NCBI GenBank assembly: GCA_958295675.1 | Contig: OY282360.1 | Location: 658,026 to 722,025 of the forward strand | Source: Minisyncoccota bacterium | GTDB lineage: Bacteria > Patescibacteriota > Minisyncoccia > Phycocordibacterales > JABAAK01 | DNA: 64,000 bases | Reading direction: 5' to 3' | Shown: one piece after another, positions 1 through 64,000 of the stretch | How positions within the stretch are numbered: position 1 is the first letter of the stretch | How the letters are laid out: every line of letters starts with the position of its first letter | Notes under the pieces: generated by a model | Told to the model about the DNA's origin: nothing | What the model saw: only the letters and a program-made list of their open reading frames with translations | Database searches by the model: none | Program-made: the position numbers and the translations under genes

Positions 1-515
1 TGACAAGTTATATAATTTTGGTATACTGCATGCAGGAATGAGGGGGAAATGTTGACATGGGGTGTTGAAGTGATGGGTGATTAGGTGAATTGATGTCGCG
101 ACTGTTGTTTTGCCCTTCGGGGTGAGGCACGACTGTGGCTGACAGGATCCGAAAATCTAGATCTGACGCACTGCGTTGGGCGACACACGGTTTCGACCGT
201 GTGAGTGCCGTGCAAAAGCGAGCGAGGTGTAGGGTTAGCGTTTAGTTGATCCAAAACCCTGCGAAGCAATGTGCGGTGCGAGTGTTGCACGGAGTACGCG
301 GTCTGAAGCCGAAAGGCAGAATGATTGTGAACGATGTGTGATGCGCTTGCCTGAAGTCAAACTTGTGGACCTGTAAGGTCACTGTTGACCTAAAGGTCAA
401 CAATAAGATGAAAAACAACGAAAAATCCATAGATACAATATAACCCTCTTCCTACTTTCCAATTAATTTCCAAACAACACACTATCCACACCGCATAACG
501 CGGGTTTTTTTATTG
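1..515 (+). ncRNA. Candidate structured small RNA, copy 1. A promoter-like tgacaa..tatact sits at the window edge. A GC-rich body (about 70-420) is rich in short hairpins with UUCG/GAAA loops. It ends at an intrinsic terminator at 491-511. Identity unknown.
   Basis: The 5' 70 nt and 3' 110 nt are homologous to the unit at 672-955. The interior is GC-rich compared with its flanks and contains hairpins such as cacggtttcgaccgtg, gccgaaaggc and gttgacctaaaggtcaac. No ORF is present on either strand. Confidence 0.3.
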
Positions 516-565
516 CATACAGAACTTCCTGTTACACAAAACTAATAATTTGTCTTCAACAAATA
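440..565 (+). repeat. Direct repeat copy A. The 3' segment, terminator and a pseudo leuS 3' end are homologous to 830-955.
   Basis: About 90% identity by eye over roughly 110 nt. The core reads aatttccaaacaacacacta..ccgcataaCgcgggtttttttattgcata..agaacttcctgttacacaaaact. Confidence 0.7.
491..511 (+). terminator. Intrinsic terminator (short GC hairpin plus T7).
   Basis: ccgcataacgcgg followed by ttttttt. Confidence 0.5.
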
Positions 566-671
566 TTACAAAATTGAATATGGAGTAGATTACATATCAA
601 TGTGTCTCCTTTAGCAAAAACACAACCTACGAATTACTATTTCACAATATTTTCTATAAAAATACAATCAA

Positions 672-701
672 TTGACACGCAACACGCCTTTCAAGTATAC
701 T
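672..701 (+). promoter_or_regulatory. Sigma70-like promoter (TTGACA-18 bp-TATACT) for sRNA-like unit copy 2.
   Basis: ttgaca at 672-677 and tatact at 696-701. The downstream transcript would end at the terminator at 881-901. Confidence 0.45.
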
Positions 702-829
702 ACATGCAAGGAGAGAGAAGAGTACTAATGGAGGATGCTTGTTGTTGGTTGTAGCATGGGTGACCTAGCACTTCGGTGTTGAAGATCCTAAAACCGGCTT
801 TAGCAGGCATCAATAAACTAACGCGATAT

Positions 830-955
830 ATTCTTCCCTTTCCCCACTCCATTTTTTTAATTTCCAAACAACACACTACACCGCATAATGCGGGTTTTTT
901 TATTGCATATAGAACTTCCTGTTACACAAAACTGATAATTCTGTCCTCAACAAAC
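830..955 (+). repeat. Direct repeat copy B. It overlaps the true leuS 3' end.
   Basis: Same sequence as 440-565. The reverse complement of 922-955 encodes the leuS C-terminus ..FVEDRIISFV*. Confidence 0.7.
881..901 (+). terminator. Intrinsic terminator, a paralog of the one at 491-511.
   Basis: ccgcataatgcgg followed by ttttttt. Confidence 0.5.
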
Positions 956-3291
956 ACCTTAACAGCAAGTCCTTTGGTACGATTAGCGAGTGCTGTGTTC
1001 TCAGCAATGCTTCTCAGCACGATTTCCTGATTGCTGCCTCGAGATACTGTGACGGTGCCTCGTGTTTTACCCAACACTTGAACGGCAATAACCACAGTAT
1101 CCCGCTGTGCTGACTCTGCATTACCCTGAGGAAAATGTGAGAGATGCACGGATTCATTATGACCAAGATCGCGCCACAGCACTTCAGTGATGTACGGCGC
1201 GAACGGCGCAAGCATTTGAATAAGAGCGGTATAGGTTTCCTTCGGTACAGTATCGGCATCATACAACGCATTCGTAAGTATCATCAGCGACGAGACGGCG
1301 GTATTGAAACGGTACACGGCAATATCATCGGTAACTGAAAGTATGGTCTCATGCTGCAGCTGCAGCAAAGCGCGATCAGGCGCGCTATCCTGAACGCGGT
1401 CGCGAAGCGCATACACCCGCTCAAGAAACCGGCGCGGACCGGCAATTGCGCGACTGTCCCACGCGACGGTTTGTGAAAACGGCGCGATATGCGCGATATA
1501 TACGCGCAGCGCGTCAGCACCGATTGCATCAACGACAGCAACCGGATCAACAACATTACCGAGCCGCTTGCTCATCTTCCCGCCACCTTCCGCCTGCACG
1601 ATACCGACCGTTCTCAACGCGGCATACGGTTCAGCGGTGCTCACAACACCGATATCAAGCATCACTTTATGCCAAAAACGAGCGTAGATAAGGTGTCGAG
1701 CCGCGTGTTCCATGCCGCCGGTGTATATATCAACGGGCATCCACTGTTTTTCTTTTTCAGAATCAACCAACACGGTACTATTATGCGGATCAATATAGCG
1801 CAGATGGTACCATGACGATCCTGCCCACTGCGGCATAGTATTCGTCTCCCGCTTTCCTGCACCACCACACTGCGGACACGGTGCATTGACCCACTCCTCA
1901 ATGGCGGCAAGCGGTGATTCGGCAGTGCCGGTCGGTTCGTACGATGCCACATCGGGCAGAGTGACGGGCAAATCCTTGTCAGGCACCGGTACAACACCGC
2001 ACTTCCCACAGTGAATAAGCGGTATCGGCTCGCCCCAGTACCGCTGCCGGGAAAACACCCAATCCTGCAGACGATATACGGTTATTTTTTTACCGCCTGC
2101 CGCATTAGCCAGTAATGGTTTCGCCTGTTCGGACGGCGTACCGTCATACTCGCCGGAATGTATCAAAGGCGCATCAACAGGTGTATTAATAAGCGGAAGA
2201 TCGCCATCACCGGCAATCACCTGCGTAATAGAAAGGTTATAACGGACAGCAAACGCGAAATCTCTGGCATCGTGCGCCGGCGAACCGAAAACAGCACCGG
2301 TACCGTATCCACCGAGCACAAAATCAGCGATGAAGACAGGAATGTTCTTCTTGGTGAGCGGATGAACAGCGGAAATACCTTGCGCTAACACTCCTGTTTG
2401 CGCCTTATCCGTTTCAGCAGCTTTTGCTGTGTGTGCCCGTGTCCGGTACGCTTCAATCTCCTCCTTATTCTCCGCGTGCTTCAACAGCGTATCAACAAGC
2501 GTACTTTCCGGAGAAATCGCGATAAACGAACAACCGAATAAAGTATCGGGACGAGTTGTAAAGACATCAACGACACTGCCGACCGGTTCTATGGCGAACG
2601 GAATGGTGTACCCGTCACTTCTGCCAATCCAGTTCCGCTGTACTTCCTTTACGGAATCAGACCAGTCGTCCAATGTATCCAAATCATCCAACAGACGATC
2701 AGCATAGTCGGTGATACGCAGAACCCACTGCCGCATCGGTTTCCGCTCAACAGCGGATCCGCATCGTTCGCATGTCCCGGCATCTAAATCCTCATTGGCA
2801 AGACCGGTCTTGCATGACGGACACCAGTTTACCGGCATGTTTGACTCATACGCCAGTCCTTTTTTGAAAAGTTGTATAAAAATCCATTGTGTCCACTTAT
2901 AAAACGAAGGATCGGTGGTGTTGATTTCCCTATCCCAATCGTATGAAAGTCCGAGTCGGGAAATCTGATCTTTAAACACGGCAATATTCCGCGCGGTTGC
3001 CTCCTGAGGATGCTGTTTATTCTTTATAGCGTACTCCTCGGCAGGCAATCCGAATGCATCCCATCCCATAGGATGCAGCACTTGGTACCCGCGCATCCGC
3101 ATCATGCGGGCATATATATCGGCACCAATATATACCCGAGCGTGACCGACATGCAATCCTGATCCGGACGGATACGGAAACATAACCAGCGCATAGCACT
3201 TCTTCTTCCCGGAATCTTCATCCGTCCGATAGATGCTGTTCTGCTCCCATGTTCGCCGCCACTCCTCCTCTATAGCGCGATGATCATACAT
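922..3291 (-). CDS. leuS: Leucyl-tRNA synthetase
   Basis: 789 aa. Class I HIGH-like motif (PYPSGSGLHVGH) and KMSKRLGN. Typical LeuRS editing and anticodon-binding regions. Confidence 0.95.
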   Translation of the reverse strand: MYDHRAIEEEWRRTWEQNSIYRTDEDSGKKKCYALVMFPYPSGSGLHVGHARVYIGADIYARMMRMRGYQVLHPMGWDAFGLPAEEYAIKNKQHPQEATARNIAVFKDQISRLGLSYDWDREINTTDPSFYKWTQWIFIQLFKKGLAYESNMPVNWCPSCKTGLANEDLDAGTCERCGSAVERKPMRQWVLRITDYADRLLDDLDTLDDWSDSVKEVQRNWIGRSDGYTIPFAIEPVGSVVDVFTTRPDTLFGCSFIAISPESTLVDTLLKHAENKEEIEAYRTRAHTAKAAETDKAQTGVLAQGISAVHPLTKKNIPVFIADFVLGGYGTGAVFGSPAHDARDFAFAVRYNLSITQVIAGDGDLPLINTPVDAPLIHSGEYDGTPSEQAKPLLANAAGGKKITVYRLQDWVFSRQRYWGEPIPLIHCGKCGVVPVPDKDLPVTLPDVASYEPTGTAESPLAAIEEWVNAPCPQCGGAGKRETNTMPQWAGSSWYHLRYIDPHNSTVLVDSEKEKQWMPVDIYTGGMEHAARHLIYARFWHKVMLDIGVVSTAEPYAALRTVGIVQAEGGGKMSKRLGNVVDPVAVVDAIGADALRVYIAHIAPFSQTVAWDSRAIAGPRRFLERVYALRDRVQDSAPDRALLQLQHETILSVTDDIAVYRFNTAVSSLMILTNALYDADTVPKETYTALIQMLAPFAPYITEVLWRDLGHNESVHLSHFPQGNAESAQRDTVVIAVQVLGKTRGTVTVSRGSNQEIVLRSIAENTALANRTKGLAVKVFVEDRIISFV

Positions 3292-3381
3292 ATCGCCAGT
3301 GTAGCACAGGACAAAAACACACTATAAAACAAAACACCCCGCGGGAAAACCCGAAGGGTGCTTTGCACAAAAGAGGGCGCG

Positions 3382-4062
3382 CTACCCTCGCTCAACATCA
3401 TTCTTTATACGATTCAGAAAGTCAGACGCTGCCTGCTGTCCGCCGAGCCCGAAAGCGAGTCCGAGCGCGAGAGAAATAGCGGCGATAAGACCGACAATCA
3501 TGCTCTGAATGATTTCGCTCGCAATGCCGAGTTCGCCGAGAGCGACAAGGACTGACAGAACGACAATTGCCCACTTAGTGATTTTAGCGGCAAGTCCGCC
3601 CTCAACCTTCGCGGCACGACTGGTGCCGGCAACAAGGTTGGAGAAAAAACTGGCGGTAACAAGACCTATAACCACAATCAATGCGGCAGAAGCTACATTC
3701 GGAATATAGGTGAGTACTTGATCAATAAAGAATTGATTGACTGCTTGAAGTCCGAGAACATCAAGAGCGGCGACGAGGAACACGAAGACAATAAATACTC
3801 TGAAGACAAGTCCGAAAAACTTGCCGATGTCAACACGAACACCCGCGCGCTTTGTGACCTCTTCCAATCCGACACTCTTGAGCGCTTCGTCAAAGAACGG
3901 CAATGCCCGAAATACCGACCGCAGCAGCCGATCAACCAGCCATCCGACAATCCAACCGACAAGAATGATAGCGAGTGCGATGACCAATTGCGGTACCACC
4001 TGTACCGGCAGTTCAAGCAAGTTTTGCGCGTTCTGCGAAAGTGAATCTACAGTTATTAACAT
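3382..4062 (-). CDS. Small membrane protein with duplicated conserved-TM-helix repeats (MscS-related TM_helix family)
   Basis: 226 aa with two similar hydrophobic repeats (..LVIALAIILVGWIVGWLVDRLL.. and ..IVVLSVLVALGELGIASEIIQ..). Confidence 0.5.
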   Translation of the reverse strand: MLITVDSLSQNAQNLLELPVQVVPQLVIALAIILVGWIVGWLVDRLLRSVFRALPFFDEALKSVGLEEVTKRAGVRVDIGKFFGLVFRVFIVFVFLVAALDVLGLQAVNQFFIDQVLTYIPNVASAALIVVIGLVTASFFSNLVAGTSRAAKVEGGLAAKITKWAIVVLSVLVALGELGIASEIIQSMIVGLIAAISLALGLAFGLGGQQAASDFLNRIKNDVERG

Positions 4063-4171
4063 ATATAATTATCACAGATCTGTATTAATTATGTAGAGAA
4101 CTGAGTAGTTCGCTACATAGGCAGTATACCCCGCCAATCTGCCTGCAAAGCGCGGACAGTGGATAGGAAAA

Positions 4172-4810
4172 TCACCTGAAAATACCGATTTTATCAATAT
4201 GAACGCGATGCTGACCGTCCAGTACGGCGCGTATAAAACGATCATTGGTCTGTATGCGGTGTATAAGATCATTGACAGTCAGAAACGCGCAGCGCAGTTC
4301 CCTGCCGACTTCCTGCTCCGTCTCCTGTATGAGAGATCTTAAAATGGCATCATTCTTCTGAGAAGAAGCGACCACGACATCGACCTCCCGTTCCGGATTG
4401 TCAACAAATATATCAACAGTGATGACGCATTGCACGCCGGGAGCGCGGGAGAGTTTTTTTGCCACAATATCCCGTTCAGTCGGTATGGAATCCCTGATAA
4501 TTTTCTCAAGGAATTCCTGATGCGCATACCGCTTGTTGAAACCGAATCCGACGGTCTCCCGTATACCCTCATTCTTTCGCCGCGCTTGCGGAATCTTTTT
4601 CTTTTTGATAATACCGTCCTGATCAAGCCATTTCAAAGTTTCTCGAACAGCCGGTTCCCGTTTACGGAATACTTTCATAAATTCCTTCACGGTGTACACG
4701 GTCTCAGGATTGAGCACAAACACCCTGAGCATTTTTACACGCAGTGCATCACCGACAATGCTCTCTAATGGATCATTCATTTTTGCCATATATTCTATGG
4801 TAGCACACAC
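4172..4810 (-). CDS. Hypothetical protein (start probably MAKMNDPL at about 4787)
   Basis: Long ORF immediately downstream of rplL. No recognisable motifs. Confidence 0.4.
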   Translation of the reverse strand: MCATIEYMAKMNDPLESIVGDALRVKMLRVFVLNPETVYTVKEFMKVFRKREPAVRETLKWLDQDGIIKKKKIPQARRKNEGIRETVGFGFNKRYAHQEFLEKIIRDSIPTERDIVAKKLSRAPGVQCVITVDIFVDNPEREVDVVVASSQKNDAILRSLIQETEQEVGRELRCAFLTVNDLIHRIQTNDRFIRAVLDGQHRVHIDKIGIFR

Positions 4811-4864
4811 GAAAAAACGCGCCTGAAAAGCGCGTCCTTCCTCTGTGAAACGAATACTAATCCG

Positions 4865-5443
4865 TTATCCGACACTAACTTTCGCGCCGGCTTCCTCAAG
4901 GTTTTTCTTCAGTTCTTCCGCTTCGTCAGCAGGAATACCTTCCTTAATCGCTTTCGGAGCGGCATCAACAATATCTTTCGCCTCTTTCAAACCGAGCCCG
5001 AGCACATCTTTCACAATCTTGATGACCTGTATCTTGCCGGAACCTGCTTCCTCAAGGGTAACAGTCACCAAACCGCCTCCTTCGTCATCGTCACCGTCCG
5101 CTGCTGCGGGTGCTGCGGCAACTGCTGCTGCGGATACACCGAATTTCTTTTCAAACACCTTCACCAGTTCATGCAGGTCAAGCACACTCATCTGTTCTAT
5201 CTCACTGACAATCTTTTTGAACTTTTCAGGCACCTCAACTTCCCCGCCTTCCGGTTCTTCAGATGTATCCTGCGATTTCTCCTCGGCAGCAGGTGCCGGC
5301 TTGGATTCTCCGCCTGTATTAGCAGCGGCATCTCCGGTGTTCTTTACCGTGGATGCATCATCACCAGATGCCGGCATGCCGGTGTCAGCCGCCTTCGCCG
5401 CGCTGTTCGCGGTATCGTTATTATTTTTCTCTTCTTCAGCCAT
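4865..5443 (-). CDS. rplL: Ribosomal protein L7/L12 with an about 70 aa acidic low-complexity N-terminal extension
   Basis: C-terminal [56 protein letters not shown]-terminal-domain-like [25 protein letters not shown] is preceded by an E/D/A/T-rich tail. Confidence 0.9.
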
Positions 5444-5478
5444 AGTTTAGTTCGTATATAGGTTAGTAATATAAAAAA

Positions 5479-5967
5479 TTACGCTTTCTTGTCGGCAATC
5501 TGACCGAGCGCGGAGACATATCCTTGCACCGGACCGCGGATAACCGTGAGAAACTGCGCGTACAGTGTTTTCACGGGCGGTATGTCCGCGACGGACTGCA
5601 TCTTCTCAGGTCCGACAAACGCATTCTCAAACACGCCGCCGACAATACTGATCCGTCCATCCAGTTTTTTTCCCTGTTCGCCCATAACGCGCGCAGGAGC
5701 GAGCATGTCGGATCCGTACGCAACGGCAATTTCACCCTCCATGTCGGACAGCGATCCGCCAAACGACGCACCGTCAAACACCCGCTTGATTAGGGTTTTT
5801 TTGGCGACCATATAGCCGACATCCTCACTGTCGCAGGCACTGCGCAGCGCATTCACCTCCTCGGATGTTACACCGTTAAAGCGTACAAACACGACAGTTC
5901 GCGCTGACTTGATGATGTCACGCAACGCGCTGACGATGGTTTCTTTCTTGGTTCGTGATATTGCCAT
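5479..5967 (-). CDS. rplJ: Ribosomal protein L10
   Basis: MAISRTKKETIVSALRDII..VVFVRFNGVTSEEVNALR. Operon with rplL. Confidence 0.85.
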   Translation of the reverse strand: MAISRTKKETIVSALRDIIKSARTVVFVRFNGVTSEEVNALRSACDSEDVGYMVAKKTLIKRVFDGASFGGSLSDMEGEIAVAYGSDMLAPARVMGEQGKKLDGRISIVGGVFENAFVGPEKMQSVADIPPVKTLYAQFLTVIRGPVQGYVSALGQIADKKA

Positions 5968-5973
5968 ACACAA

Positions 5974-6150
5974 TCAGGCCCGTCCCTTTCAAGGAGTGTG
6001 TGACCTCGGCAGGTTTTACTCCGTAAATCGGAAACCTGCTGTCTTCGGACCTTGTCTGTACGATAGCACGGCGTGAAATACACTGCAAGCATAAACAACA
6101 TATCATGGGTATATGTCAACCATCCTCGGCACCTACAATCTCCAACCCAA
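5974..6150 (-). promoter_or_regulatory. Putative rplJ (L10) leader / autoregulatory 5' UTR
   Basis: Structured untranslated region of about 180 nt between a terminator and the rplJ start, in the conserved L10-leader position. Confidence 0.3.
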
Positions 6151-6164
6151 AGGTAACAGAAACA

Positions 6165-6193
6165 CCAAAAACACCCCCGAGGGGGTGTTTTTG
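6165..6193. terminator. Bidirectional intrinsic terminator (A-run / 8 bp GC stem / T-run)
   Basis: aaaaacaccccc ga gggggtgttttt. Confidence 0.7.
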
Positions 6194-6264
6194 GTTCTGT
6201 GTGTGTTCAGCACGCGTGTAATCAAGACTATATTAGACGCAAGCGTACCTCCACTACGACTTAG

Positions 6265-9200
6265 TTATTCTTCGAATGTCCAATCACTAACATCTTCAGC
6301 ATCAAAGATAGACCAACCAGAGAACCAATCGGTGTTGTTGCTGTTCGCCATACCATCCTCATCTAACGAATTCGGCGACCAAACAAAGTTATGAGCGGTC
6401 TTTGCTGCTCCTATTTCCAAGCCAACTTGCTTATCAGCATCAGGCTTGTTGTCGGCAACCAAGTCAATCGTGATGGATGCATCATCAGGAACACCGCCAA
6501 CATTAGCAGTAACTAAGAATTTTACAGGTCTGCCGTCGTCATCAATGGTCTGAATCTTGTTATCAGCAAACGAAAATTTCAGATTATCGCCGCTCAAAGT
6601 ACCGGTTGCAATAGAATCTACACCTGTTGAACCACGACGGAGGTTGAAGTCGCTGAGAATGGATGTATTCCCAGTCACTGAGAGAGTAACTTGACCAAGA
6701 TACACTTCACCTGCGTCATCCGGTACAGTAACCTCAAACTCGTAGAGTTTTTGATTATTACCTCGCTTGTATCTGTTATCGTCTCCATTACCGCTTGCGG
6801 ACACAGTCGGCACCGATGGGAATGCAACCGCAGAGGTTACATTGCCTGAAGGAATGGTGTGTGCGGTTACAGTTTCGGTATCACTCTCACTACCTTCCCA
6901 AACAACCACTAACTTAGCGGCCTGCAGGTACTGACCTGCCTTACCACTATTCTGACTATCACGAATGCCATGTAGATCAAGCTCAATAGTCGCGTTAACA
7001 TCACCATCGGCAACCCTAACGGTCTCGTTCACATTCTCAAATGCAAGTGCATTTTCTACATTTACCGTACCAGCACCTGGATCCACATCAGTCAAAGTAC
7101 CCACAAAGTCACCGCCATCGGCATTGGTTGTCTCGCCATCAATAGTCAAAGTAGCACTCTGTAGCAGTCGCTCAATAGCACTCCGATTCACCGGCGTAGG
7201 ACCTGCGGGAAGTGTCAAACCGGAAAGGTAGACATCCTGAATAACGGCATCTTCCTGTTCTGCTTCAAACTTAATTTTAAGGATATCAACACCGTCCACA
7301 CCTCTTTCGCCGACAGCAACAGCAGTCAGTGTTTCGTCAGGGTCTCTAGATACAACAGAGAGTGTTCCCATACCAGACACTGCGATGATGTCGGAAGCAT
7401 CACCTGACTCCAAATCGTACTCAAAGTCATCCCGTCCAATTTCGTACTCAATACGATCCTTGTCAGATGCACGCACTTCGGTCTTCAATTGGAACTTGTG
7501 TCCGTTCTTCGCATTATCGTCAATACTGCAGACAATCTGCAGATAAGACTCTTCACCAGAATCAACGGTGTAATCGTCAAATCTGAACCGAATCTGATCA
7601 TCTTCAGGTGCATCTGCATCACCACCAGTACCACCTACTTCATCGTCATCACCCAAATCAGCCATACCGGTCAAGCTGCTGCGTGAATCGGCAACCTTAT
7701 CATCTCCGTCGTAGACTGCACAGTCATTCAAATCATCAAGGTTTGCTGGATTATCGTTACTGGATCCGTCTACCGCTTCTCCGCCTGATGCTTCAAAGGT
7801 GAGGTACGCACTGGTAATCTCAACATCGTCAACTGCATCATCTGCATCAATTTCCAGTGTACCGAAGACAACATCATCAGCACCGCCAACGAAAGAATCA
7901 TCATCAACATCGCGATCAGAAATCCTGAAGTTAACGACATTACCCTTGATATCTACCTGCTCAAACGCGCGGTTGCTGGCGAAATACTCGCCGGTACCGG
8001 CGTAGTCCTTCTCGGACCGCACACCCTCCGCACTATCAACATCAGTCAGGGTGAACTGCAGATCCGCGCCGTCAAACTGACTCCATGCTTCGTCAAGATC
8101 CGCGACTACTTCAAACACAACTTCGCGTTCGCCACGAACATCAACGGTAAAGGTGTCGGAGAAATCAACAGTTTCGGTGATGGCATTGCTGGAACTAGGT
8201 TTACTGAACTCAACATCATCATCCGCGAATGCTACCTTCTCGCCGTCAACGCGCAGATGCAAACCTCGCAGAACAACCTCATCCTCATCAGCGTCTTTCC
8301 AGTCGTTATCATTTCCAGTATTATACCTGAACCCACTCAACTCAACATCAAAAGTAAGGTCTTCCATCTCAACATCCTCACCTTCAAATTCAACCTCAAG
8401 TGCGCCAAGCACGCGGTCATCACCGTAGACAACCTCATCTTCAAAGCCGCGAATTCTGCCACCGGAACTTACTTCACCCGGCTGAATAGTCGCCACTTCA
8501 CCTTCAACATTGCTGTTGCCTTCTATCTGTCTTTCGTTACTACCGAGAGAAACAGGAAGGCCATATCCGTAGTCCTTACCGACAACATACACATCAACTA
8601 CATCATCAAGGTAAAACCTGATGGTTTCGTCGGTACCCCTGTCGGTGTTCATCTCAACCGATACCGTGATACTGTCGCTCTCTTCAATCAGCGCGCCGCG
8701 ACCGCCAAAGGTGATGACATATCGGTCACCGTCAACGGTTACATCGTGATCAACTTCGTCGTCGTCAACATACACCGTCACATCACCAATCTCATCCTCA
8801 TCCGCGGAACCGTTCTGATCAAGTGTCAGAGAACGAAGATATGCGTCTTCTTCGTCAGCACCTGATCCGCCGAGACTGATACGCACGGAAGCGACTTCAG
8901 TATCCTCGTCAAGATGCACTTCCGATTCAACGCTTTTAACACGCACACTCGCTGTCTGCAGTTGCACACTGCTTGACATCACATGCGCCGCGCCGCGAAC
9001 CGGGAATTGACCCTGCACTGCCGCGTCAGCGATAACCTCGGATACTTCAAGACCCGCGATAGCACCGGAATCAAGGTCGCTTGACTCGTTAGTAATATTA
9101 CCGACAACAACAAGAGTGATAGACCGATTTCTCGGAATAACAAAGTTGCCCCCGAGTGTCGCTTCGTCACGACTGTTGAGAGATCGGGAACTGCCGATCT

Positions 9201-9963
9201 GCACACCGTTCACATCAACCAGTGCGACAGTTTCAAAGTTGCTTCTGGAAGATAATCCGAATCGGCGCACTCTGATGCCCTCAATACGGACATCTTCATT
9301 GCCTGCTGTGAGCACAAATGAGGTGAATGGCACCCGCTGTGCGCCCTGCACGGCATATGAGTCGCCAGGCTGCTGCCCGGCTGTTACTGCCAACGATCCT
9401 CCGGTAACACTGACACGGGTCGTCGGAGTTGTCGGAGCTACAGGCACCGACGGCAGATTTGTTGTTGGCTGCGCGGTACCACACACATTATTCGCTTGAT
9501 TTCGCGTTGATGTGTAGAATCCGCCGGTTCCGCTCGTCAACCCAATGGGAGCCAAAATCTGCGCGGAGTGTAACTCCTGGAACTTACTGACTGCTCGAGC
9601 AGTCGCAGGTCCATAGTAGGTGGTCTCATTGCCGGGAGATCCAGCTCCTGACGAAGCCACCTGAGTTTGAGGGTTACCATTCAGGAATCTTTGCAACTGG
9701 CGGACGTCATCGCCAGAAGATCCGATGGAAAGGTTCCTTGCCCATGTGTACGGACACGCAGCATTGCTGCTCGCCGCCGCAACTGTCGCCGGCGGTGTTG
9801 TCGCGCCGCTAAGCGCGGTCAACTGTGCCGTTAGCGCGGCAAGCTGTGCCTGCAAATCTTCAACGCTCTCCTGTGCATGTACTGTCGCCGAAAAGGCAAC
9901 CGCAACAGAAACGATGAAGGCAATAGAAACCAACCCTACAGTTAATTTACTTGCAATATTCAT
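6265..9963 (-). CDS. Large secreted acidic surface protein with an N-terminal signal peptide and a PG_binding_1-like domain
   Basis: 1232 aa. Signal peptide MNIASKLTVGLVSIAFIVSVAVAFSATVHA. Motif DDVRQLQRFLN..YYGPATARAVSKFQ. Long D/E-rich beta-type repeats. Confidence 0.7.
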   Translation of the reverse strand: MNIASKLTVGLVSIAFIVSVAVAFSATVHAQESVEDLQAQLAALTAQLTALSGATTPPATVAAASSNAACPYTWARNLSIGSSGDDVRQLQRFLNGNPQTQVASSGAGSPGNETTYYGPATARAVSKFQELHSAQILAPIGLTSGTGGFYTSTRNQANNVCGTAQPTTNLPSVPVAPTTPTTRVSVTGGSLAVTAGQQPGDSYAVQGAQRVPFTSFVLTAGNEDVRIEGIRVRRFGLSSRSNFETVALVDVNGVQIGSSRSLNSRDEATLGGNFVIPRNRSITLVVVGNITNESSDLDSGAIAGLEVSEVIADAAVQGQFPVRGAAHVMSSSVQLQTASVRVKSVESEVHLDEDTEVASVRISLGGSGADEEDAYLRSLTLDQNGSADEDEIGDVTVYVDDDEVDHDVTVDGDRYVITFGGRGALIEESDSITVSVEMNTDRGTDETIRFYLDDVVDVYVVGKDYGYGLPVSLGSNERQIEGNSNVEGEVATIQPGEVSSGGRIRGFEDEVVYGDDRVLGALEVEFEGEDVEMEDLTFDVELSGFRYNTGNDNDWKDADEDEVVLRGLHLRVDGEKVAFADDDVEFSKPSSSNAITETVDFSDTFTVDVRGEREVVFEVVADLDEAWSQFDGADLQFTLTDVDSAEGVRSEKDYAGTGEYFASNRAFEQVDIKGNVVNFRISDRDVDDDSFVGGADDVVFGTLEIDADDAVDDVEITSAYLTFEASGGEAVDGSSNDNPANLDDLNDCAVYDGDDKVADSRSSLTGMADLGDDDEVGGTGGDADAPEDDQIRFRFDDYTVDSGEESYLQIVCSIDDNAKNGHKFQLKTEVRASDKDRIEYEIGRDDFEYDLESGDASDIIAVSGMGTLSVVSRDPDETLTAVAVGERGVDGVDILKIKFEAEQEDAVIQDVYLSGLTLPAGPTPVNRSAIERLLQSATLTIDGETTNADGGDFVGTLTDVDPGAGTVNVENALAFENVNETVRVADGDVNATIELDLHGIRDSQNSGKAGQYLQAAKLVVVWEGSESDTETVTAHTIPSGNVTSAVAFPSVPTVSASGNGDDNRYKRGNNQKLYEFEVTVPDDAGEVYLGQVTLSVTGNTSILSDFNLRRGSTGVDSIATGTLSGDNLKFSFADNKIQTIDDDGRPVKFLVTANVGGVPDDASITIDLVADNKPDADKQVGLEIGAAKTAHNFVWSPNSLDEDGMANSNNTDWFSGWSIFDAEDVSDWTFEE

Positions 9964-10229
9964 AATCGATTAGGAATTTACTATTACTAATTGAAATAAT
10001 AATTTCAATGGAGTACCCGCTAATTGCGGATACAGATCACACAAAAACAATAAAATGTGTTTGCTCTTCGTGTGATGATTATATTGTATACGCTCCGCAA
10101 ACAGTGTCAAAATGTGCTGTGGAAAAGATGCAATACAACGAAAAATATGTCCTGCTATCATAGACACCTGAACCGACCGCGAACAGGAGAAAAGTGATGC
10201 TGTGTGAACGATGTCCGCGGAGATAAAAA

Positions 10230-12407
10230 GTGTGTGATAATAAAAAGGTATATATGGCGCGCAAAAAAAAGAAAAAAACAATACTCCGTAGATGCGCTGA
10301 CGGGTATCGCACTATTCCCGAGCGCGTCCGGGAAATCATATTCGGCGGCATCGCGACGCTAATCGCGGTGTTTTTCACGCTGGTGCTCATAAACGCTGCC
10401 GGTTCGTTCGGCATGACTATACGCGATACGCTGTTCTTGCGCAGCAACGGTGATCCGGCACTGCTTGGCTGGAGTTTCCTGCTGCTCATCGTGTTCTTCG
10501 CGTTTCTCGGATTGTCTCTTATCGCAAACATTCGACCGATATCGCACCTTCGTCTTTGGATTGGCAGCATGCTCGGCTTTTTCAGTATCGCGACATTTTT
10601 CGCGGCGAGTTTTGATGAGACGGCGGGCGGCAGTATCGGCAACATCGTGTTCAGCGCGCTGCACAATGTGCTCGGCGTATTCTCGTACATCCTTATCCCT
10701 ATCGGCATTCTCGGGTCGCTCTACATTCTCACCATGTTCTCTCCGACTACAATTTGGGATTGGCTTACCAGCCATAGAAATGATGACGAGGACGAAGATG
10801 AGGATGATGAGGAATACGACGATGAAGAAGACGAGGAAGAGTATGATGATAACGATGAAGAGGACGGAGATGAGGATGAATACGACGATGACGAAGAGGA
10901 AGACGACGAATACGAGGATGAAGAGGAGGAGGAAGATGACCGGCAGACACACGGAACAGAGATTGCGGCATACATCCCGCCGCCATTGGCATTGCTAAGT
11001 TCAGAACGAGGAAAGGGACGCGCGGAAAATACCAAGGCGCAGGCGCAGACAATCGCCCGCACACTCAAAAATTTCAAAATATCAGTTACAGTTGAAGAGG
11101 TCACCGTCGGTCCGACCTTCACCCGTTACGCGGTGCGTCCGGCTGAGGGCATACGACTGTCAAAAATCACCGGACTGCAGCAAAATCTTGAGCTTGCACT
11201 GGCAGCACACCCAATTCGAATTGAAGCACCGATCCCGGGCGAATCGCTGGTCGGTATTGAGGTGCCGAACTCCGCTCGTGCGACCGTCGGACTGCGAACA
11301 CTGCTTGAATCAAGCGAGTTTGAGAAAACAAGGGGTGCATTGCCGCTCGCGATCGGCAAAACAATCAACGGATCAGTATTCGCGAAAAGTTTATCAAAAA
11401 TGCCGCACGCATTGGTCGCCGGCACAACCGGATCGGGAAAAAGCGTGCTGATACACAACTTCATCCTGTCGCTTCTGTTTTCGTACGGTCCGCGTGATCT
11501 TCGCTTTATCTTCATAGATCCGAAACGGGTTGAACTGACATTGTATAAAGGAATACCGCACCTCTACACCGATCCAATTACGGAACCGAAGAAAGCGCTG
11601 CAGGCACTGGTATGGGTGGTAAACGAGATGGAGCGGCGGTATGAACTGCTTGAAGAACGCGGTGCTCGCGGCATTATCTCGTACAACGATGCCATTGAAA
11701 ACGAGGAAGAACGAATGCCGTACCTCGTGGTAGTAGTGGATGAGCTTGCCGACCTGATGCAGAGTTTCCCGCGGGAAATTGAGGGCAATATCGTCCGTAT
11801 CACACAAAAAAGCCGTGCGGTCGGCATCCATCTCATCATCTCCACGCAACGACCGTCAGTGAATATCATCACCGGCGTGGTAAAGGCAAATGTACCGGTG
11901 CGTGTCGCGTTGCAGGTGGCATCCGGCATTGATTCACGAACCATTTTAGACGCAACCGGTGCCGAAAACCTGATCGGTTCCGGCGATTTGCTCTTCGGTT
12001 CCGCCGAAAGCAAGAAACCGGTACGGGTGCAGTCGGCGTTCATTGATGAGCGGGAGGTGAAAAAAGTCGCGCAGCACATTATACGGGAAAACGGTGTCGC
12101 TGAAAATCTGATTGATGTGACACAAAAACAAAAGGGCGGAAACAGCGGCAGCTTTAACACGGACGATGATGATGACGATCTGTACGCCGACGCGCGGGAC
12201 ATTGTTATAACAGCAAAAAAGGCATCCACCTCCCTGCTTCAGCGCAAACTGAAAATCGGCTATTCCCGCGCCGCGCGACTGATTGATATGCTTGAAGAGC
12301 ACGGTGTGGTGGGACCGCAAATCGGTTCAAAGCCGCGGGAAATACTGGTTGAAAATAGTGATGACGGATTTGATGACGAAATGGAACACGCGGAACGGAA
12401 TGAATAG
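10230..12407 (+). CDS. ftsK: DNA translocase FtsK/SpoIIIE with a poly-acidic linker
   Basis: N-terminal TM segments. Walker A GTTGSGKS. VVVVDELADLM. C-terminal gamma domain LLQRKLKIGYSRAARLIDMLEE. The start could also be the Met at 10254. Confidence 0.9.
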   Translation: MCDNKKVYMARKKKKKTILRRCADGYRTIPERVREIIFGGIATLIAVFFTLVLINAAGSFGMTIRDTLFLRSNGDPALLGWSFLLLIVFFAFLGLSLIANIRPISHLRLWIGSMLGFFSIATFFAASFDETAGGSIGNIVFSALHNVLGVFSYILIPIGILGSLYILTMFSPTTIWDWLTSHRNDDEDEDEDDEEYDDEEDEEEYDDNDEEDGDEDEYDDDEEEDDEYEDEEEEEDDRQTHGTEIAAYIPPPLALLSSERGKGRAENTKAQAQTIARTLKNFKISVTVEEVTVGPTFTRYAVRPAEGIRLSKITGLQQNLELALAAHPIRIEAPIPGESLVGIEVPNSARATVGLRTLLESSEFEKTRGALPLAIGKTINGSVFAKSLSKMPHALVAGTTGSGKSVLIHNFILSLLFSYGPRDLRFIFIDPKRVELTLYKGIPHLYTDPITEPKKALQALVWVVNEMERRYELLEERGARGIISYNDAIENEEERMPYLVVVVDELADLMQSFPREIEGNIVRITQKSRAVGIHLIISTQRPSVNIITGVVKANVPVRVALQVASGIDSRTILDATGAENLIGSGDLLFGSAESKKPVRVQSAFIDEREVKKVAQHIIRENGVAENLIDVTQKQKGGNSGSFNTDDDDDDLYADARDIVITAKKASTSLLQRKLKIGYSRAARLIDMLEEHGVVGPQIGSKPREILVENSDDGFDDEMEHAERNE

Positions 12408-12786
12408 CAATATGCGTATAGCAGCGATAGGCACATATATTCTGTTCGCCGTCGTTATCGCGTACGGCTTATTCAGATCACAAACAATACTGTTCGGACC
12501 GCAGCTGACAATTCTTGCTCCGGAACCGCATAGTTCAGTACCGCAGATATTCACCATGGAAGCAGTGACAAAAAACGCAACCTATCTGACCATTAACGAT
12601 CAGCGGGTCTATCCGGACCGAAACGGGTATTTTGAACAAGACCTCCTGCTGCCGACAGGATATACTATAGTGAAAGTATATGCGAAAAACAGACAGAGTC
12701 GGGAAAAAATTATTCACCTGCCATTATACATAACCCACCATGACAACAGAGAAAAAACCAACAAAGAAAACGAAGAGCAAAAATAG
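12400..12786 (+). CDS. Small membrane-anchored hypothetical protein, start overlapping the ftsK stop (atgaatag)
   Basis: [25 protein letters not shown].., a single N-terminal TM helix. Confidence 0.4.
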
Positions 12787-13792
12787 CGATACATCAAAAT
12801 CCGCTGACAAAAAAGATTCGGCGGCACTTCACAGTGCTCTGGCAAATATTAAGACAAAATTCGGCGAGGAATCCATCATGGTGATGGGTGAACGACCGAA
12901 ACAAAAAATTAATGCTGTTCCCACCGGCTCTATAGGATTGGATTTCGCGATCGGCATCGGCGGCGTGCCGCGCGGACGCATCGTTGAAATATTCGGACCG
13001 GAATCCTCAGGAAAAACCACGCTCGCGCTGCACATCGTCGCCGAAGCGCAGAAAGCGGGCGGGGTATGCGCATTCGTGGACGCGGAACACGCGCTTGATC
13101 CTGAATATGCAAAACGAATCGGCGTGAAGATAAATGATCTGCTTGTATCACAGCCGGACACAGGCGAACAGGCGCTGGAAATCACTGACTCACTCGTGCG
13201 CACGAACAGCGTGGATGTTATTGTCATTGACTCAGTCGCCGCGCTCACACCCAAAGCGGAAATTGAAGGCGACATGGGCGAGCAGCATATCGGACGGCAG
13301 GCGCGGCTGATGAGTCAGGCGCTGCGGAAACTGACAGCGATTGTCGCGCGCTCGGCGACAGTGGTCGTATTTATCAACCAAATCCGGATGCAGATCGGTG
13401 TTATGTTCGGTAACCCGGAAACCACGCCGGGCGGCAAGGCACTGAAATTCTACAGCTCGCTCCGGTTGGATGTGCGCCGCATTGCGCAAATCAAAAAAGG
13501 AGACGAAGTGAAAGGCAACCGCGTGCGGGTCAAAGTGGTAAAAAATAAGGTCGGCGCGCCGTACCGTACCGCGGAGTTTGACCTGATGTACAACGAAGGC
13601 ATCACCCGCGAGGGAGAACTTTTAGCGCTCGGCGAGAAGTACGGTCTTGTTGAGAAAAAAGGCGGCGCATCATATTCATACGGCGAAGAAAAACTCGGGC
13701 GCGGTTACGACGCGGCGCGTACCGCGCTTGCGGAAAACCAAAAACTGAGCAAAAAACTTGAATCAGAAGTACGCAACCATTTCCAGTCATAG
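12740..13792 (+). CDS. recA: Recombinase RecA
   Basis: [39 protein letters not shown]. Confidence 0.95.
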
Positions 13793-13812
13793 TATCCGAA
13801 CGACACACTGTT

Positions 13813-14391
13813 ATGACAGCACTAAGTTACACAGATATACAGCAAGGCGTGTTCTTCAGGATGGACGGAGCGGTATATGAAACTGTTGATGCGGTATTCT
13901 CTAAGAAAAGCAGGCAGAAAGGATCAAATCAGGTCAGAATAAAAAATATCGCCACCGGTGCGGTAACAACAAAAACTTTTCATACGTCCGATGTGCTGGA
14001 AGATGTAACCGTGGAAAAGGAAGAGTATGTTTTTGTATACGCACGGAACGACGAAATAATAATACATCCTGTTGACAAACCATCTGAACGCACAAGCATT
14101 CCGTCTTCATCTTTTCCGAACAGCATACTGATACCGTCAGGTACAACGGTAACGGCATTGGTTGAAAACAACGAAATACTGACCGTGCGGGCACCGATTA
14201 AAGTTGATGTGTTGGTGAAAGAAGCGCCGCCGGATGTACGGGGCAATACCGCGCAGGGCGGCACAAAACGGGTCGTAACGGAAACCGGTGCATCAATCGC
14301 AACCCCGCTGTTCATAAAAACAGGTGATTGCATCAGAATCAACACCGAAACCGGCGAGTATACGGAGCGGGTTAAAATAGTCAATAATTAA
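13813..14391 (+). CDS. efp: Elongation factor P
   Basis: 192 aa with three OB-like segments. N-terminal KOW-like region GAVYETVDAVFSKKSRQKGSNQVRIKNIATGA. Confidence 0.75.
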   Translation: MTALSYTDIQQGVFFRMDGAVYETVDAVFSKKSRQKGSNQVRIKNIATGAVTTKTFHTSDVLEDVTVEKEEYVFVYARNDEIIIHPVDKPSERTSIPSSSFPNSILIPSGTTVTALVENNEILTVRAPIKVDVLVKEAPPDVRGNTAQGGTKRVVTETGASIATPLFIKTGDCIRINTETGEYTERVKIVNN

Positions 14392-14419
14392 AGCGTAAAA
14401 TATAAAAACATTGAAAAAA

Positions 14420-14447
14420 AGAAGTAATATTGTATAATAAAAATAGG
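14420..14447 (+). promoter_or_regulatory. Sigma70-like promoter (TTGAAA-16 bp-TATAAT)
   Basis: ttgaaa..tataat, followed by an aaggagg RBS before the 14507 ATG. Confidence 0.4.
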
Positions 14448-14506
14448 CGGGATTGAAATAACAATCTCACGAGTACCGTTTCACAAATGCAGCCAAGGAG
14501 GCAGGC

Positions 14507-14947
14507 ATGACAAATGAAAAAGGAGAGGGGAGAGGAAGCATTGTTAATCTGCATGCATACCGAAAACAGCGTGTATACCGGGAACTCATGAGTGCTGCTC
14601 CCAACGCAGAAATGCTCAATAACGGGAAGGTCATCCTCGTACCAGAAGCAATAAAAGGATCTTCTATCAATCTTCTCAAGGCAATTGTACAGCTCTTTGA
14701 ACTGGCAACAGTGAAAGCGTTCGTCATTGCTCACTATAACAATAGAGTGGGGATTCTGGTACGCCGTGACACGGGGATAATACCGGCTAATCATTCTGAG
14801 ATCAGAGCAATCGTTGGTGGAGGAGAGGCACACGATGCGCAAACCGCCAAACTCAGTAAGTTCTACTACTACTCCGGTACGAGCAAGGTAAGTGTACGGC
14901 AAGTTGCAGAAACAGTCGTACGATTGCTGGAGGAGTCAGAGGAGTAA
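14507..14947 (+). CDS. Hypothetical protein
   Basis: 146 aa ORF with a strong RBS and a clean intrinsic terminator downstream. Confidence 0.5.
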   Translation: MTNEKGEGRGSIVNLHAYRKQRVYRELMSAAPNAEMLNNGKVILVPEAIKGSSINLLKAIVQLFELATVKAFVIAHYNNRVGILVRRDTGIIPANHSEIRAIVGGGEAHDAQTAKLSKFYYYSGTSKVSVRQVAETVVRLLEESEE

Positions 14948-14965
14948 TTCGGTTCATTACCGAAA

Positions 14966-14997
14966 CCCGAGCGGTTTAAACCGCTCGGGAATTTTTT
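14966..14997 (+). terminator. Intrinsic terminator
   Basis: cccgagcggtttaaaccgctcggg followed by a T-run. Confidence 0.75.
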
Positions 14998-15018
14998 ATA
15001 ATGAGCAACAGGAAACAT

Positions 15019-15237
15019 CTACTGCCGCACATACGGCATCAATGACATAAACCGGGCGCGTTTTACCGCTTGTGTTACTTGTCTCTGATACCGAGCGGAT
15101 AAACCGGTTCGCTTGCGCGCGAGCACTTTCCCGTGTGCGTCCACAAAACGATCTAAAAGATGTATATCACGGTAATCAACATATCTAATGTTGTGCGATA
15201 AAAAGTAACAATCTTGTTTTTTTCTTCTCTGCATCAT
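15019..15237 (-). CDS. rpsR: Ribosomal protein S18
   Basis: YVDYRDIHLLDRFVDAHGKVLARKRTGLSARYQRQVTQAVKRARFMSLMPY. Confidence 0.9.
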   Translation of the reverse strand: MMQRRKKQDCYFLSHNIRYVDYRDIHLLDRFVDAHGKVLARKRTGLSARYQRQVTQAVKRARFMSLMPYVRQ

Positions 15238-15240
15238 ACG

Positions 15241-15705
15241 CTAAAACGGAATGTCATCCGGATTAATAGTCGCTTCAGGATACTCGGGTGCATCATCCTT
15301 CTTTTTCGCTGCTGTTGCCGGAGCTGCCTGCGGTGATGCCGGCTGCTGTTGCGGTGCGGCGGATGTTTCACCGTCACGGCGCGGTCCGAACTGCATTTGC
15401 TCACCGACAATCTCAGTTTTGTAACGCTTCTGCCCTGTCTCCTTATCATCCCAATTGCTGGTGCGGAGACGACCTTCAATAAACACCCCCTTGCCGCGGG
15501 AAAGATACTGCTGCGCGAGATCCGCCAACCGACCGAAAAGCACCACATTGTGATATTCAACCTCCTCAACACGCTCACCTTGCTGATTATTGTAATAACG
15601 GTTAGTCGCCATACCGATATTCGCCACATTCATACCACTCGGCAACTGCCGGACTTCAGGGTCGCGCGTCAGGTTGCCGTATAACATTACTTTATTTATA
15701 TTCAT
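15241..15705 (-). CDS. ssb: Single-stranded DNA-binding protein
   Basis: OB fold. Gly/Pro/Gln-rich tail ending in DDIPF. Confidence 0.9.
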   Translation of the reverse strand: MNINKVMLYGNLTRDPEVRQLPSGMNVANIGMATNRYYNNQQGERVEEVEYHNVVLFGRLADLAQQYLSRGKGVFIEGRLRTSNWDDKETGQKRYKTEIVGEQMQFGPRRDGETSAAPQQQPASPQAAPATAAKKKDDAPEYPEATINPDDIPF

Positions 15706-16277
15706 ATATTATATTGTGCCATACTCTTTGCGGCTGTACGGTCAGAATTGGATGGCTCGGTGTCTTTACTGTTCTGTTCAGGTGCAGGTGTGTCTTTCTT
15801 TTTCTGTTCACCCTCTTTCGCCGTATCACTGCTCCTATCTTTCTCTTTCCTATTAACCGGTTGTTCCGGTTTTTTCACATCCTGCCCTTCACCTTCTTCC
15901 TCGTCATCCGTGCCGGGAAGGCGTTCCCCGATACGGGTATCCTCGGCAACGGTTTCAATAATAAGAAAACGAAGAAATGACTCATCAGATTGCAGGTCCT
16001 GGCGCAGTGATTTGGCAAACTCCTGCGTCGCTTTAAACTTTATAGACCCGAAATACGATGTGTTGTACCGATTGTATGAACCGTCACCCTGACGCACATT
16101 ATGGCGTATCGTATACGCAAGATCCATGGATTTCAGTTCTTCAGTGTCAATCACCTCACCGCCGCGCGCAATAGTGTCGCGAAGCCCGGAAAATACTTTT
16201 TCCGCTTCTTCCTCGGATATATCAGGCACAACATGGAAACTTACATCGTATACCTTCTCCGTTTTCTTGTTCGTCAT
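15702..16277 (-). CDS. rpsF: Ribosomal protein S6 with a charged C-terminal extension
   Basis: Operon order rpsF-ssb-rpsR. N-terminal VYDVSFHVVPD..EVIDTEELKSMDLAYTI. Confidence 0.7.
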   Translation of the reverse strand: MTNKKTEKVYDVSFHVVPDISEEEAEKVFSGLRDTIARGGEVIDTEELKSMDLAYTIRHNVRQGDGSYNRYNTSYFGSIKFKATQEFAKSLRQDLQSDESFLRFLIIETVAEDTRIGERLPGTDDEEEGEGQDVKKPEQPVNRKEKDRSSDTAKEGEQKKKDTPAPEQNSKDTEPSNSDRTAAKSMAQYNI

Positions 16278-16388
16278 AATACGATTATAACACTACCATA
16301 CACAGCAGGCATTCGCAATACGACATTGCAAATACTAACCAAAAAATAAAAATCTCATATTGTACACCATACACGCACTCCGTTTAAT

Positions 16389-17450
16389 TCAGAATTTTTT
16401 CAGTTTTTGCAGTTTGCCGGATTCAACATCACTGAAAAATTCCTGAATGACACCGGCAAGCGGTACGGCGATGAGAACACCGACAAATCCGGCAATTGAA
16501 CCGCCGACAACAACGGCGAGAATGATGAGTACTGATGAAATGCCGACAACCTTGCTGACCACGAGCGGATAAATGAGCGCGCTCTCAAGCTGCTGAATGA
16601 TAACAAACACACCGATAACAAGCAGAACAAGCGTGATGTCACCGGTGGTCAGTGCCATAAGCACAGCGGGAATCGCGCCGATAACCGGACCGAAAATCGG
16701 TATCACCTCCATCAAACCAGCGAATACGGCAAGGAACAGCGCGTTCTGAATACCGAGCACAGATAGCGCGAAATAGACAAGCGCACCGACAATGCACATA
16801 AGTACCAGTTGTCCCTGAAACCACTGACCCATCTTCACCTGCGTACGCTTCCACAAATCCTCAACATACGCACGGTACCTGATCGGCGTGACAACATGCA
16901 GAAAAGTGTCAAGTGATTTCGGATTAACCGCGAACAGAAAAGTGAGCAACAAAAAGAGAATAATATTTACAATGCCGCCAAAAATGGACAGCACACTCGC
17001 GCCGGTCGACTTGATAAACGACTGCGCGAACTGATTGGAATCAGCGAACACGGCGGATAATTGATCGCCGGCGACAAGACCTTCAAAAATCGTGCCGTCA
17101 AACCAGCCGCGGACCACCTCAAACAAACTCGGCAGCGCATCAACAAACACCTGATATTGCTGTACAAAAATCGGAAACAGGGAGTATGCACAAAACGCGA
17201 AAATGATGAAGACGACAACATACAGAAGCAACACGGCAATCGGTTCCGGAATCTTGAATCGCATGAGAAACCGCTTACCCGGCGCGAGCGCGAGCGAGAA
17301 AACAACCGCGCTTATGACAATCAGCAGTACGGATTTAATTTCATAGAGAAACCAGCCGACAAGCAGAAAAAACAGTACCAATAAAACGGTTCCTGATGTT
17401 ATATTAACGGCAATCGGTTTCTCACGCATATCATATAGAGTGTAGCACAC
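16389..17450 (-). CDS. AI-2E family transporter (PerM/YdiK-like, UPF0118)
   Basis: 8 TM helices. MEVIPIFGPVIGAIPAVLMALTTGD motif. Confidence 0.8.
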   Translation of the reverse strand: MCYTLYDMREKPIAVNITSGTVLLVLFFLLVGWFLYEIKSVLLIVISAVVFSLALAPGKRFLMRFKIPEPIAVLLLYVVVFIIFAFCAYSLFPIFVQQYQVFVDALPSLFEVVRGWFDGTIFEGLVAGDQLSAVFADSNQFAQSFIKSTGASVLSIFGGIVNIILFLLLTFLFAVNPKSLDTFLHVVTPIRYRAYVEDLWKRTQVKMGQWFQGQLVLMCIVGALVYFALSVLGIQNALFLAVFAGLMEVIPIFGPVIGAIPAVLMALTTGDITLVLLVIGVFVIIQQLESALIYPLVVSKVVGISSVLIILAVVVGGSIAGFVGVLIAVPLAGVIQEFFSDVESGKLQKLKKF

Positions 17451-17473
17451 ATAAAGCGTGCGTGCGCTCTCTA

Positions 17474-19345
17474 TTATTCAACAACCACACCAGAACGATA
17501 ATCAAACGGTTCGGAGGTGATGCGTGTCGTAAGCTCAGAAATTGTACCCTTGAACACTTCATCCACAAAGGTGTCGCGCGCTTCATAGACCGCCTCATCA
17601 GCCAAAATAACTTCCTGACCCGCATCACGGGATGATGGTGTGAAGGCAACCTGGAATTCAATAGATCTGCCGGAACGCAGTCCTGTCGCGGTCATCGTCG
17701 GCACAGCAACCTGTATTGTATTCGTCTCCTCGTCATGCGACCATTCCTGCGCACTCAGTCCGGAAACCGAACCGGTCATCTCCACATCCCGCCGCAGCGG
17801 CACGGACAGAGAAACATTCGCGAGATCATTGCCGCTGTTCTTGATAAAGTACTTCAGAACATAGGTAGTCCGCTGACCGACCCTCGGCGGTATGGGACCT
17901 GAATTCTCTATTGTACTCGTCTGATACAGCGTAGTGCCGGTCGCCTGCAGAACGCTGCGTACATTGACCCGTCCGACCGCAATATTCTGAATGCGCTCGG
18001 TCTTGCCGGTACTTATACGCTTCGCGCGCGCGGAAACACGCACTTGCACATTTTTCTGAGGTTGGCTGAACTCAATCCGATTCGGCAGCGCGTTGAATTT
18101 AAATGAGAGAATACCGCTCTCGCCGGCACTAACCGACGCGAATGAGCGCAGCTGCTTCTTGTCCCACACAATTTCCCGTTTTACCTCATCAAAATAGCCC
18201 CTGTTGCTCCTGATACTGCTCTCATTCAGTCCTGTGCCGGCAATCTGCGCGGTAATAACTACATCCTCCAACTGCGCTAAATCCAAATTTGACCATGCAA
18301 TATCAACATCCACCTCATCACCGGGAGACACAATGATCACTTGCTCTTGCTCATTGCCGAACTTCAGCCCGATATCAAGAAACGACTTCGCTATGGTAAG
18401 CACAGCACTTTCCTCGGCAATAACAGTCGCTTCGGCAGGATCACCGGTCGGCACCGCGAACAAACGCGCTACAATGGATTGTTCATCACGCTCGGTTCCG
18501 CGAATCACGCCGCGTACTGTGATGATTTGCTCCTCATTCGGCTTCAGTTGTTTGATAGTCCATGAGGTCTGCTGTGCATCAAACGGTTCCGGAGAGAACG
18601 AACGCGGTGTGAAACCGGGAGGATAAGTCAATTGCACATATGATTTTGGAGTCACCTTCGCGGTATTTGACTGTATCTTCACAGTAAAGGTTATTTCTTT
18701 TCCCGCAACCGGATTACTGTACTGCGGCATACCGAGTAATAGCGGTGCGGTACGCAGGAGTACATCATAGGTCTCTTTCACACGGGTCGGTTGCATGGAA
18801 CCCTCCGCCCGATAGGTCAGGGTGTATGTTATAGTTTTTTTCTCCCCTGCCGTGCCATACAGTAACGGCACGACTGACCCGCTAACCACCTCACCGGAAT
18901 CAATAACATCCCAATTAAACATATCCCCGGTCGGACGAACGATACCATCACCCTGCTTCCGGTACGATCCGGGCGGATAATCAACCTCAAACGTCACATC
19001 CCATATAGGTACGGGATTTCTGTTCGCGATGCGTATGGTAAGCGGAACCGTTGAACCCCCCTCAACCACCTTCTCTCCCTGGGTCACAATAGTGATTTTA
19101 CTGGTTGAAACAGTCCGATCAATGCCGGCAATCCGCACGAAAGACGCTATACCAACCGCGGCGAGAAAAAAAAGGAAAGTGATAACAGCAAGAATCAAAA
19201 GATATTTGGACGCTTTCGGTGTCTCAACATCCTCCTTCCAGTCGGTCTCTAAATCTGACTCTTCCCGTTCCAATTTTACTTTCCTATCAACAGCCCGCCT
19301 TTTCGTGTTGTGATAAAGAATTTTTGAAACATCCCGTAACCGCAT
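17474..19345 (-). CDS. Membrane-anchored hypothetical protein with repeated beta-sandwich-like domains
   Basis: 623 aa. N-terminal charged region then a TM helix (YLLILAVITFLFFLAAVGIASFV). Repetitive T/V-rich domains. Confidence 0.5.
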   Translation of the reverse strand: MRLRDVSKILYHNTKRRAVDRKVKLEREESDLETDWKEDVETPKASKYLLILAVITFLFFLAAVGIASFVRIAGIDRTVSTSKITIVTQGEKVVEGGSTVPLTIRIANRNPVPIWDVTFEVDYPPGSYRKQGDGIVRPTGDMFNWDVIDSGEVVSGSVVPLLYGTAGEKKTITYTLTYRAEGSMQPTRVKETYDVLLRTAPLLLGMPQYSNPVAGKEITFTVKIQSNTAKVTPKSYVQLTYPPGFTPRSFSPEPFDAQQTSWTIKQLKPNEEQIITVRGVIRGTERDEQSIVARLFAVPTGDPAEATVIAEESAVLTIAKSFLDIGLKFGNEQEQVIIVSPGDEVDVDIAWSNLDLAQLEDVVITAQIAGTGLNESSIRSNRGYFDEVKREIVWDKKQLRSFASVSAGESGILSFKFNALPNRIEFSQPQKNVQVRVSARAKRISTGKTERIQNIAVGRVNVRSVLQATGTTLYQTSTIENSGPIPPRVGQRTTYVLKYFIKNSGNDLANVSLSVPLRRDVEMTGSVSGLSAQEWSHDEETNTIQVAVPTMTATGLRSGRSIEFQVAFTPSSRDAGQEVILADEAVYEARDTFVDEVFKGTISELTTRITSEPFDYRSGVVVE

Positions 19346-19400
19346 GCAATACAGTATACAGTATCAGGTACTTAAAAACGGTCGGTATTGTACAATACGC

Positions 19401-19979
19401 ATGATGGAAAACACATACGCGGTACTTATAACCGATGCATTTATACTCCACACACGCGGAATCGGAGAAGCAGATAGGATAGTAACCGCACTGACACGGG
19501 AAAACGGAGTCATTGATATATTCGCGCGCAGTATTCGCAACGAACGGGCGAAGATGCGCGGCACCGTCAAACCATACAGTCGGGTATCGCTCTCCGCTGT
19601 GATAGGAAAAAGAAATATACTGAAAGATATCACAACAACCGACACACTCAGTGCGATTTGGCGGGAAAAAGAAAAATACACAGCATATGTGAATCTTCTG
19701 CAATTTGTCCGCACACAGGTACCCGCTGTCTCCGCAAAAGACAAACATCTGTTCCCTATAATTGAAAACGGAACGAGATACCTACAGGAATCAGAGGCGA
19801 AAAAATCTCCGGACATACTGCTCGTCGCACAGGTATCGCTGCTCAGCGCTCTCGGCTATGTGCACGACAAAGATATTGAACACAACACATTTGAAAAAAT
19901 ACTACACGACACCTCTATCTCAACAAAGCGGCGGAAAGACCTAAGTCAGCACCTGCGCCACGCATTGCTGCACCAATGA
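19401..19979 (+). CDS. recO: Putative DNA repair protein RecO (N-terminal OB fold)
   Basis: AVLITDAFILHTRGIGEADRIVTALTRENGVIDIFARSIR resembles the RecO N-terminus. Confidence 0.45.
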   Translation: MMENTYAVLITDAFILHTRGIGEADRIVTALTRENGVIDIFARSIRNERAKMRGTVKPYSRVSLSAVIGKRNILKDITTTDTLSAIWREKEKYTAYVNLLQFVRTQVPAVSAKDKHLFPIIENGTRYLQESEAKKSPDILLVAQVSLLSALGYVHDKDIEHNTFEKILHDTSISTKRRKDLSQHLRHALLHQ

Positions 19980-19982
19980 TGG

Positions 19983-22900
19983 TTAGCGAAATATTTTTCC
20001 CGGCCGCTCAACGAGCAGTACGGATATGTCCATGCCATCAATAATAATCGTCCGTCCGTCCGGAATAGGTTTCGCGCTGTAGATGATTGTGCTTACCCTT
20101 GTTTCCTTCTTTATTGTTTCCTCATATTCCTGTATATGCTTTTGCTGTTCAACAGGAATACAGATGTGCATCTCATGCACCGTTTCAGTAAGCGAAAGAT
20201 TCATTTCCTTGCGTATACTCTGAATGTTACGGACATATTCCCTACTGAACCCTTCGGAACGGAGTTCCGGTGTCAGAATCGTGTCGAGGACAACCTCATC
20301 TTTCGCGCCGGAATTAACAAGAACCTCTTTCACATTCAACTCATCGGCAATGATGGTACGCACCGCGACAGGTATATTTTGCTGAATAGTCACACGCATC
20401 AGCGGCTGCCGCACCTTTATACCCGCTTCCGACCGCTGCTCATGCGCAAGAGAAACAATGCGACGGGCGGTATTCATCGTCATGATACTGCGCGTATTGA
20501 CGGACATACCGCGCGGCCACCGGCACAAATGCACACTCTCCGGAACCAAAACAGAAAACATCTGAAATTTCTGCATACTCAAAAACAGATGCTCCGCATA
20601 AAACGGCGCGACAGGGGCAATACACTTCGCGAATTCAGTCAGCACAAAACGAAGCGTCTCACGCGCATGCGCACCGTCTTTGGTGTCATACCGTATCCTG
20701 TCCCGTGATCGGCGCAGATACCAAACAGATAAATCTTCAACAAACGCGCTGATAGGAGCAACCGCGACATCAAGACGGTAGCTCTCAAATCCCTTCGTGA
20801 TGGCGGCATGCGTTTCAGCAAAGCGGGAAAGAAGATATATATCAAGCGGATGACGGCTTCCCGCGACATGCGGCAAATGCGCATAAGCGGCATAGAAATT
20901 AAAACAGTTGTGCAGCCGCATATACACCTTTTTGTAAATCTCATCAACCTGCTCATCATTAAAATCAAGCGTCTCGCCGCGCATCACCGGAGAACCGAGC
21001 AGATAATGACGGAGCGCATCCGCACCGTACCGATTAACAACATCCATCGGATCGGAATAGTTTTTCAAACGCTTGCTCATTTTCTTGCCGTCCGCGGCGC
21101 GGATAATGCCGGTCGCGACTACCTGCCGGTACGGTGCTCTGCCGAACGCACCCACACCGATAGCGAGCAAACTGTAAAACCAACCGCGTGTTTGATCCAA
21201 TCCTTCGCAGATAAAATCGGCGGGGAATCCTTTATTCCGCGCCGGATTAAAAAGGGGTGTATCCACAAAGGGATAATACTGCGACGCGTACGGCATCGCA
21301 CCCGACTCAAACCAACAGTCAAACACTTCCCTGACATGTCGCGCCGGATTGCCGTCATCATCATACAGAACGACATCATCAATGTACGGTCGATGCAAAT
21401 CCACATCTCCGTCTTCAGTCCGCTTCACCGGCTTATACCGAAGCCGGAATGTGCCGGTATTACTGTTCAGCGGCGAAAAATGCTCTTTTAGGTACGAATA
21501 CCGAAACACACCCAAGGACTCCACTCTGCGCGCGCTCACCAACACCGCCTTGTGCGTAACGACGATAATATGCGCGCCGCTATACTGCTTATCCACAGCG
21601 TCAAGAAACTTGAGCATACGGACATACACATCGTTATATGATTCACCCGAACCTATCTTCTTCCGCATATCCCGATACGCTCCGCTTGCCACTGCCGTAT
21701 CCCGCACATCGGCATACGACCTGCCGTGCATATCAGGCAACTGCATCTCAATGATGAGCGGATCCTCAATAACTTTCGCACCGGTCGCTTTTGCTATATA
21801 ATCCGCCGTCTCCCGCGTCCGCTCAAGCGGCGAGGAAAAGATAACGGTCGGCTTAACATCTTTTAATTCCTCGGCAACCTTCCGCGCCTGCGCTTTGCCA
21901 CTCTCTGTGAGTCCCCATCCGCTGCCGGGTTTGCAGTTAAACACCTTCCGTTCGTTGCTGACCGAATGTCCGTGCCGTACAAATGTGTATGTGTTTCTTG
22001 GACGCATTCTTGCAAACATCTCCGAGAGAGAGCCGATGACAAGATACTGACCTGTCTTCTCAACCTGCCATATCGGCAGTGGCGCGCCCCAAAAACGGCT
22101 CCTTGACACCGCCCACGGCTGCGCATCTTTCAGCCAGTTACCGAATCTTCCGTCACGCACATGCTCCGGCACCCAGCGCACCTTCCTATTCTCGGCGACC
22201 ATTTTATCACGGTACCTGTCCGCGTGCACAAACCATGAATCAGCGGCGTAATTGAGCAGCGGTGTACTGCAACGCCAGCAAACCGGATAGCTGTGTTCAA
22301 TATCTTCACTGTGCAGCAATACACCTTTCTTTCGCAGCGCATCCAGTATCTTGTCATCCGTCTCTTTCGGATTTCCCTGCTCTTTCGGACGCAAACCGGC
22401 GAACGGACCGAGTTTGGAAATGAACACACCATCCTTTGAAACATGGTGGCGAATCGGCAGACCATGCTTCTCGGCGGTTTCCATATCGTCTGAGCCGTAT
22501 GCAGGCGCAAGATGCACGATACCGGTGCCGACTTCGGTGTCTATGTACGGCACATCGTACACACGCCAAATTTTCTCCGATACTCTGTCATCTTTTTCAT
22601 CCGCGTACAAAAAATCAAACGGCGGCAGATACTCTTCACCGATAAAATCAGAACCCTTCTTAGTCGCTGTTATATGTCCGTTTTTAAAAAGATGCGCCGC
22701 ATTGCTATGGACAATGTACCGCTTGCCGTTTTCCTCAACAACCGCATACTCAATATCACGACCGATACCGAGCGCGACATTGCCGAACAATGTCCATGGC
22801 GTGGTTGTCCATGCGACAAAAAAAGTATTTGCATACGCTTTCATCGGAAACAATGTGTATACCGCGGTATCAGTGAGCATTTCATAACTGTCAGCAACTT

Positions 22901-23522
22901 CTGTATTAGAAACTGTTGTTGAACATCTCGGACAAAGATGCAGCGATTTAAATCCCCTGCTTACAAAACCATTCTTATGCAGACGATGAAAGATTGACCA
23001 TACTGACTCCATATACGAAGCACTAAGTGTGCGGTAGTCATTCTCCATATCCACCCAGCGCCCGATACGGGGAATGATCTTCTTCCATGCGTCAGCATAC
23101 TGCAGCACAAATCTACAGATACCCGTATTGAACTTTTCAATGCCATATTTCTCAATATCGCTCTTGGACTTACTGCCGATCTCCTTCTCCATCTCAACTT
23201 CAAGCGGCAACCCATGGCAGTCCCACCCCCACCGGCGACGGACAATATATCCCCGCATAGTCTTGTAGCGCGGAATCGCATCCTTCACCGCGCTCGCCAA
23301 AATATGCCCATAGTGCGGAAGCCCTGTCGCAAACGGCGGTCCGTCATAGAAAATAAAGTGTTTTTTTTTGAAAAACCGACATACAGTACTCCAAAAACTG
23401 CCGGAAATTCCCTCCTCACTCTTCTCAAAAATACGATGTGTTCGCCAAAATGCAAGTATTTTTTCTTCCCGTTCAACAACCGTCTCTCGCAACGGCATAT
23501 CCTTCCTTTCAGTCATATGCAT
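19983..23522 (-). CDS. ileS: Isoleucyl-tRNA synthetase with an inserted histidine-phosphatase (phosphoglycerate-mutase-like) domain
   Basis: HYGH (PHYGHILAS), GWDCHGLP and KMSKRLKN. Residues about 508-705 carry RHGHS..SSPLERTRETA..VTH, not present in canonical IleRS. Confidence 0.9.
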   Translation of the reverse strand: MHMTERKDMPLRETVVEREEKILAFWRTHRIFEKSEEGISGSFWSTVCRFFKKKHFIFYDGPPFATGLPHYGHILASAVKDAIPRYKTMRGYIVRRRWGWDCHGLPLEVEMEKEIGSKSKSDIEKYGIEKFNTGICRFVLQYADAWKKIIPRIGRWVDMENDYRTLSASYMESVWSIFHRLHKNGFVSRGFKSLHLCPRCSTTVSNTEVADSYEMLTDTAVYTLFPMKAYANTFFVAWTTTPWTLFGNVALGIGRDIEYAVVEENGKRYIVHSNAAHLFKNGHITATKKGSDFIGEEYLPPFDFLYADEKDDRVSEKIWRVYDVPYIDTEVGTGIVHLAPAYGSDDMETAEKHGLPIRHHVSKDGVFISKLGPFAGLRPKEQGNPKETDDKILDALRKKGVLLHSEDIEHSYPVCWRCSTPLLNYAADSWFVHADRYRDKMVAENRKVRWVPEHVRDGRFGNWLKDAQPWAVSRSRFWGAPLPIWQVEKTGQYLVIGSLSEMFARMRPRNTYTFVRHGHSVSNERKVFNCKPGSGWGLTESGKAQARKVAEELKDVKPTVIFSSPLERTRETADYIAKATGAKVIEDPLIIEMQLPDMHGRSYADVRDTAVASGAYRDMRKKIGSGESYNDVYVRMLKFLDAVDKQYSGAHIIVVTHKAVLVSARRVESLGVFRYSYLKEHFSPLNSNTGTFRLRYKPVKRTEDGDVDLHRPYIDDVVLYDDDGNPARHVREVFDCWFESGAMPYASQYYPFVDTPLFNPARNKGFPADFICEGLDQTRGWFYSLLAIGVGAFGRAPYRQVVATGIIRAADGKKMSKRLKNYSDPMDVVNRYGADALRHYLLGSPVMRGETLDFNDEQVDEIYKKVYMRLHNCFNFYAAYAHLPHVAGSRHPLDIYLLSRFAETHAAITKGFESYRLDVAVAPISAFVEDLSVWYLRRSRDRIRYDTKDGAHARETLRFVLTEFAKCIAPVAPFYAEHLFLSMQKFQMFSVLVPESVHLCRWPRGMSVNTRSIMTMNTARRIVSLAHEQRSEAGIKVRQPLMRVTIQQNIPVAVRTIIADELNVKEVLVNSGAKDEVVLDTILTPELRSEGFSREYVRNIQSIRKEMNLSLTETVHEMHICIPVEQQKHIQEYEETIKKETRVSTIIYSAKPIPDGRTIIIDGMDISVLLVERPGKIFR

Positions 23523-23831
23523 TATAATAACACAAAAAACTCAATAATACATTAGAAAAAATTAATATGTAATATAAAAATACAGAAAAATCTGCTATAC
23601 TACGAGGGTAGTACTTTGCAGCACAACATTTGGGGTCATGGCATTTGCCAGTTCTCGCTTCTGTTGTATGAGAACACAAATCTTCCCCGACTCCCCCAAT
23701 CCCTTGCAAGATTGTTTCTGCAAGGGATTTTTATGGCACCTGCATACTATCACAGGCACCGCCGGTCGCCACACGAACATCAATCTATTAAATAACAAAA
23801 AAGATTTTATTTTGTAGTATACTGTTCCAAC

Positions 23832-24845
23832 ATGATACTGACATACATTGTCGTCATAATTCTTATCACACTCTCAGCATTATTCTCCGGTCTGACCCTC
23901 GGTCTCATGGGTCTTGATGTGTACGATGTGGAGCGAAAGATGCGGGACGGCAACAAGTACGCGAAAAAAATATACCCGCTGCGTGTCCGCGGCAATCTTC
24001 TGCTGACTTCTCTGCTGCTTGGTAATGTGTTCGTCAACGCCGTGCTGTCAGTATTCCTCGGAAGTATCGCCGGCGGAGTCGTTGCGGGCATAACAGCAAC
24101 TGCGCTCATTTTTATATTCGGTGAAATTATCCCGCAAGCGACAATACCGCGCTACGCGCTGCGGTTCGGTGCCGCGACCGTACCGCTGGTGCGCGGTCTC
24201 ATATTCATCTTGTACCCGATTGTATATCCGATATCCCTTTTACTTGATAAACTGCTCGGCAAAGAAGCACCGAATGTGTACTCCCACAACGAACTTATCT
24301 CAATCATCGCGGAACATGAAGATTCAAAAAAATCACCATTGGATGCTGATGAAGAAAGAATTGTCCTCGGCGCGCTGAAATTCTCCAACAAAAAAATCAA
24401 TAAAACCATGACTCCGCGTACTGTGGTAGTCGGCGTACTCAAAAACGAAAAACTCACACAGGAATTGATAGATAAACTCGTCAACAGCGGTTTCTCAAGG
24501 TTTCCGGTATATGAGAATGAAACTCGGGAAAAAGTCGTCGGCTTGTTACCGATTCGATCATTGATCGGCATAGAAATGAAAGGTGCGGTCAGCGATATAA
24601 ACCTGCTTGAAGTGCATATGGTTGATGAGCAGATGCCGCTGGACGATGTGCTCAATAAGTTTATAAAAACACACATGCAGATGTTCGCCGTTCAGGACGA
24701 ATTCGGCAGTTTTGCCGGCATTATAACTGTTGAGGATATTTTAGAAGAAATCATTCAATGTGAAATTATTGATGAAAACGACAAACACCACAACATGCGA
24801 AAACTTGCCCGAGATAAGAAAAACGGAAAGAATAAGGAAAAATAA
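23832..24845 (+). CDS. CNNM/CorC-type transporter (DUF21 TM domain plus CBS pair)
   Basis: 4 TM helices N-terminal. GEIIPQ motif. CBS-like region VVGLLPIRSLI..FAVQDEFGSFAGIITVEDILEEI. Confidence 0.8.
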   Translation: MILTYIVVIILITLSALFSGLTLGLMGLDVYDVERKMRDGNKYAKKIYPLRVRGNLLLTSLLLGNVFVNAVLSVFLGSIAGGVVAGITATALIFIFGEIIPQATIPRYALRFGAATVPLVRGLIFILYPIVYPISLLLDKLLGKEAPNVYSHNELISIIAEHEDSKKSPLDADEERIVLGALKFSNKKINKTMTPRTVVVGVLKNEKLTQELIDKLVNSGFSRFPVYENETREKVVGLLPIRSLIGIEMKGAVSDINLLEVHMVDEQMPLDDVLNKFIKTHMQMFAVQDEFGSFAGIITVEDILEEIIQCEIIDENDKHHNMRKLARDKKNGKNKEK

Positions 24846-24878
24846 CAGAGCTACAATGCTTGCGCCACCCGACAATGT

Positions 24879-25835
24879 TCAGGCATCGCCGAACCGTTCC
24901 TCAATCCATTCCCTACTCTCCGGATCATCAGTGCTGTATCCGAGAATAGGTGCAAGAACGGCAAGAACAAAACGAACAAACCGTCCGCCGTTATTAACCT
25001 GCTCAATAATATCTTCATCTGTGTTAAAGGTAATATGATAATCCGCGCGCACCTCGCCATTTTTCAGTAATCTGCCGGATTCGCCACGTTTTCGTTCAAA
25101 ATAACTACAGAAACCGGGCGAAGAATACTCTTCATCAAGGTATGTCTCGTCAAAATATTCATAAGAAGTTTCCGCTGTATAGCCGAGCGGCATCTGCTGA
25201 ATAATGGATGTTACCCTATCATACATATCAAAAGTAATTACTACGCGTTGTTTACCGTCCTCTTCAGCGTGAGTCACCGGCGCGTCTCTCACCTGAAGCG
25301 GCAGAGATGTCCGGTCGCACTCCCGTGTCGGTGCCGGTTCCGACGAACGAAAAGTAAGTATCGGCACCAACTCTCCGTTATGTGTCGCGCTTACAGACAC
25401 ACCGTCCTCATAAACGGTCTCTTGAGACCCGATCACCTCATCACCTTGCAATAGCTCCCATGATTCCCGGCGAAGACTTTGCAGAAAATCATACGGACAG
25501 GTATAGGAATACTCGTGTACACTCCGAACAGTATATCCATCCCATTCGCTCACGGAAGAAATCACGCGGTTGAATATATCATAGGTAATCTGCGCTTCTG
25601 TCTGACCGGACACATTCACAAAACTTTCGCTGGCGGTCACTGTTACCGGTGCGTCATGCTTTTGAATAGGAAGAAGATTCCGAACCGCACAACCGCGCGC
25701 AGCAGGATCAGAAAGTGCCCGCTCCAATGAAACCTGATCCGCACCGGCAACCATCGGCATCAAAAACAGCGATGCCGCAGTAAATGCTGTTGCTACTAAC
25801 AACACTCTTCTCAAAATTTCCGCTGTGCCACGCAT
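24879..25835 (-). CDS. Secreted hypothetical protein (start chosen at MRGTAEIL with a signal peptide)
   Basis: Signal-like LLVATAFTAASLFLMPMVAGA. Confidence 0.45.
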   Translation of the reverse strand: MRGTAEILRRVLLVATAFTAASLFLMPMVAGADQVSLERALSDPAARGCAVRNLLPIQKHDAPVTVTASESFVNVSGQTEAQITYDIFNRVISSVSEWDGYTVRSVHEYSYTCPYDFLQSLRRESWELLQGDEVIGSQETVYEDGVSVSATHNGELVPILTFRSSEPAPTRECDRTSLPLQVRDAPVTHAEEDGKQRVVITFDMYDRVTSIIQQMPLGYTAETSYEYFDETYLDEEYSSPGFCSYFERKRGESGRLLKNGEVRADYHITFNTDEDIIEQVNNGGRFVRFVLAVLAPILGYSTDDPESREWIEERFGDA

Positions 25836-25958
25836 ACTAATAAAGTAGCACAGTACTGCAAATATCAATCGCATACTTTGGAAAACAGAAATTTGTGGTG
25901 CGAAGTAGAACATGTGCACAAAGAATTGCAATAGGTATTTCACCGTTATAATAAAAAT

Positions 25959-26819
25959 ATGGTAAAAATGACAGATACTGCCATTAGGCAAAAGATACAA
26001 AGAGAAGGACAGTTGTTAGAAAATAGAATATTGTGCGGTAATGCCTCAGATATAATTAAAGGTTTCCCATCCGCTTTCATTGATCTCACTGTTACATCAC
26101 CACCATACGATGAATTGAGAAATTACGAGGGATATAATTTTGATTTTGAGTCCATAGCACAAGAATTATTTAGAGTAACAAAAACTGGAGGAGTTCTTGT
26201 ATGGGTTGTGGGTGATAAGATAAAAAATGGAGACAGGAGTTTGACGAGTTTTAAGCAGGTAATCTTATTTCAAGAATTGGGATTCCGTGTTCATGATGTG
26301 ATGATCTATAAGAAAAAAAACACACCGTTCATGCGATCAAACGGATACACAAACTGCTTTGAATTTATGTTTGTGTTGAGTAAGGGAAAACCAGCAGTGT
26401 TCAACCCGATTCAAATAGACACAGTTAGACAGGGATTAGAAATGCTCACACACAACAAAGGTCCGGATGGTGTGAACAAAAAAATATTAAAGACATTGAA
26501 CAGCAAAAAGACAAAAACAAACATTTGGGAATATGCAGTCGGACTACATGGCTCAACAAGTGATAAAATCGCTTTTGAGCACCCTGCCATCTTTCCAGAA
26601 AAACTCGCAGAAGACCATATTCTCTCTTGGACCAACGAAGGGGATATAGTATTTGATCCGATGTGCGGTTCAGGAACTACCTGTAAAATGGCACAAAAAA
26701 ACAATCGGATTTATGTCGGTTGTGATATCTCAGAAAAATATGTAGAAATTGCTAAAAAAAGAATGGAATGTGTCACTTCCAACTTATCTTTATTTAATAA
26801 ATCTAATAGCTCTTCTTAA
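25959..26819 (+). CDS. Beta-class N6-adenine/N4-cytosine DNA methyltransferase (Type II)
   Basis: Motif IV SPPY (VTSPPYDE) precedes motif I FDPMCGSGTT. AT-rich. Confidence 0.85.
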   Translation: MVKMTDTAIRQKIQREGQLLENRILCGNASDIIKGFPSAFIDLTVTSPPYDELRNYEGYNFDFESIAQELFRVTKTGGVLVWVVGDKIKNGDRSLTSFKQVILFQELGFRVHDVMIYKKKNTPFMRSNGYTNCFEFMFVLSKGKPAVFNPIQIDTVRQGLEMLTHNKGPDGVNKKILKTLNSKKTKTNIWEYAVGLHGSTSDKIAFEHPAIFPEKLAEDHILSWTNEGDIVFDPMCGSGTTCKMAQKNNRIYVGCDISEKYVEIAKKRMECVTSNLSLFNKSNSSS

Positions 26820-27371
26820 AATTTTCACGTCATCTTTAAATCTTCCTATTCCTGTATTACAACTATCACAAATCCAACCTCGTATTTTCCCCGTTTTGTG
26901 ATTATGATCAATGACTACTTTACTGGTAATACCCGCAATAGTTTTTTTGTGGCAAATTGGACATTCAAATGGAATTCTATTCGGCTTTGTTTTCAAAAAC
27001 TTTTTCCTCTCCTTTGAATCAACAGGTACTCCGTCAATGTATCTTCTGCAATCTCTACAAGAGGGTCTTCTAACTGTTCTGTTGTCTTTTGCATTTTGAT
27101 TCTTGTCAAAATGAGAAGTTTTTAATAACTTATGACAAACATTGCAAATCTTTTTTTGAAAATCATCTCCAGTTTTACTAATATTAAAAAATGATATCAA
27201 CTCTCTTTTTATATTCACTCTTTGTCCATTTCTAACAAAAAATACGGAATATTTTTCTCCAATCTTATCCTCAACCATCCCAACATCGTTCTTTTTCAGT
27301 AAAATATTCTTGGAGAATTTCACATCTTTTTTCAGAAAAGCAAATCTTGATTTCTTCTTTTTTATTGTCAT
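26790..27371 (-). CDS. Putative HNH-family restriction endonuclease (Cys-rich), cognate of the 25959 methyltransferase
   Basis: VIDHNHKTGKIRGWICDSCNTG HNH motif plus CxxC pairs. Convergent and overlapping 30 bp with the methyltransferase. Confidence 0.55.
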   Translation of the reverse strand: MTIKKKKSRFAFLKKDVKFSKNILLKKNDVGMVEDKIGEKYSVFFVRNGQRVNIKRELISFFNISKTGDDFQKKICNVCHKLLKTSHFDKNQNAKDNRTVRRPSCRDCRRYIDGVPVDSKERKKFLKTKPNRIPFECPICHKKTIAGITSKVVIDHNHKTGKIRGWICDSCNTGIGRFKDDVKILRRAIRFIK

Positions 27372-27657
27372 AGCAAATTTTTCTATGAACCAGTAAAACT
27401 GGCATTTTGGCTATACTCCTTTGGTTGCTGTGTACAGCATACCAAATTGCAAGAAAGTCCGCTTGCACAAAAATTCCTAAAGATGCAGTGTTCGCTTCTG
27501 CCCAAACACGAGAAATATTTTTTGTGTTGTATATTACTAATGCAACCATAGATAATCGGTAGAGCACTTGAAGCACCCCGTCAGTTCATAGGGCTCTACT
27601 CTATGGTTGCGCTGGCGGGGTGCTTCATTTATAACGCACAACGAATAAACCATCCTG

Positions 27658-27746
27658 CGGAGAGGGTGGGATTCGAACCCACGGTGCGGTGTGACCCGCA
27701 CACTCGTACTCCAAACGAGCGCCTTCGACCACTCAGCCACCTCTCC
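27658..27746 (-). tRNA. tRNA-Ser (anticodon GGA), type II long variable arm
   Basis: GGAGAGGTGGCTGAGTGGTCGAAGGCGCTCGTTTGGAGTACGAGTGTGCGGGTCACACCGCACCGTGGGTTCGAATCCCACCCTCTCCG. Anticodon loop TTGGAGT. Confidence 0.85.
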
Positions 27747-27783
27747 TTTTTCAATATGGTAGCACACTTACCGCGCACACCAA

Positions 27784-28170
27784 CTATTCAAAATCAATAG
27801 GAGCATCAGGTGCATGTCTGTCCAGATAACTCTGCAAAATGATGGTTGCCGCTTCCGCATCACTCCCCTTTCCGAGCCGCGATGCTTCTTGTGTTGAAAA
27901 TTGTTCCGGCTGAAATATAATTTCCGCTTTCCCGCGCAGCGCATCGGCGACGGCACGCACATCTTGCATAATCGGATTCTCGGATCCGTCCAATGCCAAT
28001 GATTCACCGATAACAACAGCGGAAATGTTTCTCTCGTCAATGATGGCAGCCATCCGATCAATACACGCTTCCCGCGACAGCACTTCAAGCGGAAACGCGA
28101 CTGTTCCCGCATCATCGGAAATTGCGACACCGACCCGCTTACTGCCGATATCAACGCCGAGATACTTCAT
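27784..28170 (-). CDS. ruvX: Holliday junction resolvase-like YqgF/RuvX
   Basis: MKYLGVDIGSKRVGVAISD. Confidence 0.85.
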   Translation of the reverse strand: MKYLGVDIGSKRVGVAISDDAGTVAFPLEVLSREACIDRMAAIIDERNISAVVIGESLALDGSENPIMQDVRAVADALRGKAEIIFQPEQFSTQEASRLGKGSDAEAATIILQSYLDRHAPDAPIDFE

Positions 28171-28178
28171 ACCGAAAA

Positions 28179-28406
28179 TTATGATGCCTCTTTAACAATC
28201 CTGCCTTCGCTGTCCTTCATCTTGCCGAACAAAATAAGCAAGATATCAATCAGCCACCAAATGCCGAAACCGCCAATGGTGATTAACTTCAAGAAACCGG
28301 TACCGTACTTCCCCAAATAGAATCGATCAATACCAAATGCACCAATCAAAATGGACACGATGACCAGAACAGTAAAATCTTTATCACTCTTTTCTTCCAT
28401 ACCCAT
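28179..28406 (-). CDS. TM2-domain small membrane protein
   Basis: GAFGIDRFYLGKYGTGFLKLITIGGFGIWWLIDI. Confidence 0.6.
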   Translation of the reverse strand: MGMEEKSDKDFTVLVIVSILIGAFGIDRFYLGKYGTGFLKLITIGGFGIWWLIDILLILFGKMKDSEGRIVKEAS

Positions 28407-28407
28407 A

Positions 28408-30078
28408 CTATACCACACGCTTATTGAGTGCGGCGCGAATAAAACCGGTGAATACCGGATTCGGGAAAAACGGACGCGCGGTGAACTCAGGATGATACTG
28501 CGTACCGACAAAAAACGGATGTGTCTCTTCCGACAGCTCAACCGCCTCAACTAAACCGCCTCGTGAGCGCGCTGAGACATGAAGACCGTTCTCTTCAAAC
28601 TCATCAACATATGCATCGTTCACCTCATACCGATGCCGGTGCCGCTCATCAACCTTGTCAACGCCGTACAGCGAGTGCAGCAGTGTCTCTTTCACGATAT
28701 GCGCGGTATATGCCCCGAGACGCATACTCCCGCCGTACTGCCCGTCCGCGAGTTTCTCGTGCTGATCTTCCATAATAGTAATGACATCATGTCTGGTTTT
28801 TGGATCAATTTCCAAACTGTTCGCGGATCGTTTGCCGCATACATTCCGCATATACTCAACCACCATAAGCTGCATGCCATAGCAGATACCGAGAACCGGT
28901 ATGCCGTATTCACGCGCATGCCGAATAACGGCAAGTTTACCGGGAACACCGCGACTGCCGAAGCCGCCGGGTATGATAACACCGTCATAGTTCTGCAAGT
29001 CCTCCAAATGCTTTGCCGCCGTTCTGTTCTCAAACTTCTTCGCGCTGAGCCATGATATTTCCGGTCGCGTATTGCTGCATGCGCAGGAAAAACGCACCGC
29101 CTCAATAACGGAGACATAGGAATCGCTGAGCATATATGACCCTGTCTCAAAGTATTTACCGACAATAGCGATACGCACGGGATTTTTCTTATTGTTCTGA
29201 ATGTTTCTGCTAATCTGTTTCCATCGTTTCAGCACACCGGTTGTTTTGCGTTTCTGCAGGGACAGTTCCTTGATTAAAACAGAAGCAATTTTTGCCTTAT
29301 CAAAATTAATAGGCACATCATAGATACTTTTCACATCAGGAGCGGGAATAATGTTCCCTTTAGGAACATTGCATGCGCGGGCTATTTTCTCCCGGCGTTT
29401 CTGATCAATGAGACCTTCAGACCGCGCAATAACGACAGACGGATTAATACCGTATGAATTGAGCATGCGAACGGCGTTCTGTGTGGGTCGTGTCTTAACT
29501 TCACCGATACTTTTCGGAAACGGCAGGTAACTGACAAGCACGAATGTCACACTTTCCGGCATATCAAGATGCATCTGTCTTGCGGTCTCAAGAAAGAGCA
29601 GATTCTGATAATCGCCGAGTGTGCCTCCGATTTCCACAACCTGAACATCGTTATCAAGCCGCAGCGCCGAATCCTCAATACGCCGGCGAATCTCGTCAAC
29701 GACATGCGGTATCGCTTCAACACATTTCCCGTTGTACTTGAGCGATCGCTCCCGCTCTATTACCGTCTGATACACCATGCCGCTGGTGATATAATCATGA
29801 TGTGAAAGGTCACGGTTAAGAAACCGCTCGTAATTCCCCATATCCTGGTCGGTCTCCAGACCGGAACTCAGAACAAACACTTCTCCGTGTTCAGTCGGAT
29901 TCATATTGCCGGCATCAACATTGAGATACGGGTCAATTTTCATATTGTTCACCCGGTAGCCGTAATGCGTGAGAATGGTGGCGATGGAGGATGCGGAGAT
30001 ACCTTTACCAATGCCGGACATAATACCGCCGACAACAAATATATATTTGATGTTCTTTTTTTTCTTCATGCTGTGCAC
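28408..30078 (-). CDS. pyrG: CTP synthase
   Basis: IFVVGGIMSGIGKGISASS. Glutamine amidotransferase C-domain GICYGMQL. Confidence 0.95.
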   Translation of the reverse strand: MHSMKKKKNIKYIFVVGGIMSGIGKGISASSIATILTHYGYRVNNMKIDPYLNVDAGNMNPTEHGEVFVLSSGLETDQDMGNYERFLNRDLSHHDYITSGMVYQTVIERERSLKYNGKCVEAIPHVVDEIRRRIEDSALRLDNDVQVVEIGGTLGDYQNLLFLETARQMHLDMPESVTFVLVSYLPFPKSIGEVKTRPTQNAVRMLNSYGINPSVVIARSEGLIDQKRREKIARACNVPKGNIIPAPDVKSIYDVPINFDKAKIASVLIKELSLQKRKTTGVLKRWKQISRNIQNNKKNPVRIAIVGKYFETGSYMLSDSYVSVIEAVRFSCACSNTRPEISWLSAKKFENRTAAKHLEDLQNYDGVIIPGGFGSRGVPGKLAVIRHAREYGIPVLGICYGMQLMVVEYMRNVCGKRSANSLEIDPKTRHDVITIMEDQHEKLADGQYGGSMRLGAYTAHIVKETLLHSLYGVDKVDERHRHRYEVNDAYVDEFEENGLHVSARSRGGLVEAVELSEETHPFFVGTQYHPEFTARPFFPNPVFTGFIRAALNKRVV

Positions 30079-30147
30079 CTATGGACACACCACCGATACA
30101 GCAGCACATTGCGCCGCACTATAGGTGGTGTTTGTCCAAACATCAAA

Positions 30148-30849
30148 TTAATTACCCGCTGATTTTTCGACAGGCATATTAATCCCCGCAAAAACAATGG
30201 CGGTGGAAATGGCGTCATCCTCGTAGAACTGGGAATGGAACGACACAACGCCGTTGGTTGAAGCGGTTCCGTTATCAACATTCTCCGCGCCTCGCGCAGG
30301 ATCGGGCTGACCGCCTGCAAAGCCGGAGCCAATCGGCGAGTTCTCCTCGGTACCCATGTCAAGCATGGTCACCCATACCTGATCACCCTGTTCGCCCAAC
30401 TCTTCATCATGATGAAGCGGAAAACTGTCCAACCACACCACACCGTCGTTGGTCTGCACAATCATCGCCATATATGAAACAACGGCATCCTCCGGTGCTT
30501 CTGCAAAATTAATCGTCCGCTGCTCACCTGGTTCTAAAGCACCGACCTTGCGTACCTGATACACACTGGGGTTGTTCTTCATCATGGCAATAACAGCTGA
30601 CGGATCGCCGACCTCGGCAAGCGATTCGTATTCAGCTGGTGCCTGTGTATCAAGAAAACTCATCAAAAACGGATCACTGTGTACCACCGCAACACCGGGA
30701 GAAATGGCATATTCCGACTCGTTTGATAAATCAAGTGTGTGTGCCGCACTGCCCAAGACAGAAAAACCGCCCTTGTTGATCATCACATTAACCACCACAG
30801 CGACAACCACGAGCACAATTATCACTGTCCATACATGTTTTTTATTCAT
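30148..30849 (-). CDS. Membrane-anchored spondin_N-like domain protein
   Basis: N-terminal TM helix. ISPGVAVVHSDPFLMSF..MIVQTNDGVVWLD..WVTMLDMGTEENSP resembles spondin_N. Confidence 0.45.
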   Translation of the reverse strand: MNKKHVWTVIIVLVVVAVVVNVMINKGGFSVLGSAAHTLDLSNESEYAISPGVAVVHSDPFLMSFLDTQAPAEYESLAEVGDPSAVIAMMKNNPSVYQVRKVGALEPGEQRTINFAEAPEDAVVSYMAMIVQTNDGVVWLDSFPLHHDEELGEQGDQVWVTMLDMGTEENSPIGSGFAGGQPDPARGAENVDNGTASTNGVVSFHSQFYEDDAISTAIVFAGINMPVEKSAGN

Positions 30850-30933
30850 ATAGAAAAAACTGTAATGTTAATAAAATAATCCCACGCTCGAGATTACACA
30901 GATAGTATACAGCACCTCCCGTATACTGAATAC

Positions 30934-33090
30934 ATGCAGTCCACAACGCCAATAGAGATATGTTTCCCGAATCTGAAAAAACAGCAGCGGGACGGAATGA
31001 AACGGCTCGGCATATACACGGCGCGGGACTTGCTCTACCACTTCCCGAGCCGGTACGCCGATGCGGCCGAGACATTTGCCGGAGAGATGCATGCGGGTGC
31101 CACCATAACACTCATCGGCACGATTGAAAAGATAAACAAACGGCGCACCGGCGGAAAAAGACGCATCATGATTGCCGAGGCGACCATACAATCGGAGGGA
31201 AAAAAGGTGCGGGCGGTGTGGTTCCATCAACCGTACATCGCCAACCAGTATACAATCGGTGATACGGTCACACTCTCAGGAAAAATAGCAGGAACAGCGA
31301 AAAAAACATACATCACCAACCCGATTATTAAACAATCAACAGGTGGCGACACCCTGTTCGCGCAAAACGATAAAAAAAATGAGGAGAAGCAAACAGAAAC
31401 ACGCAACGAACTCATCGCTGTCTATCCGGAAACGCACGGAGTGTCGTCGCTATGGCTCTCAACGAGCATAGAAAAACTTTTAGGAAAGGAGGGTATAAAA
31501 AAAATGGAGGACCCGATACCGGAAGACATGCGGAACCACCTGAAACTGCCGGACATATATAACGCGCTCATATACATACACAAACCGCGCACGGAAAACG
31601 AGCACATCGGCGCGAAAAAACGATTTGTGTTTGAGAAAACGCTCACCATGCAGATCACCCAGCAGCGAACGAGGAATGAACGGTTGGAATCAAAAGCATA
31701 CAAACTATCCGTGAATAAAAAAGACACCGACACATTCATGAAAGAGAGGTTTGAGTTCACCCCGACACAAGATCAAAAAAAGGCGGTCAAAGAAATACTT
31801 ACCGATATACACAGCAATAAACCTATGGCACGCCTCCTGGAAGGCGATGTCGGATCGGGCAAAACAGCCGTGGCGGCAGCAGTCATGCACGGTGTCGTCA
31901 CCGCGAAAGCGGAAGAGAAAACAAGCGGCAGACCGCAAGTCGCCTATCTCGCGCCGACTGAAGTGCTTGCCAGACAGCAGTTCAACACGCTCATGAAACT
32001 CTTTAACCACCTCCCGATTAATATAGGGCTCATCAGCGGCAAAGAATGCCTCAAATACCCGTCAAAAACAAACAGTGAGGAAGCGACCGACATAAGTAAA
32101 ACACAGTTAAAAAAATGGATCGCGTCCGGAGAGATTGCCATCGTCGTCGGCACACACGCCGTCATACAGAAAGACATCAAGTTCCAGCGGCTCGCTCTCG
32201 TCATCATAGACGAACAGCACAGATTCGGCGTGGCACAGCGCCAATCACTCATAAACCTCACGGAAACGCACACACCGCATCTGCTTTCAATGACAGCGAC
32301 CCCGATACCGAGAACACTCGCGCTGACCATCTACGGCGATCTGGACATCAGCGTCATAGAAGAAGTGCCGAAAGGACGAAAAACAGTCAGCACAAAACTG
32401 GTCAATTCATACAACAAAGATGCTGTCTACAACAGCATCAGAAAAGAAACAGAAAAGGGACACCAAGCGTATGTCCTGTGTCCGCGCATTGAAGAAAGCG
32501 ACGACTCAATACTCCGATCAGTAACAAAAGAATGTGAAGAACTGAAAAAGACAGTATTCCCGGACCTCACAGTCAACATGCTCCACGGAAAAATGAAACC
32601 GAAAGAAAAAAAAGAAATAATGGAACAGTACATAAACGGAACAATTCAGGTACTGGTATGCACAACAGTGGTGGAAGTCGGCGTGAATGTGCCGAACGCG
32701 ACTATCATAGCCATACTGCACGCCGAACGCTTCGGTCTCGCCCAGCTTCATCAACTCCGCGGACGCGTCATACGCAGCAACCATCAGCCGCACTGTTACG
32801 CCATCACCGACAGTAAAAACGAACTGACGCTGGAACGCCTCAAAGAATTTGAAAAAGTACACAACGGATTCAATCTCGCCCAGAAAGACCTGGACATGCG
32901 TGGCAGCGGCGAACTTGCCGGACTGCGCCAATCAGGCGTGCCGGATCTCGTCATGGAAGGATTAAAAAACCAAAAACTTGTGGCGATAGCGCAGCAGGAA
33001 GCAAAAAAAATAGTGGACACCGACCCGGAACTCACAAACTACCCGAAACTAAAACACGCCATAGAAACCGACCAGAGTCATAATGAGTAA
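30934..33090 (+). CDS. recG: ATP-dependent DNA helicase RecG
   Basis: Wedge/OB N-terminus. LLEGDVGSGKTAVA, IIDEQHRFG, TATPIPRTL. Confidence 0.9.
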   Translation: MQSTTPIEICFPNLKKQQRDGMKRLGIYTARDLLYHFPSRYADAAETFAGEMHAGATITLIGTIEKINKRRTGGKRRIMIAEATIQSEGKKVRAVWFHQPYIANQYTIGDTVTLSGKIAGTAKKTYITNPIIKQSTGGDTLFAQNDKKNEEKQTETRNELIAVYPETHGVSSLWLSTSIEKLLGKEGIKKMEDPIPEDMRNHLKLPDIYNALIYIHKPRTENEHIGAKKRFVFEKTLTMQITQQRTRNERLESKAYKLSVNKKDTDTFMKERFEFTPTQDQKKAVKEILTDIHSNKPMARLLEGDVGSGKTAVAAAVMHGVVTAKAEEKTSGRPQVAYLAPTEVLARQQFNTLMKLFNHLPINIGLISGKECLKYPSKTNSEEATDISKTQLKKWIASGEIAIVVGTHAVIQKDIKFQRLALVIIDEQHRFGVAQRQSLINLTETHTPHLLSMTATPIPRTLALTIYGDLDISVIEEVPKGRKTVSTKLVNSYNKDAVYNSIRKETEKGHQAYVLCPRIEESDDSILRSVTKECEELKKTVFPDLTVNMLHGKMKPKEKKEIMEQYINGTIQVLVCTTVVEVGVNVPNATIIAILHAERFGLAQLHQLRGRVIRSNHQPHCYAITDSKNELTLERLKEFEKVHNGFNLAQKDLDMRGSGELAGLRQSGVPDLVMEGLKNQKLVAIAQQEAKKIVDTDPELTNYPKLKHAIETDQSHNE

Positions 33091-33164
33091 AAATACCAAA
33101 AAACTTAACAAATAAATTTGCAGGATAACCACATAAGATTAACCACTCATTCAAAAAATGCTTG

Positions 33165-33764
33165 TTATTCATTATTCATATGTTGCATGGTCATTTTTCC
33201 GAAGTTTCCTGTGCCAACGAAAAGTCCTATTGGCTCAAGGATATTAACACGGTAAACATTCTGATAGTCAATAAGTGCTTGTTTAGTTTTTGGACCAAAA
33301 TAATATGTTTCATTACCAAGTGAACCAGCTCCTGTTGTTGATACTGTAAAACCTCTGGTGTTTAAGTATTTTTGGAGACGACGCACATCTTCACCAACTG
33401 ATCCAACGCTGAGTGTTCTTGTAAATTTACTGTTAGTATTGCCAAAATATTGACTGTTCGGTTTTGGTTTCTTGTATGCCTCCCACACTTCATAGGTACC
33501 GTCTCTGTGACTTCGTATTGGCTCATATGGTTGTGGTACCCCTTTGCTTTGATGACAATGTCGTTGATTGTACGCTGTGCCACCCCAACTACCACAATTT
33601 GTTCGGCAATAATGACACCCATCACCGGCAGTTCTACCAGGATGAGCATAGACGGGTTGTATTATACTCAATACAAATATACTGAAGAATAAAAGAAATA
33701 ACACTGGGGTAATGGTAATAACTGTATCTTTAGGTATTTTATTTGTAGAGTTGGTGGTAGTCAT
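33165..33764 (-). CDS. Secreted Cys/His-rich protein with a PG_binding_1-like domain paralogous to the N-terminus of the 6265 protein
   Basis: GEDVRRLQKYLN..YYFGPKTKQALIDYQ..ILEPIGLFVGTG versus GDDVRQLQRFLN..YYGPATARAVSKFQ..ILAPIGLTSGTG. Confidence 0.6.
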   Translation of the reverse strand: MTTTNSTNKIPKDTVITITPVLFLLFFSIFVLSIIQPVYAHPGRTAGDGCHYCRTNCGSWGGTAYNQRHCHQSKGVPQPYEPIRSHRDGTYEVWEAYKKPKPNSQYFGNTNSKFTRTLSVGSVGEDVRRLQKYLNTRGFTVSTTGAGSLGNETYYFGPKTKQALIDYQNVYRVNILEPIGLFVGTGNFGKMTMQHMNNE

Positions 33765-33995
33765 ATGCGTAATGCTACTACCCTTTCAAGAAATAATACT
33801 AAAATAATCATAGTCTGTCAAATGCTCTTTTTTACTGACTAATTAGGTAGATGTAGGATAAAATGCCCGACTTATTCGGGTGTTTCTAGACCAAATACCC
33901 GATTTTTTAGCGTTTTTTCGGGTGTTTTACCTCTCAGAACAATACTTGAAAAATAGTACACATCCCTTTCTTGTTTTGGCAAATCCATACCACCA

Positions 33996-34565
33996 TTAAA
34001 CAGTCTCTAAAAAGTATTGCTTTGAATCTGCTAATGTATTTTTTTCAACTTTCGCTGGTCCTTCATCATCTTCAAAGAAGTCAATTTTTTCTATCTTCAC
34101 TCTTTTGCAATTTCCGTCATTCAAATCTGTTTCGTATTTTTTCCATGCATGATATTTATGCACTTCTTGAATAAGATCTTTTGGTGTGTAATTACTGTAA
34201 TTATTAAAGGAATAATCAATTACTTCTCTGTCAATCTCGGAAAGATAATCCTCATCCACCTTTCCTTTGATTCGTACCATATCCCATATATTGTTTCTTC
34301 TGGACACTCGCCTCCACATCTTCTTACTCATCTCCAATTCCTGTTCAGATAAATATTCATTAGCATGATCTATCAAATTCGTTGTGCTTGACGGCACAGG
34401 ACCATTTCTTAACGCAAAATACTCTTCCCGCTGCAGCAATTCACTTCCGTATTTTCTCAACTTATACACATCAGCAATAACCAGCAACTTAACAAGTTTG
34501 ATGACATCAGCCCCCTTACGACCAAATTTGTTGAGTAAGTGGGCAATTTTTTGTATATTTTCCAT
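33996..34565 (-). CDS. Panacea-domain (DUF4065, SocA/PanA-like) protein
   Basis: LVKLLVIADVYKLRKYGSELLQREEYFALRNGPVP. Confidence 0.5.
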   Translation of the reverse strand: MENIQKIAHLLNKFGRKGADVIKLVKLLVIADVYKLRKYGSELLQREEYFALRNGPVPSSTTNLIDHANEYLSEQELEMSKKMWRRVSRRNNIWDMVRIKGKVDEDYLSEIDREVIDYSFNNYSNYTPKDLIQEVHKYHAWKKYETDLNDGNCKRVKIEKIDFFEDDEGPAKVEKNTLADSKQYFLETV

Positions 34566-34930
34566 AAATTGAAAATATGCTTTCTACACACATATAGTAT
34601 ACATACGCTTTATCTTTCGGTGTTTATTTTCAAGATATTTCTAAGGCACTGAAACAATGCAAAAATCAAGTATTTTTGGTATATACTTCACCTTAAACAT
34701 TCGATATTTTGATAAATAATCATTTTTCACACATTCAATAATACCTTGTATTTATTGCGATTTGTATACTACTATGATAAATAATGAAATTAGTCGGTGA
34801 AAATAATTACAATTTTTGTTTCGTAAAAAAGCCCGAAAGAGGAAATGTCTTGTTATATACCCTATCATTCAGTTTCTCCAAATCCAGCAAAATTTTTTTC
34901 CGTCTTGGGCTTCCTCCTGAGTTATAAATC

Positions 34931-35197
34931 TTATTGCTGTATTTCTTTAAGCGTTGCTCCACACTCAAAATAATCTCCTATCACCCCAACCATTCTTTCT
35001 GCCGACACAGCATCACCGCTTATAATATACTCATCATTATTTTGTGATTCAAATACATCGTCAACGATAATACTAGCGCCCCGTTTAATCTCTTCCATAA
35101 TTAATTGCGACAGAAAATCACGCCTTTCCTGTCTAAAAGAATCAGCTACAAACACAGTCATTGAAAATTTCCTTTCTACTATCTTTTTAGTTCCCAT
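34931..35197 (-). CDS. Small hypothetical protein
   Basis: 88 aa ORF in an AT-rich island. No motifs. Confidence 0.25.
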   Translation of the reverse strand: MGTKKIVERKFSMTVFVADSFRQERRDFLSQLIMEEIKRGASIIVDDVFESQNNDEYIISGDAVSAERMVGVIGDYFECGATLKEIQQ

Positions 35198-35318
35198 ATA
35201 TCTTTGTTTAACATTATTTTACCCTGTTTTTTCAGATTTTACTGAGCACTCCCAACTAAATGCTTCCATTTTTTCCCAAACAACTACCTCTTTACATCCC
35301 GCCTTCCAATCTACCCTC

Positions 35319-37553
35319 TCAAAATTGAAAATCAGACCATTTTTTCAAGGTGATATCCTGAGCAATTTTCCAAACACCACGCTCTTTTTTCACAAAACCA
35401 CCTTTAAACTTTTTATTTTCTCCCAACCACTTTTCTAACGCCTGTGCCCGAATTTGTGCTGATTCTCCTTTTGCGGTGAAACCACCCTTAGTATCAATCA
35501 CCCAAACATCGTCCTCTGTTTTTATAAACCAATCAGGAAAGAACAACCCGCCATCATGTCTCCTTACAGAAAAATGCTCAGAACCATTATCTCCATTCTT
35601 ATACCACCACTTAACCGATTCATTATCCTCAAGATATGTTATAAAATCCATTTCGTTCTGATTGCCTTTATTTATATAGCAGGGCGATAATGCACATTTC
35701 TCACTTTCTATCTCCTCATAAATACTCGTGTAAGAAACACTGCTCAACGGTATAGAAATATCCTTTTTACTCATTTTTCTTTTATCTTTCTCCTCTTCCT
35801 CCTTTGTCCGCACAGAAACATATTTCTCTAATGCTTTATTTATCACAGGAAGAAGGATACTGTTTGCCTTCCTGCTCAGATCATTCACCACACACGGATA
35901 ATACTTATTTTTATCCTTGATGCCAACATAACTTTCAAACCATACATTGATGGCTGATTTCAACTTTCCGTAGGATCGTGCGATATTTTTAAATTTGGTC
36001 TCTTTCTCCTGTTTGTGCAGTATTTCAATACATAACTTCTTATACAATTTCTCCACATCGTTACGAGACATCTTTTCTCCGAAACTATCTGCCTCTTTAA
36101 TGTCTTGTATAAATTTATCATAATCCCGTATATCCTGATCAACTATCAAATCTACATCCACATCTTCGCCAAAATCAAAACACGACTGAAAAGGTTTTTT
36201 CTTCTCAAGCATTTTGTTCGCAACATCAATAAAGGTAAACTGAAAGGTTTTCCCAAGATCGTTGTAACTGGTTCTTTGTGAGACAAAGGTTTCTAGCGGT
36301 ATCTGATCAATACCTTCCTTAATAAATGCATGGTGTATTGCCGCTTGATTCTCCCCTTGGTAGTTATCGTAACTTTCAATAATCTCATTTTTTGTATAAG
36401 TGGTATACAAGTATGACATATTTAATTTTGACTTCGTATGATGCCTACCTTCGGGCATTCGCAAAACTCTACCTAACACCTGAACCTGAAAGACAGGATC
36501 TTTTGTTTCCCGATACATCAATAACACCTGAGCCCTCGGACAATCCCAACCAGTTGCAGGCGCTTGCTTAAAAAGCAGAACATCAACACCGTTATTGTTG
36601 ATGGTGATGTTCCCCAAATTCACTTTCTCGTTATCAAGCCAAATGGCGATAGTATTTTCATGGATACCCATATCCTTCAGCGACTTGAGAACAATATCTT
36701 TCTTTTTCTCCTCTTCCTGATTCGCACGATCGTCGTTTGGCAGTTGGATCATCAGTAATGGATTCACATCTACACCCTCTTTTGCGTACAGACCAGCAAT
36801 CTCTGCTCGCTGTTTGATTGCCAATTTGAGAACATGTTCATCCAAGTCCTTGACCGGTCTTTTTCTGTCAGTAAAATCCTCCCGCGTCTGAGACTTGATT
36901 GACTCCTTAATGAGACCGGCGCGTACAACATCTTCGTGTGAAATATTCACATCTATATTGCTTTGGTTTCTATGTGTCGCAGTGATATGCATCACTATTT
37001 TCGGATCAATCAATCGTATCTCTTCCTCGGCAAGTGAAGTACTGCTACTAGTATGCGCTTCATCAATGATGAGAATGATGGAACGATTTTCTGCCTTTGT
37101 TCTTTGAATCATGCCGTCCCATGTTATTTCCTGCTCACTCTCCCTCCTCAGTTTTCTCCCCTCCTTATTTCTCGCCTTAATCTTTGACCAGTTAAAAAAC
37201 AGTATTTCGTTTTGATTCAACACTTTCTCTCTGCTCAAACTGTCCAGTCCGGTCACTTCAACTTCAGACGCACCGCCATAGTACTCATTAAACTTATTTC
37301 TGCTCTGAGAAGCCAAATCTCCATCACTGGATCCGCCAATACTGACCCACAAAAAGGCAAAATCAACATTTAACAATTCTGGTGCATTCACAAGATCCCG
37401 CACAAACTGAGCCATCATAACGGTCTTACCGGATCCGGTCGGTGATTGAAACTTGATATCTTGCCTTGTGTCCCTGTCCCACCTGTGCAGTACATCCTTT
37501 TTCAATCTTTCTATTGCATCAATCTGAAATGGTTTTAGTATTGTGTTTTTCAT
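35319..37553 (-). CDS. res: Type III restriction enzyme Res subunit (SF2 helicase plus C-terminal PD-(D/E)xK)
   Basis: SPTGSGKT, IIDEAH, and a C-terminal ..VWVIDTKGG nuclease-like motif. Confidence 0.8.
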   Translation of the reverse strand: MKNTILKPFQIDAIERLKKDVLHRWDRDTRQDIKFQSPTGSGKTVMMAQFVRDLVNAPELLNVDFAFLWVSIGGSSDGDLASQSRNKFNEYYGGASEVEVTGLDSLSREKVLNQNEILFFNWSKIKARNKEGRKLRRESEQEITWDGMIQRTKAENRSIILIIDEAHTSSSTSLAEEEIRLIDPKIVMHITATHRNQSNIDVNISHEDVVRAGLIKESIKSQTREDFTDRKRPVKDLDEHVLKLAIKQRAEIAGLYAKEGVDVNPLLMIQLPNDDRANQEEEKKKDIVLKSLKDMGIHENTIAIWLDNEKVNLGNITINNNGVDVLLFKQAPATGWDCPRAQVLLMYRETKDPVFQVQVLGRVLRMPEGRHHTKSKLNMSYLYTTYTKNEIIESYDNYQGENQAAIHHAFIKEGIDQIPLETFVSQRTSYNDLGKTFQFTFIDVANKMLEKKKPFQSCFDFGEDVDVDLIVDQDIRDYDKFIQDIKEADSFGEKMSRNDVEKLYKKLCIEILHKQEKETKFKNIARSYGKLKSAINVWFESYVGIKDKNKYYPCVVNDLSRKANSILLPVINKALEKYVSVRTKEEEEKDKRKMSKKDISIPLSSVSYTSIYEEIESEKCALSPCYINKGNQNEMDFITYLEDNESVKWWYKNGDNGSEHFSVRRHDGGLFFPDWFIKTEDDVWVIDTKGGFTAKGESAQIRAQALEKWLGENKKFKGGFVKKERGVWKIAQDITLKKWSDFQF

Positions 37554-38386
37554 GTTTGTTCTTTACCTTTTCTCTTTTTTTCTCGTTCATACAAATTTAA
37601 CACTGTGGTGTGATTTTTTTTGTTTAAAATATTCGCTATTGCTGAATAAGTCATTTTTTTTTCATCTCTCAAAAAAACAACAATTCGAGACCTCTCATCA
37701 ACAACCTCCCTCTTCCTGCTTGGACCAAGAATAGCAGAAAGGCTAATATCTTTATTTTGTATGATTCCTTCCATCAATGAGGAGAGGCTTTCATCTGATC
37801 CACTGCCTATTAATCCAAGAGAATATGCATCATTTATATAAGTACATATATCTGACAATATTGATTGTGCCTTGCTTCTTGCTTGATTGAGATTACGAAG
37901 GTTACTATTACCTTCAAAATGTAAAATATTGTTTCTATGATTTTTCAAATCTATGCTCATTTTAATTAAAAATTCTCTTATCTTTCTAGTATTTTTATTA
38001 CTAAGATTCTCCAAATATTCTTCTATATTTTTGGTTTCTAATGATCTTCCTAGTGACCGATCATTCTTATAAAAACCGATATCTCGTAAAATTTTAAAAA
38101 CAAAACCTTCAAATGCTAAACACAGTGGAGCAATAATAAATGTATAGTCTTTCACTTCACCACGTAATGAATGATGCTTCATGAAATGTTTTTCCATAAC
38201 AAGATAATCTAGAATATACTTTCTTATTTGTGGACTTAAATACAACTTATTCCTCCTCCCTCCAAAAATCTCTTTGAATTGAATACCAGCATCACCTCTC
38301 TCTGTTTTTTTATATATATCCTGATCTATCCTGTTGTGACCGAAGCATTTTTTTATCTTTTTCTTTAAAAAATTAAATATTTTCAT
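37550..38386 (-). CDS. HEPN-like (R-N-x3-H) protein with a C-terminal DnaA domain-IV-like HTH, embedded between mod and res
   Basis: KNHRNNILHFEG (Rx4H) and C-terminal SRIVVFLRDEKKMTYSAIANILNKKNHTTVLNLYERE, similar to DnaA ..GGRDHTTVLHA. Confidence 0.45.
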   Translation of the reverse strand: MKIFNFLKKKIKKCFGHNRIDQDIYKKTERGDAGIQFKEIFGGRRNKLYLSPQIRKYILDYLVMEKHFMKHHSLRGEVKDYTFIIAPLCLAFEGFVFKILRDIGFYKNDRSLGRSLETKNIEEYLENLSNKNTRKIREFLIKMSIDLKNHRNNILHFEGNSNLRNLNQARSKAQSILSDICTYINDAYSLGLIGSGSDESLSSLMEGIIQNKDISLSAILGPSRKREVVDERSRIVVFLRDEKKMTYSAIANILNKKNHTTVLNLYEREKKRKGKEQT

Positions 38387-38387
38387 A

Positions 38388-40325
38388 CTACAAATTTAAA
38401 TTTTTATACACCCGCAGTATCGGCTCAGGTATGTCTTCCACTGAAACATTTTCATATTCCGCATAGTCGTTTTTCCAATCATCAGTACTTCCATGCGAAA
38501 ATATATATAACTTCACTTCCATTTTTTCCAAAATTTTCTTTTCTAAATCTTCAAGTTTTTTTAAGTTCTCCCGAAAGTAGATACCGACATATTTATCTAC
38601 CTCATCAGTAAATATCTGATACCAGTCATTTTTCTCTAATTCAGTAAAAGTATTTTCTTTCAAAGCAATCACATGACCGGCTTCATGGGTAAATTCTAAC
38701 CTTTGCCTATCAGGGACACGGTCTACATGCTCCACATCAACAAATTCCGTCTTCAAGTATTCCAAGCTGCCGCCCAAACCTTCCACCTTCTCACCGCTTC
38801 CTTTTTTCTTATATCCTTTCATCACTTTTTTTATTCTTGGCTGACATACACCTTCTGCAACACCACCATGTCCGTTACCGTTGTTATTTTCATTGTTCGT
38901 ACAGAGAATAAACTGACGATTGCCGCCGTCTTTTTTGTTTAATTCCAAAACCGCATGTCCGGCTGTTCCAGATCCAGCAAAAAAATCTAAAATGACCGCT
39001 TCTTTTTTATCACTACTCAAAATATCCAAAATGTCCAAAACTGCAAAAATGGACTTCGGATAATCAAAAGAATTTCTCTTTCCTAAAATTTTGTCAACAA
39101 GGACCGTTCCATGAGAAGAGGCATCATATTTTGGATCTATCCAAACTGTTTTTGCTTTTCTACCTTGTTTGATACGATCTTTCATATAAACTACATAACC
39201 ACTTCTACCTTCTTTGATCACAATATCCCCCCTCTCTACTGCCTGCATTAAAGAAGGTTTGGTTTGACGCCACACGCGTTTTCCACCTGCATTATCAATA
39301 GGTAAAATTTCAATCAAACCATCATCTTTCTGTACATCTATTTTTCCTCTTTTTGGATCATAGTATATTGGATAATATGAATTTGGTCTCTCCTCTGGTG
39401 TAGATAGCCCACCACTTCTCCTAAAGGGAAGTAATCTATATTTGGAAATATCGTCCTCAAATTTAAACAACCCTTCTTGTTCATCTGTTAATGGAAGATT
39501 GCTTATTACCGCTTTTTCTATATTTTTTGCATATACTAACCAATACTCGTGACTTGTTGCAAAAAATTTATTCGTTGTCCTGCCTCGTGGATTGCTTTCA
39601 ACAACCAAAAAACCAATTCTATTTTGTTCAAGAAAAATGTCATCCATAAGCAGTCCTAATGTAAAAAGTTCATAGTCATCAATCGTTGTGACAATCAATC
39701 CATCATCTTTGAGCAAGTGTTTCGCTAACCACAACCTTTTTGTCATGAATGATAACCATTTACTATGTCTAAACTGGTCATCTTTTTCTACATAACTATT
39801 GTTATAAACCCAACTTTGATTACCTGTGTTATACGGCGGATCAATGTAAATAACATCAATCTTACCTTTGTGTGTGTAGTTCAGCACCTGTAATGCATGA
39901 TAGTTATCACCCTCTATCATAATGTGCTTTTGTTCACCTTCTTTGCCGGCGACACTCATTTCAGAAACTGACTTCAATATCGGCGCCTCCCTCTTACACC
40001 GCTCAACAACTTCCTCCAGCTTATCCTCCCACACAAGCCCATATTTTCGCTGCTTGCTCAACAACTGCAATTCTTTTATTAGTTGCTCTTTTGTATAATC
40101 CGAATAATCCCGTCGTGCAGGCTGTCGACGCGATAGATCCGACACGAGACCTTTTTCTTTGATCTGTTTTATGTGCTCCGCTGTATACCGCCTATCTTTC
40201 CGTGTCCCGACTCTATCAGCAATCACCAGTCCCTGCTCATCCCAGTTGCGCAGAGTATCCTCATGCACACCGAGCATTTCTGCTACTTCACCGATTTTAT
40301 AATATTTTTCATTCTCTTTCTTCAT
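38388..40325 (-). CDS. mod: Type III R-M Mod methyltransferase with an N-terminal MerR-type HTH
   Basis: YKIGEVAEMLGVHEDTLRNWDEQGL (MerR HTH). VIYIDPPYNTG (motif IV). DFFAGSGTAGHAV (motif I). Confidence 0.8.
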   Translation of the reverse strand: MKKENEKYYKIGEVAEMLGVHEDTLRNWDEQGLVIADRVGTRKDRRYTAEHIKQIKEKGLVSDLSRRQPARRDYSDYTKEQLIKELQLLSKQRKYGLVWEDKLEEVVERCKREAPILKSVSEMSVAGKEGEQKHIMIEGDNYHALQVLNYTHKGKIDVIYIDPPYNTGNQSWVYNNSYVEKDDQFRHSKWLSFMTKRLWLAKHLLKDDGLIVTTIDDYELFTLGLLMDDIFLEQNRIGFLVVESNPRGRTTNKFFATSHEYWLVYAKNIEKAVISNLPLTDEQEGLFKFEDDISKYRLLPFRRSGGLSTPEERPNSYYPIYYDPKRGKIDVQKDDGLIEILPIDNAGGKRVWRQTKPSLMQAVERGDIVIKEGRSGYVVYMKDRIKQGRKAKTVWIDPKYDASSHGTVLVDKILGKRNSFDYPKSIFAVLDILDILSSDKKEAVILDFFAGSGTAGHAVLELNKKDGGNRQFILCTNNENNNGNGHGGVAEGVCQPRIKKVMKGYKKKGSGEKVEGLGGSLEYLKTEFVDVEHVDRVPDRQRLEFTHEAGHVIALKENTFTELEKNDWYQIFTDEVDKYVGIYFRENLKKLEDLEKKILEKMEVKLYIFSHGSTDDWKNDYAEYENVSVEDIPEPILRVYKNLNL

Positions 40326-41101
40326 ATTGAATGATAAAGTAGAATCGATGTGTGTAGTATAAACTCCGCATCTTCTTTTGTTGGATTCTGACCAGTGCCA
40401 CTAGTATGTTGACCTCTAAAATTAGCGAACCGTGAGCAAATTTCAAAAAGTTTTTTCTCATCGTCAACACTCTTGCCAATATATGATATTACTGCACTGG
40501 GATTTTCTTTCATCTGATTCAAAAATTTTCCTAAGCTCGGCTTTTGGTCTTTAGGATAATACTTATTCTTAATCTTTGTCTCCAGTGCATCAACACACTT
40601 AGAAACTGTTTTTGTAAGATCAGGGTCTTTTTTGTAAAAAGATTGCCATGCTTCTCTTAACGATGCATCTTCATTCAATACTTCCCTTGAGGCAGCTTCC
40701 AATCCGTCAGACACTCGTCGTTCTAAACCAACCTGCTCTGTCCCGATATGCGCAACCTTATACGCATGCCCACCCTCACACAAAATACTTTCTAAGGCCA
40801 TAGATTTTTCTGGTGTAGCATGATTTTGCACAAAAAAGTTCAATACTTCAATAACAAGATCAGATTCACTAAAAAAAGAAGAAATGGATCCAGGAATGAT
40901 ACATCTAAGAGAAATCTGCGCTTCCTGAATAAAAGATGATTTAAAAATAAAATCACCCCAAAGACCATAATGAAAAGTGTCACTGTATTCACATGTAACA
41001 ATCCATGTCACTATTGGTTGATGAAAATGTGCAGGAAAATCAGATGTTAATCCTTTCTTAAATCTCTTCTGATGACTTTGAGTTATAGGATTATAAACCA
41101 T
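40322..41101 (-). CDS. Hypothetical protein, first gene of the Type III operon (4-nt overlap with mod)
   Basis: 259 aa, AT-rich, tightly overlapped gene chain. Confidence 0.45.
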   Translation of the reverse strand: MVYNPITQSHQKRFKKGLTSDFPAHFHQPIVTWIVTCEYSDTFHYGLWGDFIFKSSFIQEAQISLRCIIPGSISSFFSESDLVIEVLNFFVQNHATPEKSMALESILCEGGHAYKVAHIGTEQVGLERRVSDGLEAASREVLNEDASLREAWQSFYKKDPDLTKTVSKCVDALETKIKNKYYPKDQKPSLGKFLNQMKENPSAVISYIGKSVDDEKKLFEICSRFANFRGQHTSGTGQNPTKEDAEFILHTSILLYHSI

Positions 41102-41364
41102 ATACTCCCATCGTAACAGATGGTATATATTTATGTCAAGTTTCCTAATTTACCAAAGTTGGAGGATTCGCCGGCGGATTGCACATGATTCTCCCGACCC
41201 ACAACAACGCATTTTCTTTTTTTGATTCATTCGTCGCATTTTTCCACGCGCTGTGCGGACACACCATTCGTTTCATCCCGTGCAGTGCATGGAAAGCACT
41301 CTACGATGCGCGCGCAACCAGCCACACGAACGGTAGTGAGTGTATATCTGCTTATTCTACCCAG

Positions 41365-41437
41365 TCCACCCGCCTGGACTCGAACCAGGAACCGCGTGTG
41401 TATAAGACACGTGCTCTACCAATTGAGCTACAGGTGG
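41365..41437 (-). tRNA. tRNA-Ile (anticodon UAU)
   Basis: CCACCTGTAGCTCAATTGGTAGAGCACGTGTCTTATACACACGCGGTTCCTGGTTCGAGTCCAGGCGGGTGGA. Anticodon loop CTTATAC. Confidence 0.8.
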
Positions 41438-41477
41438 TAATATCATATTACTACACACCATGATACACTGAAACCAT

Positions 41478-42143
41478 ATGGCATTGTCGGACAAAAAAAT
41501 CCTTGAGGAGATGGAAAAGGGGGATGTTGTCATTTCCCCGTTCAATGAGAAAAACCTTTCCACCTCAAGTTACGATGTTACGCTCGGCGAGTATTACTTC
41601 GCGGAACAGAAAAACACCAATAACTTCTACAACATGTACAGCAAAGATGATGTGAATCGGGTGTGGGGTACCGAGCCGAGAAAGGCGAGAACGGCAAAAG
41701 AGGTGTTTGAGGAAATCAAGTTTCCGTTTGTCGGTATCAGAAAAGATGATCGTGTTATTTTACTGGGACCGGGAGAAACTATTCTTGCGCACACAAATGA
41801 ATTTATCGGCGGACGGAATCATATCACTACCATGATGAAAGCCCGTTCATCGCTGGGAAGAAACTTCATAGAGGTATGCAAGTGCGCCGGCTGGGGTGAT
41901 GTGGGCTTCACCAACCGCTGGACGATGGAAATCACCAACAATGCGCAGCACTATCACATCCCGTTGGTCGTCGGCAGAAGAATCGCTCAGATTGTATTTT
42001 TTGAAACCGGACCGATTATAGGAAACGATTACACCAAAAAAGGGAAATATCAAAAAACGAATGATCTGAAACAACTACAAAAAGAGTGGGATCCGGCTTC
42101 CATGCTTCCGAACCTATACAATGACCGGGATATCAGACATTAA
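41478..42143 (+). CDS. dcd: dCTP deaminase family protein
   Basis: dUTPase-like fold motifs ARSSLGRNF, GWGDVGF, HIPLVVGRRIAQIVFFE. Confidence 0.75.
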   Translation: MALSDKKILEEMEKGDVVISPFNEKNLSTSSYDVTLGEYYFAEQKNTNNFYNMYSKDDVNRVWGTEPRKARTAKEVFEEIKFPFVGIRKDDRVILLGPGETILAHTNEFIGGRNHITTMMKARSSLGRNFIEVCKCAGWGDVGFTNRWTMEITNNAQHYHIPLVVGRRIAQIVFFETGPIIGNDYTKKGKYQKTNDLKQLQKEWDPASMLPNLYNDRDIRH

Positions 42144-42801
42144 TATAGAACAATCGTGGAAAGAGCACCTCCAACCCCTGCTGGAGGAAGCATACATGCA
42201 CGAACTGCGGAAAAAAGTCAGAGTGCTGTACCAGGATTCAACAAAACACATATACCCGCAACCGCAGCACCTCTTCAATGCGTTTGACACCTGCCCGTTC
42301 ACCGATGTGCGGGTGGTGATTCTCGGACAGGATCCGTACCACGGCGCGGGACAGGCGCACGGTCTCTGTTTCTCGGTGCCGGAAGGAAAGAGTATGCCGC
42401 CGTCTTTACAGAATATTTTTAAAGAAATACAGAGCGATATCGGCACAGCCGTGCCGGCACATGGCGACCTCACCCGTTGGGCGAAACAGGGTGTCTTTCT
42501 CCTGAACGCCATCCTCACCGTTGAGGCGGGAAAACCGGCATCGCACCACGGTATCGGCTGGGAGGAATTCACTGATGATGTTATCACCCTGCTCTCCGGC
42601 AGCAGAGAGCATGTGGTGTTCATGCTGTGGGGCAACTATGCGAAACAGAAACAAGGTCTCATTGACGGAGATAAGCACTGTATTCTCACCGCGGCACATC
42701 CGTCGCCATTTTCCGCGGAAAATGGATTCTTCGGCTGCAAGCACTTCAGCAAAGCGAATGAGTATCTGAAACAGCACAACAAGGGGTCAGTTGACTGGTG
42801 A
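42121..42801 (+). CDS. ung: Uracil-DNA glycosylase (family 1)
   Basis: VVILGQDPYHG, GVFLLNAILTV, HPSPFSA. Confidence 0.9.
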   Translation: MTGISDINIEQSWKEHLQPLLEEAYMHELRKKVRVLYQDSTKHIYPQPQHLFNAFDTCPFTDVRVVILGQDPYHGAGQAHGLCFSVPEGKSMPPSLQNIFKEIQSDIGTAVPAHGDLTRWAKQGVFLLNAILTVEAGKPASHHGIGWEEFTDDVITLLSGSREHVVFMLWGNYAKQKQGLIDGDKHCILTAAHPSPFSAENGFFGCKHFSKANEYLKQHNKGSVDW

Positions 42802-44784
42802 CTACTTATCAAACGCATTTTGAATTTCAACACCGTGTTTCTTGAGCAGCGCTTCATATTCTTCCCGTTCAAGTGTTTCATGCTCAAACAGTTCTTTCAC
42901 GATGACATCAAGCGCGTCTTTGTGTTTTGTCAGCAGATCTTTCGCAGTCTGGTGCGCACCCTTGATAATGTTATCAACTTCGCTGTCAATCTGCTTTTCA
43001 AGGTCCTGTGAGTGTCCTTCCCTGCCGCCGGTCAGACTGTGCATGTTCGGCTGCCGAAGCACCATCGGACCGACTGTGTCCGACATGCCGAATCGGGTGA
43101 CCATATTGTGCGCGAGACGCGACACTTCAACCAAATCGCTGGACGGTCCGGTGGAGACATCGCCGAATATGAGCTGTTCGGTCGTGTAGCCGCCGAGCGC
43201 GACGGTGATGGTGTCAATGAATTCTTTTTTAGTTTTCAAACGGCGCTCGGAGTCCGGCAGTGAGAGCACATAGCCGCCCGCGTGACCGCGGGAGACGATG
43301 GTGATCTTCTGCACCGGATCGGCGTACGGCAGCAGTGATGCGAGCAGTGCGTGTCCCGCCTCGTGGTAGGCGATGACTTTTTTCTCGTGCTTAGTGATTA
43401 CGCGTCCTTTCCGCTCAGGTCCGAGCATCACCTTTTCAATCGCGTTAAGCAGATCTTTTTGGGTGATAACTTTCCGCTTGTCACGCACGGTAAGAATAGC
43501 CGCTTCATTCATCACGGAGGCGAGGTCGGCACCGGAGAGCCCCGGCGTCCTGCGGGCGACTATCTCAAGATTGACTGAATCGTCAAACTTTTTCTCGCGA
43601 GCGTGTACCATAAGAATCTCTGATCGTTCTTTGATGTCCGGCAAATCAACGACGATCTTCCGGTCAAACCGACCGGGACGCAGCAACGCATTGTCCAGGA
43701 TGTCGGGACGGTTGGTGGAGGCGAGTACGATCACCTTGTCCGTCTGCTCAAACCCGTCCATTTCCACCAAAATCTGGTTCAACGCCTGCTCTCGCTCATC
43801 ATTGCCGCCGCCAAGTCCGCTCCCGCGGGCGCGCCCGACCGCATCTATTTCGTCTATAAACACAATAGCGGGTGCCGCCTTTTTTGCCATAGCGAATAAA
43901 TCACGCACTCTGGAAGCGCCGACACCGACAAACATTTCAACAAACTCAGAACCGGATATGGAAAAGAACGGCACACTCGCTTCGCCGGCGACCGCGCGGG
44001 CGAGCAGGGTCTTCCCTGTTCCCGGCGCACCGGTCAGCATGACGCCCTTCGGCACCTTCGCGCCAATACGCAAAAATTGACTCGGGTGCTTCAAAAAAGT
44101 CACAAATTCTTCAAGCTCTTCTTTCGCTTCTGACGCACCGGCAACATCTTTGAAAGTCACTTGGTTCTTTTTGTCATCAGGATTAACGAACCGAGCGCGC
44201 GACCTGCCGAATTGAAACAGCTGCATACCGCCCATACCCTTCGTCTGCCGTGATAGAAACCAGAAGAAGAGGATAAACAGGAGCAGCGGAAACAGGAACG
44301 GCAAGCTGGACTTCAGCCAGTAGCCGATCCCCTGCTCGCGCTCAACGCTGTACTGGAGTCCGGCGAGATGTTCGGCGGTTACACCAAGATTAAGCAATGT
44401 CTCGTCAAACGCAGCAACCGCATCTTTGCGCAGGGTGCCGATTTGTTCGTCGGCATATTGAATTTCCACCTTTGCACCGCGCACGATAATTTCCGTAACC
44501 TCACCCGCCTGCACAGCAGCGGCTACTTCGGAGATGGTCGGCTCCAATTCCTCTTCACCGTAGTACGCATCGCGAATGAAAGAAAAGACGATAAAAAAGA
44601 CAACACACCACAGAATAATATTGAACAAATCGGGCATATACCGCTTGCGCAGACCGGGCTTCCCATTGTCAGACGATCGGGCACCGAAGAATCCGAAACC
44701 CATCTCCCGATGTCCGTCTTTCTTTGGGTGTCCGCTGTGTTCACCTCTCTCCTGTTTTTCTTTCCTGTGCGTGTCTTTCTTCAT
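42802..44784 (-). CDS. ftsH: ATP-dependent zinc metalloprotease FtsH
   Basis: [19 protein letters not shown] and HEAGHAL. Confidence 0.95.
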
Positions 44785-44808
44785 ATATCAGTGTATTATA
44801 CACATAGT

Positions 44809-45249
44809 ATGGCGTATATAACGAACAGAGCGGCAAAACAACACCATGAAATCCTTGACACCGTGCGCGCAGGCATTACCCTGCTCGGCACCGAAGTGAA
44901 GAGTATCAGAAACGGCAAGGGGTCACTGCTCGGCGCGAAGGTACTCATCCGCGACGGCGAAGTATTCCTCGTCGGCGCGACTATTCCGCCATATCAGGAG
45001 AAAAACACACAGCCGTCATACGACCCTGAACGCACAAGGCGACTCCTGCTGAACAGGCGGGAGATTGAAAAACTCAACGCACAGACAGAGACAAAAAACT
45101 TGACCTTAGTGCCGATTAGTATGTATAATTGTAATAGGGTGCTGAAATTGGATATCGGCATCGCCCGCAAGAAAAACGCACGCGATAAACGGGAGACGAT
45201 AAAAAGACGGGAAAGCGAGCGGAGTATCAGGCGGCAAATGAAACACTAG
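44809..45249 (+). CDS. smpB: SsrA-binding protein SmpB
   Basis: ITNRAAKQHHEILD..GTEVKSIRNGK. The long upstream ORF is trimmed to Met148. Confidence 0.85.
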   Translation: MAYITNRAAKQHHEILDTVRAGITLLGTEVKSIRNGKGSLLGAKVLIRDGEVFLVGATIPPYQEKNTQPSYDPERTRRLLLNRREIEKLNAQTETKNLTLVPISMYNCNRVLKLDIGIARKKNARDKRETIKRRESERSIRRQMKH

Positions 45250-45295
45250 CGCGTCCAAAGGGGGACATTTCAACCCACCAGAAGTGTTCCCCTTT

Positions 45296-45651
45296 GGGGG
45301 TGTCAGGCTTTGACAGTTGACATGCCCTGTGAATGGAATGCGTGGTAGTGAGAGGTCACTATAATCACCGAAACCTTGCAAATAAACTTGCACAGATGTT
45401 CAACAGAACACCTGCCCTCGCGTACGCATAACAATGCCCGTGAGGCATCCGCAGGATGATTCTCACTAATCCAAACGGATGTAAGATAATGTGAGAAACA
45501 CGGCGTGCTGTACTACGCTTCAAACAGCATACGAAAAGTAAACGAACGAAGCGGTTTTTGGTCTGTGAGCGAACCTATCGCCCACTACGCCACGAAAACA
45601 TTCTTCGCAGTGTCAATATGGACGGGAGTTCAATTCTCCCCACCTCCACCA
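45296..45651 (+). ncRNA. ssrA: tmRNA (ssrA)
   Basis: 5' GGGGGTG pairs with the 3' CACCTCC-A-CCA, including G3-U70. T-arm GGGAGTTCAATTCTCCC. Internal tag ORF ..gca aat aaa ctt gca cag atg ttc aac aga aca cct gcc ctc gcg tac gca taa (ANKLAQMFNRTPALAYA*). Adjacent to smpB. Confidence 0.85.
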
Positions 45652-45664
45652 GAAAACTAAAACA

Positions 45665-45697
45665 GGAACACCCACGCTATCGCGTGGGTTGTTCTTT
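45665..45697 (+). terminator. Intrinsic terminator after tmRNA
   Basis: gaacacccacgc tatc gcgtgggtgttc ttttt. Confidence 0.7.
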
Positions 45698-45751
45698 TTC
45701 ATGGCGCATCGTTTTGGCGCGTCATGCGTTGCGGAATTCGGCTGATTTCCT

Positions 45752-46468
45752 TCAGCAATACTGCTGTAGATGCGATTTAAAAAATGATAGTGCGTTAACT
45801 AAAGATTCTCTTTTCATTGGCTTAAAAAACTCTCCCCTATGAATCGGTCTATCTACTTTTCTATCTCCTTCTAATAAGGTGATTATATTGAGTGTGTAGT
45901 CAAAGTAAGACATAAGGGTGTGGGTGCTGGTGCTACCAAATTTTACCTCTTTTAAAATCTCTGAATAATCGCCACCAAGCTGACTCTCAAGTTGAAAGAG
46001 CACAATCTCCGCATCAGGAGAAATTTCTTTTACAAATGAGCCATCAATTAAAATTCTCTTTATCATCGCGTTTTCTGTGTATGATTTACATTCAATGGCC
46101 ATTACGAGATTACCTCGCACATAAACAGGAACATCTATGTTAAATTTGTACGAATAATCTTTTATGTTTTTTCGTATGTGTTCTGCTATTTCGTTTTCAA
46201 TAGTATCTAAATAATCTTTTTTAAGCGGGACAGTGACAGATCCCTGCTCGGTGCTCAGATCATCAATATTGCCCACCATATCAAACCATGCTCGCTTCAC
46301 AAGACCTCGTGCAAATGCTTCAACAAAAGAACCCTTAATAGAACGCTCTATACCGCCCGTTGCGCGTTTTGTATCCTGGACCTCGGAACCTATTCTCTTA
46401 ACTAATGAGTTATATGCAGCTAATAAATCATCAATGGTTGGAATTTCCGGTAAATCTTCTATATTCAT
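45752..46468 (-). CDS. Putative Type II restriction endonuclease (PD-(D/E)xK)
   Basis: NIDVPVYVRGNLVMAIECKSY. 4 nt downstream of a methyltransferase gene in the same orientation. Confidence 0.5.
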   Translation of the reverse strand: MNIEDLPEIPTIDDLLAAYNSLVKRIGSEVQDTKRATGGIERSIKGSFVEAFARGLVKRAWFDMVGNIDDLSTEQGSVTVPLKKDYLDTIENEIAEHIRKNIKDYSYKFNIDVPVYVRGNLVMAIECKSYTENAMIKRILIDGSFVKEISPDAEIVLFQLESQLGGDYSEILKEVKFGSTSTHTLMSYFDYTLNIITLLEGDRKVDRPIHRGEFFKPMKRESLVNALSFFKSHLQQYC

Positions 46469-46471
46469 ATA

Positions 46472-47647
46472 TTAAAACAACGAGCTTGCTAATCGTTTCT
46501 CCGCAACATTACAATATTCCGTTGATATATCCACACCGAGATACCTTCTATCAAGCATACGAGCAACGCTGGTTGTTGTACCCACACCATTAAAAACATC
46601 CAATATGATGTCATTTTTGAAACTGAAAAGTTTGAGACATCGCGATACAAGATTTTCAGGAAACATTGCAGGGTGCCCATATTCTTTCATATTCCTTTCA
46701 GGTGCAATTGACCACTTCGCAACAACCCACTTTTTAAACTCTTCAGCCGTTATATCAATATCTTCAGTTTTTCCAGAGTGCTTCAAATCACCTTTACAAA
46801 AAACTTCAATAAACTCCCATGTGTATTTCAGATATGGACTACTCGGACTCTTCCAACTACCCCACGCAGTATACTTGCAGTTATAGTTATTTTTTTCCCA
46901 AAGTATTTCCCCTTTCCACAGCATCCCAATATCCAACAAATGTTTAGAGATAATATGATGTGTCGGTATATAATCTGAAAACAGCGGCTGTACATTAATA
47001 ATCATTCTTCCGCCATATTTTAGGACTCGTTTTGTTTCTTCTAAAATTGCAAATAACTGATTGAAATAATCATCCCACTTTTTATCATCTGCACCATTCT
47101 CATATTCAAGTCCGAAATTATACGGCGGTGAGGTAATCATCACATCAATACAATTATTTGGTAACTTCCTGAGTACATCCAAACTATCCGCACATACTAT
47201 TGCATTCTCATATTCAAACGGCAAGATATTTTCTTCTATGCTTTTTTCTGTGTTTCTAATACTGGAGGTTCTTTTTTCCGATTTTTGTTTTCTGTTCTTT
47301 ACCTTTCTCTCTTTATTAAAATCAACATACACTCTTTTCCCACTCTTGAGCCCGTATGATCCGATACTGTTAACCGCCTCCACAAGATCATCTATAGCAC
47401 TGAGAACCTCTTCCTCTCCGTTGTTCGCTTTTACCTCCAGTGCTCTGCTTTTGAACCGTTCAAAATCAAGATTATTCACAAACAGCTTCACCTCATATGA
47501 TCCCATTGGCTCAAAATAAATATGTCTATTAAATTCATCCAAGAAAGATTTGACAACGCGTTTGCTTTTCTCATCAAATTCTTTGGTTGTCTTCAGAGTA
47601 ACCTCCTTATATTCCATATATATAGTATATATCAGAAAATTACACAA
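46472..47647 (-). CDS. Beta-class DNA methyltransferase with an about 150 aa N-terminal extension
   Basis: VMITSPPYNFG (motif IV) and LDVFNGVGTT (motif I). Confidence 0.8.
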   Translation of the reverse strand: MCNFLIYTIYMEYKEVTLKTTKEFDEKSKRVVKSFLDEFNRHIYFEPMGSYEVKLFVNNLDFERFKSRALEVKANNGEEEVLSAIDDLVEAVNSIGSYGLKSGKRVYVDFNKERKVKNRKQKSEKRTSSIRNTEKSIEENILPFEYENAIVCADSLDVLRKLPNNCIDVMITSPPYNFGLEYENGADDKKWDDYFNQLFAILEETKRVLKYGGRMIINVQPLFSDYIPTHHIISKHLLDIGMLWKGEILWEKNNYNCKYTAWGSWKSPSSPYLKYTWEFIEVFCKGDLKHSGKTEDIDITAEEFKKWVVAKWSIAPERNMKEYGHPAMFPENLVSRCLKLFSFKNDIILDVFNGVGTTTSVARMLDRRYLGVDISTEYCNVAEKRLASSLF

Positions 47648-47812
47648 TATGTGTTACTTTCTCACACCTATTTGCTTTTCCCTGCTATGAAGTGGCTTAC
47701 CATGATCTTTTAAAATTTTGTAAGCAACATCTTTAAAGGAGTTCATATATATAATGGGGCAATATATCACCCTATAGTGTAAAAATCTATGAATGAATTC
47801 CCCTAAATTTCT

Positions 47813-48613
47813 TTATAAGGAAAGTAGAGTTTTTATATAAAGAGAGTCATCAAAATTTTCCTGTTTTATTAAGGCAAAATAACCATTATTAATGCCTGCC
47901 CTTTCAAGAACATCTTCAAATTCTCTACTATCCAATCTGCAAATAACTTCAAATAGGTATGGAAAAATGATTGATACGGCGTTTATTCCAGATATCCTGC
48001 GGTGTATAGGAGAAAATATCCCAGTATTGCCTGATTTCGACATGTCAAATTTTTTGTACATTGAAAAAAGGAGATTAATATTTTTCTCAATATCACCAGA
48101 AGATAATTCGCATATTATTTTTTCCCTATACGGTCCAATGTTAATATGAGAAAACTTTTCTGATAAATCAAGTTTCAATATTAAAAATAATATAAATCTT
48201 CTAATCTTTTCTAAATCAATATCATTAATTATCCCATCTCTTAAATTACTATTAAGAAAGTCGCCAATCCTCATTAGGCGCCCATATTCTTCATCATCAG
48301 TTATAATATTAATATCCCCTTTCCCAATATTTTTTATAAATTCGAGAAAATATTTTTCATCTCCAGAAAATTTATTATCACAGTCAGCACAAAAAGTGTC
48401 TTTCATATATGGAAGATTGTTTGATTGAGTATATTTTGTGCTTCCATCTGCCATTATTATAGTTCCCCGTTTATCCTGAGAGTTCGGGTTGTTTTCATCA
48501 ATACCACAAATATATTTCCTGAATGCTTTCGATAATATATGTGCTTTAATGAGGGGTCTTTCTTTCCTACATAAAAAACAAATGCCAAAATCTCCTCTTC
48601 TATTTTTATTCAT
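47813..48613 (-). CDS. Hypothetical protein with an HNH-like CxxC..AHI motif
   Basis: GICFLCRKERPLIKAHILSKAF. Confidence 0.3.
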   Translation of the reverse strand: MNKNRRGDFGICFLCRKERPLIKAHILSKAFRKYICGIDENNPNSQDKRGTIIMADGSTKYTQSNNLPYMKDTFCADCDNKFSGDEKYFLEFIKNIGKGDINIITDDEEYGRLMRIGDFLNSNLRDGIINDIDLEKIRRFILFLILKLDLSEKFSHINIGPYREKIICELSSGDIEKNINLLFSMYKKFDMSKSGNTGIFSPIHRRISGINAVSIIFPYLFEVICRLDSREFEDVLERAGINNGYFALIKQENFDDSLYIKTLLSL

Positions 48614-48711
48614 ATTAATAGCTGATTATATCACAAACGCCAAATTGTAGTGCTTGAAAAATACCTGAAAATAGAATACAATACCGCAGGTTTCCTGATA
48701 GGGAGAAACGG

Positions 48712-49341
48712 ATGAGGAAGAATAGGAAGAAAAGGTTGGAAGAGTGGGACAAACACACACCCGAAGAAAAATTTGAGATTGTCTTCGGGAGCAATGATGT
48801 GTTCCATGAAAGCTTGCAAGAATGGAAGAAAAACGGCGGAAAAGGGAAGAATGTTCCTGATTTTGCTGATAGAACCACAGCGATTGGAAAACGACGATCA
48901 AGGATATACCAATTTGGCATATTGGTATGGGACAGATGGTCGCTACTGCCGGAAAACAGAATTTTCAACATCCATCTACACCGATGGTGGAGATCTGAAG
49001 AAATACTCGTCAAAGGACTCCATTCGCACAATATGCTTTTCTGCATCGGCATAACACTCAAAGGAAGTGTGTGGGAATTGGTAGACAAACATCCCAAGCA
49101 GAAAATTGCGAAAGTGGGTTCACTGATCGTGGTTGCTAATCCGGATGATGACGAATTAGAAAACGCAAAACTGGTACACAGATACTTCTTCCGGTGGTAT
49201 ACTCAGAAAGTCCGACATTCCGTGCTCATTCCGAAACGGTTTGCAGGAAAAACATGGACACTGTTCATAACAGGACCGGAGATACGGAAGAAGGGAGAAA
49301 GCAACGTGGTCCTCATCAAAGGATTTGACGAGGAGACGTAG
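48712..49341 (+). CDS. Hypothetical protein
   Basis: 209 aa ORF followed by a strong intrinsic terminator. Confidence 0.4.
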   Translation: MRKNRKKRLEEWDKHTPEEKFEIVFGSNDVFHESLQEWKKNGGKGKNVPDFADRTTAIGKRRSRIYQFGILVWDRWSLLPENRIFNIHLHRWWRSEEILVKGLHSHNMLFCIGITLKGSVWELVDKHPKQKIAKVGSLIVVANPDDDELENAKLVHRYFFRWYTQKVRHSVLIPKRFAGKTWTLFITGPEIRKKGESNVVLIKGFDEET

Positions 49342-49349
49342 CACACATA

Positions 49350-49380
49350 CCCACACACTGAAGTGTGTGGGTAACTTTTT
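49350..49380 (+). terminator. Intrinsic terminator
   Basis: cccacacac tgaa gtgtgtggg taacttttt. Confidence 0.75.
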
Positions 49381-49484
49381 GCCGATTATGCAAATTCCAT
49401 GAGAGTAAAGATACGCACACGCAGAAATCGTCCGTATGCTACACTGAATACAGGTATTAGTAATCATCCAAATTAGAAGATAGT

Positions 49485-50495
49485 ATGTTTAAAAATATAT
49501 TTGTCATAATAACAATCATCATTATCATTTTCCTTGTTGTATTCTTTGCCAGGAGTCCGCAGGATAGGAGTTTCGTCACATTCGGTACAGGCGGTATCAC
49601 CGGTGTCTACTATCCGACAGGTGGGGCGATCAGCAGTTTAATCAACAAGAAACAGGACACATACAACATCAAGTCGGCAGTCGCGTCCACAGGCGGATCC
49701 GTGTTCAACATCAATGCAGTTCTGGCGGGTAACATAGAATTCGGTATCGCGCAGTCCGACCGGCAGTACGAGGCGTACAACGGACTTGCGGAATGGGAGT
49801 CCGAGGGACCTCAGAAAAACCTGCGATCGGTTTTTGCAATCTACCCCGAAGCAATCACCTTAGTCGCATCCGAAAAGAGCGAGGTCAGCACCGTTTCCGA
49901 CTTGCGTGATAAACGGGTGAACCTCGGCAATGTCGGCTCCGGACAACTACAGAACGCGCTTACAGTGCTGAAAGTATTCGGATTGTCTGAAGATGATGTG
50001 AAAGCGGAGATGGTTAAAGCGGCTGAAGCACCAGGCCTGCTCCAGGATGGGCGCATAGATGCGTTCTTCTACACAGTCGGACATCCGAATGGCAACATCA
50101 AGGAAGCGGCATCCGGTCGCATACCAGTACGCATCATTCCTATTGAAGGTCCCGGCATCAACACACTTATCGTTGAAAACCCGTTCTACAGCACAACAAC
50201 CATTCCCATAACGATGTATCCGAAGAGTGTCAATACGGAGGACATCCCAACATTCGGTGTGGCAGCAACACTGGTAACTTCAAGTGAAACATCGGAAGAC
50301 ATTGTCTACGCGGTCACAAAAGAAGTGTTTGAGAATTTGGATGACTTCAAGGCCTTCCATCCGGCATATGAAACCATAACACCTGAATCCATGCTGGAAG
50401 GACTTTCCGCCCCATTACATAAGGGTGCAATCCGCTACTACAAAGAAGCGGGATTGCTGGAAAGAATAGACGATCGGCTGCTCGTTGAAGCATAA
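49485..50495 (+). CDS. TRAP transporter TAXI-family solute-binding protein
   Basis: N-terminal TM/signal. FVTFGTGGITGVYYPTGGAI. Confidence 0.8.
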   Translation: MFKNIFVIITIIIIIFLVVFFARSPQDRSFVTFGTGGITGVYYPTGGAISSLINKKQDTYNIKSAVASTGGSVFNINAVLAGNIEFGIAQSDRQYEAYNGLAEWESEGPQKNLRSVFAIYPEAITLVASEKSEVSTVSDLRDKRVNLGNVGSGQLQNALTVLKVFGLSEDDVKAEMVKAAEAPGLLQDGRIDAFFYTVGHPNGNIKEAASGRIPVRIIPIEGPGINTLIVENPFYSTTTIPITMYPKSVNTEDIPTFGVAATLVTSSETSEDIVYAVTKEVFENLDDFKAFHPAYETITPESMLEGLSAPLHKGAIRYYKEAGLLERIDDRLLVEA

Positions 50496-50520
50496 TCGGA
50501 TATATCGCCGATAATCGGCG

Positions 50521-52596
50521 ATGGATATGCAACACAACATACGAAACACATTCAGAATACTGAAAGATCGGCTGAAACCGGAAGTGCATGAGGAGATAGA
50601 GGAAGAGATTGAAGGTATTAGTATAAAGCGCACACCGCTGCTGATTATAATCGTTTCAGTTGCATGGGCGTTGTTCCAGCTCGCGCTTCCCCAACTACTC
50701 CTATTGGACACATTAGTTATCCGTGCGGTGCATCTCGCATTCGCACTGACATTAGCGTTTCTCACCGCAAATTTGTGGAAACAATCAAAACCGACGACGC
50801 TCAAAAAACCGTTCCGCAAAATCATCCGCTATGCAGCGATCAGTGTATGTATCGCGATAATAATCACCGCGGCGTGCTATATCATCATTGACTGGCAGGG
50901 TATCGCGGAGCGTGCGGGCATATTACTGACACGCGACATGCTGATGGGTGTGCTGTTAATCGCCATTCTGTTGGAAGCGACACGGAGAAAAATAGGCATG
51001 GCACTGGTGCTTACCGCCGCATTTTTTATATTCTACGCGCTCTTCGCTTCACATTTCCCCGGCATACTCGCGTTTAGAGATGTCTCAATAGTTGAGTTTT
51101 TCAATCAAATAACACTCTCATTTGAGGGTATCTACGGCATACCGCTCGGCATATCCGCATCAACAATCTTCCTGTTCGTGCTAATGGGCGCACTTTTGGA
51201 GCGCGCCGGTGCGGCAAGATACTTCATCAATCTCGCGCTCGCGCTGGTCGGCAGATCAAGGGGCGGACCGGCAAAAGCGGCAGTCGCATCAAGTGCGATG
51301 ATCGGCACCATATCCGGCTCAAGCATAGCGAATGTCGCGACATCCGGCGCATTCACCATCCCGCTAATGAAAAAGACGGGATTTCCGGCGAAAAAAGCGG
51401 CTGCAATAGAAGTTGCGGCAAGTACAGACGGACAGCTTATGCCGCCGATTATGGGCGCAGCGGCGTTCATTATGGCGGAATATCTCAATGTCCCCTATGT
51501 GGAAATCATTAAAGCAGCCCTTATCCCCGCGATTATCTCTCTCGCCTCCCTGTTCTTTGTGGTGCACTTTGAGGCATCAAAACTCGGTTTGCAAAAACTC
51601 GCAAAAGAACATATACCCCGCTTCACGAAAGTGCTATGGGGTGGCGCGCACTACCTTGCGGTCATAGGTCTTCTGCTCTACGAACTATTGGTGATGCGCC
51701 ATTCACCGGAGATGTCGGTGTATAAAGCGGTGCTGCTGTTGCTAGTAATTATCTTTGTCCAGGAACTATGGCGCGGATATAAAAAAGGATCAATCAATAA
51801 GGGTTTACGAGGTGCAGGCAGAACTATTGTTGAGGGATGTATTCTCGGATCAAAAAATATGGTGATGGTCGCACTCGCGACCGCGATCGCAGGCATTATT
51901 ATCGGTGTTATTAATATGGGATTAGGCAGCAGCATCACGCAACTGGTCAGCGCGGTCTCGTTGGGAAACATATTCCTGTTGCTGCTATTCACTGCGATTG
52001 CCTGTATTATCCTCGGCATGGGACTACCGACCACGGCAACATATATTGTAATGGCATCGCTCACCGCGCCTATAATTCTTGAATTTGGAGCGGAAATCGG
52101 TTTCATTGTGCCACTCATCGCCGCACACCTCTTCTGCTTCTACTTCGGCATCCTCGCGGATGACACTCCGCCGGTCGGTGTCGCCGCATACACCGCGGCA
52201 ACCATAGCAAAATCAGATCCTATAAAAACAGGTTTGCAATCATTCTTCTATGACATCAGAGATGCCATCATTCCTTTCATGTTCATTCTGAACACCGATC
52301 TCATTCTGTACAATATTGAAAACTTTTGGCTCGGTCTCCTCATCGCCATAATGGGCATTCTCGGCGCTCTCTCTTTCACCAGTGCATTGCAAGGTTGGCT
52401 TCTGATAAAAAGCAGGTGGTATGAAAACATCCTGTGCATCGGCGCGGCACTCCTCTTCCTTAATCCGGCATTTATCGGATTTTTCATCAATATTGCGGTA
52501 CCGTACTATGGCTACATAGCCGGATTGGCGATCTTGATGGGAGTCGTATACATACAAAAAACAAGAAAAAGTAAACAAGTTACGCTGGATGTATAA
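50521..52596 (+). CDS. TRAP transporter fused 4TM/12TM permease (TAXI-associated)
   Basis: 691 aa polytopic membrane protein immediately downstream of the TAXI binding protein. Confidence 0.8.
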   Translation: MDMQHNIRNTFRILKDRLKPEVHEEIEEEIEGISIKRTPLLIIIVSVAWALFQLALPQLLLLDTLVIRAVHLAFALTLAFLTANLWKQSKPTTLKKPFRKIIRYAAISVCIAIIITAACYIIIDWQGIAERAGILLTRDMLMGVLLIAILLEATRRKIGMALVLTAAFFIFYALFASHFPGILAFRDVSIVEFFNQITLSFEGIYGIPLGISASTIFLFVLMGALLERAGAARYFINLALALVGRSRGGPAKAAVASSAMIGTISGSSIANVATSGAFTIPLMKKTGFPAKKAAAIEVAASTDGQLMPPIMGAAAFIMAEYLNVPYVEIIKAALIPAIISLASLFFVVHFEASKLGLQKLAKEHIPRFTKVLWGGAHYLAVIGLLLYELLVMRHSPEMSVYKAVLLLLVIIFVQELWRGYKKGSINKGLRGAGRTIVEGCILGSKNMVMVALATAIAGIIIGVINMGLGSSITQLVSAVSLGNIFLLLLFTAIACIILGMGLPTTATYIVMASLTAPIILEFGAEIGFIVPLIAAHLFCFYFGILADDTPPVGVAAYTAATIAKSDPIKTGLQSFFYDIRDAIIPFMFILNTDLILYNIENFWLGLLIAIMGILGALSFTSALQGWLLIKSRWYENILCIGAALLFLNPAFIGFFINIAVPYYGYIAGLAILMGVVYIQKTRKSKQVTLDV

Positions 52597-52843
52597 AAGT
52601 CATGCGCATCTCAAATGAAACAAAGATCTGACAGTCATGGTACGGAAGAAAAATGTAAAAAGTAATCACTATGAATTATAATGTTGCATCATTTCGTTTA
52701 TGTGCAACACACAAACGAAGTGCCGAGTGTAAAAATAAAATTTTTTACACAAAAAAAGAAAAAAGGGGTTGCAAAAAATTAATAAGTAGTGCAAAATACA
52801 AGTGGACTCTAGAACAAGCACATTCAAGCAGGTTTTAGAGGGC

Positions 52844-52869
52844 AAAAACTCCCGCTTGCGGGAGTTTTT
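52844..52869. terminator. Bidirectional intrinsic terminator
   Basis: aaaaactcccgcttgcgggagttttt. Confidence 0.65.
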
Positions 52870-52957
52870 GTGTTGAATACATACAATTATTTTTTTATCA
52901 TACAAGCACAGAACAAAAAGTGTACGAAAGAGATACAAAAAGATATACTATACTCAT

Positions 52958-53031
52958 CTCCTCGTAGCTCAGCTGGATAGAGCAACTCCCTTCTAAGGAG
53001 TAGGTCGCAGGTTCGAATCCTGCCGAGGAGG
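52958..53031 (+). tRNA. tRNA-Arg (anticodon UCU)
   Basis: CTCCTCGTAGCTCAGCTGGATAGAGCAACTCCCTTCTAAGGAGTAGGTCGCAGGTTCGAATCCTGCCGAGGAGG. Confidence 0.85.
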
Positions 53032-53051
53032 CCCGGAGAAATACCGGCATA

Positions 53052-53123
53052 CTCCCCGTAGTTTAACGGATAGAACACAGGCTTCCGGAGCCTGCGATGC
53101 GGGTTCAATTCCTGCCGGGGAGG
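53052..53123 (+). tRNA. tRNA-Arg (anticodon CCG)
   Basis: CTCCCCGTAGTTTAACGGATAGAACACAGGCTTCCGGAGCCTGCGATGCGGGTTCAATTCCTGCCGGGGAGG. Confidence 0.8.
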
Positions 53124-53180
53124 CTTAATGGAGGTGGAAATGACACCTTGCCGTAAGTTTTCCTCGTATACTATGTATGT

Positions 53181-54479
53181 ATGGATACGCAGTATGTAAA
53201 AATCCCGTTTCTGGGTACGGTCTGCGCTAAAACTTCACTAGGTACAGCGATATGTGGTACTCCGTCTACAATAACTGTTTCAAAAGATATCTTACAACCA
53301 AGGAAAAAATACTATTCACTAACAATAGGCGGCGATAGTATGCGACACACCTACAAAGATGGCGAGACCATTCTTGTAGAGAATACCAAAAATGCACAAC
53401 AGGATGATGTGATTATCGCCAGGACACAGGAGGGAGACACCATAAAGAGAATAAAAACTCTCACAGAAAAAAGAATTGTTCTTATAGCCGATAATAAAGA
53501 AACACTGTCATTTCCAAAAAATAAGATGGACATTCTCGGCGTTGTCATTGGCAAGATAGATGTAACAGAACAGGAAAGTGTCAACCTTGTCTCAAAAAAC
53601 ATACTGACTGAAAAATTGCACATAAAAAACAAAATTATCTGCGGTGACACGCTGATAGAAATGAGAAAAATTCCAACCGCAAGTGTTGATGTCATCATTG
53701 CCGATCCACCGTATAACATAGGAAAAGATTTCGGAAACAATAAGGACAAAAAAGATATGGAGGAATATATCGGATGGTGCAAGGTGTGGATTGATGAAGG
53801 ATTGCGGTGTCTTAAACCGGAAGGAACAATGTTTATTTATGGTTTTAGTGAAATACTAGCACACCTTGCAACAAACACACGGGCAAACAAAAGGTGGTTG
53901 GTATGGCACTACACCAACAAAAATGTTGCATCACTAAACTTTTGGCAGCGAAGCCACGAAGGGGTGCTGTGCGTCTGGAAAGAGAAAAAACCAAAATTTT
54001 TCAGAGACGCAATCAGAGAACCGTACTCCGAAACATTCTTGAAAAATTCCGCCGGCAAGGTAAGAAAATCAAAATCCTGCAGATTCAGCAATGGAGAGAG
54101 TACCACGATTTACAAGGCACATTCAAAGGGTGCTCTACCGCGAGATGTCATTAAAACCCCGGCACTTGCCGGAGGAGCAGGAAAATCGGAAAGACATTTC
54201 CTCTGCAAAACCTGTAACAAAGTATATTTGTCAAAAAATCTTGACGAACACAGAACACACACAACTCTGAAGCACCCAACACAAAAACCAAGAGTACTTA
54301 CTGAAAAATTGCTTCATTCCTGCCTCAATAAAAAAGGATTGGTGCTCATTCCTTTTGCTGGATCAGGATCGGAGTGCCTTGTGGCAAAACAACTCGGACA
54401 CGACTTTGTTGGTATAGAAATAAACGAAGAATATATACAATTAGCAAACGGTCTATTCAATAAGAAAATGCCTAAATAG
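53181..54479 (+). CDS. Fusion protein: N-terminal S24 LexA-like peptidase domain plus beta-class DNA methyltransferase (with a CxxC insert)
   Basis: IGGDSMRHTYKDGETILVE..DDVIIARTQEGDTIKRIK (S24 Ser/Lys dyad). VIIADPPYNIG (motif IV). IPFAGSGSE (motif I). CKTCNK. Confidence 0.75.
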   Translation: MDTQYVKIPFLGTVCAKTSLGTAICGTPSTITVSKDILQPRKKYYSLTIGGDSMRHTYKDGETILVENTKNAQQDDVIIARTQEGDTIKRIKTLTEKRIVLIADNKETLSFPKNKMDILGVVIGKIDVTEQESVNLVSKNILTEKLHIKNKIICGDTLIEMRKIPTASVDVIIADPPYNIGKDFGNNKDKKDMEEYIGWCKVWIDEGLRCLKPEGTMFIYGFSEILAHLATNTRANKRWLVWHYTNKNVASLNFWQRSHEGVLCVWKEKKPKFFRDAIREPYSETFLKNSAGKVRKSKSCRFSNGESTTIYKAHSKGALPRDVIKTPALAGGAGKSERHFLCKTCNKVYLSKNLDEHRTHTTLKHPTQKPRVLTEKLLHSCLNKKGLVLIPFAGSGSECLVAKQLGHDFVGIEINEEYIQLANGLFNKKMPK

Positions 54480-55308
54480 CATCAATCTCCTCTTTTTTCT
54501 CACGAAACACTTTCGGAGTAAACACCACAAACCCGTTACCCAACCTCTTCAGATTTTTATTTTCTATAAAATCAAGGTACGGCTTTCTATACTCGCCGTT
54601 CAGTTTCTTCGGTTTTTCAAACACTTCCTGATTCGGCACAGCGTATTCAATATCTATCGACTCACCCTGCAACTGTTGTTTACTTGTCCTCGGTCGGCGC
54701 ACCTCCCTACTCTGTGTGCGTTTTTTAACCTGATAGTTAAGCATGCGTCCTTTATAATGAACTTGTATATCTGCATTCTTTCTATCAAGCTCGGTAGACA
54801 TATTCACCGTACCGGCACCAAACACCTGTTCGGCAACATACCCGGCGTGTATCTGTGTAATGATGCTCGCCCAAGTCCGGTAAATTCTCGCAGGCAGTCC
54901 TCTATAAAAACAATCAGGACATATTGTTGTCTTATCCCGAAACTCCTCTATATCCTGTTCGTATTTTTTACTGTATCGTTTGTAAAATGTATCAAAGTTA
55001 ACATACTCACGCTTATCCCAGTAAATCTCGTACATTAAATCAAGTGCCTGTATATTTCTCGGCAAGTCCATCTCCACGATTTTAATCGGCTGGTACTTTT
55101 TCCTGTACCCAGCCAAATCCACACCCTCAAGGAATGAGTCAAAAGATTGTGTGTCGTTTATTGTATACATACTACTAAAAATATATCTCACACCTTGAGT
55201 TGCGGGTTGCATAGATATAGATAAAGTATAGCAAATAAACAAAATTATGTCTTTGTGTCGAATATCTTGATTTACAGCAAGATGTCTGCTAAAATACAAA
55301 TACAACAA
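54472..55308 (-). CDS. Hypothetical protein convergent with and overlapping the methyltransferase; candidate cognate restriction endonuclease
   Basis: 278 aa. The true start is probably an internal Met (MQPATQ.. or MYTIND..). Contains ICPDCFYRG. No clear nuclease motif. Confidence 0.35.
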   Translation of the reverse strand: MLYLYFSRHLAVNQDIRHKDIILFICYTLSISMQPATQGVRYIFSSMYTINDTQSFDSFLEGVDLAGYRKKYQPIKIVEMDLPRNIQALDLMYEIYWDKREYVNFDTFYKRYSKKYEQDIEEFRDKTTICPDCFYRGLPARIYRTWASIITQIHAGYVAEQVFGAGTVNMSTELDRKNADIQVHYKGRMLNYQVKKRTQSREVRRPRTSKQQLQGESIDIEYAVPNQEVFEKPKKLNGEYRKPYLDFIENKNLKRLGNGFVVFTPKVFREKKEEIDAI

Positions 55309-55534
55309 GTGATAAAATACTTATATATCAGATTCATACCCATACACAGTAATAAACAACAAGCTTGAGCCTGTTTTCCAAAAAATCCAACAGGCTGCAA
55401 AACCAGAAAGATTTAATGCTGCCTTTCTGCAAAAACTTGGTTTCGCCAGCTCAAATTATCGAGCAATCGTACCCCTGTTTAAAAAACTTGGTTTCATTAA
55501 TGAGGATGGGTCCCCCACCGAATATTATGATAGG

Positions 55535-55939
55535 TTGCGCGATGCAACAGACTGGCAATATGTGCTTGGGGAAAGAATAAAAGAATTGTACAAGGATCTC
55601 TACAATATAGACACTGAAATCCATCAAAAGAATCAAGATGAAATAAAGGGGGCTGTTAACCGTGTTACTGGAAAAGATAAAAAAAGTGTTGACAGATATG
55701 TCTTAACTTTCTCATCATTAAGCAATATGGCAAAGTTTGGGGTCTCACCGAAAACAACAAAGGTACCAGAAAGTGCAGCAAACACCAAAGAAAAACAAAA
55801 AAAGGACGAACACTCTGTCAAAGGAAGTTTAGATGGAATCAGTTTAAATCAAAACATCCAAATACAACTACCAATGACCAAAGACACTGCGGTTTACAAT
55901 GCTATCTTCCAGAGCATACGAGAAAATCTGTTGGATTGA
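55535..55939 (+). CDS. Hypothetical protein. The frame is open from 55316 without an in-frame ATG, so the start is uncertain.
   Basis: The conserved-looking upstream peptide ..AAFLQKLGFASSNYRAIVPLFKKLGFINEDGSPTEYYDRL continues in frame into the TTG-start ORF. Confidence 0.35.
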   Translation: MRDATDWQYVLGERIKELYKDLYNIDTEIHQKNQDEIKGAVNRVTGKDKKSVDRYVLTFSSLSNMAKFGVSPKTTKVPESAANTKEKQKKDEHSVKGSLDGISLNQNIQIQLPMTKDTAVYNAIFQSIRENLLD

Positions 55940-55940
55940 T

Positions 55941-56531
55941 ATGAAAAAAACAAACAAAAAGTATATGGATGATCTCAAAAGAATGACTTTCAACGGAATT
56001 CTGGCAATAGAAAGTCTCAATGCTTTATCAAAGAATGGAATTGATATAAGAGTGCTTGAAAAAAAGGAAGAAAGGGAAGAGCAGGAAAATGATTTTAGCC
56101 CAATTTTACTAAATAAAGCAAGAAGTATGAGCAGAGTTTACGAAATGTTTTTCTGTATGGAGAACGCTGCCAGATCACTGATAGAAGAGCGTCTTTCGGA
56201 ACGAATGAACGAAAATTGGTGGGAAACCTGTGTTTCAGAAAACATAAAAAAATCTGTCGAAACCTTAAGAAAGAAAGAAGAAAAAAATAAATACCACACC
56301 CAAAGAAATTTACATCCAATTGGGTACACAATGTTTGGAGATCTTGAAAAAATTATCATCAATAATTGGGAAAATTTTTCCGATATCTTTCCCGAACAAT
56401 ATTGGATATCGTCTCGTTTTAATGATTTAGAATTATCAAGAAATATCATCATGCACACAGGGACACTTCCAGAAACAGAAATAGGAAGAATTGAGGGAAT
56501 AGTTAGAGATTGGATAAACCAAACTGGGTAG
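55941..56531 (+). CDS. HEPN-like (R-N-x3-H) protein
   Basis: ELSRNIIMHTG motif at the C-terminal end of an alpha-helical protein, in a defense-island context. Confidence 0.45.
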   Translation: MKKTNKKYMDDLKRMTFNGILAIESLNALSKNGIDIRVLEKKEEREEQENDFSPILLNKARSMSRVYEMFFCMENAARSLIEERLSERMNENWWETCVSENIKKSVETLRKKEEKNKYHTQRNLHPIGYTMFGDLEKIIINNWENFSDIFPEQYWISSRFNDLELSRNIIMHTGTLPETEIGRIEGIVRDWINQTG

Positions 56532-56865
56532 TTTTATACAAAGCAATTTGTAAGTATTTCCAGTTTTGAATCTTTGCGACCGAAAAGTGCAAAAAAGATA
56601 AAACAGGGAAAACAGAGCGAAACATTCCATATCTCGCGTAAGAGTGAAAAATAGCAGAGTGTTTATGTATACAACTGCTTCGCTTTTTTGAATAGGTTCG
56701 AAACTGCGGGGTGAAGTGACGGTACCCAACCAAACGAACACCCTGTTACTATAGACCGTCCTGCCAGTACCTCCATAACTCCTACAGTACCATGACGAGG
56801 GCACGGGATTGGACGGCGGATTGAAAGGAAAAAGAAGTAAATATATCTACAATCTATACTACCTA

Positions 56866-56965
56866 CTACCGCAAACCCTTCAGTTTCGCCCGCAGTATCG
56901 CAACTTCAAGTGCTTTGTCGGAAGATGCTATCTTTTCCTCAAGCGCGGCAATAAGATGGCGGCGA
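56866..56965. repeat. About 100 bp direct repeat (copy A) encoding the C-terminal RHLIxALEEKIxSSDKxxEVAILRAKLKxLR module
   Basis: About 85% nucleotide identity with 58203-58302. Confidence 0.7.
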
Positions 56966-57333
56966 ACCGCTTCCTTAGCCCGGGCGTATAAAAAATCACC
57001 GGCTAAGAGCGCTTCTTTAATACTCCACTTTTTATGCGCTGTGGTCCGGCCCCGGCGCAACGATGCCTCGTCAATGATATCATCATGTATTAATGACGCC
57101 GCATGAATATATTCCACCGCCAACGCCGCTTGGATGCCAGCTTCCCCGCGCTGTCCCATCAAGCGATAAAAAGTTAAAAGTAACAGAGGCCGAATGTATT
57201 TCCCTTCGCCGCGTAGAATATAGGTCATTCGTTCTTGCAGATCTGGATGACAATCCACCGCCACCAATCGGCACTTAAACTCAGCCATTGTCTCCGCCAC
57301 GACCGCGGTAGGGAAACCGCTTGGCGGTTTCAC
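56866..57333 (-). pseudogene. Truncated polyprenyl diphosphate synthase (N-terminal half with the first DDxxD) fused in frame to a 31 aa repeat-encoded tail
   Basis: ..LAVEYIHAASLIHDDIIDEASLRRGRTTAHKKWSIKEALLAGDFLYARA then RRHLIAALEEKIASSDKALEVAILRAKLKGLR*. The second aspartate-rich motif is absent. Confidence 0.6.
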
Positions 57334-58115
57334 AGAATATCGTTCATCGTGTAGAGACCCGCTTTGCTCTGGTCCGCCAGCCAGGCCGCGGCGCGTAACG
57401 CGCCTCGAGCAAACAGAACACGGGAATTGGCTTGATGACGAATTTCCAACACCTCCCCCTCGCCGATGAAGCGCACGCTATGTTCGCCGACTAGATCCCC
57501 GCCACGCGTTACTTGAAAGCCGATACTACCCGCTGTTCGTTCGCCTTCTTGGCAGCGATCATAAACAGCCAGTTCGTCTAAGGGGCAATCACGCGTCGCG
57601 GCTAGTAAACGACCAAGCATCAATGCTGTGCCGGAAGGGGCGTCTTTTTTATGCTTATGATGCGCCTCGGCAATTTCAATATCATATTCTTCGCCCAGAT
57701 GTCGCGCTGCTTGCTGCGCCAACTCGCCGCAAACATAAATACCCAGGCTCATATTCGCCGCCCAGAAAATTGGAATCTGGTTGGCTGTTTTCTTAATCAG
57801 ATCGATCTGCTGAGTTGAATGTCCCGTCGTCCCGATGACTAGACCTATGCCTTGCGCGGCGCATCCGTGTAAAACATCTATAATTGCATCCGGATGCGAA
57901 AAATCAATGAGCACCTTACATCCGGTTGGATCAATTGCGCTTATGCAGATAAGAGGATGATCGCCGCCACTGAGCGGCGCAATATCCTTGTTAGCCATGG
58001 GACTGGTTGGTTCCACGATCGCAACAGTTGCTCGCATAGCCGATGCGGCATGCGCTAAACGCAGGATCGTTAAACCCATTTTACCATCCGCGCCGCAAAC
58101 TCCTATCCTTAGCAT
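57330..58115 (-). CDS. dapB: 4-hydroxy-tetrahydrodipicolinate reductase
   Basis: MLRIGVCGADGKMG (NAD-binding). EAHHKHKKDAPSGTA. Noticeably GC-rich. Confidence 0.85.
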   Translation of the reverse strand: MLRIGVCGADGKMGLTILRLAHAASAMRATVAIVEPTSPMANKDIAPLSGGDHPLICISAIDPTGCKVLIDFSHPDAIIDVLHGCAAQGIGLVIGTTGHSTQQIDLIKKTANQIPIFWAANMSLGIYVCGELAQQAARHLGEEYDIEIAEAHHKHKKDAPSGTALMLGRLLAATRDCPLDELAVYDRCQEGERTAGSIGFQVTRGGDLVGEHSVRFIGEGEVLEIRHQANSRVLFARGALRAAAWLADQSKAGLYTMNDIL

Positions 58116-58202
58116 AATTGTAGTATACTGTAAAACATTTTATGACTCATTATAACCATGTTTCATAGAAAAAACCAAAAATATCCGTAATTTGTACTGC
58201 TA

Positions 58203-58302
58203 TTATCGCAAATCCTTCAGTTTCGCCCGCAATATCGCAACTTCAAACGGCTTATCCGAAGATTTAATTTTTTCCTCAAGCGCGCTGATAAGGTGCCGAC
58301 GC
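58203..58302. repeat. About 100 bp direct repeat (copy B), the 3' end of the helicase gene
   Basis: See copy A. Confidence 0.7.
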
Positions 58303-61300
58303 GCCGTTTTCTTGCGTTCCGGATTCCCTGCGCTCTCGAATTCATTCTCTAAATCATCAATACTCATAGCGACAAAATAAGAATCGTCCGGAACACCACG
58401 CTCTCGGCGTTCAATCTCCTCCTCTGAATAGAAAATCTCATAATCATCAACCCACACTTCATCCGCTATACCGTCGTCCCAGACCAAACTATCATCGCCC
58501 AAAATCATATTCTCTCTGTCATCCGCGAATAAAACTGCACCACTTCTGTCAACAAGAATTTGGGCGATGATATATTCATAACCAGAACCAGATTTTTTGG
58601 CGGAAACATTAGAAACAAGAACCTGATTTTTGTCTGAAAAATTAATGCGCTTAAGCACATTTGATGGAACGGACACACCGCCGCGCCGTACACTTTCAAC
58701 ATCTGAAGGGATACCGAGTTCAGATTCTTTCAATAGGTCACCGTACATAACCTTGTTGATTAATGCATCCGAATCCCTGCACGCCGCTTCTTTTTCTTCA
58801 ATAGCATCAGCAATATCAGATGCGCGCTCGATGCTTGTCTCCGCCGCCTTCAATAGAGGCACATTAAGTTTACGCTCAGCATCTTGCACACTACCCCAAA
58901 GCATCTCCACCTGCTCCGGACTGACAACATTAAGGCGCGGAGGTCGGACTCGCCTATCAAGTGCAAAATCTCTCAATTTTTTAACTTTCTTTCTGATTGA
59001 ATCGCGAAGTCGTTCACTCTCTTCTTGTTGTGCCACATTGTCACGAAGTTCTTTGATGCGCTGAAGAGTTTCGGCATTTTCTTTTTTCGCTTCATTTTCT
59101 TCACGGTAATAGCGAATACTATATTGGATACCGCCCCATCCTACAACACGGGCCGGATGTGCGGTTAACGGATCACCGGTAACACCATCATTGCCGTACA
59201 CAATAGGATTGGGCAGTGACAGGTCTGATGTCAGAGGATCAAACCTGTGTTGCTGCCGTTCATATCTATCCTGATTATTTAATTTCCATTTTTCCCATAC
59301 AACAGTATTCAAACGATTCCGTACATCCTGTTTGAGAGATTCAATATCATTAAATTTGTTCTCAGAAAACGCATCCTGCAGTTGAACATACACCTTACGA
59401 CCAGACGGCAAAGAGGGGATATCACCAAGCTTCAAAATATCTTTATTCCGCATCTCTATCTTTGCATAGTAACCGTCATGAGGATCAGTGATGTACTGCA
59501 CACGATACATCTTTCCACCGACAGTAATCGTATTAGGATTCTCTTTATATATCGCGCGCTGTGTATCCCGTGATATGAAATCTTCAAGAGAGAAAGATAG
59601 ACTAATACCATGACGCTTCAAATCACGCATGGAAGACGCATTACCTGCGTGTGTGAGTCCCAAGGAATATAGATCACGCAAACAATCTTTGGAAAATGAT
59701 CCTGAAAACATCTGGTTCTCCTGAATATCACTGCCATTGCGGGCACGCAGCACATTGTACCGATCCATGACCTGCTGGTTGTTCCTGGTAAAATCAGCAA
59801 AATTCGGATGCTGTACAAGCCATTCACTGAATGCACGCACGGCATCCGGATTGGAATCTACTTTTTCAACACTAGGCGGCAGATCATCTTGAAACTGTAC
59901 ATCTTTTATACGCTGAACGGTATGCCTGTACACACCATCTTTTTGTGGATCATATTCCAAAGAATCGTGAGATGTTTCAAGCAATTGGGGAGCGATTTCC
60001 GAAATCCATTCCTGCTTCACACGCTGAACAGGCGAAAGCCATGTCTTTGGTCCGCGTTTCGTGTCAGTGGTGAATATCTCACCGGCAACACACAAATCAG
60101 GCACGGTCCGGTAAACCGAAGACGACGGATGAATAAACATGTACATTCCGTGAGAAAAACCGGCGGGATCAGGGCGCACAAAACCATAACTAAAGCGACT
60201 ATTTTTTCGCACAAAGTTTGAAACGAGACCGGCAAAAACGGATTTGCCAACGGCTTCCGGATCATCGGAGTGCGCTTCATAGTTCCGTCCGTTTCTGAGA
60301 ACGCGGAGCATCTGCATTCTGGTCTGACGCACACGGTCAAGCGCCTGAGCGTTGAGAAAGTTTTCTCTTGCCCACTGATACCGACCGCCATTCAGATTTT
60401 TGTACTCCTTCCAAATGTTCATAAATGTTACAAAATCAGAAGAATCATCCTGAAATCGAAGATGTGCTCGATCCGCTTCATCCTCCTTTCCTCTGGGACG
60501 CACAAACAATTTCCGGCGTTCATCAAAAAAAGCAGCGATGGTTACAATATCACCGACACAGCCGCGATCAAGACCCTCAACAACCATTCGGGCAATTCTC
60601 GGCTCAAGCGGCAGGTCTGCCATCGTCTCACCGACAGAAGTAATGGCTTCCTGTTCGTCAAGAGCGCCTAACATTTTCAATTCCTGAACAGCGGCATCAA
60701 TGTTCTCCAGATCCGGTTTGTCAATAAAATCAAAGGAACGCACATTATCAATGCCGGATTTTTTCATAATCAGGACAAGATTGGCGAGGTTCGTCCGCTG
60801 AATTTCCGGCTTTGAATACGCCGGTCGTTCTTCAAAGCTTTCTCTGGTGTAGAGTGCATGGTACACACCGTCTGTCACGCGACCGGCGCGCCCGCGCCGC
60901 TGCCTCAAACCGGCCTGCGAATGCTCTTTTGTTTCCAATTTTCTGATGTGCATCTTCGGATCAAAATCAGTTTCTTTGATGAGTCCGGAATCAACCACAT
61001 GCCGTATACCGTCAACAGTCACTCCTGCTTCGGCTATGTTTGTGGAGACGATGATACGCCGTGTGTCACCTCGCTTGGTTATCACCCGCTTCTGCTCTTC
61101 CTTGGAAACAGACGCGTGCAGCTCCAATATCTCACACCGATTGGTAATGTCTGAGTCACTCAGACACTGAATGGTGCCTTTTATTTCCTCACGACCGGGC
61201 ATAAAAACAAGTATGTCGCCCGGCTCTCCGGACGTAACAATCTCTTCACATTTTTCAGCAGCAGCAGAAACATAGTCGTTGGCAATTGTCTCCGCATAAT

Positions 61301-62024
61301 GCTCTTCAACAGGAAACATCTTGCCTTCTATCTCCTTCATTGCCTCAGTACCGAAGTATTCGGCAAATTTCTCCTTCTCAATAGTTGCCGAGGAAATCAC
61401 AACTTTCAATGGCGGGTGTCCCTGTTCTTTCCGCAGCTTCTGCGCCTGTTTAAGCAGACCCATAACAAGATCAATATTCAAACTCCGCTCATGCGCTTCA
61501 TCAACCATAACGGCATCATAGTTTTTCAGAAGCGGATCATTGACAATTTTCCGCAGCATAATACCGTCAGTCATAAAATTCAAATTGGTATTGCGGTCAG
61601 TACGGTCGTCAAAACGAACCTGGTATCCGACTTCCCGATTCATAGAATAACCATTCAGGTCAGCAACATATTCAGGGACGGAAACGGCGATATTTACCCG
61701 AGGCACGGTGACGGCAATGCGCGAATCAGGACCGAGTGTTTTAAAAAGAAAATCCGGACCGCGTGTGGTTTTCCCGGCACCGGTGTGCGCCACTAACACT
61801 GACGATTCATGATTGGAAAAAAATTCCATCACTTCATCTCTGCGCCTGTCCATCGGCGTAACCTGATCGGGAGAAAGTTCCTGTTTCCTGTGAGACCGCT
61901 CTGGTGTTTGCTCCCTCTCGGAAGCCGGTTTGGAAAACTGCTCTGATGTTTGTTCCTTCTTGGGAAATGGTTTGGTTATTTCATCCAACCTTCCGAATAC
62001 TAATTTTCTTCTCCCACTTTTCAT
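58203..62024 (-). CDS. hrpA: HrpA-like DEAH-box ATP-dependent helicase with a long C-terminal extension
   Basis: AHTGAGKTT, MVDEAHERS, SATIEKEKF, QRRGRAGR. Confidence 0.8.
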   Translation of the reverse strand: MKSGRRKLVFGRLDEITKPFPKKEQTSEQFSKPASEREQTPERSHRKQELSPDQVTPMDRRRDEVMEFFSNHESSVLVAHTGAGKTTRGPDFLFKTLGPDSRIAVTVPRVNIAVSVPEYVADLNGYSMNREVGYQVRFDDRTDRNTNLNFMTDGIMLRKIVNDPLLKNYDAVMVDEAHERSLNIDLVMGLLKQAQKLRKEQGHPPLKVVISSATIEKEKFAEYFGTEAMKEIEGKMFPVEEHYAETIANDYVSAAAEKCEEIVTSGEPGDILVFMPGREEIKGTIQCLSDSDITNRCEILELHASVSKEEQKRVITKRGDTRRIIVSTNIAEAGVTVDGIRHVVDSGLIKETDFDPKMHIRKLETKEHSQAGLRQRRGRAGRVTDGVYHALYTRESFEERPAYSKPEIQRTNLANLVLIMKKSGIDNVRSFDFIDKPDLENIDAAVQELKMLGALDEQEAITSVGETMADLPLEPRIARMVVEGLDRGCVGDIVTIAAFFDERRKLFVRPRGKEDEADRAHLRFQDDSSDFVTFMNIWKEYKNLNGGRYQWARENFLNAQALDRVRQTRMQMLRVLRNGRNYEAHSDDPEAVGKSVFAGLVSNFVRKNSRFSYGFVRPDPAGFSHGMYMFIHPSSSVYRTVPDLCVAGEIFTTDTKRGPKTWLSPVQRVKQEWISEIAPQLLETSHDSLEYDPQKDGVYRHTVQRIKDVQFQDDLPPSVEKVDSNPDAVRAFSEWLVQHPNFADFTRNNQQVMDRYNVLRARNGSDIQENQMFSGSFSKDCLRDLYSLGLTHAGNASSMRDLKRHGISLSFSLEDFISRDTQRAIYKENPNTITVGGKMYRVQYITDPHDGYYAKIEMRNKDILKLGDIPSLPSGRKVYVQLQDAFSENKFNDIESLKQDVRNRLNTVVWEKWKLNNQDRYERQQHRFDPLTSDLSLPNPIVYGNDGVTGDPLTAHPARVVGWGGIQYSIRYYREENEAKKENAETLQRIKELRDNVAQQEESERLRDSIRKKVKKLRDFALDRRVRPPRLNVVSPEQVEMLWGSVQDAERKLNVPLLKAAETSIERASDIADAIEEKEAACRDSDALINKVMYGDLLKESELGIPSDVESVRRGGVSVPSNVLKRINFSDKNQVLVSNVSAKKSGSGYEYIIAQILVDRSGAVLFADDRENMILGDDSLVWDDGIADEVWVDDYEIFYSEEEIERRERGVPDDSYFVAMSIDDLENEFESAGNPERKKTARRHLISALEEKIKSSDKPFEVAILRAKLKDLR

Positions 62025-62683
62025 ATGCTAAAAACCTGTATTGTATCCTTGCCAATACCCTCATACCGTAACTCATCAGCAGCTTCGCGCAGAAAAGCAG
62101 CTGAAAAGAAAGCCGGAATAAGCGGAATAGTGCCGGAAAGTGTAACAGAGTGCGCGGGTCGCAGTTGCGGAAGCAATGCGTCAAAAAACTTTTGCAGGTC
62201 GTCGGGTGAAAAGTGCTCATCAGAAGGAAAAATCTTCCCTAGATCCACGGAATACGGCGGCGCACCGGATACCCTCTGGGAAAAATCCTTTCCAGAATTG
62301 GGAAAAGCAAAATCAAGAATAACATTACTGTCGCGAATCACGGTGTCCCGAGAATATATAGGCGTCAAGAATATGTCTCCGGATTTTGATTCCATAACCA
62401 ATTCATCAGTAACGGCATGTATATCGCTGAACAGACGGAGTGTTGAGGCGATATGGCTGTTTGGAGAAAGACACACATGAGCACCCTGAAAATCAATAAG
62501 AAAATCCTGCACGGCATCCTGCCCGCCAAAATCAGGAGTAGTAATATCAGGCACCGTCACAGTCTCGTACTGAATAAAAGACGGCTTAACATGCGCAGAA
62601 ACTGGCATACAAAAGCAGTATACAGGGATAAACAAGCGCAATAGGAAAATATCAACACATGCCACAAAAACAGGTACTGACAA
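62021..62683 (-). CDS. Hypothetical protein (start probably an internal Met, MPVSAHVK)
   Basis: ORF with a 4-nt overlap onto the helicase start. Confidence 0.4.
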   Translation of the reverse strand: MSVPVFVACVDIFLLRLFIPVYCFCMPVSAHVKPSFIQYETVTVPDITTPDFGGQDAVQDFLIDFQGAHVCLSPNSHIASTLRLFSDIHAVTDELVMESKSGDIFLTPIYSRDTVIRDSNVILDFAFPNSGKDFSQRVSGAPPYSVDLGKIFPSDEHFSPDDLQKFFDALLPQLRPAHSVTLSGTIPLIPAFFSAAFLREAADELRYEGIGKDTIQVFSI

Positions 62684-62705
62684 AAAACCTTTTTATTCCT
62701 ACATC

Positions 62706-63404
62706 CTATTTTTTCTTCTTTACACACAAACAAAGTGTGCACAGGCAGAATCCCTTCTTTGTTTTCCGTGCGCCTATCTTCTTCTTTGCCGGCTCAAAGG
62801 TGCTTTTTGAGCATGAACGGAACGCACACCATGCGAAGAGAGCGATAACGAACGAAACATTCAGAACATACACAAAGTCAAAAGGTGGCACATCAAAATA
62901 TACGGGATCAAAAAAATCAATAAGGTAGAACACGAGCGCGAACAGGATATAGTACACCAAAAACAGTGATGTGATGACGCCGTAGAATAAACGAATATAC
63001 TTTCGCCATACGGTTGAGACAAGCACAAGCAGTAGTGCGATCAGCACAACAATAAGGGACTCAGCAAAACGGAATATATCGTACCGATCTGCCTCAGACA
63101 TACCCAATTCAGCAACACTTAAAAAGAGAGCGCTGAAACCGAGAAGTGCTATAAAAGCGGATCCGACAAAAACATAGTATTTCACATTTTGTGATCTGAA
63201 CACATCATACAAAAGAGGCACTGAAGCGACGATGGGAACAGCAACCATGCCGAACAGATAAAAAACAAGGTGTAGTGCGGTCATACCCGAGCCGTGCATC
63301 AGAAAAATACCTTCATACAAAAAATACAGGTTTGATAATACGAGAGTGGCGAGAACGACAGCGCTCACAAAACGAATAAAACAGAAACAGGTAATGTTTA
63401 CCAT
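62706..63404 (-). CDS. Polytopic membrane protein, hypothetical
   Basis: 232 aa, about 6 hydrophobic helices. Confidence 0.45.
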   Translation of the reverse strand: MVNITCFCFIRFVSAVVLATLVLSNLYFLYEGIFLMHGSGMTALHLVFYLFGMVAVPIVASVPLLYDVFRSQNVKYYVFVGSAFIALLGFSALFLSVAELGMSEADRYDIFRFAESLIVVLIALLLVLVSTVWRKYIRLFYGVITSLFLVYYILFALVFYLIDFFDPVYFDVPPFDFVYVLNVSFVIALFAWCAFRSCSKSTFEPAKKKIGARKTKKGFCLCTLCLCVKKKK

Positions 63405-63437
63405 ACACCCGTACTATACCACACCAAAACAATACTT

Positions 63438-63980
63438 TTAGTTATACAAATCGTATTCCCGCAATTCATTCCGAAGTGCGCGGTAATCAGGAAACGCCCT
63501 GCTGACGAGAGACCAAAACCTGTCCGAGTGATTAAGTTCTTTCAGGTGGCACAACTCGTGCACAATGATATAATCACGCAACCGTTCCGGCAAAAAAAGA
63601 ATACGATGGTTTAAGCTGATATTCTTCTTGGCTGTGCAGCTGCCCCAGCAGGTTTTCTGATTCCGTATGTACAACTTATTATATGAAAAACCGTACAGGT
63701 TGTTGTAGAAACAGAGGCGTTCCTCGGCAAGTGCGCGTGTTCGATCTCTGTGCCTCAAGTAATCCTCCCGGGAAGAAACCGGCAGCGGACGAAAGCCGAG
63801 ATTTTTGAAAAAATCAATTTGATTAACCACCCATACAGATTTCTCCCGTACAAACGAATCCAACACCGATTGAGGAACACTGATCGGTCCGACCACAACC
63901 ACACTGCCGTCACGATGCACATCAATGTGCACCCGTTTCGTTCTTTTACTTCTGCGTACGGTGTATGAAAAATTGCTCAT
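63438..63980 (-). CDS. YgjP/DUF45-family zinc-dependent hydrolase (WLM/SprT-like HExxH)
   Basis: IIVHELCHLKELNHSDRFW. Confidence 0.7.
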   Translation of the reverse strand: MSNFSYTVRRSKRTKRVHIDVHRDGSVVVVGPISVPQSVLDSFVREKSVWVVNQIDFFKNLGFRPLPVSSREDYLRHRDRTRALAEERLCFYNNLYGFSYNKLYIRNQKTCWGSCTAKKNISLNHRILFLPERLRDYIIVHELCHLKELNHSDRFWSLVSRAFPDYRALRNELREYDLYN

Positions 63981-64000
63981 AGCGCACCATGGAAATCGTT

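Follow-up and report, generated by a model that had tools for sequence, protein, structure and literature searches.

A first-pass annotation of the 64,000-nucleotide stretch of DNA analysed here (the window) drew attention to a gene lodged between mod and res of a restriction operon, whose product seemed to combine a HEPN-type RNase motif with a DNA-binding domain resembling that of DnaA. This arrangement raises the question of what such a protein might do inside a restriction-modification (R-M) system, and in particular whether it serves as a defence effector or as a regulator of its neighbours.

The gene and its place in a Type III operon

The operon is of the Type III kind, with mod followed by res, an order found in 75 related loci. 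Mod (38388-40325, minus strand) is a beta-class N6/N4 methyltransferase that matches Pfam N6_N4_Mtase (6e-25) and the PADLOC models MTase_III (1.6e-79) and mad1 (2e-12), and its translation shows DPPY and FAGSGT motifs. It carries an N-terminal MerR-type helix-turn-helix (HTH) at residues ~5-60 (40146-40313, minus strand; Pfam MerR_1, 2.6e-10), which among 80 Mod relatives recurs only in the related loci L019 and L020. Res (35319-37553, minus strand), an SF2 helicase with a C-terminal PD-(D/E)xK-like nuclease motif, matches Pfam ResIII (3.9e-16) and PADLOC REase_III (2.4e-18); GSGKT, DEAH and PD...DTK are all present in its translation. The operon begins with an orphan gene for a 259-aa protein (40322-41101, minus strand) that overlaps the start of mod. 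Its only match is a weak one to PADLOC PDC-S32 (0.0023), and it shows no relation to PDB entries or to the HEPN family and no homology to the protein considered below; in L019 its place is taken by PDC-M48A/B.

The open reading frame between the MerR-fused mod and res (37550-38386, minus strand) encodes 278 residues. Homologues in other metagenomes, and the alignment of the related protein P0002 from residue 1, mark it as a real gene, and the C-terminal peptide that had been quoted as DnaA-like is indeed found in its translation. The ATG lies one nucleotide past the mod stop codon (TAG-T-ATG) and the stop codon overlaps the res start (ATGA), an arrangement that suggests translational coupling. 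A public database calls a shorter, 231-aa form that starts at a TTG (L48) with an internal GGAGG ahead of it. The 278-aa form is preferred here, a choice supported by the alignment with P0002 over the full N-terminus and by the sequence ATGAAA, with which the gene following mod in L019 likewise begins.

Word-indexed searches with the protein and with alignments A2 and A1 returned no sequences beyond those already known, a search of genome contigs with the protein yielded no relative, the annotated phage and plasmid collections held no match, and comparison with PHROGs gave none that was meaningful.

A discrete insert at the mod-res junction

The locus L019 contains a near-identical Type III system that is otherwise colinear with the one in the window, and Res is 79% identical between the two over its full length. 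Homology in blastn (74-78%) ends at 38380 and restarts at 37556, leaving a cassette proper (37557-38379, minus strand) with no DNA homology to L019. In exactly the same slot, L019 has a gene for a membrane NYN protein (PIN-like, RNase-type). The GC content of the cassette is 0.296, below the values of Mod (0.378), Res (0.392) and host genes (about 0.49-0.53). The 278-aa gene is thus a discrete, lower-GC insert that fills exactly the mod-res junction.

Slot genes of this kind are uncommon, since mod and res abut without an insert in 69 of the 75 related loci. Where inserts do occur, they encode NYN, an SMC/ABC-ATPase (PADLOC Ppl, mad3, AriA, LmuB) or unknowns, none of which is homologous to the 278-aa protein. 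The exchange of HEPN and NYN cassettes between loci that are otherwise 75-79% identical marks the mod-res junction as a slot into which defence cargo recombines, and it provides a natural experiment that is directly clonable.

A probable HEPN domain of the RnlA/LsoA family

Residues ~30-195 (37802-38299, minus strand) are assigned to the RnlA/LsoA family of HEPN domains. LsoA is already the best PDB match of the single sequence, and a profile built from the family alignment A1 (11 sequences, 22-28% identity) retrieves LsoA (5hy3_A) at E 1.4e-8, with a runner-up at 0.1. Eight of ten relatives match Pfam RnlA-toxin_DBD, two of them above its cutoff of 27 (P0004, 29.1 bits; P0016, 30.6 bits). Taken singly, the 278-aa protein stays under the Pfam thresholds for HEPN, at 16.3 bits (RnlA-toxin_DBD / HEPN_RnaseLS, cutoff 27) and 13.0 bits, and its assignment rests on the family profile. 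The AF2 model of this stretch has pLDDT values mostly of 80-94; with its confident core, the top Foldseek matches are HEPN proteins, including RnlA (probability 1.00) and LsoA, at non-significant E-values of 0.26 or worse. Membership of the N-terminus in the RnlA/LsoA family is thus supported at the level of sequence.

The Rx4H motif that the first-pass annotation had picked out is R151-NNIL-H156 (37919-37936, minus strand), and both the R151 and H156 codons were confirmed by reading the sequence. It takes the form expected of the HEPN superfamily, Rx4-6H in the last core helix, and aligns with the catalytic Rx4H of LsoA (RhglfH); since it is also invariant in the 11 sequences of A1, its occurrence is well beyond chance. 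E93 (38108-38110, minus strand), likewise invariant, aligns with the glutamate of LsoA 'AIEGF' and is the counterpart of RnlA E258. In RnlA, R255, E258 and the counterparts of R151 and H156, R318 and H323, are each essential, and R255 binds substrate (PMC8266594). The 278-aa protein keeps the E, R and H of this active site but has leucine (L90) at the R255 position, three residues before E93. At the same position P0002 has Val, and six other relatives have Lys.

The HEPN core is preceded by only about 30-45 residues, and the two N-terminal TBP-like domains of RnlA/LsoA (NTD and NRD) are absent. When the ORFs of the island were scanned with Pfam and PADLOC, no antitoxin, of the RnlB/LsoB type or otherwise, turned up beside the gene, whose neighbours are mod and res, and no ATPase domain was found in the protein. 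Relatives that consist of a solo HEPN domain have no consistent neighbourhood and do not occur in R-M contexts.

A C-terminal domain related to DnaA domain IV

Residues 209-266 (37589-37762, minus strand) match Pfam Bac_DnaA_C across profile positions 9-66 of 69, with a score of 34.5 bits (E 2.2e-8) where the gathering cutoff is 31.5. A subfamily profile (A3) retrieves the DnaA structure 1j1v_A at E 1.2e-20, together with 3pvp, 2hcb, 1l8q, 8btg and 2z4r. The match to the PDB needed this profile, as phmmer with the single C-domain sequence missed DnaA. The AF2 model of the domain (pLDDT 87.5) superposes on solved DnaA domain IV structures with TM scores of 0.76-0.80 and rmsd values of 1.5-1.7 Å (1j1v, TM 0.80, 1.6 Å; 3pvp, TM 0.76, 1.5 Å). 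Profile and predicted fold both identify the C-terminus as a true homologue of DnaA domain IV, and the proposed DnaA-like HTH therefore stands; both of the domains originally named have profile support. A merged alignment of the N- and C-terminal parts for a full-length model was set aside because MAFFT misaligned the last HEPN helix.

The domain shares with DnaA the signature SR..V..R...LR....S...I......HTT, in which R224, R232, H259 and T260 align with what we take to be R399, R407, H434 and T435 of the E. coli protein; Asn occupies the position of H439. Identity as a DnaA replication initiator was considered and rejected, since the score for TIGR00362 is 28.4 bits where 343.9 would be required and only the last ~70 residues match. 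The AAA+ and other domains of DnaA are missing, and the nearest DnaA_C relatives are stand-alone or multi-HTH modules with Sigma70_r4, RNAP alpha-CTD or WhiB, not initiators. Two solo DnaA_C proteins, P0008 and P0030, have no HEPN partner among their neighbours. A scan for the DnaA box (TTWTNCACA) gave 11 sites against 7.35 +/- 2.7 expected, which is not an enrichment; there was no consensus box at the operon promoter and no informative one at the operon.

A second fusion in a Type I system

Among ~15 billion proteins, the fusion of HEPN with DnaA domain IV was found in two, the 278-aa protein and P0002. The latter is encoded in a Type I system (locus L001) with the order MerR-HsdM / P0002 / HsdS / HsdR. 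The MerR HTH is the sole part that Mod and this HsdM have in common (40% identity over 62 aa, E 6e-12), and both fusion genes begin 1-3 nt after the stop codon of the methylase. With the fusion in two loci only, the association with R-M systems and MerR-fused methylases has n = 2. The DnaA_C domain of P0002 scores 26.1 bits, under the Pfam cutoff, and has lost the conserved Arg and His-Thr that are retained in the 278-aa protein, which makes a common DNA specificity of the two proteins unlikely.

The first-pass annotation had described the combination of domains inside a restriction operon as unusual, which applies to one part of it. HEPN genes in R-M operons have long been described: at least 16 HEPN clades are linked to R-M systems, and R-M-linked HEPN toxins occur without antitoxins (PMC3710099; PMC3632139). 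For embedded defences of the HEPN and NYN kinds, there is experimental validation (bioRxiv 10.1101/2024.01.29.577857). Both the presence of HEPN genes in R-M loci (2013) and the embedding of RNase defences (2024) are thus established, and the rare part is the fusion to DnaA domain IV.

Relationship to known defence systems

One close comparison is with RnlA and LsoA (rnlAB, lsoAB; RNase LS), which share the HEPN subfamily domain (Pfam RnlA-toxin_DBD, 'Dmd-binding domain'), the active-site E, R and H, and an anti-phage context. Unlike these toxins, the 278-aa protein lacks the NTD and NRD, a partner RnlB/LsoB gene and the R255 counterpart; it adds a C-terminal DnaA-type HTH and resides inside an R-M operon, while the action of RnlAB has been described as independent of DNA-level restriction (PMC3710099). 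PrrC, the anticodon nuclease of the EcoprrI Type Ic operon, is masked by the R-M complex and serves as the paradigm of a second defence line coupled to R-M; it is likewise an HEPN RNase encoded among R-M genes with no separate antitoxin. PrrC, however, belongs to another HEPN clade and has an N-terminal ABC-ATPase where the protein described here has an HTH, and the host system here is Type III (Type I for P0002); embedding is seen in both fusion loci.

Among the systems of Payne et al. (2024), HEC-08 (HEPN with Zn fingers) and HEC-09 (HTH-like with NYN) are similar in being single-gene, RNase-type defences nested in immune operons; defence by HEC-08 needs the Rx4-6H histidine (bioRxiv 10.1101/2024.01.29.577857), and L019 has an NYN gene in its mod-res slot. 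The HEPN family and the accessory domain differ, though, and a PADLOC scan of the 278-aa protein returned no HEC match, only CARF_HEPN at 0.006. The hosts surveyed in that study were Hma, BREX, DISARM and Type I systems (bioRxiv 10.1101/2024.01.29.577857), so that a Type III host lies outside its range. Table 1 of Anantharaman et al. (2013) follows the same concept, with HEPN coupled to DNA-binding domains in R-M loci, but EC042_2821/DUF3644 with a wHTH and DUF4145 with a sigma-HTH represent other HEPN clades and HTH types, and 'DnaA' is mentioned nowhere in that survey.

Possible roles of the protein

The suggestion in the first-pass annotation of a DNA-sensing abortive-infection effector or a regulator is plausible as a hypothesis, and comparative data on the slot lead us to favour an effector over a regulator. 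We regard it as somewhat more probable than not that the gene is an accessory ('embedded') defence cassette inside the Type III operon. Its product would most likely act on RNA, in defence or abortive infection, and the HTH would serve it as an anchor, a sensor or a regulator. The HEPN domain would dimerise to form a composite Rx4H RNase site, as in RnlA, and RNA cleavage would arrest or kill the infected cell once DNA restriction fails or is inhibited, following the logic of PrrC and of embedded defences. We suggest that control, which in other systems falls to a separate antitoxin, could here be exerted by the DnaA-type HTH: it might keep the RNase on DNA, sense foreign DNA or a loss of DNA binding, or autoregulate expression. 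The RNase might depend on Mod and Res, like PrrC, or act autonomously, like the Hma-embedded HEC systems. A more elaborate proposal, to which we attach a low probability, is that of a portable, antitoxin-free RnlA-type RNase gated in cis by the DnaA-type domain and paired with the MerR-HTH graft on the methyltransferase. Such an RNase might, for example, be inactive on DNA and be released or dimerise when this binding is disturbed by phage DNA, by DNA-mimic anti-restriction proteins or by the loss of the R-M complex, and it would form with the MerR-HTH methyltransferase a matched pair that can be plugged into Type III (here) and Type I (L001) systems.

A regulatory role, which seems quite unlikely, would be that of a controller (C) protein, with an HTH that acts at an operator to time or limit res expression once the system has entered a new host and with HEPN as a dimerisation or ligand-binding scaffold only. 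The C genes of Type II systems lie directly upstream of res and overlap its start, as the 278-aa gene does; the protein also has a bona fide DNA-binding domain that keeps the positions matching the DNA-contacting Arg and His-Thr of DnaA, and its closest DnaA_C relatives, with Sigma70_r4, RNAP alpha-CTD or WhiB, look regulator-like. C proteins are, however, small Xre-type HTH proteins with a C-box operator upstream, whereas this HTH is DnaA/sigma-r4-like and sits in a 278-aa protein with an enzyme-like domain, and no convincing operator or palindrome was found. A regulator is dispensed with by the 69 related Type III systems that have no slot gene, and the membrane NYN protein of the closest relative and the ABC-ATPase found elsewhere in the slot are not regulators either. 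A scaffold would not need the family-invariant catalytic E, R and H, and Mod already bears an HTH of its own. Interference with replication, in which the domain IV homologue would compete for DnaA boxes at invader or host origins and HEPN would be secondary, is highly improbable. In its favour, the 278-aa protein is a domain IV homologue that keeps the presumed equivalents of R399, R407, H434 and T435; against it, P0002 lacks these residues, DnaA boxes are not enriched, and both the conserved HEPN active site and the embedding in R-M systems would be left unexplained.

It is also unlikely that the gene is either a selfish element, in which a toxin with a cis-neutralising domain promotes retention of the island, or mere cargo that came to lie in a permissive recombination slot and has neither a part in phage defence nor a tie to the R-M enzymes. 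That the slot takes unrelated cargo, that the cassette has its own base composition, that single-domain relatives occur in unrelated neighbourhoods and that the island holds a Panacea antitoxin-domain gene are all in keeping with such an origin. Both known fusions, however, directly follow a methylase that bears a MerR HTH, one in a Type III and the other in a Type I system, and start 1-3 nt past its stop codon; moreover, a high proportion of genes embedded in defence operons has been validated as defences in their own right (bioRxiv 10.1101/2024.01.29.577857).

If the proposed effector is active, Type III R-M systems would join the known hosts of embedded second-line RNase defence, the RnlA/LsoA HEPN family, so far viewed as a stand-alone toxin-antitoxin, would join its known components, and a single polypeptide would exemplify an HEPN toxin that may be controlled by a DNA-binding domain rather than an antitoxin. 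The recombination slot is also useful to 'guilt-by-embedding' searches, which have so far been limited to Hma, BREX, DISARM and Type I systems. Should the cis-gated version hold, HEPN toxins would gain a sensing principle that is new, and small-genome (CPR-like) bacteria a defined 'R-M guard' module.

The surrounding island

The system lies on a low-GC genomic island (33100-41360) with a GC content of 0.30-0.43 against about 0.49 in the flanks. Searches for att-like direct repeats at the island ends gave chance-level matches only, counts in a promoter and terminator scan were at background, and neither the mod-ORF junction nor the promoter contains a significant palindrome. An AT-rich inverted repeat around the mod stop and ORF start was dropped as a structure because its RNA fold z was 0.42. 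The Panacea antitoxin-domain gene is carried on the island alongside the R-M system. A tRNA-Ile(TAT) identified by ARAGORN (41364-41437, minus strand) marks the island border; the island of L019 is flanked by a tRNA with 94% identity to it.

Architecture of the embedded gene

The gene between mod and res (37550-38386, minus strand, 278 aa) is one of four closely packed minus-strand ORFs at 35.3-41.1 kb. The operon opens with a 259-aa ORF (40322-41101, minus) that overlaps the start of mod (38388-40325, minus), whose 645-aa product has an N-terminal MerR-type HTH followed by an N6_N4 methyltransferase domain and matches PADLOC Type III methyltransferase models (E 1.6e-79); the 744-aa Res (35319-37553, minus) has a ResIII match and a PADLOC REase_III match. 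A single nucleotide separates the mod stop from the start of the target ORF (TAG-T-ATG), and the target stop overlaps the res ATG.

The first-pass annotation had proposed a DnaA domain IV-like HTH at the C-terminus of this protein, and this assignment is borne out: Pfam Bac_DnaA_C matches residues 209-266 at 34.5 bits (E 2.2e-8), above its 31.5-bit gathering cutoff. The protein is not itself a DnaA, since the NCBIfam DnaA equivalogs score far under their cutoffs and align to it by no more than their ~70 C-terminal residues. For both domains, 1.84 billion cluster representatives were scanned exhaustively with HMMER. About 25 relatives of the C-terminal domain were returned, few of them true DnaA; most are short stand-alone proteins, or join DnaA_C to Sigma70_r4, RNAP alpha-CTD, WhiB or HNH. 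The resulting subfamily alignment (24 sequences, headed by the window sequence) matches 1j1v, the structure of domain IV of E. coli DnaA in complex with a DnaA box, with an E-value of 1.2e-20, and five more DnaA structures. An AF2 model of residues 203-278 (pLDDT 87.5) superposes on 1j1v, 3pvp and 8btg with TM scores of 0.76-0.80 and rmsd of 1.5-1.7 Å. In the 1j1v alignment R224, R232, H259 and T260 fall on R399, R407, H434 and T435 of E. coli DnaA. The window holds 11 DnaA-box consensus sites against 7.35 +/- 2.7 expected, which is no enrichment. We can only infer a role for the HTH, which might be that of an anchor, sensor, cis-inhibitor or autoregulator.

The N-terminal assignment to the HEPN families held at the level of the family profile and not for the query alone, which stays below threshold against Pfam RnlA-toxin_DBD (E 0.013), Pfam HEPN_RnaseLS (E 0.14) and PADLOC CARF_HEPN (E 0.006). 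Its best PDB match is LsoA (E 0.013), with RnnilH aligned to RhglfH. The same scan gave ten relatives of residues ~35-195, of which eight match RnlA-toxin_DBD and two, P0004 (29.1 bits) and P0016 (30.6 bits), pass the Pfam cutoff of 27 bits. A profile of the 11-sequence family alignment finds the HEPN/Dmd-binding domain of LsoA at E 1.4e-8, with the runner-up at 0.1. The AF2 model has an all-helical, confident core (pLDDT 80-94 across residues ~30-190), and HEPN proteins, including RnlA (probability 1.00) and LsoA, top its Foldseek list, with weak E-values.

D60, D80, P87, E93, G113, R151 and H156 are invariant in the family; the Rx4H motif noted earlier is thus conserved at both its R151 and H156 and aligns on that of LsoA. 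RnlA requires every one of R255, E258, R318 and H323 (PMC8266594). E93, R151 and H156 are the counterparts of the last three, and the R255 position is Leu in the target, Val in the second fusion protein, P0002, and Lys in six other relatives. To judge from these comparisons, the N-terminal part so appears to behave as an RnlA-type HEPN domain, though as an atypical member that, unlike RnlA, lacks the TBP-like domains, an RnlB-type neighbour and the equivalent of R255. An in-frame GGAGGAGG (38243-38262, minus) stands ~7 nt before a TTG codon (L48), which accounts for a 231-aa database gene call; an internal start at L48 could yield a shorter isoform.

Exchange at the mod-res junction

We compared 80 metagenomic loci with Mod relatives, none of which holds a HEPN-family or convincing DnaA_C ORF. 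Most of these Mod relatives begin to align at residue ~70-90, and only those of L019 and L020 share the MerR N-terminus. Of the 75 loci in which a res lies downstream, 69 have it directly against mod, and the junction is occupied in five distinct loci: by a 362-aa NYN protein in L019 and L020, a 1036-aa SMC/ABC-ATPase with PADLOC Ppl, mad3, AriA and LmuB matches in L024, an ORF with a weak DUF5677 match in L061, and a product of no known family in L096. A sixth candidate, L044, was rejected as a split mod. The inserts show no homology to the target cassette or to one another.

The L019 R-M system is the same as that of the window: its Res is 79% identical over the full length, its Mod is 63% identical, and upstream lies the same tRNA-Ile (L019 3278-3356, 94% identical). 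DNA homology between the two ends at 38380, in the first bases past the ATG, and restarts at 37556, at the start of res, and the TAG-T-ATG-AAA junction is conserved at the start of both cassettes. The first 56 nt of the NYN ORF (L019 7886-8974) duplicate the 5' end of res (protein MKKITLKPFQ...); hydrophobic segments come next, probably membrane-spanning from predicted helices, and then the NYN domain. This duplicate suggests that cassettes were inserted through recombination at the start of res.

In the window the R-M block lies in a low-GC island (~33.1-41.4 kb; GC 0.30-0.43 versus ~0.49 in the flanks), and the cassette, at 0.296, has the lowest GC of any island gene. A tRNA-Ile(TAT) gene (41364-41437, minus) adjoins the block at the island border; tRNA-Ile with this anticodon is uncommon in bacteria. 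Since the same tRNA flanks both islands, it marks a conserved integration or variable-cargo site.

Across some 15 billion proteins, both domains occur together in just one further protein, P0002 (292 aa, ~30% identical, colinear from residue 1), so that the architecture is known from two examples. Of the two DnaA_C parts, that of P0002 has degenerated further (26.1 bits) and lacks the Arg and His-Thr positions. The gene order at its locus, L001, is SMC/ABC-ATPase, MerR-HsdM, P0002, HsdS, HsdR and YgjP-like, which places the fusion again directly after a methyltransferase with a MerR N-terminus, there in a Type I system. Window Mod and L001 HsdM have only the MerR HTH in common (40% identity over 62 aa, E 6e-12). 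The single-domain HEPN relatives lie in unrelated neighbourhoods.

A candidate embedded effector

The target gene is best read, on sequence and gene context, as a putative RNA-targeting defence or abortive-infection effector embedded in the operon, because it is a discrete, exchangeable gene at a site in a defence operon where inserts recur, its HEPN active site is conserved, and the sister locus carries another RNase-type domain in its place. The idea that it is instead a controller protein regulating the R-M system is weakened by the same comparisons: the slot is empty in most relatives, what fills it in other loci is not a regulator, and the family conserves the catalytic residues. The first-pass proposal of a DNA-sensing abortive-infection effector or a regulator is partly supported. 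The effector reading matches established ideas on R-M-linked HEPN proteins and embedded defences. Among the toxins of R-M loci, HEPN proteins are the most frequent, usually without antitoxins (PMC3632139); links to R-M systems are described for no fewer than 16 HEPN clades, PrrC-EcoprrI being the paradigm (PMC3710099); and phage protection has been shown experimentally for an embedded HEPN (HEC-08) and an HTH-like plus NYN protein (HEC-09) (bioRxiv 10.1101/2024.01.29.577857). RnlA and LsoA have been described as acting apart from restriction (PMC3710099), and for this reason the HEPN family found here is a new element. Also new are the Type III host system, the recurrent pairing with a MerR-fused methylase (n=2) and the presence of DnaA domain IV as the partner; we found no literature that mentions this domain together with HEPN.

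Other features of the loci

The 259-aa ORF that opens the operon is close to an orphan: its one match, to PADLOC PDC-S32, spans almost the full length but is weak (E 0.0023); PDC-M48A/B, including an LmuA-like metallo-beta-lactamase-fold protein, occupy this position in L019. The MerR-type HTH of Mod (40146-40313, minus) has a PADLOC match to mad1, a component of the MADS system (E 2e-12). Genes with a SocA/Panacea antitoxin domain stand no more than a few kb from the fusion (33996-34565, minus), P0002 (L001 1916-2404) and P0008, a solo 82-aa DnaA_C protein (L008 1002-1454), which may be defence-island clustering and nothing more. In L001 the gene after the Panacea gene has weak RelE/YafQ similarity, and a tRNA-like sequence was seen by eye just upstream of the R-M block. 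The defence-rich stretch around P0008 (L008, ENA ERZ25068762 contig, 1-11373) also holds SLATT_4, an EcoO109I-type R-M pair, HSDR_N_2 and an N6_N4 methyltransferase with a RAMA domain.

A second low-GC island directly follows the tmRNA gene (45296-45651); at 45752-47647 (minus) its N6_N4 methyltransferase (46472-47647, minus; Pfam 7e-38) and the adjoining 238-aa ORF, which has no family match, are probably a Type II R-M pair. The best relatives of RecG, at about 40% identity, come from MAGs of Sungiibacteriota, Saccharibacteria and Gracilibacteria, and the host is probably a Patescibacteria/CPR-like bacterium with a small genome. Further along lie a TAXI/NMT1_3 solute-binding protein and a fused DctM-type TRAP transporter (49485-52596, plus), both seemingly unexpected if the host has a reduced, CPR-type genome.

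Follow-up and report, generated by a model that had tools for sequence, protein, structure and literature searches.

What does a LexA-type self-cleaving peptidase domain do on a DNA methyltransferase? The question is raised by a gene at 53181..54479 (+) of the window, as we call the whole 64-kb stretch of DNA analysed here. An earlier note had read this gene as an S24 peptidase domain with a Ser/Lys dyad fused to a beta-class methyltransferase, and had proposed that an autoproteolytic, possibly RecA- or SOS-triggered domain would couple methylation to DNA damage. The open reading frame (432 aa) is present as that note had it, and its reading of both domains was borne out. Pfam placed Peptidase_S24 (PF00717) at aa 27-123 (E 2.2e-17; 63.3 bits, far above the cutoff of 23.3) and N6_N4_Mtase (PF01555) at aa 169-423 (E 3.2e-40, 138.9 bits). 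In the alignment, Ser53 of GDSM (codon 53337-53339, +) and Lys89 of TIKR (codon 53445-53447, +) fall on the catalytic Ser119 and Lys156 of E. coli LexA. DPPY (aa 175-178; 53703-53714, +) lies upstream of FAGSGSE (aa 392-398; 54354-54374, +), which is the beta-class motif order. Foldseek matched the N-terminal part to the LexA structures 3k2z, 8trg and 1jhe and the C-terminal part to M.BceJIV, M.MboIIA, M.RsrI and CcrM (E 4e-15 to 1e-12), and PADLOC called the gene MTase_II.

The protein, which AlphaFold models at a mean pLDDT of 72.7 and with several loops disordered, divides into four parts, all on the + strand: an N-terminal arm, aa 5-30 (53193..53270), seen to be homologous to the LexA cleavage-site region when 79 family members are aligned to E. 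coli LexA; the S24 catalytic-core fold, aa 31-126 (53271..53558), delimited by PF00717, pLDDT of 75-93, the LexA structural matches and evolutionary rate; a poorly conserved linker, aa 127-150 (53559..53630; p-distance 0.54, pLDDT 34-56); and the methyltransferase domain (53631..54455), delimited by PF01555, invariant columns and Foldseek. The closest solved methyltransferase folds, those of M.RsrI, M.MboIIA, CcrM and M.BceJIV, share DPPY and the permuted motif order with the window protein, but identity is 18-27% and the window protein adds both the S24 domain and a finger-like insert. This insert, CKTC...HRTH (C342, C345, H357, H360; 54204-54260, +), is unchanged across 20 homologues. It had been described as zinc-ribbon-like; the insert itself stands, but AlphaFold models it as strand-strand-helix with a pLDDT of about 90, so that it resembles a C2H2 beta-beta-alpha zinc finger and not a ribbon.

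The surroundings identify the gene as one half of a restriction-modification (R-M) pair. A convergent gene on the minus strand (54472..55212) overlaps it, as the earlier note had seen, the overlap being 8 bp, and encodes a TaqI-like type II restriction endonuclease (Pfam RE_TaqI, E 2e-35; PADLOC REase_II, E 1.6e-31). Its start is probably MQPATQG at 55212, an MQP start that is also kept in the related locus L005, while the mechanical open reading frame extends to a TTG at 55308; a putative promoter-like site, AAGACA-17-TATACT with a TG, lies at 55225..55253 (-), as judged by a consensus scan and upstream comparison. The endonuclease is 78% identical to its L005 counterpart and 57-88% identical to the partners at other loci, and an RE_TaqI partner recurs at about 65 of 80 related loci; among solved structures, none matches it by sequence. 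The window gene is thus the modification methyltransferase of an ordinary-looking type II R-M system. TCGA occurs 40 times in the window against 188 expected (O/E 0.21, an approximately 5-fold depletion), which ranks third lowest of the 16 palindromic tetramers, with ACGT and GGCC lower still, and its O/E is 0.18-0.46 in five related hosts. The endonuclease family and the site depletion make TCGA the probable target of the methyltransferase, and DPPY suggests that the methylated base is m6A.

Both genes lie in an AT-rich islet (53125-56865; GC 0.384 against 0.47-0.49 in the flanks), at the left edge of which ARAGORN placed two tRNA-Arg genes (TCT and CCG; 52957..53124, +), in agreement with the first description of the locus. 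Direct repeats of the tRNA end, as integration scars, were not found flanking the islet. Downstream of the endonuclease lie a DUF5343/PDC-M34A gene (55316..55939, +; Pfam, PADLOC E 1e-34, and tblastn against the homologue at locus L001) and a HEPN_Swt1/PDC-M34B gene (55899..56531, +; Pfam E 2e-11, PADLOC E 4e-65), the latter being the HEPN-like gene suspected earlier. From about 55325 (ATA) onwards the DUF5343 frame is uninterrupted and shows homology, with no ATG, GTG or TTG before 55535. The two genes form a candidate defence module, PDC-M34, beside the R-M pair, and the same pair of genes flanks related R-M systems at loci L001 and L012, where the methyltransferase is of the full-length form described below.

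To assess the proposed switch, we compared the window protein with LexA, UmuD and lambda CI. It shares their S24 fold, the Ser/Lys dyad and a homologous first strand, IPFLG..CA, but lacks a DNA-binding domain and carries Ala-Lys in place of the scissile Ala-Gly. The equivalent of LexA Ala84-Gly85 is Ala16-Lys17 in IPFLGTVCA-K (codons 53226-53231, +), at the position which we take to be the one altered in the non-cleavable lexA3 mutant G85D. The Ala, Ser and Lys of the cleavage machinery are kept in all members compared, whereas the scissile Gly is present in 69 of 69 full-length relatives and in none of the ten members of the truncated subfamily to which the window protein belongs, where the residue is K, E, D, T or N. 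Pro19 and Glu29, positions near the site that are otherwise invariant in the family, are also altered. The winged-helix domain PF01726 was not found in the window protein by Pfam, and only about 16 residues precede Ala16-Lys17; the open reading frame begins 56 bp past a tRNA gene, and since the tRNA-Arg genes abut it there is no space for an upstream DNA-binding domain. On the NCBIfam LexA equivalog TIGR00498 the protein reaches 40.7 bits (cutoff 110.95) and covers model positions 79-198 only, and the UmuD model is likewise matched below its cutoff; the fused C-terminal methyltransferase further sets the protein apart from both.

Could the window S24 domain nevertheless be an active self-cleaving switch, triggered by RecA or high pH, that alters the activity or stability of the methyltransferase after damage? 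The dyad is invariant in the subfamily, AlphaFold predicts the S24 fold with confidence and the core is under purifying selection, all of which would fit such a switch. However, the bond has lost its Gly throughout the subfamily, Pro19 and Glu29 are changed, there is no domain to release, and of 34 S24-core positions that hardly vary among cleavage-competent relatives, only 9-12 are kept and 22-25 are changed; the methyltransferase domain keeps 117 of 152 family-invariant positions in the same comparison. We therefore consider an active switch unlikely, and the proposal of an autoproteolytic RecA- or SOS-responsive domain is not supported for the window protein.

A second possibility was suggested by UmuD, which has likewise only a short arm ahead of its core. 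UmuD cleaves at Cys24-Gly25 and loses 24 residues to become UmuD'. The window protein carries a subfamily-specific Cys25-Gly26 (codons 53253-53258, +), at which a new scissile bond would allow loss of a 25-residue arm to activate or remodel the methyltransferase. Cys is present in 8 of 10 and Gly in 9 of 10 members, at an insertion peculiar to the subfamily by which the loop following the first strand is lengthened; AlphaFold predicts a flexible loop at aa 19-27 (pLDDT below 50), and the below-cutoff match to the UmuD subfamily has an E of 4.8e-9. However, two members have Tyr-Gly (P0004) and Ser-Thr (P0012) at the site, which sits nine residues past the canonical register, close kinship may be all that accounts for the conservation of Cys and Gly, and we found no functional rationale for such a cleavage. 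We regard a UmuD-like mechanism as very unlikely.

The origin of the domain becomes apparent from the relatives of the gene. Searches recovered hundreds of proteins of approximately 505 aa with LexA_DNA_bind, S24 and N6_N4_Mtase domains, and of 185,579 species genomes, 295 contained relatives, almost without exception in Patescibacteria. These full-length fusions have the winged helix, Ala-Gly and the Ser/Lys dyad, and score 185-191 bits on TIGR00498 (cutoff 110.95) over model positions 4-201; those of the type of MCK4355155.1 (P0063) and MFA6503085.1 (P0013) carry the database name "transcriptional repressor LexA". The window copy shares with the latter two about 50% identity over the shared length, the methyltransferase with its C2H2-like insert, the convergent overlapping TaqI-like endonuclease and the phylum. 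Unlike the window copy, they have approximately 75 extra N-terminal residues, which form the winged helix, as well as Ala-Gly, an operator, a TGTGGATAA box and, often, a C-protein gene. C-protein genes are present at about 25 full-length loci, and none was found in the window or at five other truncated-subfamily loci. Stand-alone lexA genes were not found within the short flanks of the compared loci. No description of LexA-methyltransferase fusions was found in full-text literature searches or in the R-M reviews examined, and LexA goes unmentioned in a 2025 review of R-M biology; this is apparently a large, undescribed Patescibacteria family. By these comparisons, the window protein derives from it by truncation, within a small Paceibacterota clade, and its S24 domain is a worn remnant of a complete LexA once fused to the same methyltransferase. 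The taxonomic placement of the host was taken from its PyrG homologues. Two further candidates for truncation were rejected. L013 (439 aa), which has Ala-Ser in place of Ala-Gly, is not an independent loss of the DNA-binding domain: it is an N-terminally incomplete full-length member that has the winged helix and whose frame continues without a stop as far as the contig edge. P0118 (440 aa) is apparently a short gene call: L031, a contig equal in length to its own (4,764 bp), encodes a 504-aa full-length protein.

We observed a direct repeat with an 11-bp period between the -35 and -10 elements of nearly all full-length promoters, with a DnaA-box-like TGTGGATAA directly upstream of it. Operator matches numbered 60 in the 120-bp upstream regions compared to 21 in about 1 Mb elsewhere. 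The repeat sequence varies with one recognition-helix position of the winged helix: TTCTA repeats accompany F, Y or H (47 of 47) and TYCGG repeats accompany E or Q (14 of 14), these being raw counts that include the shared ancestry of relatives. Neither the operator nor the DnaA box was found at the endonuclease or C-gene promoters of family loci. The 11-bp repeat was also not found in the upstream regions of the window gene and four other subfamily genes, the sole operator match at a further truncated member (L088) belongs to the promoter of its divergent neighbour, and the window endonuclease promoter showed neither a LexA-type operator nor a C-protein gene. Upstream of the window gene, comparison with the upstream regions of 68 relatives and five subfamily members indicated a putative -10 hexamer, TATACT (53167..53172, +), just 8 nt 5' of the ATG, suggesting that the mRNA is leaderless or near-leaderless. 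In the same upstream region, "ggtggaaat" and "gttttcctcg" look like a decayed TGTGGATAA box and direct-repeat operator. With its DNA-binding domain, scissile Gly and operator all lost, the window copy most likely has SOS-independent expression and no self-cleavage.

If there is nothing left to cut, why is the S24 core still there? One answer is decay, in which the fusion gene or the endonuclease is inactive and the S24 domain is neutral junk on its way out. Neither of the parental regulators (LexA DNA-binding domain, C protein) is left, the neighbouring DUF5343 gene has no canonical start codon, and constraint on the domain has weakened: the ratio of S24-core to methyltransferase rates is 2.2 in the truncated subfamily against 1.7 in full-length members, and we read the core as being under somewhat relaxed purifying selection. 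But the linker, at about 3, evolves faster than the core in the truncated subfamily, both open reading frames are intact with all methyltransferase motifs present, TCGA depletion is strong, and the truncated architecture with its endonuclease partner has been kept in at least six diverged genomes at 60-80% identity, which makes decay most improbable. A different answer is that the relic serves as a targeting or interaction module, docking on RecA filaments at repair tracts or binding another S24 or LexA protein. The domain has been kept under selection after its original partner elements were lost, one of its structural matches, 8trg, is LexA on a RecA filament, and the truncated gene at L088 lies back-to-back with a full-length LexA-methyltransferase gene whose product would be such a partner. 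On the other hand, the full-length family conserves many surface positions that differ here, and the window and the other four subfamily loci examined have no adjacent full-length fusion, so that targeting is, in our judgement, improbable. Methyltransferases of the class concerned usually act as dimers, and we infer that the core has most likely been retained to serve the enzyme in dimerisation or as a structural module. As Ser53 and Lys89 are invariant in 10 of 10 truncated members, compared to 26% of S24-core columns, and the linker changes faster than the core, the core may have some catalytic or binding role besides that of a scaffold. With moderate confidence, we thus favour a TCGA R-M methyltransferase whose S24 domain would be the relic of a LexA-fused, SOS-cleavable autorepressor parent, with the switch lost and the core kept as a scaffold.

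The earlier idea that methylation is coupled to DNA damage fits the parent family, with its complete LexA and operator, and is not supported for the window protein. For the parents, we infer repression, RecA-triggered cleavage and the direction of their effect as follows. The LexA-methyltransferase would repress its own promoter by binding the two direct repeats spaced by 11 bp. Upon DNA damage, activated RecA would stimulate cleavage at Ala-Gly, detaching the DNA-binding domain and derepressing the methyltransferase gene, while the endonuclease gene, which has no operator, would be unchanged. The ratio of methyltransferase to endonuclease would then rise and shield the unmethylated DNA left by repair synthesis; restriction alleviation would thereby have its equivalent in a type II system. 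Alternatively, the cleaved S24-methyltransferase fragment could be degraded, in which case methylation would be lowered. In the window lineage, the DNA-binding domain, scissile Gly and operator have been lost with the S24 core kept. Tentatively, and at somewhat less than even chances, we propose that LexA-methyltransferase fusions are an undescribed, phylum-wide Patescibacteria device in which RecA-induced cleavage derepresses the methyltransferase but not the endonuclease, that the DnaA-box-like site may link methylation to replication initiation, and that the window protein is an escaped deletion variant. In a bolder version, the fusions may double as the SOS repressor of the cell.

This model has precedents in part. 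Type II methyltransferases of the SsoII/Ecl18kI/EcoRII/MspI type use an N-terminal helix-turn-helix for repression of their own gene (PMC3874152). The parent family likewise has an N-terminal DNA-binding domain and an operator overlapping the methyltransferase promoter, but differs in that its module is an entire self-cleaving LexA, so that DNA damage would be able to lift the repression; in the window protein the DNA-binding part is missing. In type I restriction alleviation, ClpXP degrades HsdR after DNA damage (PMC4231737, PMC11109961, PMC12707154). The proposed logic is the same, with damage tipping the balance against restriction and thereby sparing unmodified repair DNA; type I alleviation works by proteolysis of the restriction subunit, whereas the parent family would work by transcriptional derepression of a type II methyltransferase. 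A damage-responsive safeguard of this kind for type II systems was not found in the literature examined.

The host species have tiny genomes and rely heavily on R-M for defence, and a type II restriction enzyme can be lethal to its own host when methylation lags, for example after recombinational repair. A LexA welded to the methyltransferase, with an operator at the methyltransferase promoter only, would, if the model is true, be a type II safeguard against this. In these phyla, numerous proteins deposited as "transcriptional repressor LexA" are in fact R-M enzymes, which affects SOS regulon reconstructions. Having lost the DNA-binding domain, scissile Gly and operator together, the window copy provides a natural control for the parts of the switch.

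Other methyltransferases were also considered. A second one in the window (46472-47647), with a 146-aa N-terminal extension, was rejected as an S24 fusion, having no S24 match and resembling the window protein in methyltransferase motifs only. In IMG/VR, the only relatives found were of the methyltransferase domain; they lack S24 and lie on contigs of giant viruses and large phages, and a viral origin of the fusion was rejected on this account. A second family carries the same LexA module (49% identity) and promoter architecture on an unrelated N4C methyltransferase, which pairs with an MvaI/BcnI endonuclease.

The open reading frame at 53181-54479 (+) encodes a 432-aa protein in which, as the earlier note had proposed, an S24 peptidase domain is fused to a beta-class methyltransferase. 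Pfam placed Peptidase_S24 at aa 27-123 (E 2.2e-17; 63.3 bits, cutoff 23.3) and N6_N4_Mtase at aa 169-423 (E 3.2e-40), with DPPY (aa 175-178) preceding FAGSGSE (aa 392-398), the beta-class motif order. Alignment with E. coli LexA, whose residue numbering was found consistent, matched Ser53 (GDSM) to Ser119 and Lys89 (TIKR) to Lys156, so that the dyad falls at the catalytic positions. In Foldseek, the N-terminal part resembled LexA structures, among them one of LexA bound to a RecA filament, and the C-terminal part resembled M.BceJIV, M.MboIIA, M.RsrI and CcrM. The CKTC...HRTH insert is unchanged in an alignment of 20 homologues; because AlphaFold models it as strand-strand-helix at pLDDT ~90 (whole-model mean 72.7), it is closer in appearance to a C2H2 finger than to a zinc ribbon.

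The genomic setting was also as described, with two tRNA-Arg genes immediately upstream, an AT-rich islet (GC 0.384 versus 0.47-0.49 in the flanks), a convergent partner overlapping the fusion gene by 8 bp and a HEPN gene downstream. The partner (54472-55212, -) encodes a TaqI-family restriction endonuclease (RE_TaqI E 2e-35; PADLOC REase_II), and the two genes therefore constitute a type II restriction-modification pair. Under a maximal-order Markov model of the 64-kb window, the TaqI site TCGA occurs 40 times against 188 expected (O/E 0.21, third lowest among 16 palindromic tetramers), and it is also depleted (0.18-0.46) around homologous systems of five related genomes. As indirect evidence, this depletion is what an active TCGA system of long residence would leave, and DPPY points to m6A as the methylated base. 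Across the window (1-64000), ACGT (0.08) and GGCC (0.14) are more strongly depleted than TCGA, and AGCT and CTAG lie at ~0.43, suggesting several further restriction systems, active or past, in this roughly 0.7-Mb genome.

A homologue search covering 5.8 billion proteins retrieved 12 close homologues (60-89% identity, 378-446 aa) with the architecture of the window protein, together with hundreds of proteins of ~505 aa (48-52% identity) that additionally carry LexA_DNA_bind (PF01726), many of them named 'transcriptional repressor LexA' by NCBI. When each species was represented by a single genome, relatives turned up in 295 genomes, almost all of them from Patescibacteria (CPR), the phylum of the window itself. 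The PyrG encoded in the window is 100% identical to a protein on a 724.5-kb contig and 76% identical to the PyrG of a 641-kb Candidatus Paceibacterota chromosome, and its best hits with names belong to Paceibacterota/Parcubacteria. Against the NCBI LexA equivalog model (cutoff 110.95), the full-length proteins reached 185-191 bits over positions 4-201 of 203, and 'IPLLGxIAAGxPIE' with its Ala-Gly occurs in 69/69 complete members, with Ser and Lys also present; by every sequence criterion, they are complete LexAs. One full-length member carries an in-frame TGA within the winged-helix coding region (L070:2450-2560), which could indicate a pseudogene, recoding or an error in the sequence. In four family loci lacking a TaqI-like gene, the endonuclease position is occupied by convergent ORFs of ~204-269 aa without Pfam or PADLOC match (L058:9296-9910, L043:9340-9993, L077:9339-10148 and L084:6820-7566, all -), and these ORFs are candidates for restriction enzymes not yet characterised. 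Giant-virus MAG contigs and large phage contigs (L091-L170, IMG/VR, many labelled GVMAG) commonly carry methyltransferase domains that share 50-58% identity with the one in the window but lack S24.

Nearly all full-length genes are preceded by a sigma-70-like promoter whose -35/-10 spacer contains two pentamer-to-heptamer copies spaced by exactly 11 bp, for example TTTCTA-N5-TTTCTA or TTCGGT-N5-TTCGGT. Within 120 bp upstream of full-length genes this pattern was found 60 times, versus 21 times in all other DNA retrieved (~1 Mb). In counts without phylogenetic correction, TTCTA repeats accompany Phe/Tyr/His at one predicted recognition-helix residue in 47/47 cases, and TYCGG repeats accompany Glu/Gln at the same residue in 14/14. 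LexA operators made of direct repeats are known from earlier work, and according to PMC7739468 Patescibacteria are among the examples. None of the endonuclease or C-gene promoters of the family loci contains the 11-bp repeat; in loci with a controller gene, they show a C-box-like palindrome of the typical kind. In 54/78 loci an exact DnaA-box-like 9-mer (TGTGGATAA/TTATCCACA, either orientation) immediately precedes the -35 element, as at L001:5930-6000 and ahead of most full-length genes in L009-L086, with 4.6 per kb there versus 0.021 per kb elsewhere; it is absent from window 53125-53180. The 9-mer stays constant where the operator repeat differs, so the fused LexA probably does not bind it; it may have to do with DnaA or a link to replication.

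The window protein begins at the equivalent of LexA residue ~78, its ORF starting 56 bp downstream of a tRNA gene, and LexA Gly85 aligns with its Lys17. In ten members of the truncated subfamily, comprising the window protein and close homologues without the LexA DNA-binding domain, the position holds K, E, D, T or N, with Gly in 0/10; the classical non-cleavable change, lexA3, is Gly85 to Asp. Pro19 and Glu29, family-invariant positions beside the cleavage site, are altered too. Full-length proteins share 34 S24-core positions at ≥95% conservation, and 9-12 of these retain their residue across the whole subfamily (the spread allowing for a one-column alignment shift at Lys), compared with 117/152 conserved methyltransferase positions. 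Relative to the methyltransferase, the S24 core changes 2.2 times as fast in truncated proteins versus 1.7 times in full-length ones, yet more slowly than the linker (~3 times). These residue losses, combined with a rate above that of the methyltransferase yet below that of the linker, argue that the domain has changed its function and has not been abandoned.

The proposed self-cleaving, SOS-triggered switch is not supported for the window protein, which has Lys17 for Gly85 and no DNA-binding domain, but probably holds for the parent proteins, so that the earlier interpretation is supported in part. Judged from sequence, the window protein is very probably not such an enzyme, but a stripped-down descendant of proteins that probably are. 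Ser53 and Lys89 are invariant in the subfamily versus 26% of core columns, a weak hint of residual function; UmuD-like processing at Cys25-Gly26, a pair specific to the subfamily, or a role of the core in RecA/LexA interaction would be lower-probability readings. Most likely, we infer, the core was kept for structure or for dimerisation; CcrM and M.BceJIV are examples of beta-class enzymes that work as dimers.

All six truncated-subfamily loci examined (window, L005, L087, L088, L089 and L090) retain the convergent TaqI-like gene and none has a C gene. The 11-bp operator is missing upstream of the truncated genes, the upstream box persists only as degenerate traces, and a -10 element lies 7-8 nt from the ATG where readable (window, L005, L087 and L090). 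Truncation thus occurred a single time, in an ancestor of a small Paceibacterota clade, and was retained thereafter. The joint disappearance of DNA-binding domain, scissile Gly and operator is in itself evidence that, in the parent, they belong to a single functional unit.

In the parent, cleavage at Ala-Gly would detach the DNA-binding domain alone. Since the S24-methyltransferase would stay whole, the most economical model is an autorepressor turned off by DNA damage, whereby methyltransferase, but not endonuclease, would increase. Alternatively, the cleaved methyltransferase might be degraded, which would lead to the opposite outcome, self-restriction. The autorepressor model resembles N-terminal helix-turn-helix autorepression of methyltransferase genes (PMC3874152), from which the parent family differs in using a whole LexA, and it shares a damage response with the restriction alleviation of type I systems (PMC4231737, PMC11109961, PMC12707154). 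Joining the two through a whole LexA appears to be the new part: a literature search of partial coverage found no published description of LexA-methyltransferase fusions, and LexA goes unmentioned in a 2025 review on the biology of restriction-modification. Taken by itself the window copy is a minor curiosity; the parent family would be of real interest to restriction-modification and SOS-response specialists.

At L088, the truncated gene lies back-to-back with a gene for a 621-aa fusion of LexA, S24 and N4-cytosine methyltransferase (L088:5870-7735, -), partnered by an MvaI/BcnI-type endonuclease (L088:5172-5873). The promoter of this fusion gene has a TAGAA-N6-TAGAA repeat and a TTATCCACA box, as in the first family. 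This second family comprises at least 120 clusters at ≥67% identity, all Patescibacteria where named; the LexA modules of the two families are 49% identical, the methyltransferase parts are different and permuted, and one first-family member is additionally fused to a gamma-class methyltransferase. The LexA module therefore looks portable between methyltransferases. A 1129-aa chain at L047:7785-11174 combines LexA_DNA_bind, S24, beta-class methyltransferase, gamma-class N6_Mtase and a TaqI_C specificity domain.

Elsewhere in the window, a DUF5343 and HEPN_Swt1 pair (55316-56531) matches the PADLOC candidate defence pair PDC-M34A/B; in L001/L012 this pair is found beside the full-length restriction-modification system as well. 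An intact DUF5343 frame with homology begins at ~55325, where ATA stands, with no ATG/GTG/TTG ahead of 55535, and could use a non-canonical start or have lost its start codon. A second type II restriction-modification pair (45752-48613, -) adjoins the tmRNA (45296-45651, ARAGORN), whose predicted tag peptide, ALAYA, is unusually short. This pair consists of an endonuclease (45752-46468, -; PADLOC REase_II E 1e-64) and a beta-class methyltransferase (46472-47647, -) with an unrelated 146-aa N-terminal extension lacking a Pfam match; an unannotated 266-aa ORF lies upstream. In the 1179-aa isoleucyl-tRNA synthetase (19983-23522, -), the synthetase match is split in two by an apparent inserted histidine-phosphatase domain (aa 513-662) similar to alpha-ribazole phosphatase / phosphoglycerate mutase. 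Adjoining the right edge of the AT-rich islet, a 155-aa polyprenyl synthase-like ORF (56866-57333, -) represents the N-terminal half only, with a DDxxD-type motif, and may have been cut by islet insertion.

What the first reader, a model, noticed from the sequence alone, without database searches (positions are those of the whole stretch)
56866..58302. An approximately 100 bp direct repeat brackets a GC-rich dapB plus truncated polyprenyl-synthase insertion at the helicase 3' end
The nucleotides at 56866-56965 and 58203-58302 are about 85% identical. Both encode the C-terminal tail RHLIxALEEKIxSSDKxxEVAILRAKLKxLR*. Copy B is the genuine end of the 1273 aa helicase. Copy A terminates a polyprenyl synthase that is cut off after its first DDxxD motif. 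Between the copies lie dapB and the synthase fragment, both visibly GC-rich relative to their neighbours. This is the footprint of an integrative element that inserted into the 3' end of the helicase gene and duplicated it (attL/attR-like). It left a chimeric ORF, and no integrase is present.
Basis: seen in the sequence. Interest (0 to 1): 0.6.

Follow-up and report, generated by a model that had tools for sequence, protein, structure and literature searches.

The report
Gammaproteobacterial DNA chunk in a Patescibacteria genome
A 1.2-kb piece of a gammaproteobacterial chromosome (an intact dapB gene plus the first third of the next gene) has recently landed just after a helicase gene in a tiny Patescibacteria genome; it sits between two old, diverged copies of the helicase's 3' end, so this is a clean case of cross-phylum gene transfer and not a mobile element with att sites.

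Summary
A weaker match continues about 40 nt past both stop codons. Copy B ends a 1273-aa HrpA-like helicase typical of Patescibacteria. Copy A ends a chimeric ORF.

The main new result concerns window 56977-58155. It is 96.3% identical over 1179 nt to a 2.17-Mb contig, where dapB is followed by a full-length 343-aa polyprenyl synthase. The nearest named relative of that contig is a Gammaproteobacteria MAG. The insert is therefore a recently transferred chromosomal fragment cut inside a gene. One junction is blunt and the other lies in a T-run. No integrase occurs anywhere in the window.

The repeats did not arise with this insertion. They differ at 21% of sites, mostly synonymous (pN/pS 0.26), whereas the dead synthase fragment differs from the donor relative by 3%.

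In two relatives the helicase stop is followed within 4-50 nt by a convergent tRNA-Arg. Here 5.1 kb lies between them: a low-GC restriction/defence island, tail A and the gammaproteobacterial fragment. This looks like an insertion hotspot.

My best reading is illegitimate capture of foreign DNA, plus a second helicase 3' end that came from a related lineage or from an older duplication. Interest is moderate. The transfer might point to a host.

The parts
58203..62024 (-). HrpA-like DEAH-box helicase, 1273 aa, native Patescibacteria gene
   Evidence: Matches TIGR01967 HrpA over residues 23-698, plus Pfam DEAD, Helicase_C, HA2 and OB_NTP_bind. The named homologues are from Patescibacteria, Magasanikbacteria or Parcubacteria. 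The upstream synteny (YgjP-like gene, then a ~200-aa ORF, then the helicase) is shared with L001.
58203..58313 (-). Repeat unit B: last 36 codons plus stop of the helicase (genuine C-terminal tail)
   Evidence: The tail is conserved in helicase homologues P0002, P0004, P0005, P0006, P0257 and L085.
58156..58202 (-). 3' untranslated stretch after the helicase stop (UTR-B). About 30-40 nt resemble the stretch after copy A. It ends in a T-run where homology to the donor begins (junction 1).
56977..58155 (-). Horizontally acquired fragment of gammaproteobacterial origin, 1179 nt, 52% GC
   Evidence: 96.3% nt identity without gaps to L003 9961-11139 (2.17-Mb contig). 75% to L004 and 67% to L005 (Gammaproteobacteria MAG OZ242372.1).
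57330..58115 (-). dapB (4-hydroxy-tetrahydrodipicolinate reductase), intact, 261 aa
   Evidence: TIGR00036 at 230 bits and full length. 95% aa identity to P0121. The substitutions on the window branch are 8 synonymous and 6 non-synonymous, the same as on the L003 branch.
56866..57333 (-). Chimeric ORF, 155 aa: codons 1-119 of the donor polyprenyl synthase fused in frame to 36 codons of helicase tail A. It keeps the donor's 4-nt overlap with the dapB stop.
   Evidence: The full-length gene is 343 aa in L003 and 340 aa in L004.
56866..56976 (-). Repeat unit A: displaced second copy of the helicase 3' end (36 codons plus stop), 52% GC against 46% in unit B
   Evidence: Homology to the donor stops at 56977 and homology to unit B starts at 56976.
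56820..56865 (-). Stretch after the stop of copy A (UTR-A), weakly similar to UTR-B
56532..56819 (.). Unassigned spacer (40% GC). No Rfam family, Pfam domain or tRNA remnant was detected.
53181..56531 (.). Low-GC (38%) restriction/defence island: S24-peptidase-fused N6/N4 methyltransferase (53181-54479 +), TaqI-like endonuclease (54472-55308 -), a DUF5343 gene apparently frameshifted (55365-55939 +), and a Swt1-like HEPN protein (55899-56531 +)
53052..53124 (+). tRNA-Arg(CCG), convergent with the helicase. Its counterpart abuts the helicase stop in relatives L001 and L085, which marks the ancestral neighbour.

Best explanation
The window belongs to a small Patescibacteria (CPR) genome. In the ancestral layout the HrpA-like helicase gene ran into a convergent tRNA-Arg gene only a few tens of bases away. 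That short interval has become an insertion hotspot.

One of the pieces now lodged there is a 1179-nt fragment of a gammaproteobacterial chromosome. It carries the dapB promoter region, an intact dapB, and the first 119 codons of the polyprenyl synthase that follows dapB in the donor lineage. It entered very recently by illegitimate (non-homologous) end joining, most plausibly from DNA taken up from a neighbouring or host cell.

The fragment has no mobility functions. It was simply cut inside the synthase gene. Its distal end happens to be joined in frame to a second, partial copy of the helicase 3' end, and that creates the 155-aa chimeric ORF, which cannot be a working prenyl synthase.

The two helicase tails are not a target-site duplication made by this event. 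They diverged long before it, mostly at synonymous sites. My preferred reading (inferred, not shown) is that tail A comes from a related Patescibacteria lineage. It would have been brought in by recombination anchored on one side by homology (the conserved tRNA-Arg or the helicase gene) and closed on the other side by an illegitimate join. This could be homology-facilitated illegitimate recombination or a single crossover with a small circular molecule.

Shown: the foreign origin and donor clade, the boundaries, the truncation, the helicase origin of both tails, the age mismatch, and the absence of an integrase. Inferred: the uptake route, the order of events, and where tail A came from.
For: Foreign origin:
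- 96.3% identity over 1179 gapless nt to L003. There, and in L004 and L005, dapB is followed by a full-length polyprenyl synthase with the same 4-nt overlap, inside conserved housekeeping synteny.
- The closest named genome is a Gammaproteobacteria MAG, and no Patescibacteria appear among the 80 dapB loci returned.

Recency:
- 44 differences in total. Polarised with L004, the window branch of dapB (8 synonymous, 6 non-synonymous) is no longer than the L003 branch (7 and 5).
- The truncated synthase fragment has 11 nt differences, of which only 3 change an amino acid. Its divergence was therefore accumulated under selection in the donor lineage, not as a pseudogene.

Junctions:
- Donor homology ends at 56977 and repeat homology starts at 56976, with no shared bases.
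- The other junction falls in a TTTTTC run.

Tails:
- Both are helicase-derived.
- Age mismatch: 23 differences in 108 coding nt against 3.1% in the synthase fragment, P = 3.5e-7 to 9e-15.
- Selection signature: 13 synonymous and 10 non-synonymous differences, pN/pS 0.26, P = 0.003 against random mutation.
- At most variable sites the residues of tail A also occur in other, intact helicase tails.
- Tail A is GC-richer than tail B (52% against 46%), the opposite of what AT-biased decay would give.

Hotspot:
- tRNA-Arg lies 50 nt (L001) and 4 nt (L085) after the helicase stop in relatives, and 5078 nt away here.

Other points:
- No integrase in the window. RecA, RecG, RuvX and SSB are present.
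- Single-crossover and HFIR products with 109-950-bp duplications or blunt junctions are documented experimentally (PMC3240628).
- HGT into Patescibacteria from other phyla has been reported (PMC12455944).
Against: - No close relative of this Patescibacterium exists in any collection searched; the nearest helicase is 54% identical. So neither the uninserted state nor a lineage carrying tail A on a full-length helicase could be shown.
- The selection signature on the tails is compatible, at P about 0.1 by my hand calculation, with a model in which copy A decayed neutrally after an old local duplication while copy B stayed constrained. That model also predicts the observed ~79% coding and ~66% UTR identities quite well.
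- The lineage-import scenario needs more separate events than the old-duplication scenario.
- Raw reads were not available, so a mis-assembly cannot be formally excluded.
- Competence genes were not looked for, because the window covers only 64 kb of a 724.5-kb contig.
Confidence: 0.55

Rival explanations
1. An older local duplication followed by a later replacement. An earlier event at this hotspot had already left a second, partial or complete, copy of the helicase 3' region downstream of the real gene. The gammaproteobacterial fragment then replaced whatever lay between UTR-B and the present start of copy A, through two illegitimate joins in a single recent event.
For: This needs the fewest events. 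The identities fit a single age of about 0.17 substitutions per site: ~79% in the coding part (one copy free, one constrained) and ~66% after the stop (both free), as computed. The locus has clearly been hit repeatedly, as the defence island and the displaced tRNA-Arg show. It also explains why the repeats are far older than the insert.
Against: pN/pS of 0.26 is lower than the roughly 0.5 expected if copy A were free, though this is only marginal. Copy A has stayed open and carries residues seen in functional tails. Copy A is GC-richer than copy B, the opposite of what neutral AT-biased decay would give. No tail duplicate exists in L001 or L002.
Confidence: 0.3
2. A true integrative element. 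A site-specific recombinase inserted an element carrying its own copy of the helicase 3' end (attP) into the helicase 3' end (attB). The integrase and most of the element were later lost.
For: The topology is right: unit, then insert, then unit, with the gene end restored by one copy. Identical runs of 18, 15 and 14 nt inside the units could serve as a crossover core. Diverged flanking copies are expected when attP carries a foreign version of the gene end.
Against: There is no integrase or recombinase in 64 kb. The whole interior is a contiguous, colinear slice of a gammaproteobacterial chromosome at 96% identity, reaching from one repeat unit to the other and ending in mid-gene. This leaves no room for element backbone. 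The tail motif was not found in viral contigs or JGI metagenome contigs. Relatives show no such element at this site.
Confidence: 0.07
3. An assembly or library artefact. The contig joins reads from two Patescibacteria strains and a gammaproteobacterium, so the structure does not exist in any cell.
For: The source is a metagenome-assembled 724.5-kb contig. The donor-like lineage and helicase relatives co-occur in at least one assembly, ERZ25070167. Diverged tandem copies can arise from strain haplotypes placed in series.
Against: The foreign piece is internal, with Patescibacteria sequence on both sides. The junctions share 0 nt and about 7 low-complexity nt, which gives an assembler nothing to overlap. 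The in-frame join, the retained promoter region and the gapless 1179-nt colinearity look like one physical molecule.
Confidence: 0.08

Closest known systems
Homology-facilitated illegitimate recombination (HFIR) and double illegitimate recombination during natural transformation (Acinetobacter baylyi, Streptococcus pneumoniae, Pseudomonas stutzeri; summarised in PMC3240628)
   Same: About 1 kb of foreign DNA with no mobility genes is integrated. The junctions have 0-10 bp of microhomology. The cargo is cut at an arbitrary point. A conserved neighbour (tRNA-Arg or the helicase) is available as a homology anchor. RecA is present.
   Different: HFIR normally gives an insertion coupled to a deletion, not flanking direct repeats. 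Here a repeat results only if the imported DNA itself carried a helicase 3' end. The anchor crossover cannot be seen, and competence of this organism was not tested.
Campbell-type single-crossover integration of a circular molecule carrying a short homologous segment
   Same: It produces exactly this layout: homologous segment, insert, homologous segment. The repeat spacing equals the circle size (1337 bp). Duplications of 109-950 bp were obtained this way in E. coli (PMC3240628).
   Different: It would need a 1.3-kb circle made of gammaproteobacterial DNA plus a helicase end only 79% identical. The longest identical run is 18 nt, which is poor substrate for RecA. No such circle is known.
Integrative elements and prophages that insert into the 3' end of a gene (typically tRNA or tmRNA, sometimes protein-coding) and carry a replacement 3' end (attL/attR)
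   Same: A direct repeat of a gene's 3' end brackets foreign DNA. The gene stays intact. The location is next to a tRNA gene.
   Different: There is no integrase, no element backbone and no partial tRNA copy. The cargo is a truncated slice of chromosome. The repeats are long and 21% diverged, not a short identical core.
Inter-phylum horizontal gene transfer into Patescibacteria (for example Gios et al. 2025, PMC12455944)
   Same: A streamlined CPR genome acquires a metabolic gene from an unrelated co-occurring bacterium, beside genomic islands that carry restriction-modification genes.
   Different: In this case the donor clade, both breakpoints and the recency (96% nt identity to a sequenced relative) are resolved to the base. 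The transferred unit is visibly a random fragment and not a selected gene.

Membership tests
Integrase-mediated integrative element (attL/attR) | A tyrosine or serine recombinase gene within or beside the element | tested here: not met
   Pfam scans of about 50 ORFs across the 64-kb window found no Phage_integrase, Resolvase or rve hits.
Integrase-mediated integrative element (attL/attR) | An identical core sequence shared by the two flanking att sites | tested here: inconclusive
   The longest identical runs are 18, 15 and 14 nt within units that are 79% identical. This would be compatible with a core, but it is not specific evidence for one.
Integrase-mediated integrative element (attL/attR) | Element backbone, or a recurrent element found at the same site in other genomes | tested here: not met
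   The interior is wholly colinear with a gammaproteobacterial chromosome. Relatives L001, L002 and L085 have no insert or tail duplicate. The tail pattern is absent from viral and JGI contigs.
Transposon or IS insertion with target-site duplication | A short identical TSD, terminal inverted repeats and a transposase | tested here: not met
   The repeat is about 150 nt and 21% diverged. No terminal inverted repeats appear at 56977 or 58155. There is no transposase.
Duplication created by this insertion event (any mechanism) | The flanking copies are no more diverged than neutral sites of the insert | tested here: not met
   23 differences in 108 nt for the repeats against 11 in 353 nt for the dead synthase fragment. 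P = 3.5e-7 if both copies were neutral, and 9e-15 if only one was.
Diversity-generating retroelement (template/variable repeat at a gene's 3' end) | A reverse transcriptase nearby, and mismatches confined to adenines of one copy | tested here: not met
   There is no RT domain in the window. The mismatches involve all four bases: G 9, C 8, T 4, A 3 in copy A, and A 9, G 6, T 5, C 4 in copy B.
Homology-facilitated illegitimate recombination product | An illegitimate junction with 0-10 bp of microhomology at one end of the foreign DNA | tested here: met
   The 56977|56976 junction has no shared bases. The 58156-58175 junction lies in a TTTTTC run of about 7 nt.
Homology-facilitated illegitimate recombination product | A homologous crossover at the other end (anchor), traceable by comparison with donor and recipient genomes | not testable with these tools
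   No genome closer than 54% helicase identity is in the collections.
Horizontally transferred gene (xenolog) from Gammaproteobacteria | Near-identity to, and native synteny in, a donor clade that is unrelated to the recipient | tested here: met
   96.3% nt identity to L003. The dapB plus synthase synteny is conserved across L003, L004 and L005 at 96, 75 and 67% identity. L005 is a Gammaproteobacteria MAG, while the homologues of the flanking helicase are from Patescibacteria.
Functional polyprenyl diphosphate synthase | Both aspartate-rich motifs and the full ~250-residue fold | tested here: not met
   Only Pfam positions 3-102 of 251 are present and only the first DDxxD is kept. All NCBIfam scores are far below their cut-offs.

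The most novel reading that the evidence does not exclude
The gammaproteobacterium (a ~2.2-Mb-genome lineage known only from MAGs) is the physical host or prey of this Patescibacterium. On this reading the fragment is host DNA taken up through the epibiont's competence machinery and fixed at a recombination hotspot between the helicase gene and tRNA-Arg. Base-resolved 'host DNA scars' of this kind could then be used to assign hosts to uncultured Patescibacteria. The intact, promoter-bearing dapB might also be expressed and supply a diaminopimelate or lysine step.
Probability: 0.25. Interest if true: 0.6.

Novelty: new member of a known kind. Interest (0 to 1): 0.4.

Why it matters
Hosts of most Patescibacteria are unknown. 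A transfer this recent, with the donor clade and both breakpoints resolved, is a concrete and testable lead to a physical partner. It also shows what raw, unselected foreign-DNA capture looks like in a streamlined genome: a random chromosomal slice, a dead chimeric ORF, and a hotspot next to a tRNA. Beyond that it is an ordinary horizontal transfer event, not a new kind of mobile element. The practical lesson is that direct repeats bracketing foreign DNA need not be att sites or target-site duplications. Comparing the age of the repeats with the age of the insert separates the cases.

Tried and rejected
- A fresh target-site duplication is rejected by the age mismatch.
- A DGR template/variable repeat is rejected: there is no reverse transcriptase and the mismatches are not adenine-specific.
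- A tRNA-type att site for the neighbouring island: there is no partial tRNA-Arg copy anywhere in 53125-58400. A GGTTCGAA look-alike at 56696 is not significant (P = 0.28).
- An RNA gene in the 56400-57000 spacer: no Rfam hit even at E <= 1. The terminator scan gave nothing above the shuffled expectation.
- The tail as a widespread C-terminal motif: only helicase-family hits among 1.84 billion representatives.
- Other copies of the repeat in the window: none.
- A search for close relatives or the uninserted allele found nothing useful:
  - The genome-contig scan with the helicase found nothing.
  - A degenerate tail pattern was absent from viral contigs and metagenome contigs.
  - Exact-protein look-ups of the window's dapB, helicase, chimera and HEPN protein are not on record, so the sample of origin could not be identified.
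  - The listing of cluster members returned no organism names.
- The word-indexed search with the chimeric ORF missed the donor synthase. It was found only through the genomic context of the dapB homologue.
- GC content as evidence of foreignness is weak: 52% is within the window's normal range.
Full report
**1. Observation**

The direct repeat is real. The repeat finder reports 56863-56976 and 58200-58313 (114 nt, 79% identical, spacing 1337). Random 100-mers of the region average 25% and never exceed 49%. A 31-nt core occurs only at these two places in 64 kb.

Both copies are read on the minus strand and encode RRHLI(A/S)ALEEKI(A/K)SSDK(AL/PF)EVAILRAKLK(G/D)LR followed by a stop. Similarity continues about 30-40 nt past both stop codons at about 65-70%. 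The repeat is therefore duplicated DNA and not a convergent peptide.

- Copy B ends a 1273-aa HrpA-like DEAH helicase.
- Copy A ends a 155-aa ORF whose first 119 residues are the N-terminal third of a polyprenyl synthase with only the first DDxxD.
- dapB (57330-58115) is intact.

**2. Whose genome is this**

The window carries LeuRS, IleRS, FtsK, RecA, EF-P, SSB, CTP synthase, RecG, FtsH, tmRNA and ribosomal proteins, interspersed with several low-GC restriction-modification islands. The helicase is identical to a protein from a 724.5-kb contig. Its homologues that carry names are from Patescibacteria, Magasanikbacteria or Parcubacteria, and the nearest is only 54% identical. The recipient is a Patescibacteria (CPR) genome with no close sequenced relative.

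**3. What lies between the repeats**

The dapB protein has a 95% identical homologue on a 2.17-Mb contig. In that contig (L003), and in a 75%-identical relative (L004), dapB is followed by a full-length polyprenyl synthase of 343 or 340 aa, with the same 4-nt overlap as in the window. The pair sits in conserved housekeeping synteny: His biosynthesis, TatABC, OTCase, then dapB and the synthase, then RibF, MurJ, Lnt, YbeY and PhoH.

At the DNA level, window 56977-58155 matches L003 9961-11139 without gaps at 96.3% over 1179 nt. The nearest species representative with a name is a Gammaproteobacteria MAG with a 2.18-Mb chromosome (OZ242372.1, 62% aa identity). It shows the same gene pair. No Patescibacteria appear among the 80 dapB loci returned.

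The segment is therefore a slice of a gammaproteobacterial chromosome. It starts about 40 nt upstream of dapB and ends in codon 119 of the next gene.

**4. How recent**

There are 44 differences from L003. Polarised with L004, the window branch of dapB has 8 synonymous and 6 non-synonymous changes, and the L003 branch has 7 and 5. There is no excess or relaxation on the Patescibacteria side. The truncated synthase fragment cannot be functional, yet only 3 of its 11 nucleotide differences change an amino acid. Its divergence was therefore accumulated under selection in the donor lineage. The transfer is very recent.

**5. Junctions**

Donor homology stops at 56977 (…CCCGGGCT) and homology to repeat unit B starts at 56976 (AAGGAAGCGG…), with no shared bases. 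At the other end, donor homology is perfect from 58155 and probably begins a little earlier, inside a TTTTTC run that is also present after the helicase stop. These are illegitimate joins and not recombinase sites. No integrase, resolvase or transposase domain was found in any of about 50 ORFs of the window.

**6. The repeats are helicase ends, and they are old**

The tail is a conserved C-terminus of this helicase family (P0002, P0004, P0005, P0006, P0257 and the split gene in L085). In a filter-free scan of 1.84 billion representative proteins, the last 54 residues hit only a helicase C-terminal fragment and the chimera itself. Tail A is therefore a displaced helicase 3' end.

- The coding parts differ at 23 of 108 nt: 13 synonymous and 10 non-synonymous differences, pN/pS 0.26, P = 0.003 against randomly placed mutations.
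- If the two copies had been identical when the gammaproteobacterial fragment arrived, the dead synthase fragment should have collected 38-60 changes from decay alone. It has 11 in total (P = 3.5e-7 to 9e-15).
- The repeats therefore predate the insertion or come from different lineages. They are not a target-site duplication of this event.

**7. The locus is a hotspot**

In the two relatives with long contigs, the helicase stop is followed by a convergent tRNA-Arg gene after 50 nt (L001) or 4 nt (L085). In the window the homologous tRNA-Arg (53052-53124, 85-87% identical) is 5078 nt from the helicase stop. The interval holds:

- a 38%-GC defence island (methyltransferase, TaqI-like endonuclease, DUF5343, Swt1-type HEPN);
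- a 334-nt unassigned spacer;
- tail A;
- the gammaproteobacterial fragment.

No partial tRNA copy marks the island's edge.

**8. Mechanism**

The core inference is capture of a random piece of foreign chromosomal DNA by illegitimate joining, in a genome that has RecA, RecG, RuvX and SSB.

For the second helicase end I see two serious options.

(a) It came from a related Patescibacteria lineage. The route would be recombination anchored by homology on one side (tRNA-Arg or the helicase) and closed illegitimately on the other, or a single crossover with a small circle. Both product types are documented, including 109-950-bp flanking duplications and blunt junctions (PMC3240628).

(b) It is the relic of an older local duplication, and the new fragment replaced what lay between the copies.

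Option (a) is favoured by three things: the low pN/pS; the residues of tail A that recur in intact helicase tails; and the higher GC of tail A, 52% against 46%, which is opposite to AT-biased decay. Option (b) needs fewer events and by itself reproduces the ~79% coding and ~66% post-stop identities. By my hand calculation the selection signal rejects it only at about P = 0.1.

**9. Comparison and novelty**

The case works like illegitimate or homology-facilitated integration of transforming DNA. It adds to the reported inter-phylum HGT into Patescibacteria (PMC12455944). It fails the defining tests for an integrative element, a transposon insertion and a DGR. It is a new, unusually well-resolved instance of a known kind of event.

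Its main value is as a lead to a possible gammaproteobacterial partner of an uncultured Patescibacterium. It is also a caution that repeats bracketing foreign DNA are not automatically att sites.

**10. Limits**

- No close relative of the recipient was available.
- The raw reads and the sample identity could not be retrieved.
- Only 64 kb of the recipient and 21 kb of the donor relative could be compared.

Noticed in passing
window 19983-23522 (-): The isoleucyl-tRNA synthetase-like ORF (1179 aa) has a histidine-phosphatase domain (His_Phos_1, residues 514-662) inserted between two halves of the class I synthetase core. This is an unusual domain insertion.
   Followed up: no
window 41364-41437 (-): A tRNA-Ile with a TAT (UAU) anticodon. 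This is an uncommon way of reading AUA in bacteria and may relate to presence or absence of TilS in this lineage.
   Followed up: no
window 488-550 and 878-940: A second direct repeat, 63 nt and 95% identical, spaced 390 nt. Each copy contains a hairpin plus T-run (ACACCGCATAACGCGGGTTTTTTT) just downstream of the LeuRS gene. It may be a duplicated terminator module.
   Followed up: no
window 53181-54479 (+): A DNA methyltransferase fused to an N-terminal LexA-like S24 peptidase domain. It is paired with a TaqI-like endonuclease (54472-55308), then an apparently frameshifted DUF5343 gene and a Swt1-type HEPN protein. All of this lies in a 38%-GC island directly after two tRNA-Arg genes.
   Followed up: partly
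window 33000-41100 and 46000-49000 and 25959-27371: Three further low-GC (33-39%) blocks carry restriction/defence-type genes: a ResIII/SNF2 helicase, a MerR-fused methyltransferase, a DnaA-HTH protein, SocA/Panacea, other N6/N4 methyltransferases, and an endonuclease VII/His-Me nuclease. A large share of this small genome's window is island DNA.
   Followed up: no
window 49485-52596 (+): A TAXI-type TRAP transporter (an NMT1_3 solute-binding protein plus a fused DctM membrane protein, 48-55% GC) lies next to the tRNA-Arg pair. This is unexpected for a Patescibacterium and may be another acquired block. In relatives the synteny on this side of the tRNA is different, with an LRR protein and ribosomal protein L19.
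   Followed up: no
window 10770-10955 (+): A highly acidic Asp/Glu-rich tandem-like stretch, with 9-15-nt periodicity, lies in the N-terminal part of the FtsK-like ORF.
   Followed up: no
L085 6001-9928: In a relative, the orthologous helicase is split into 1133-aa and 173-aa ORFs. The conserved tail sits on the short ORF. This is either a frameshift or a sequencing error in a 5x-coverage contig.
   Followed up: partly
L001, L004, L085 (assembly ERZ25070167): Relatives of the recipient helicase (54% and 51% aa identity) and a relative of the donor dapB locus (75% nt identity) all come from the same metagenome assembly. This is a weak hint that the two lineages share habitats.
   Followed up: partly
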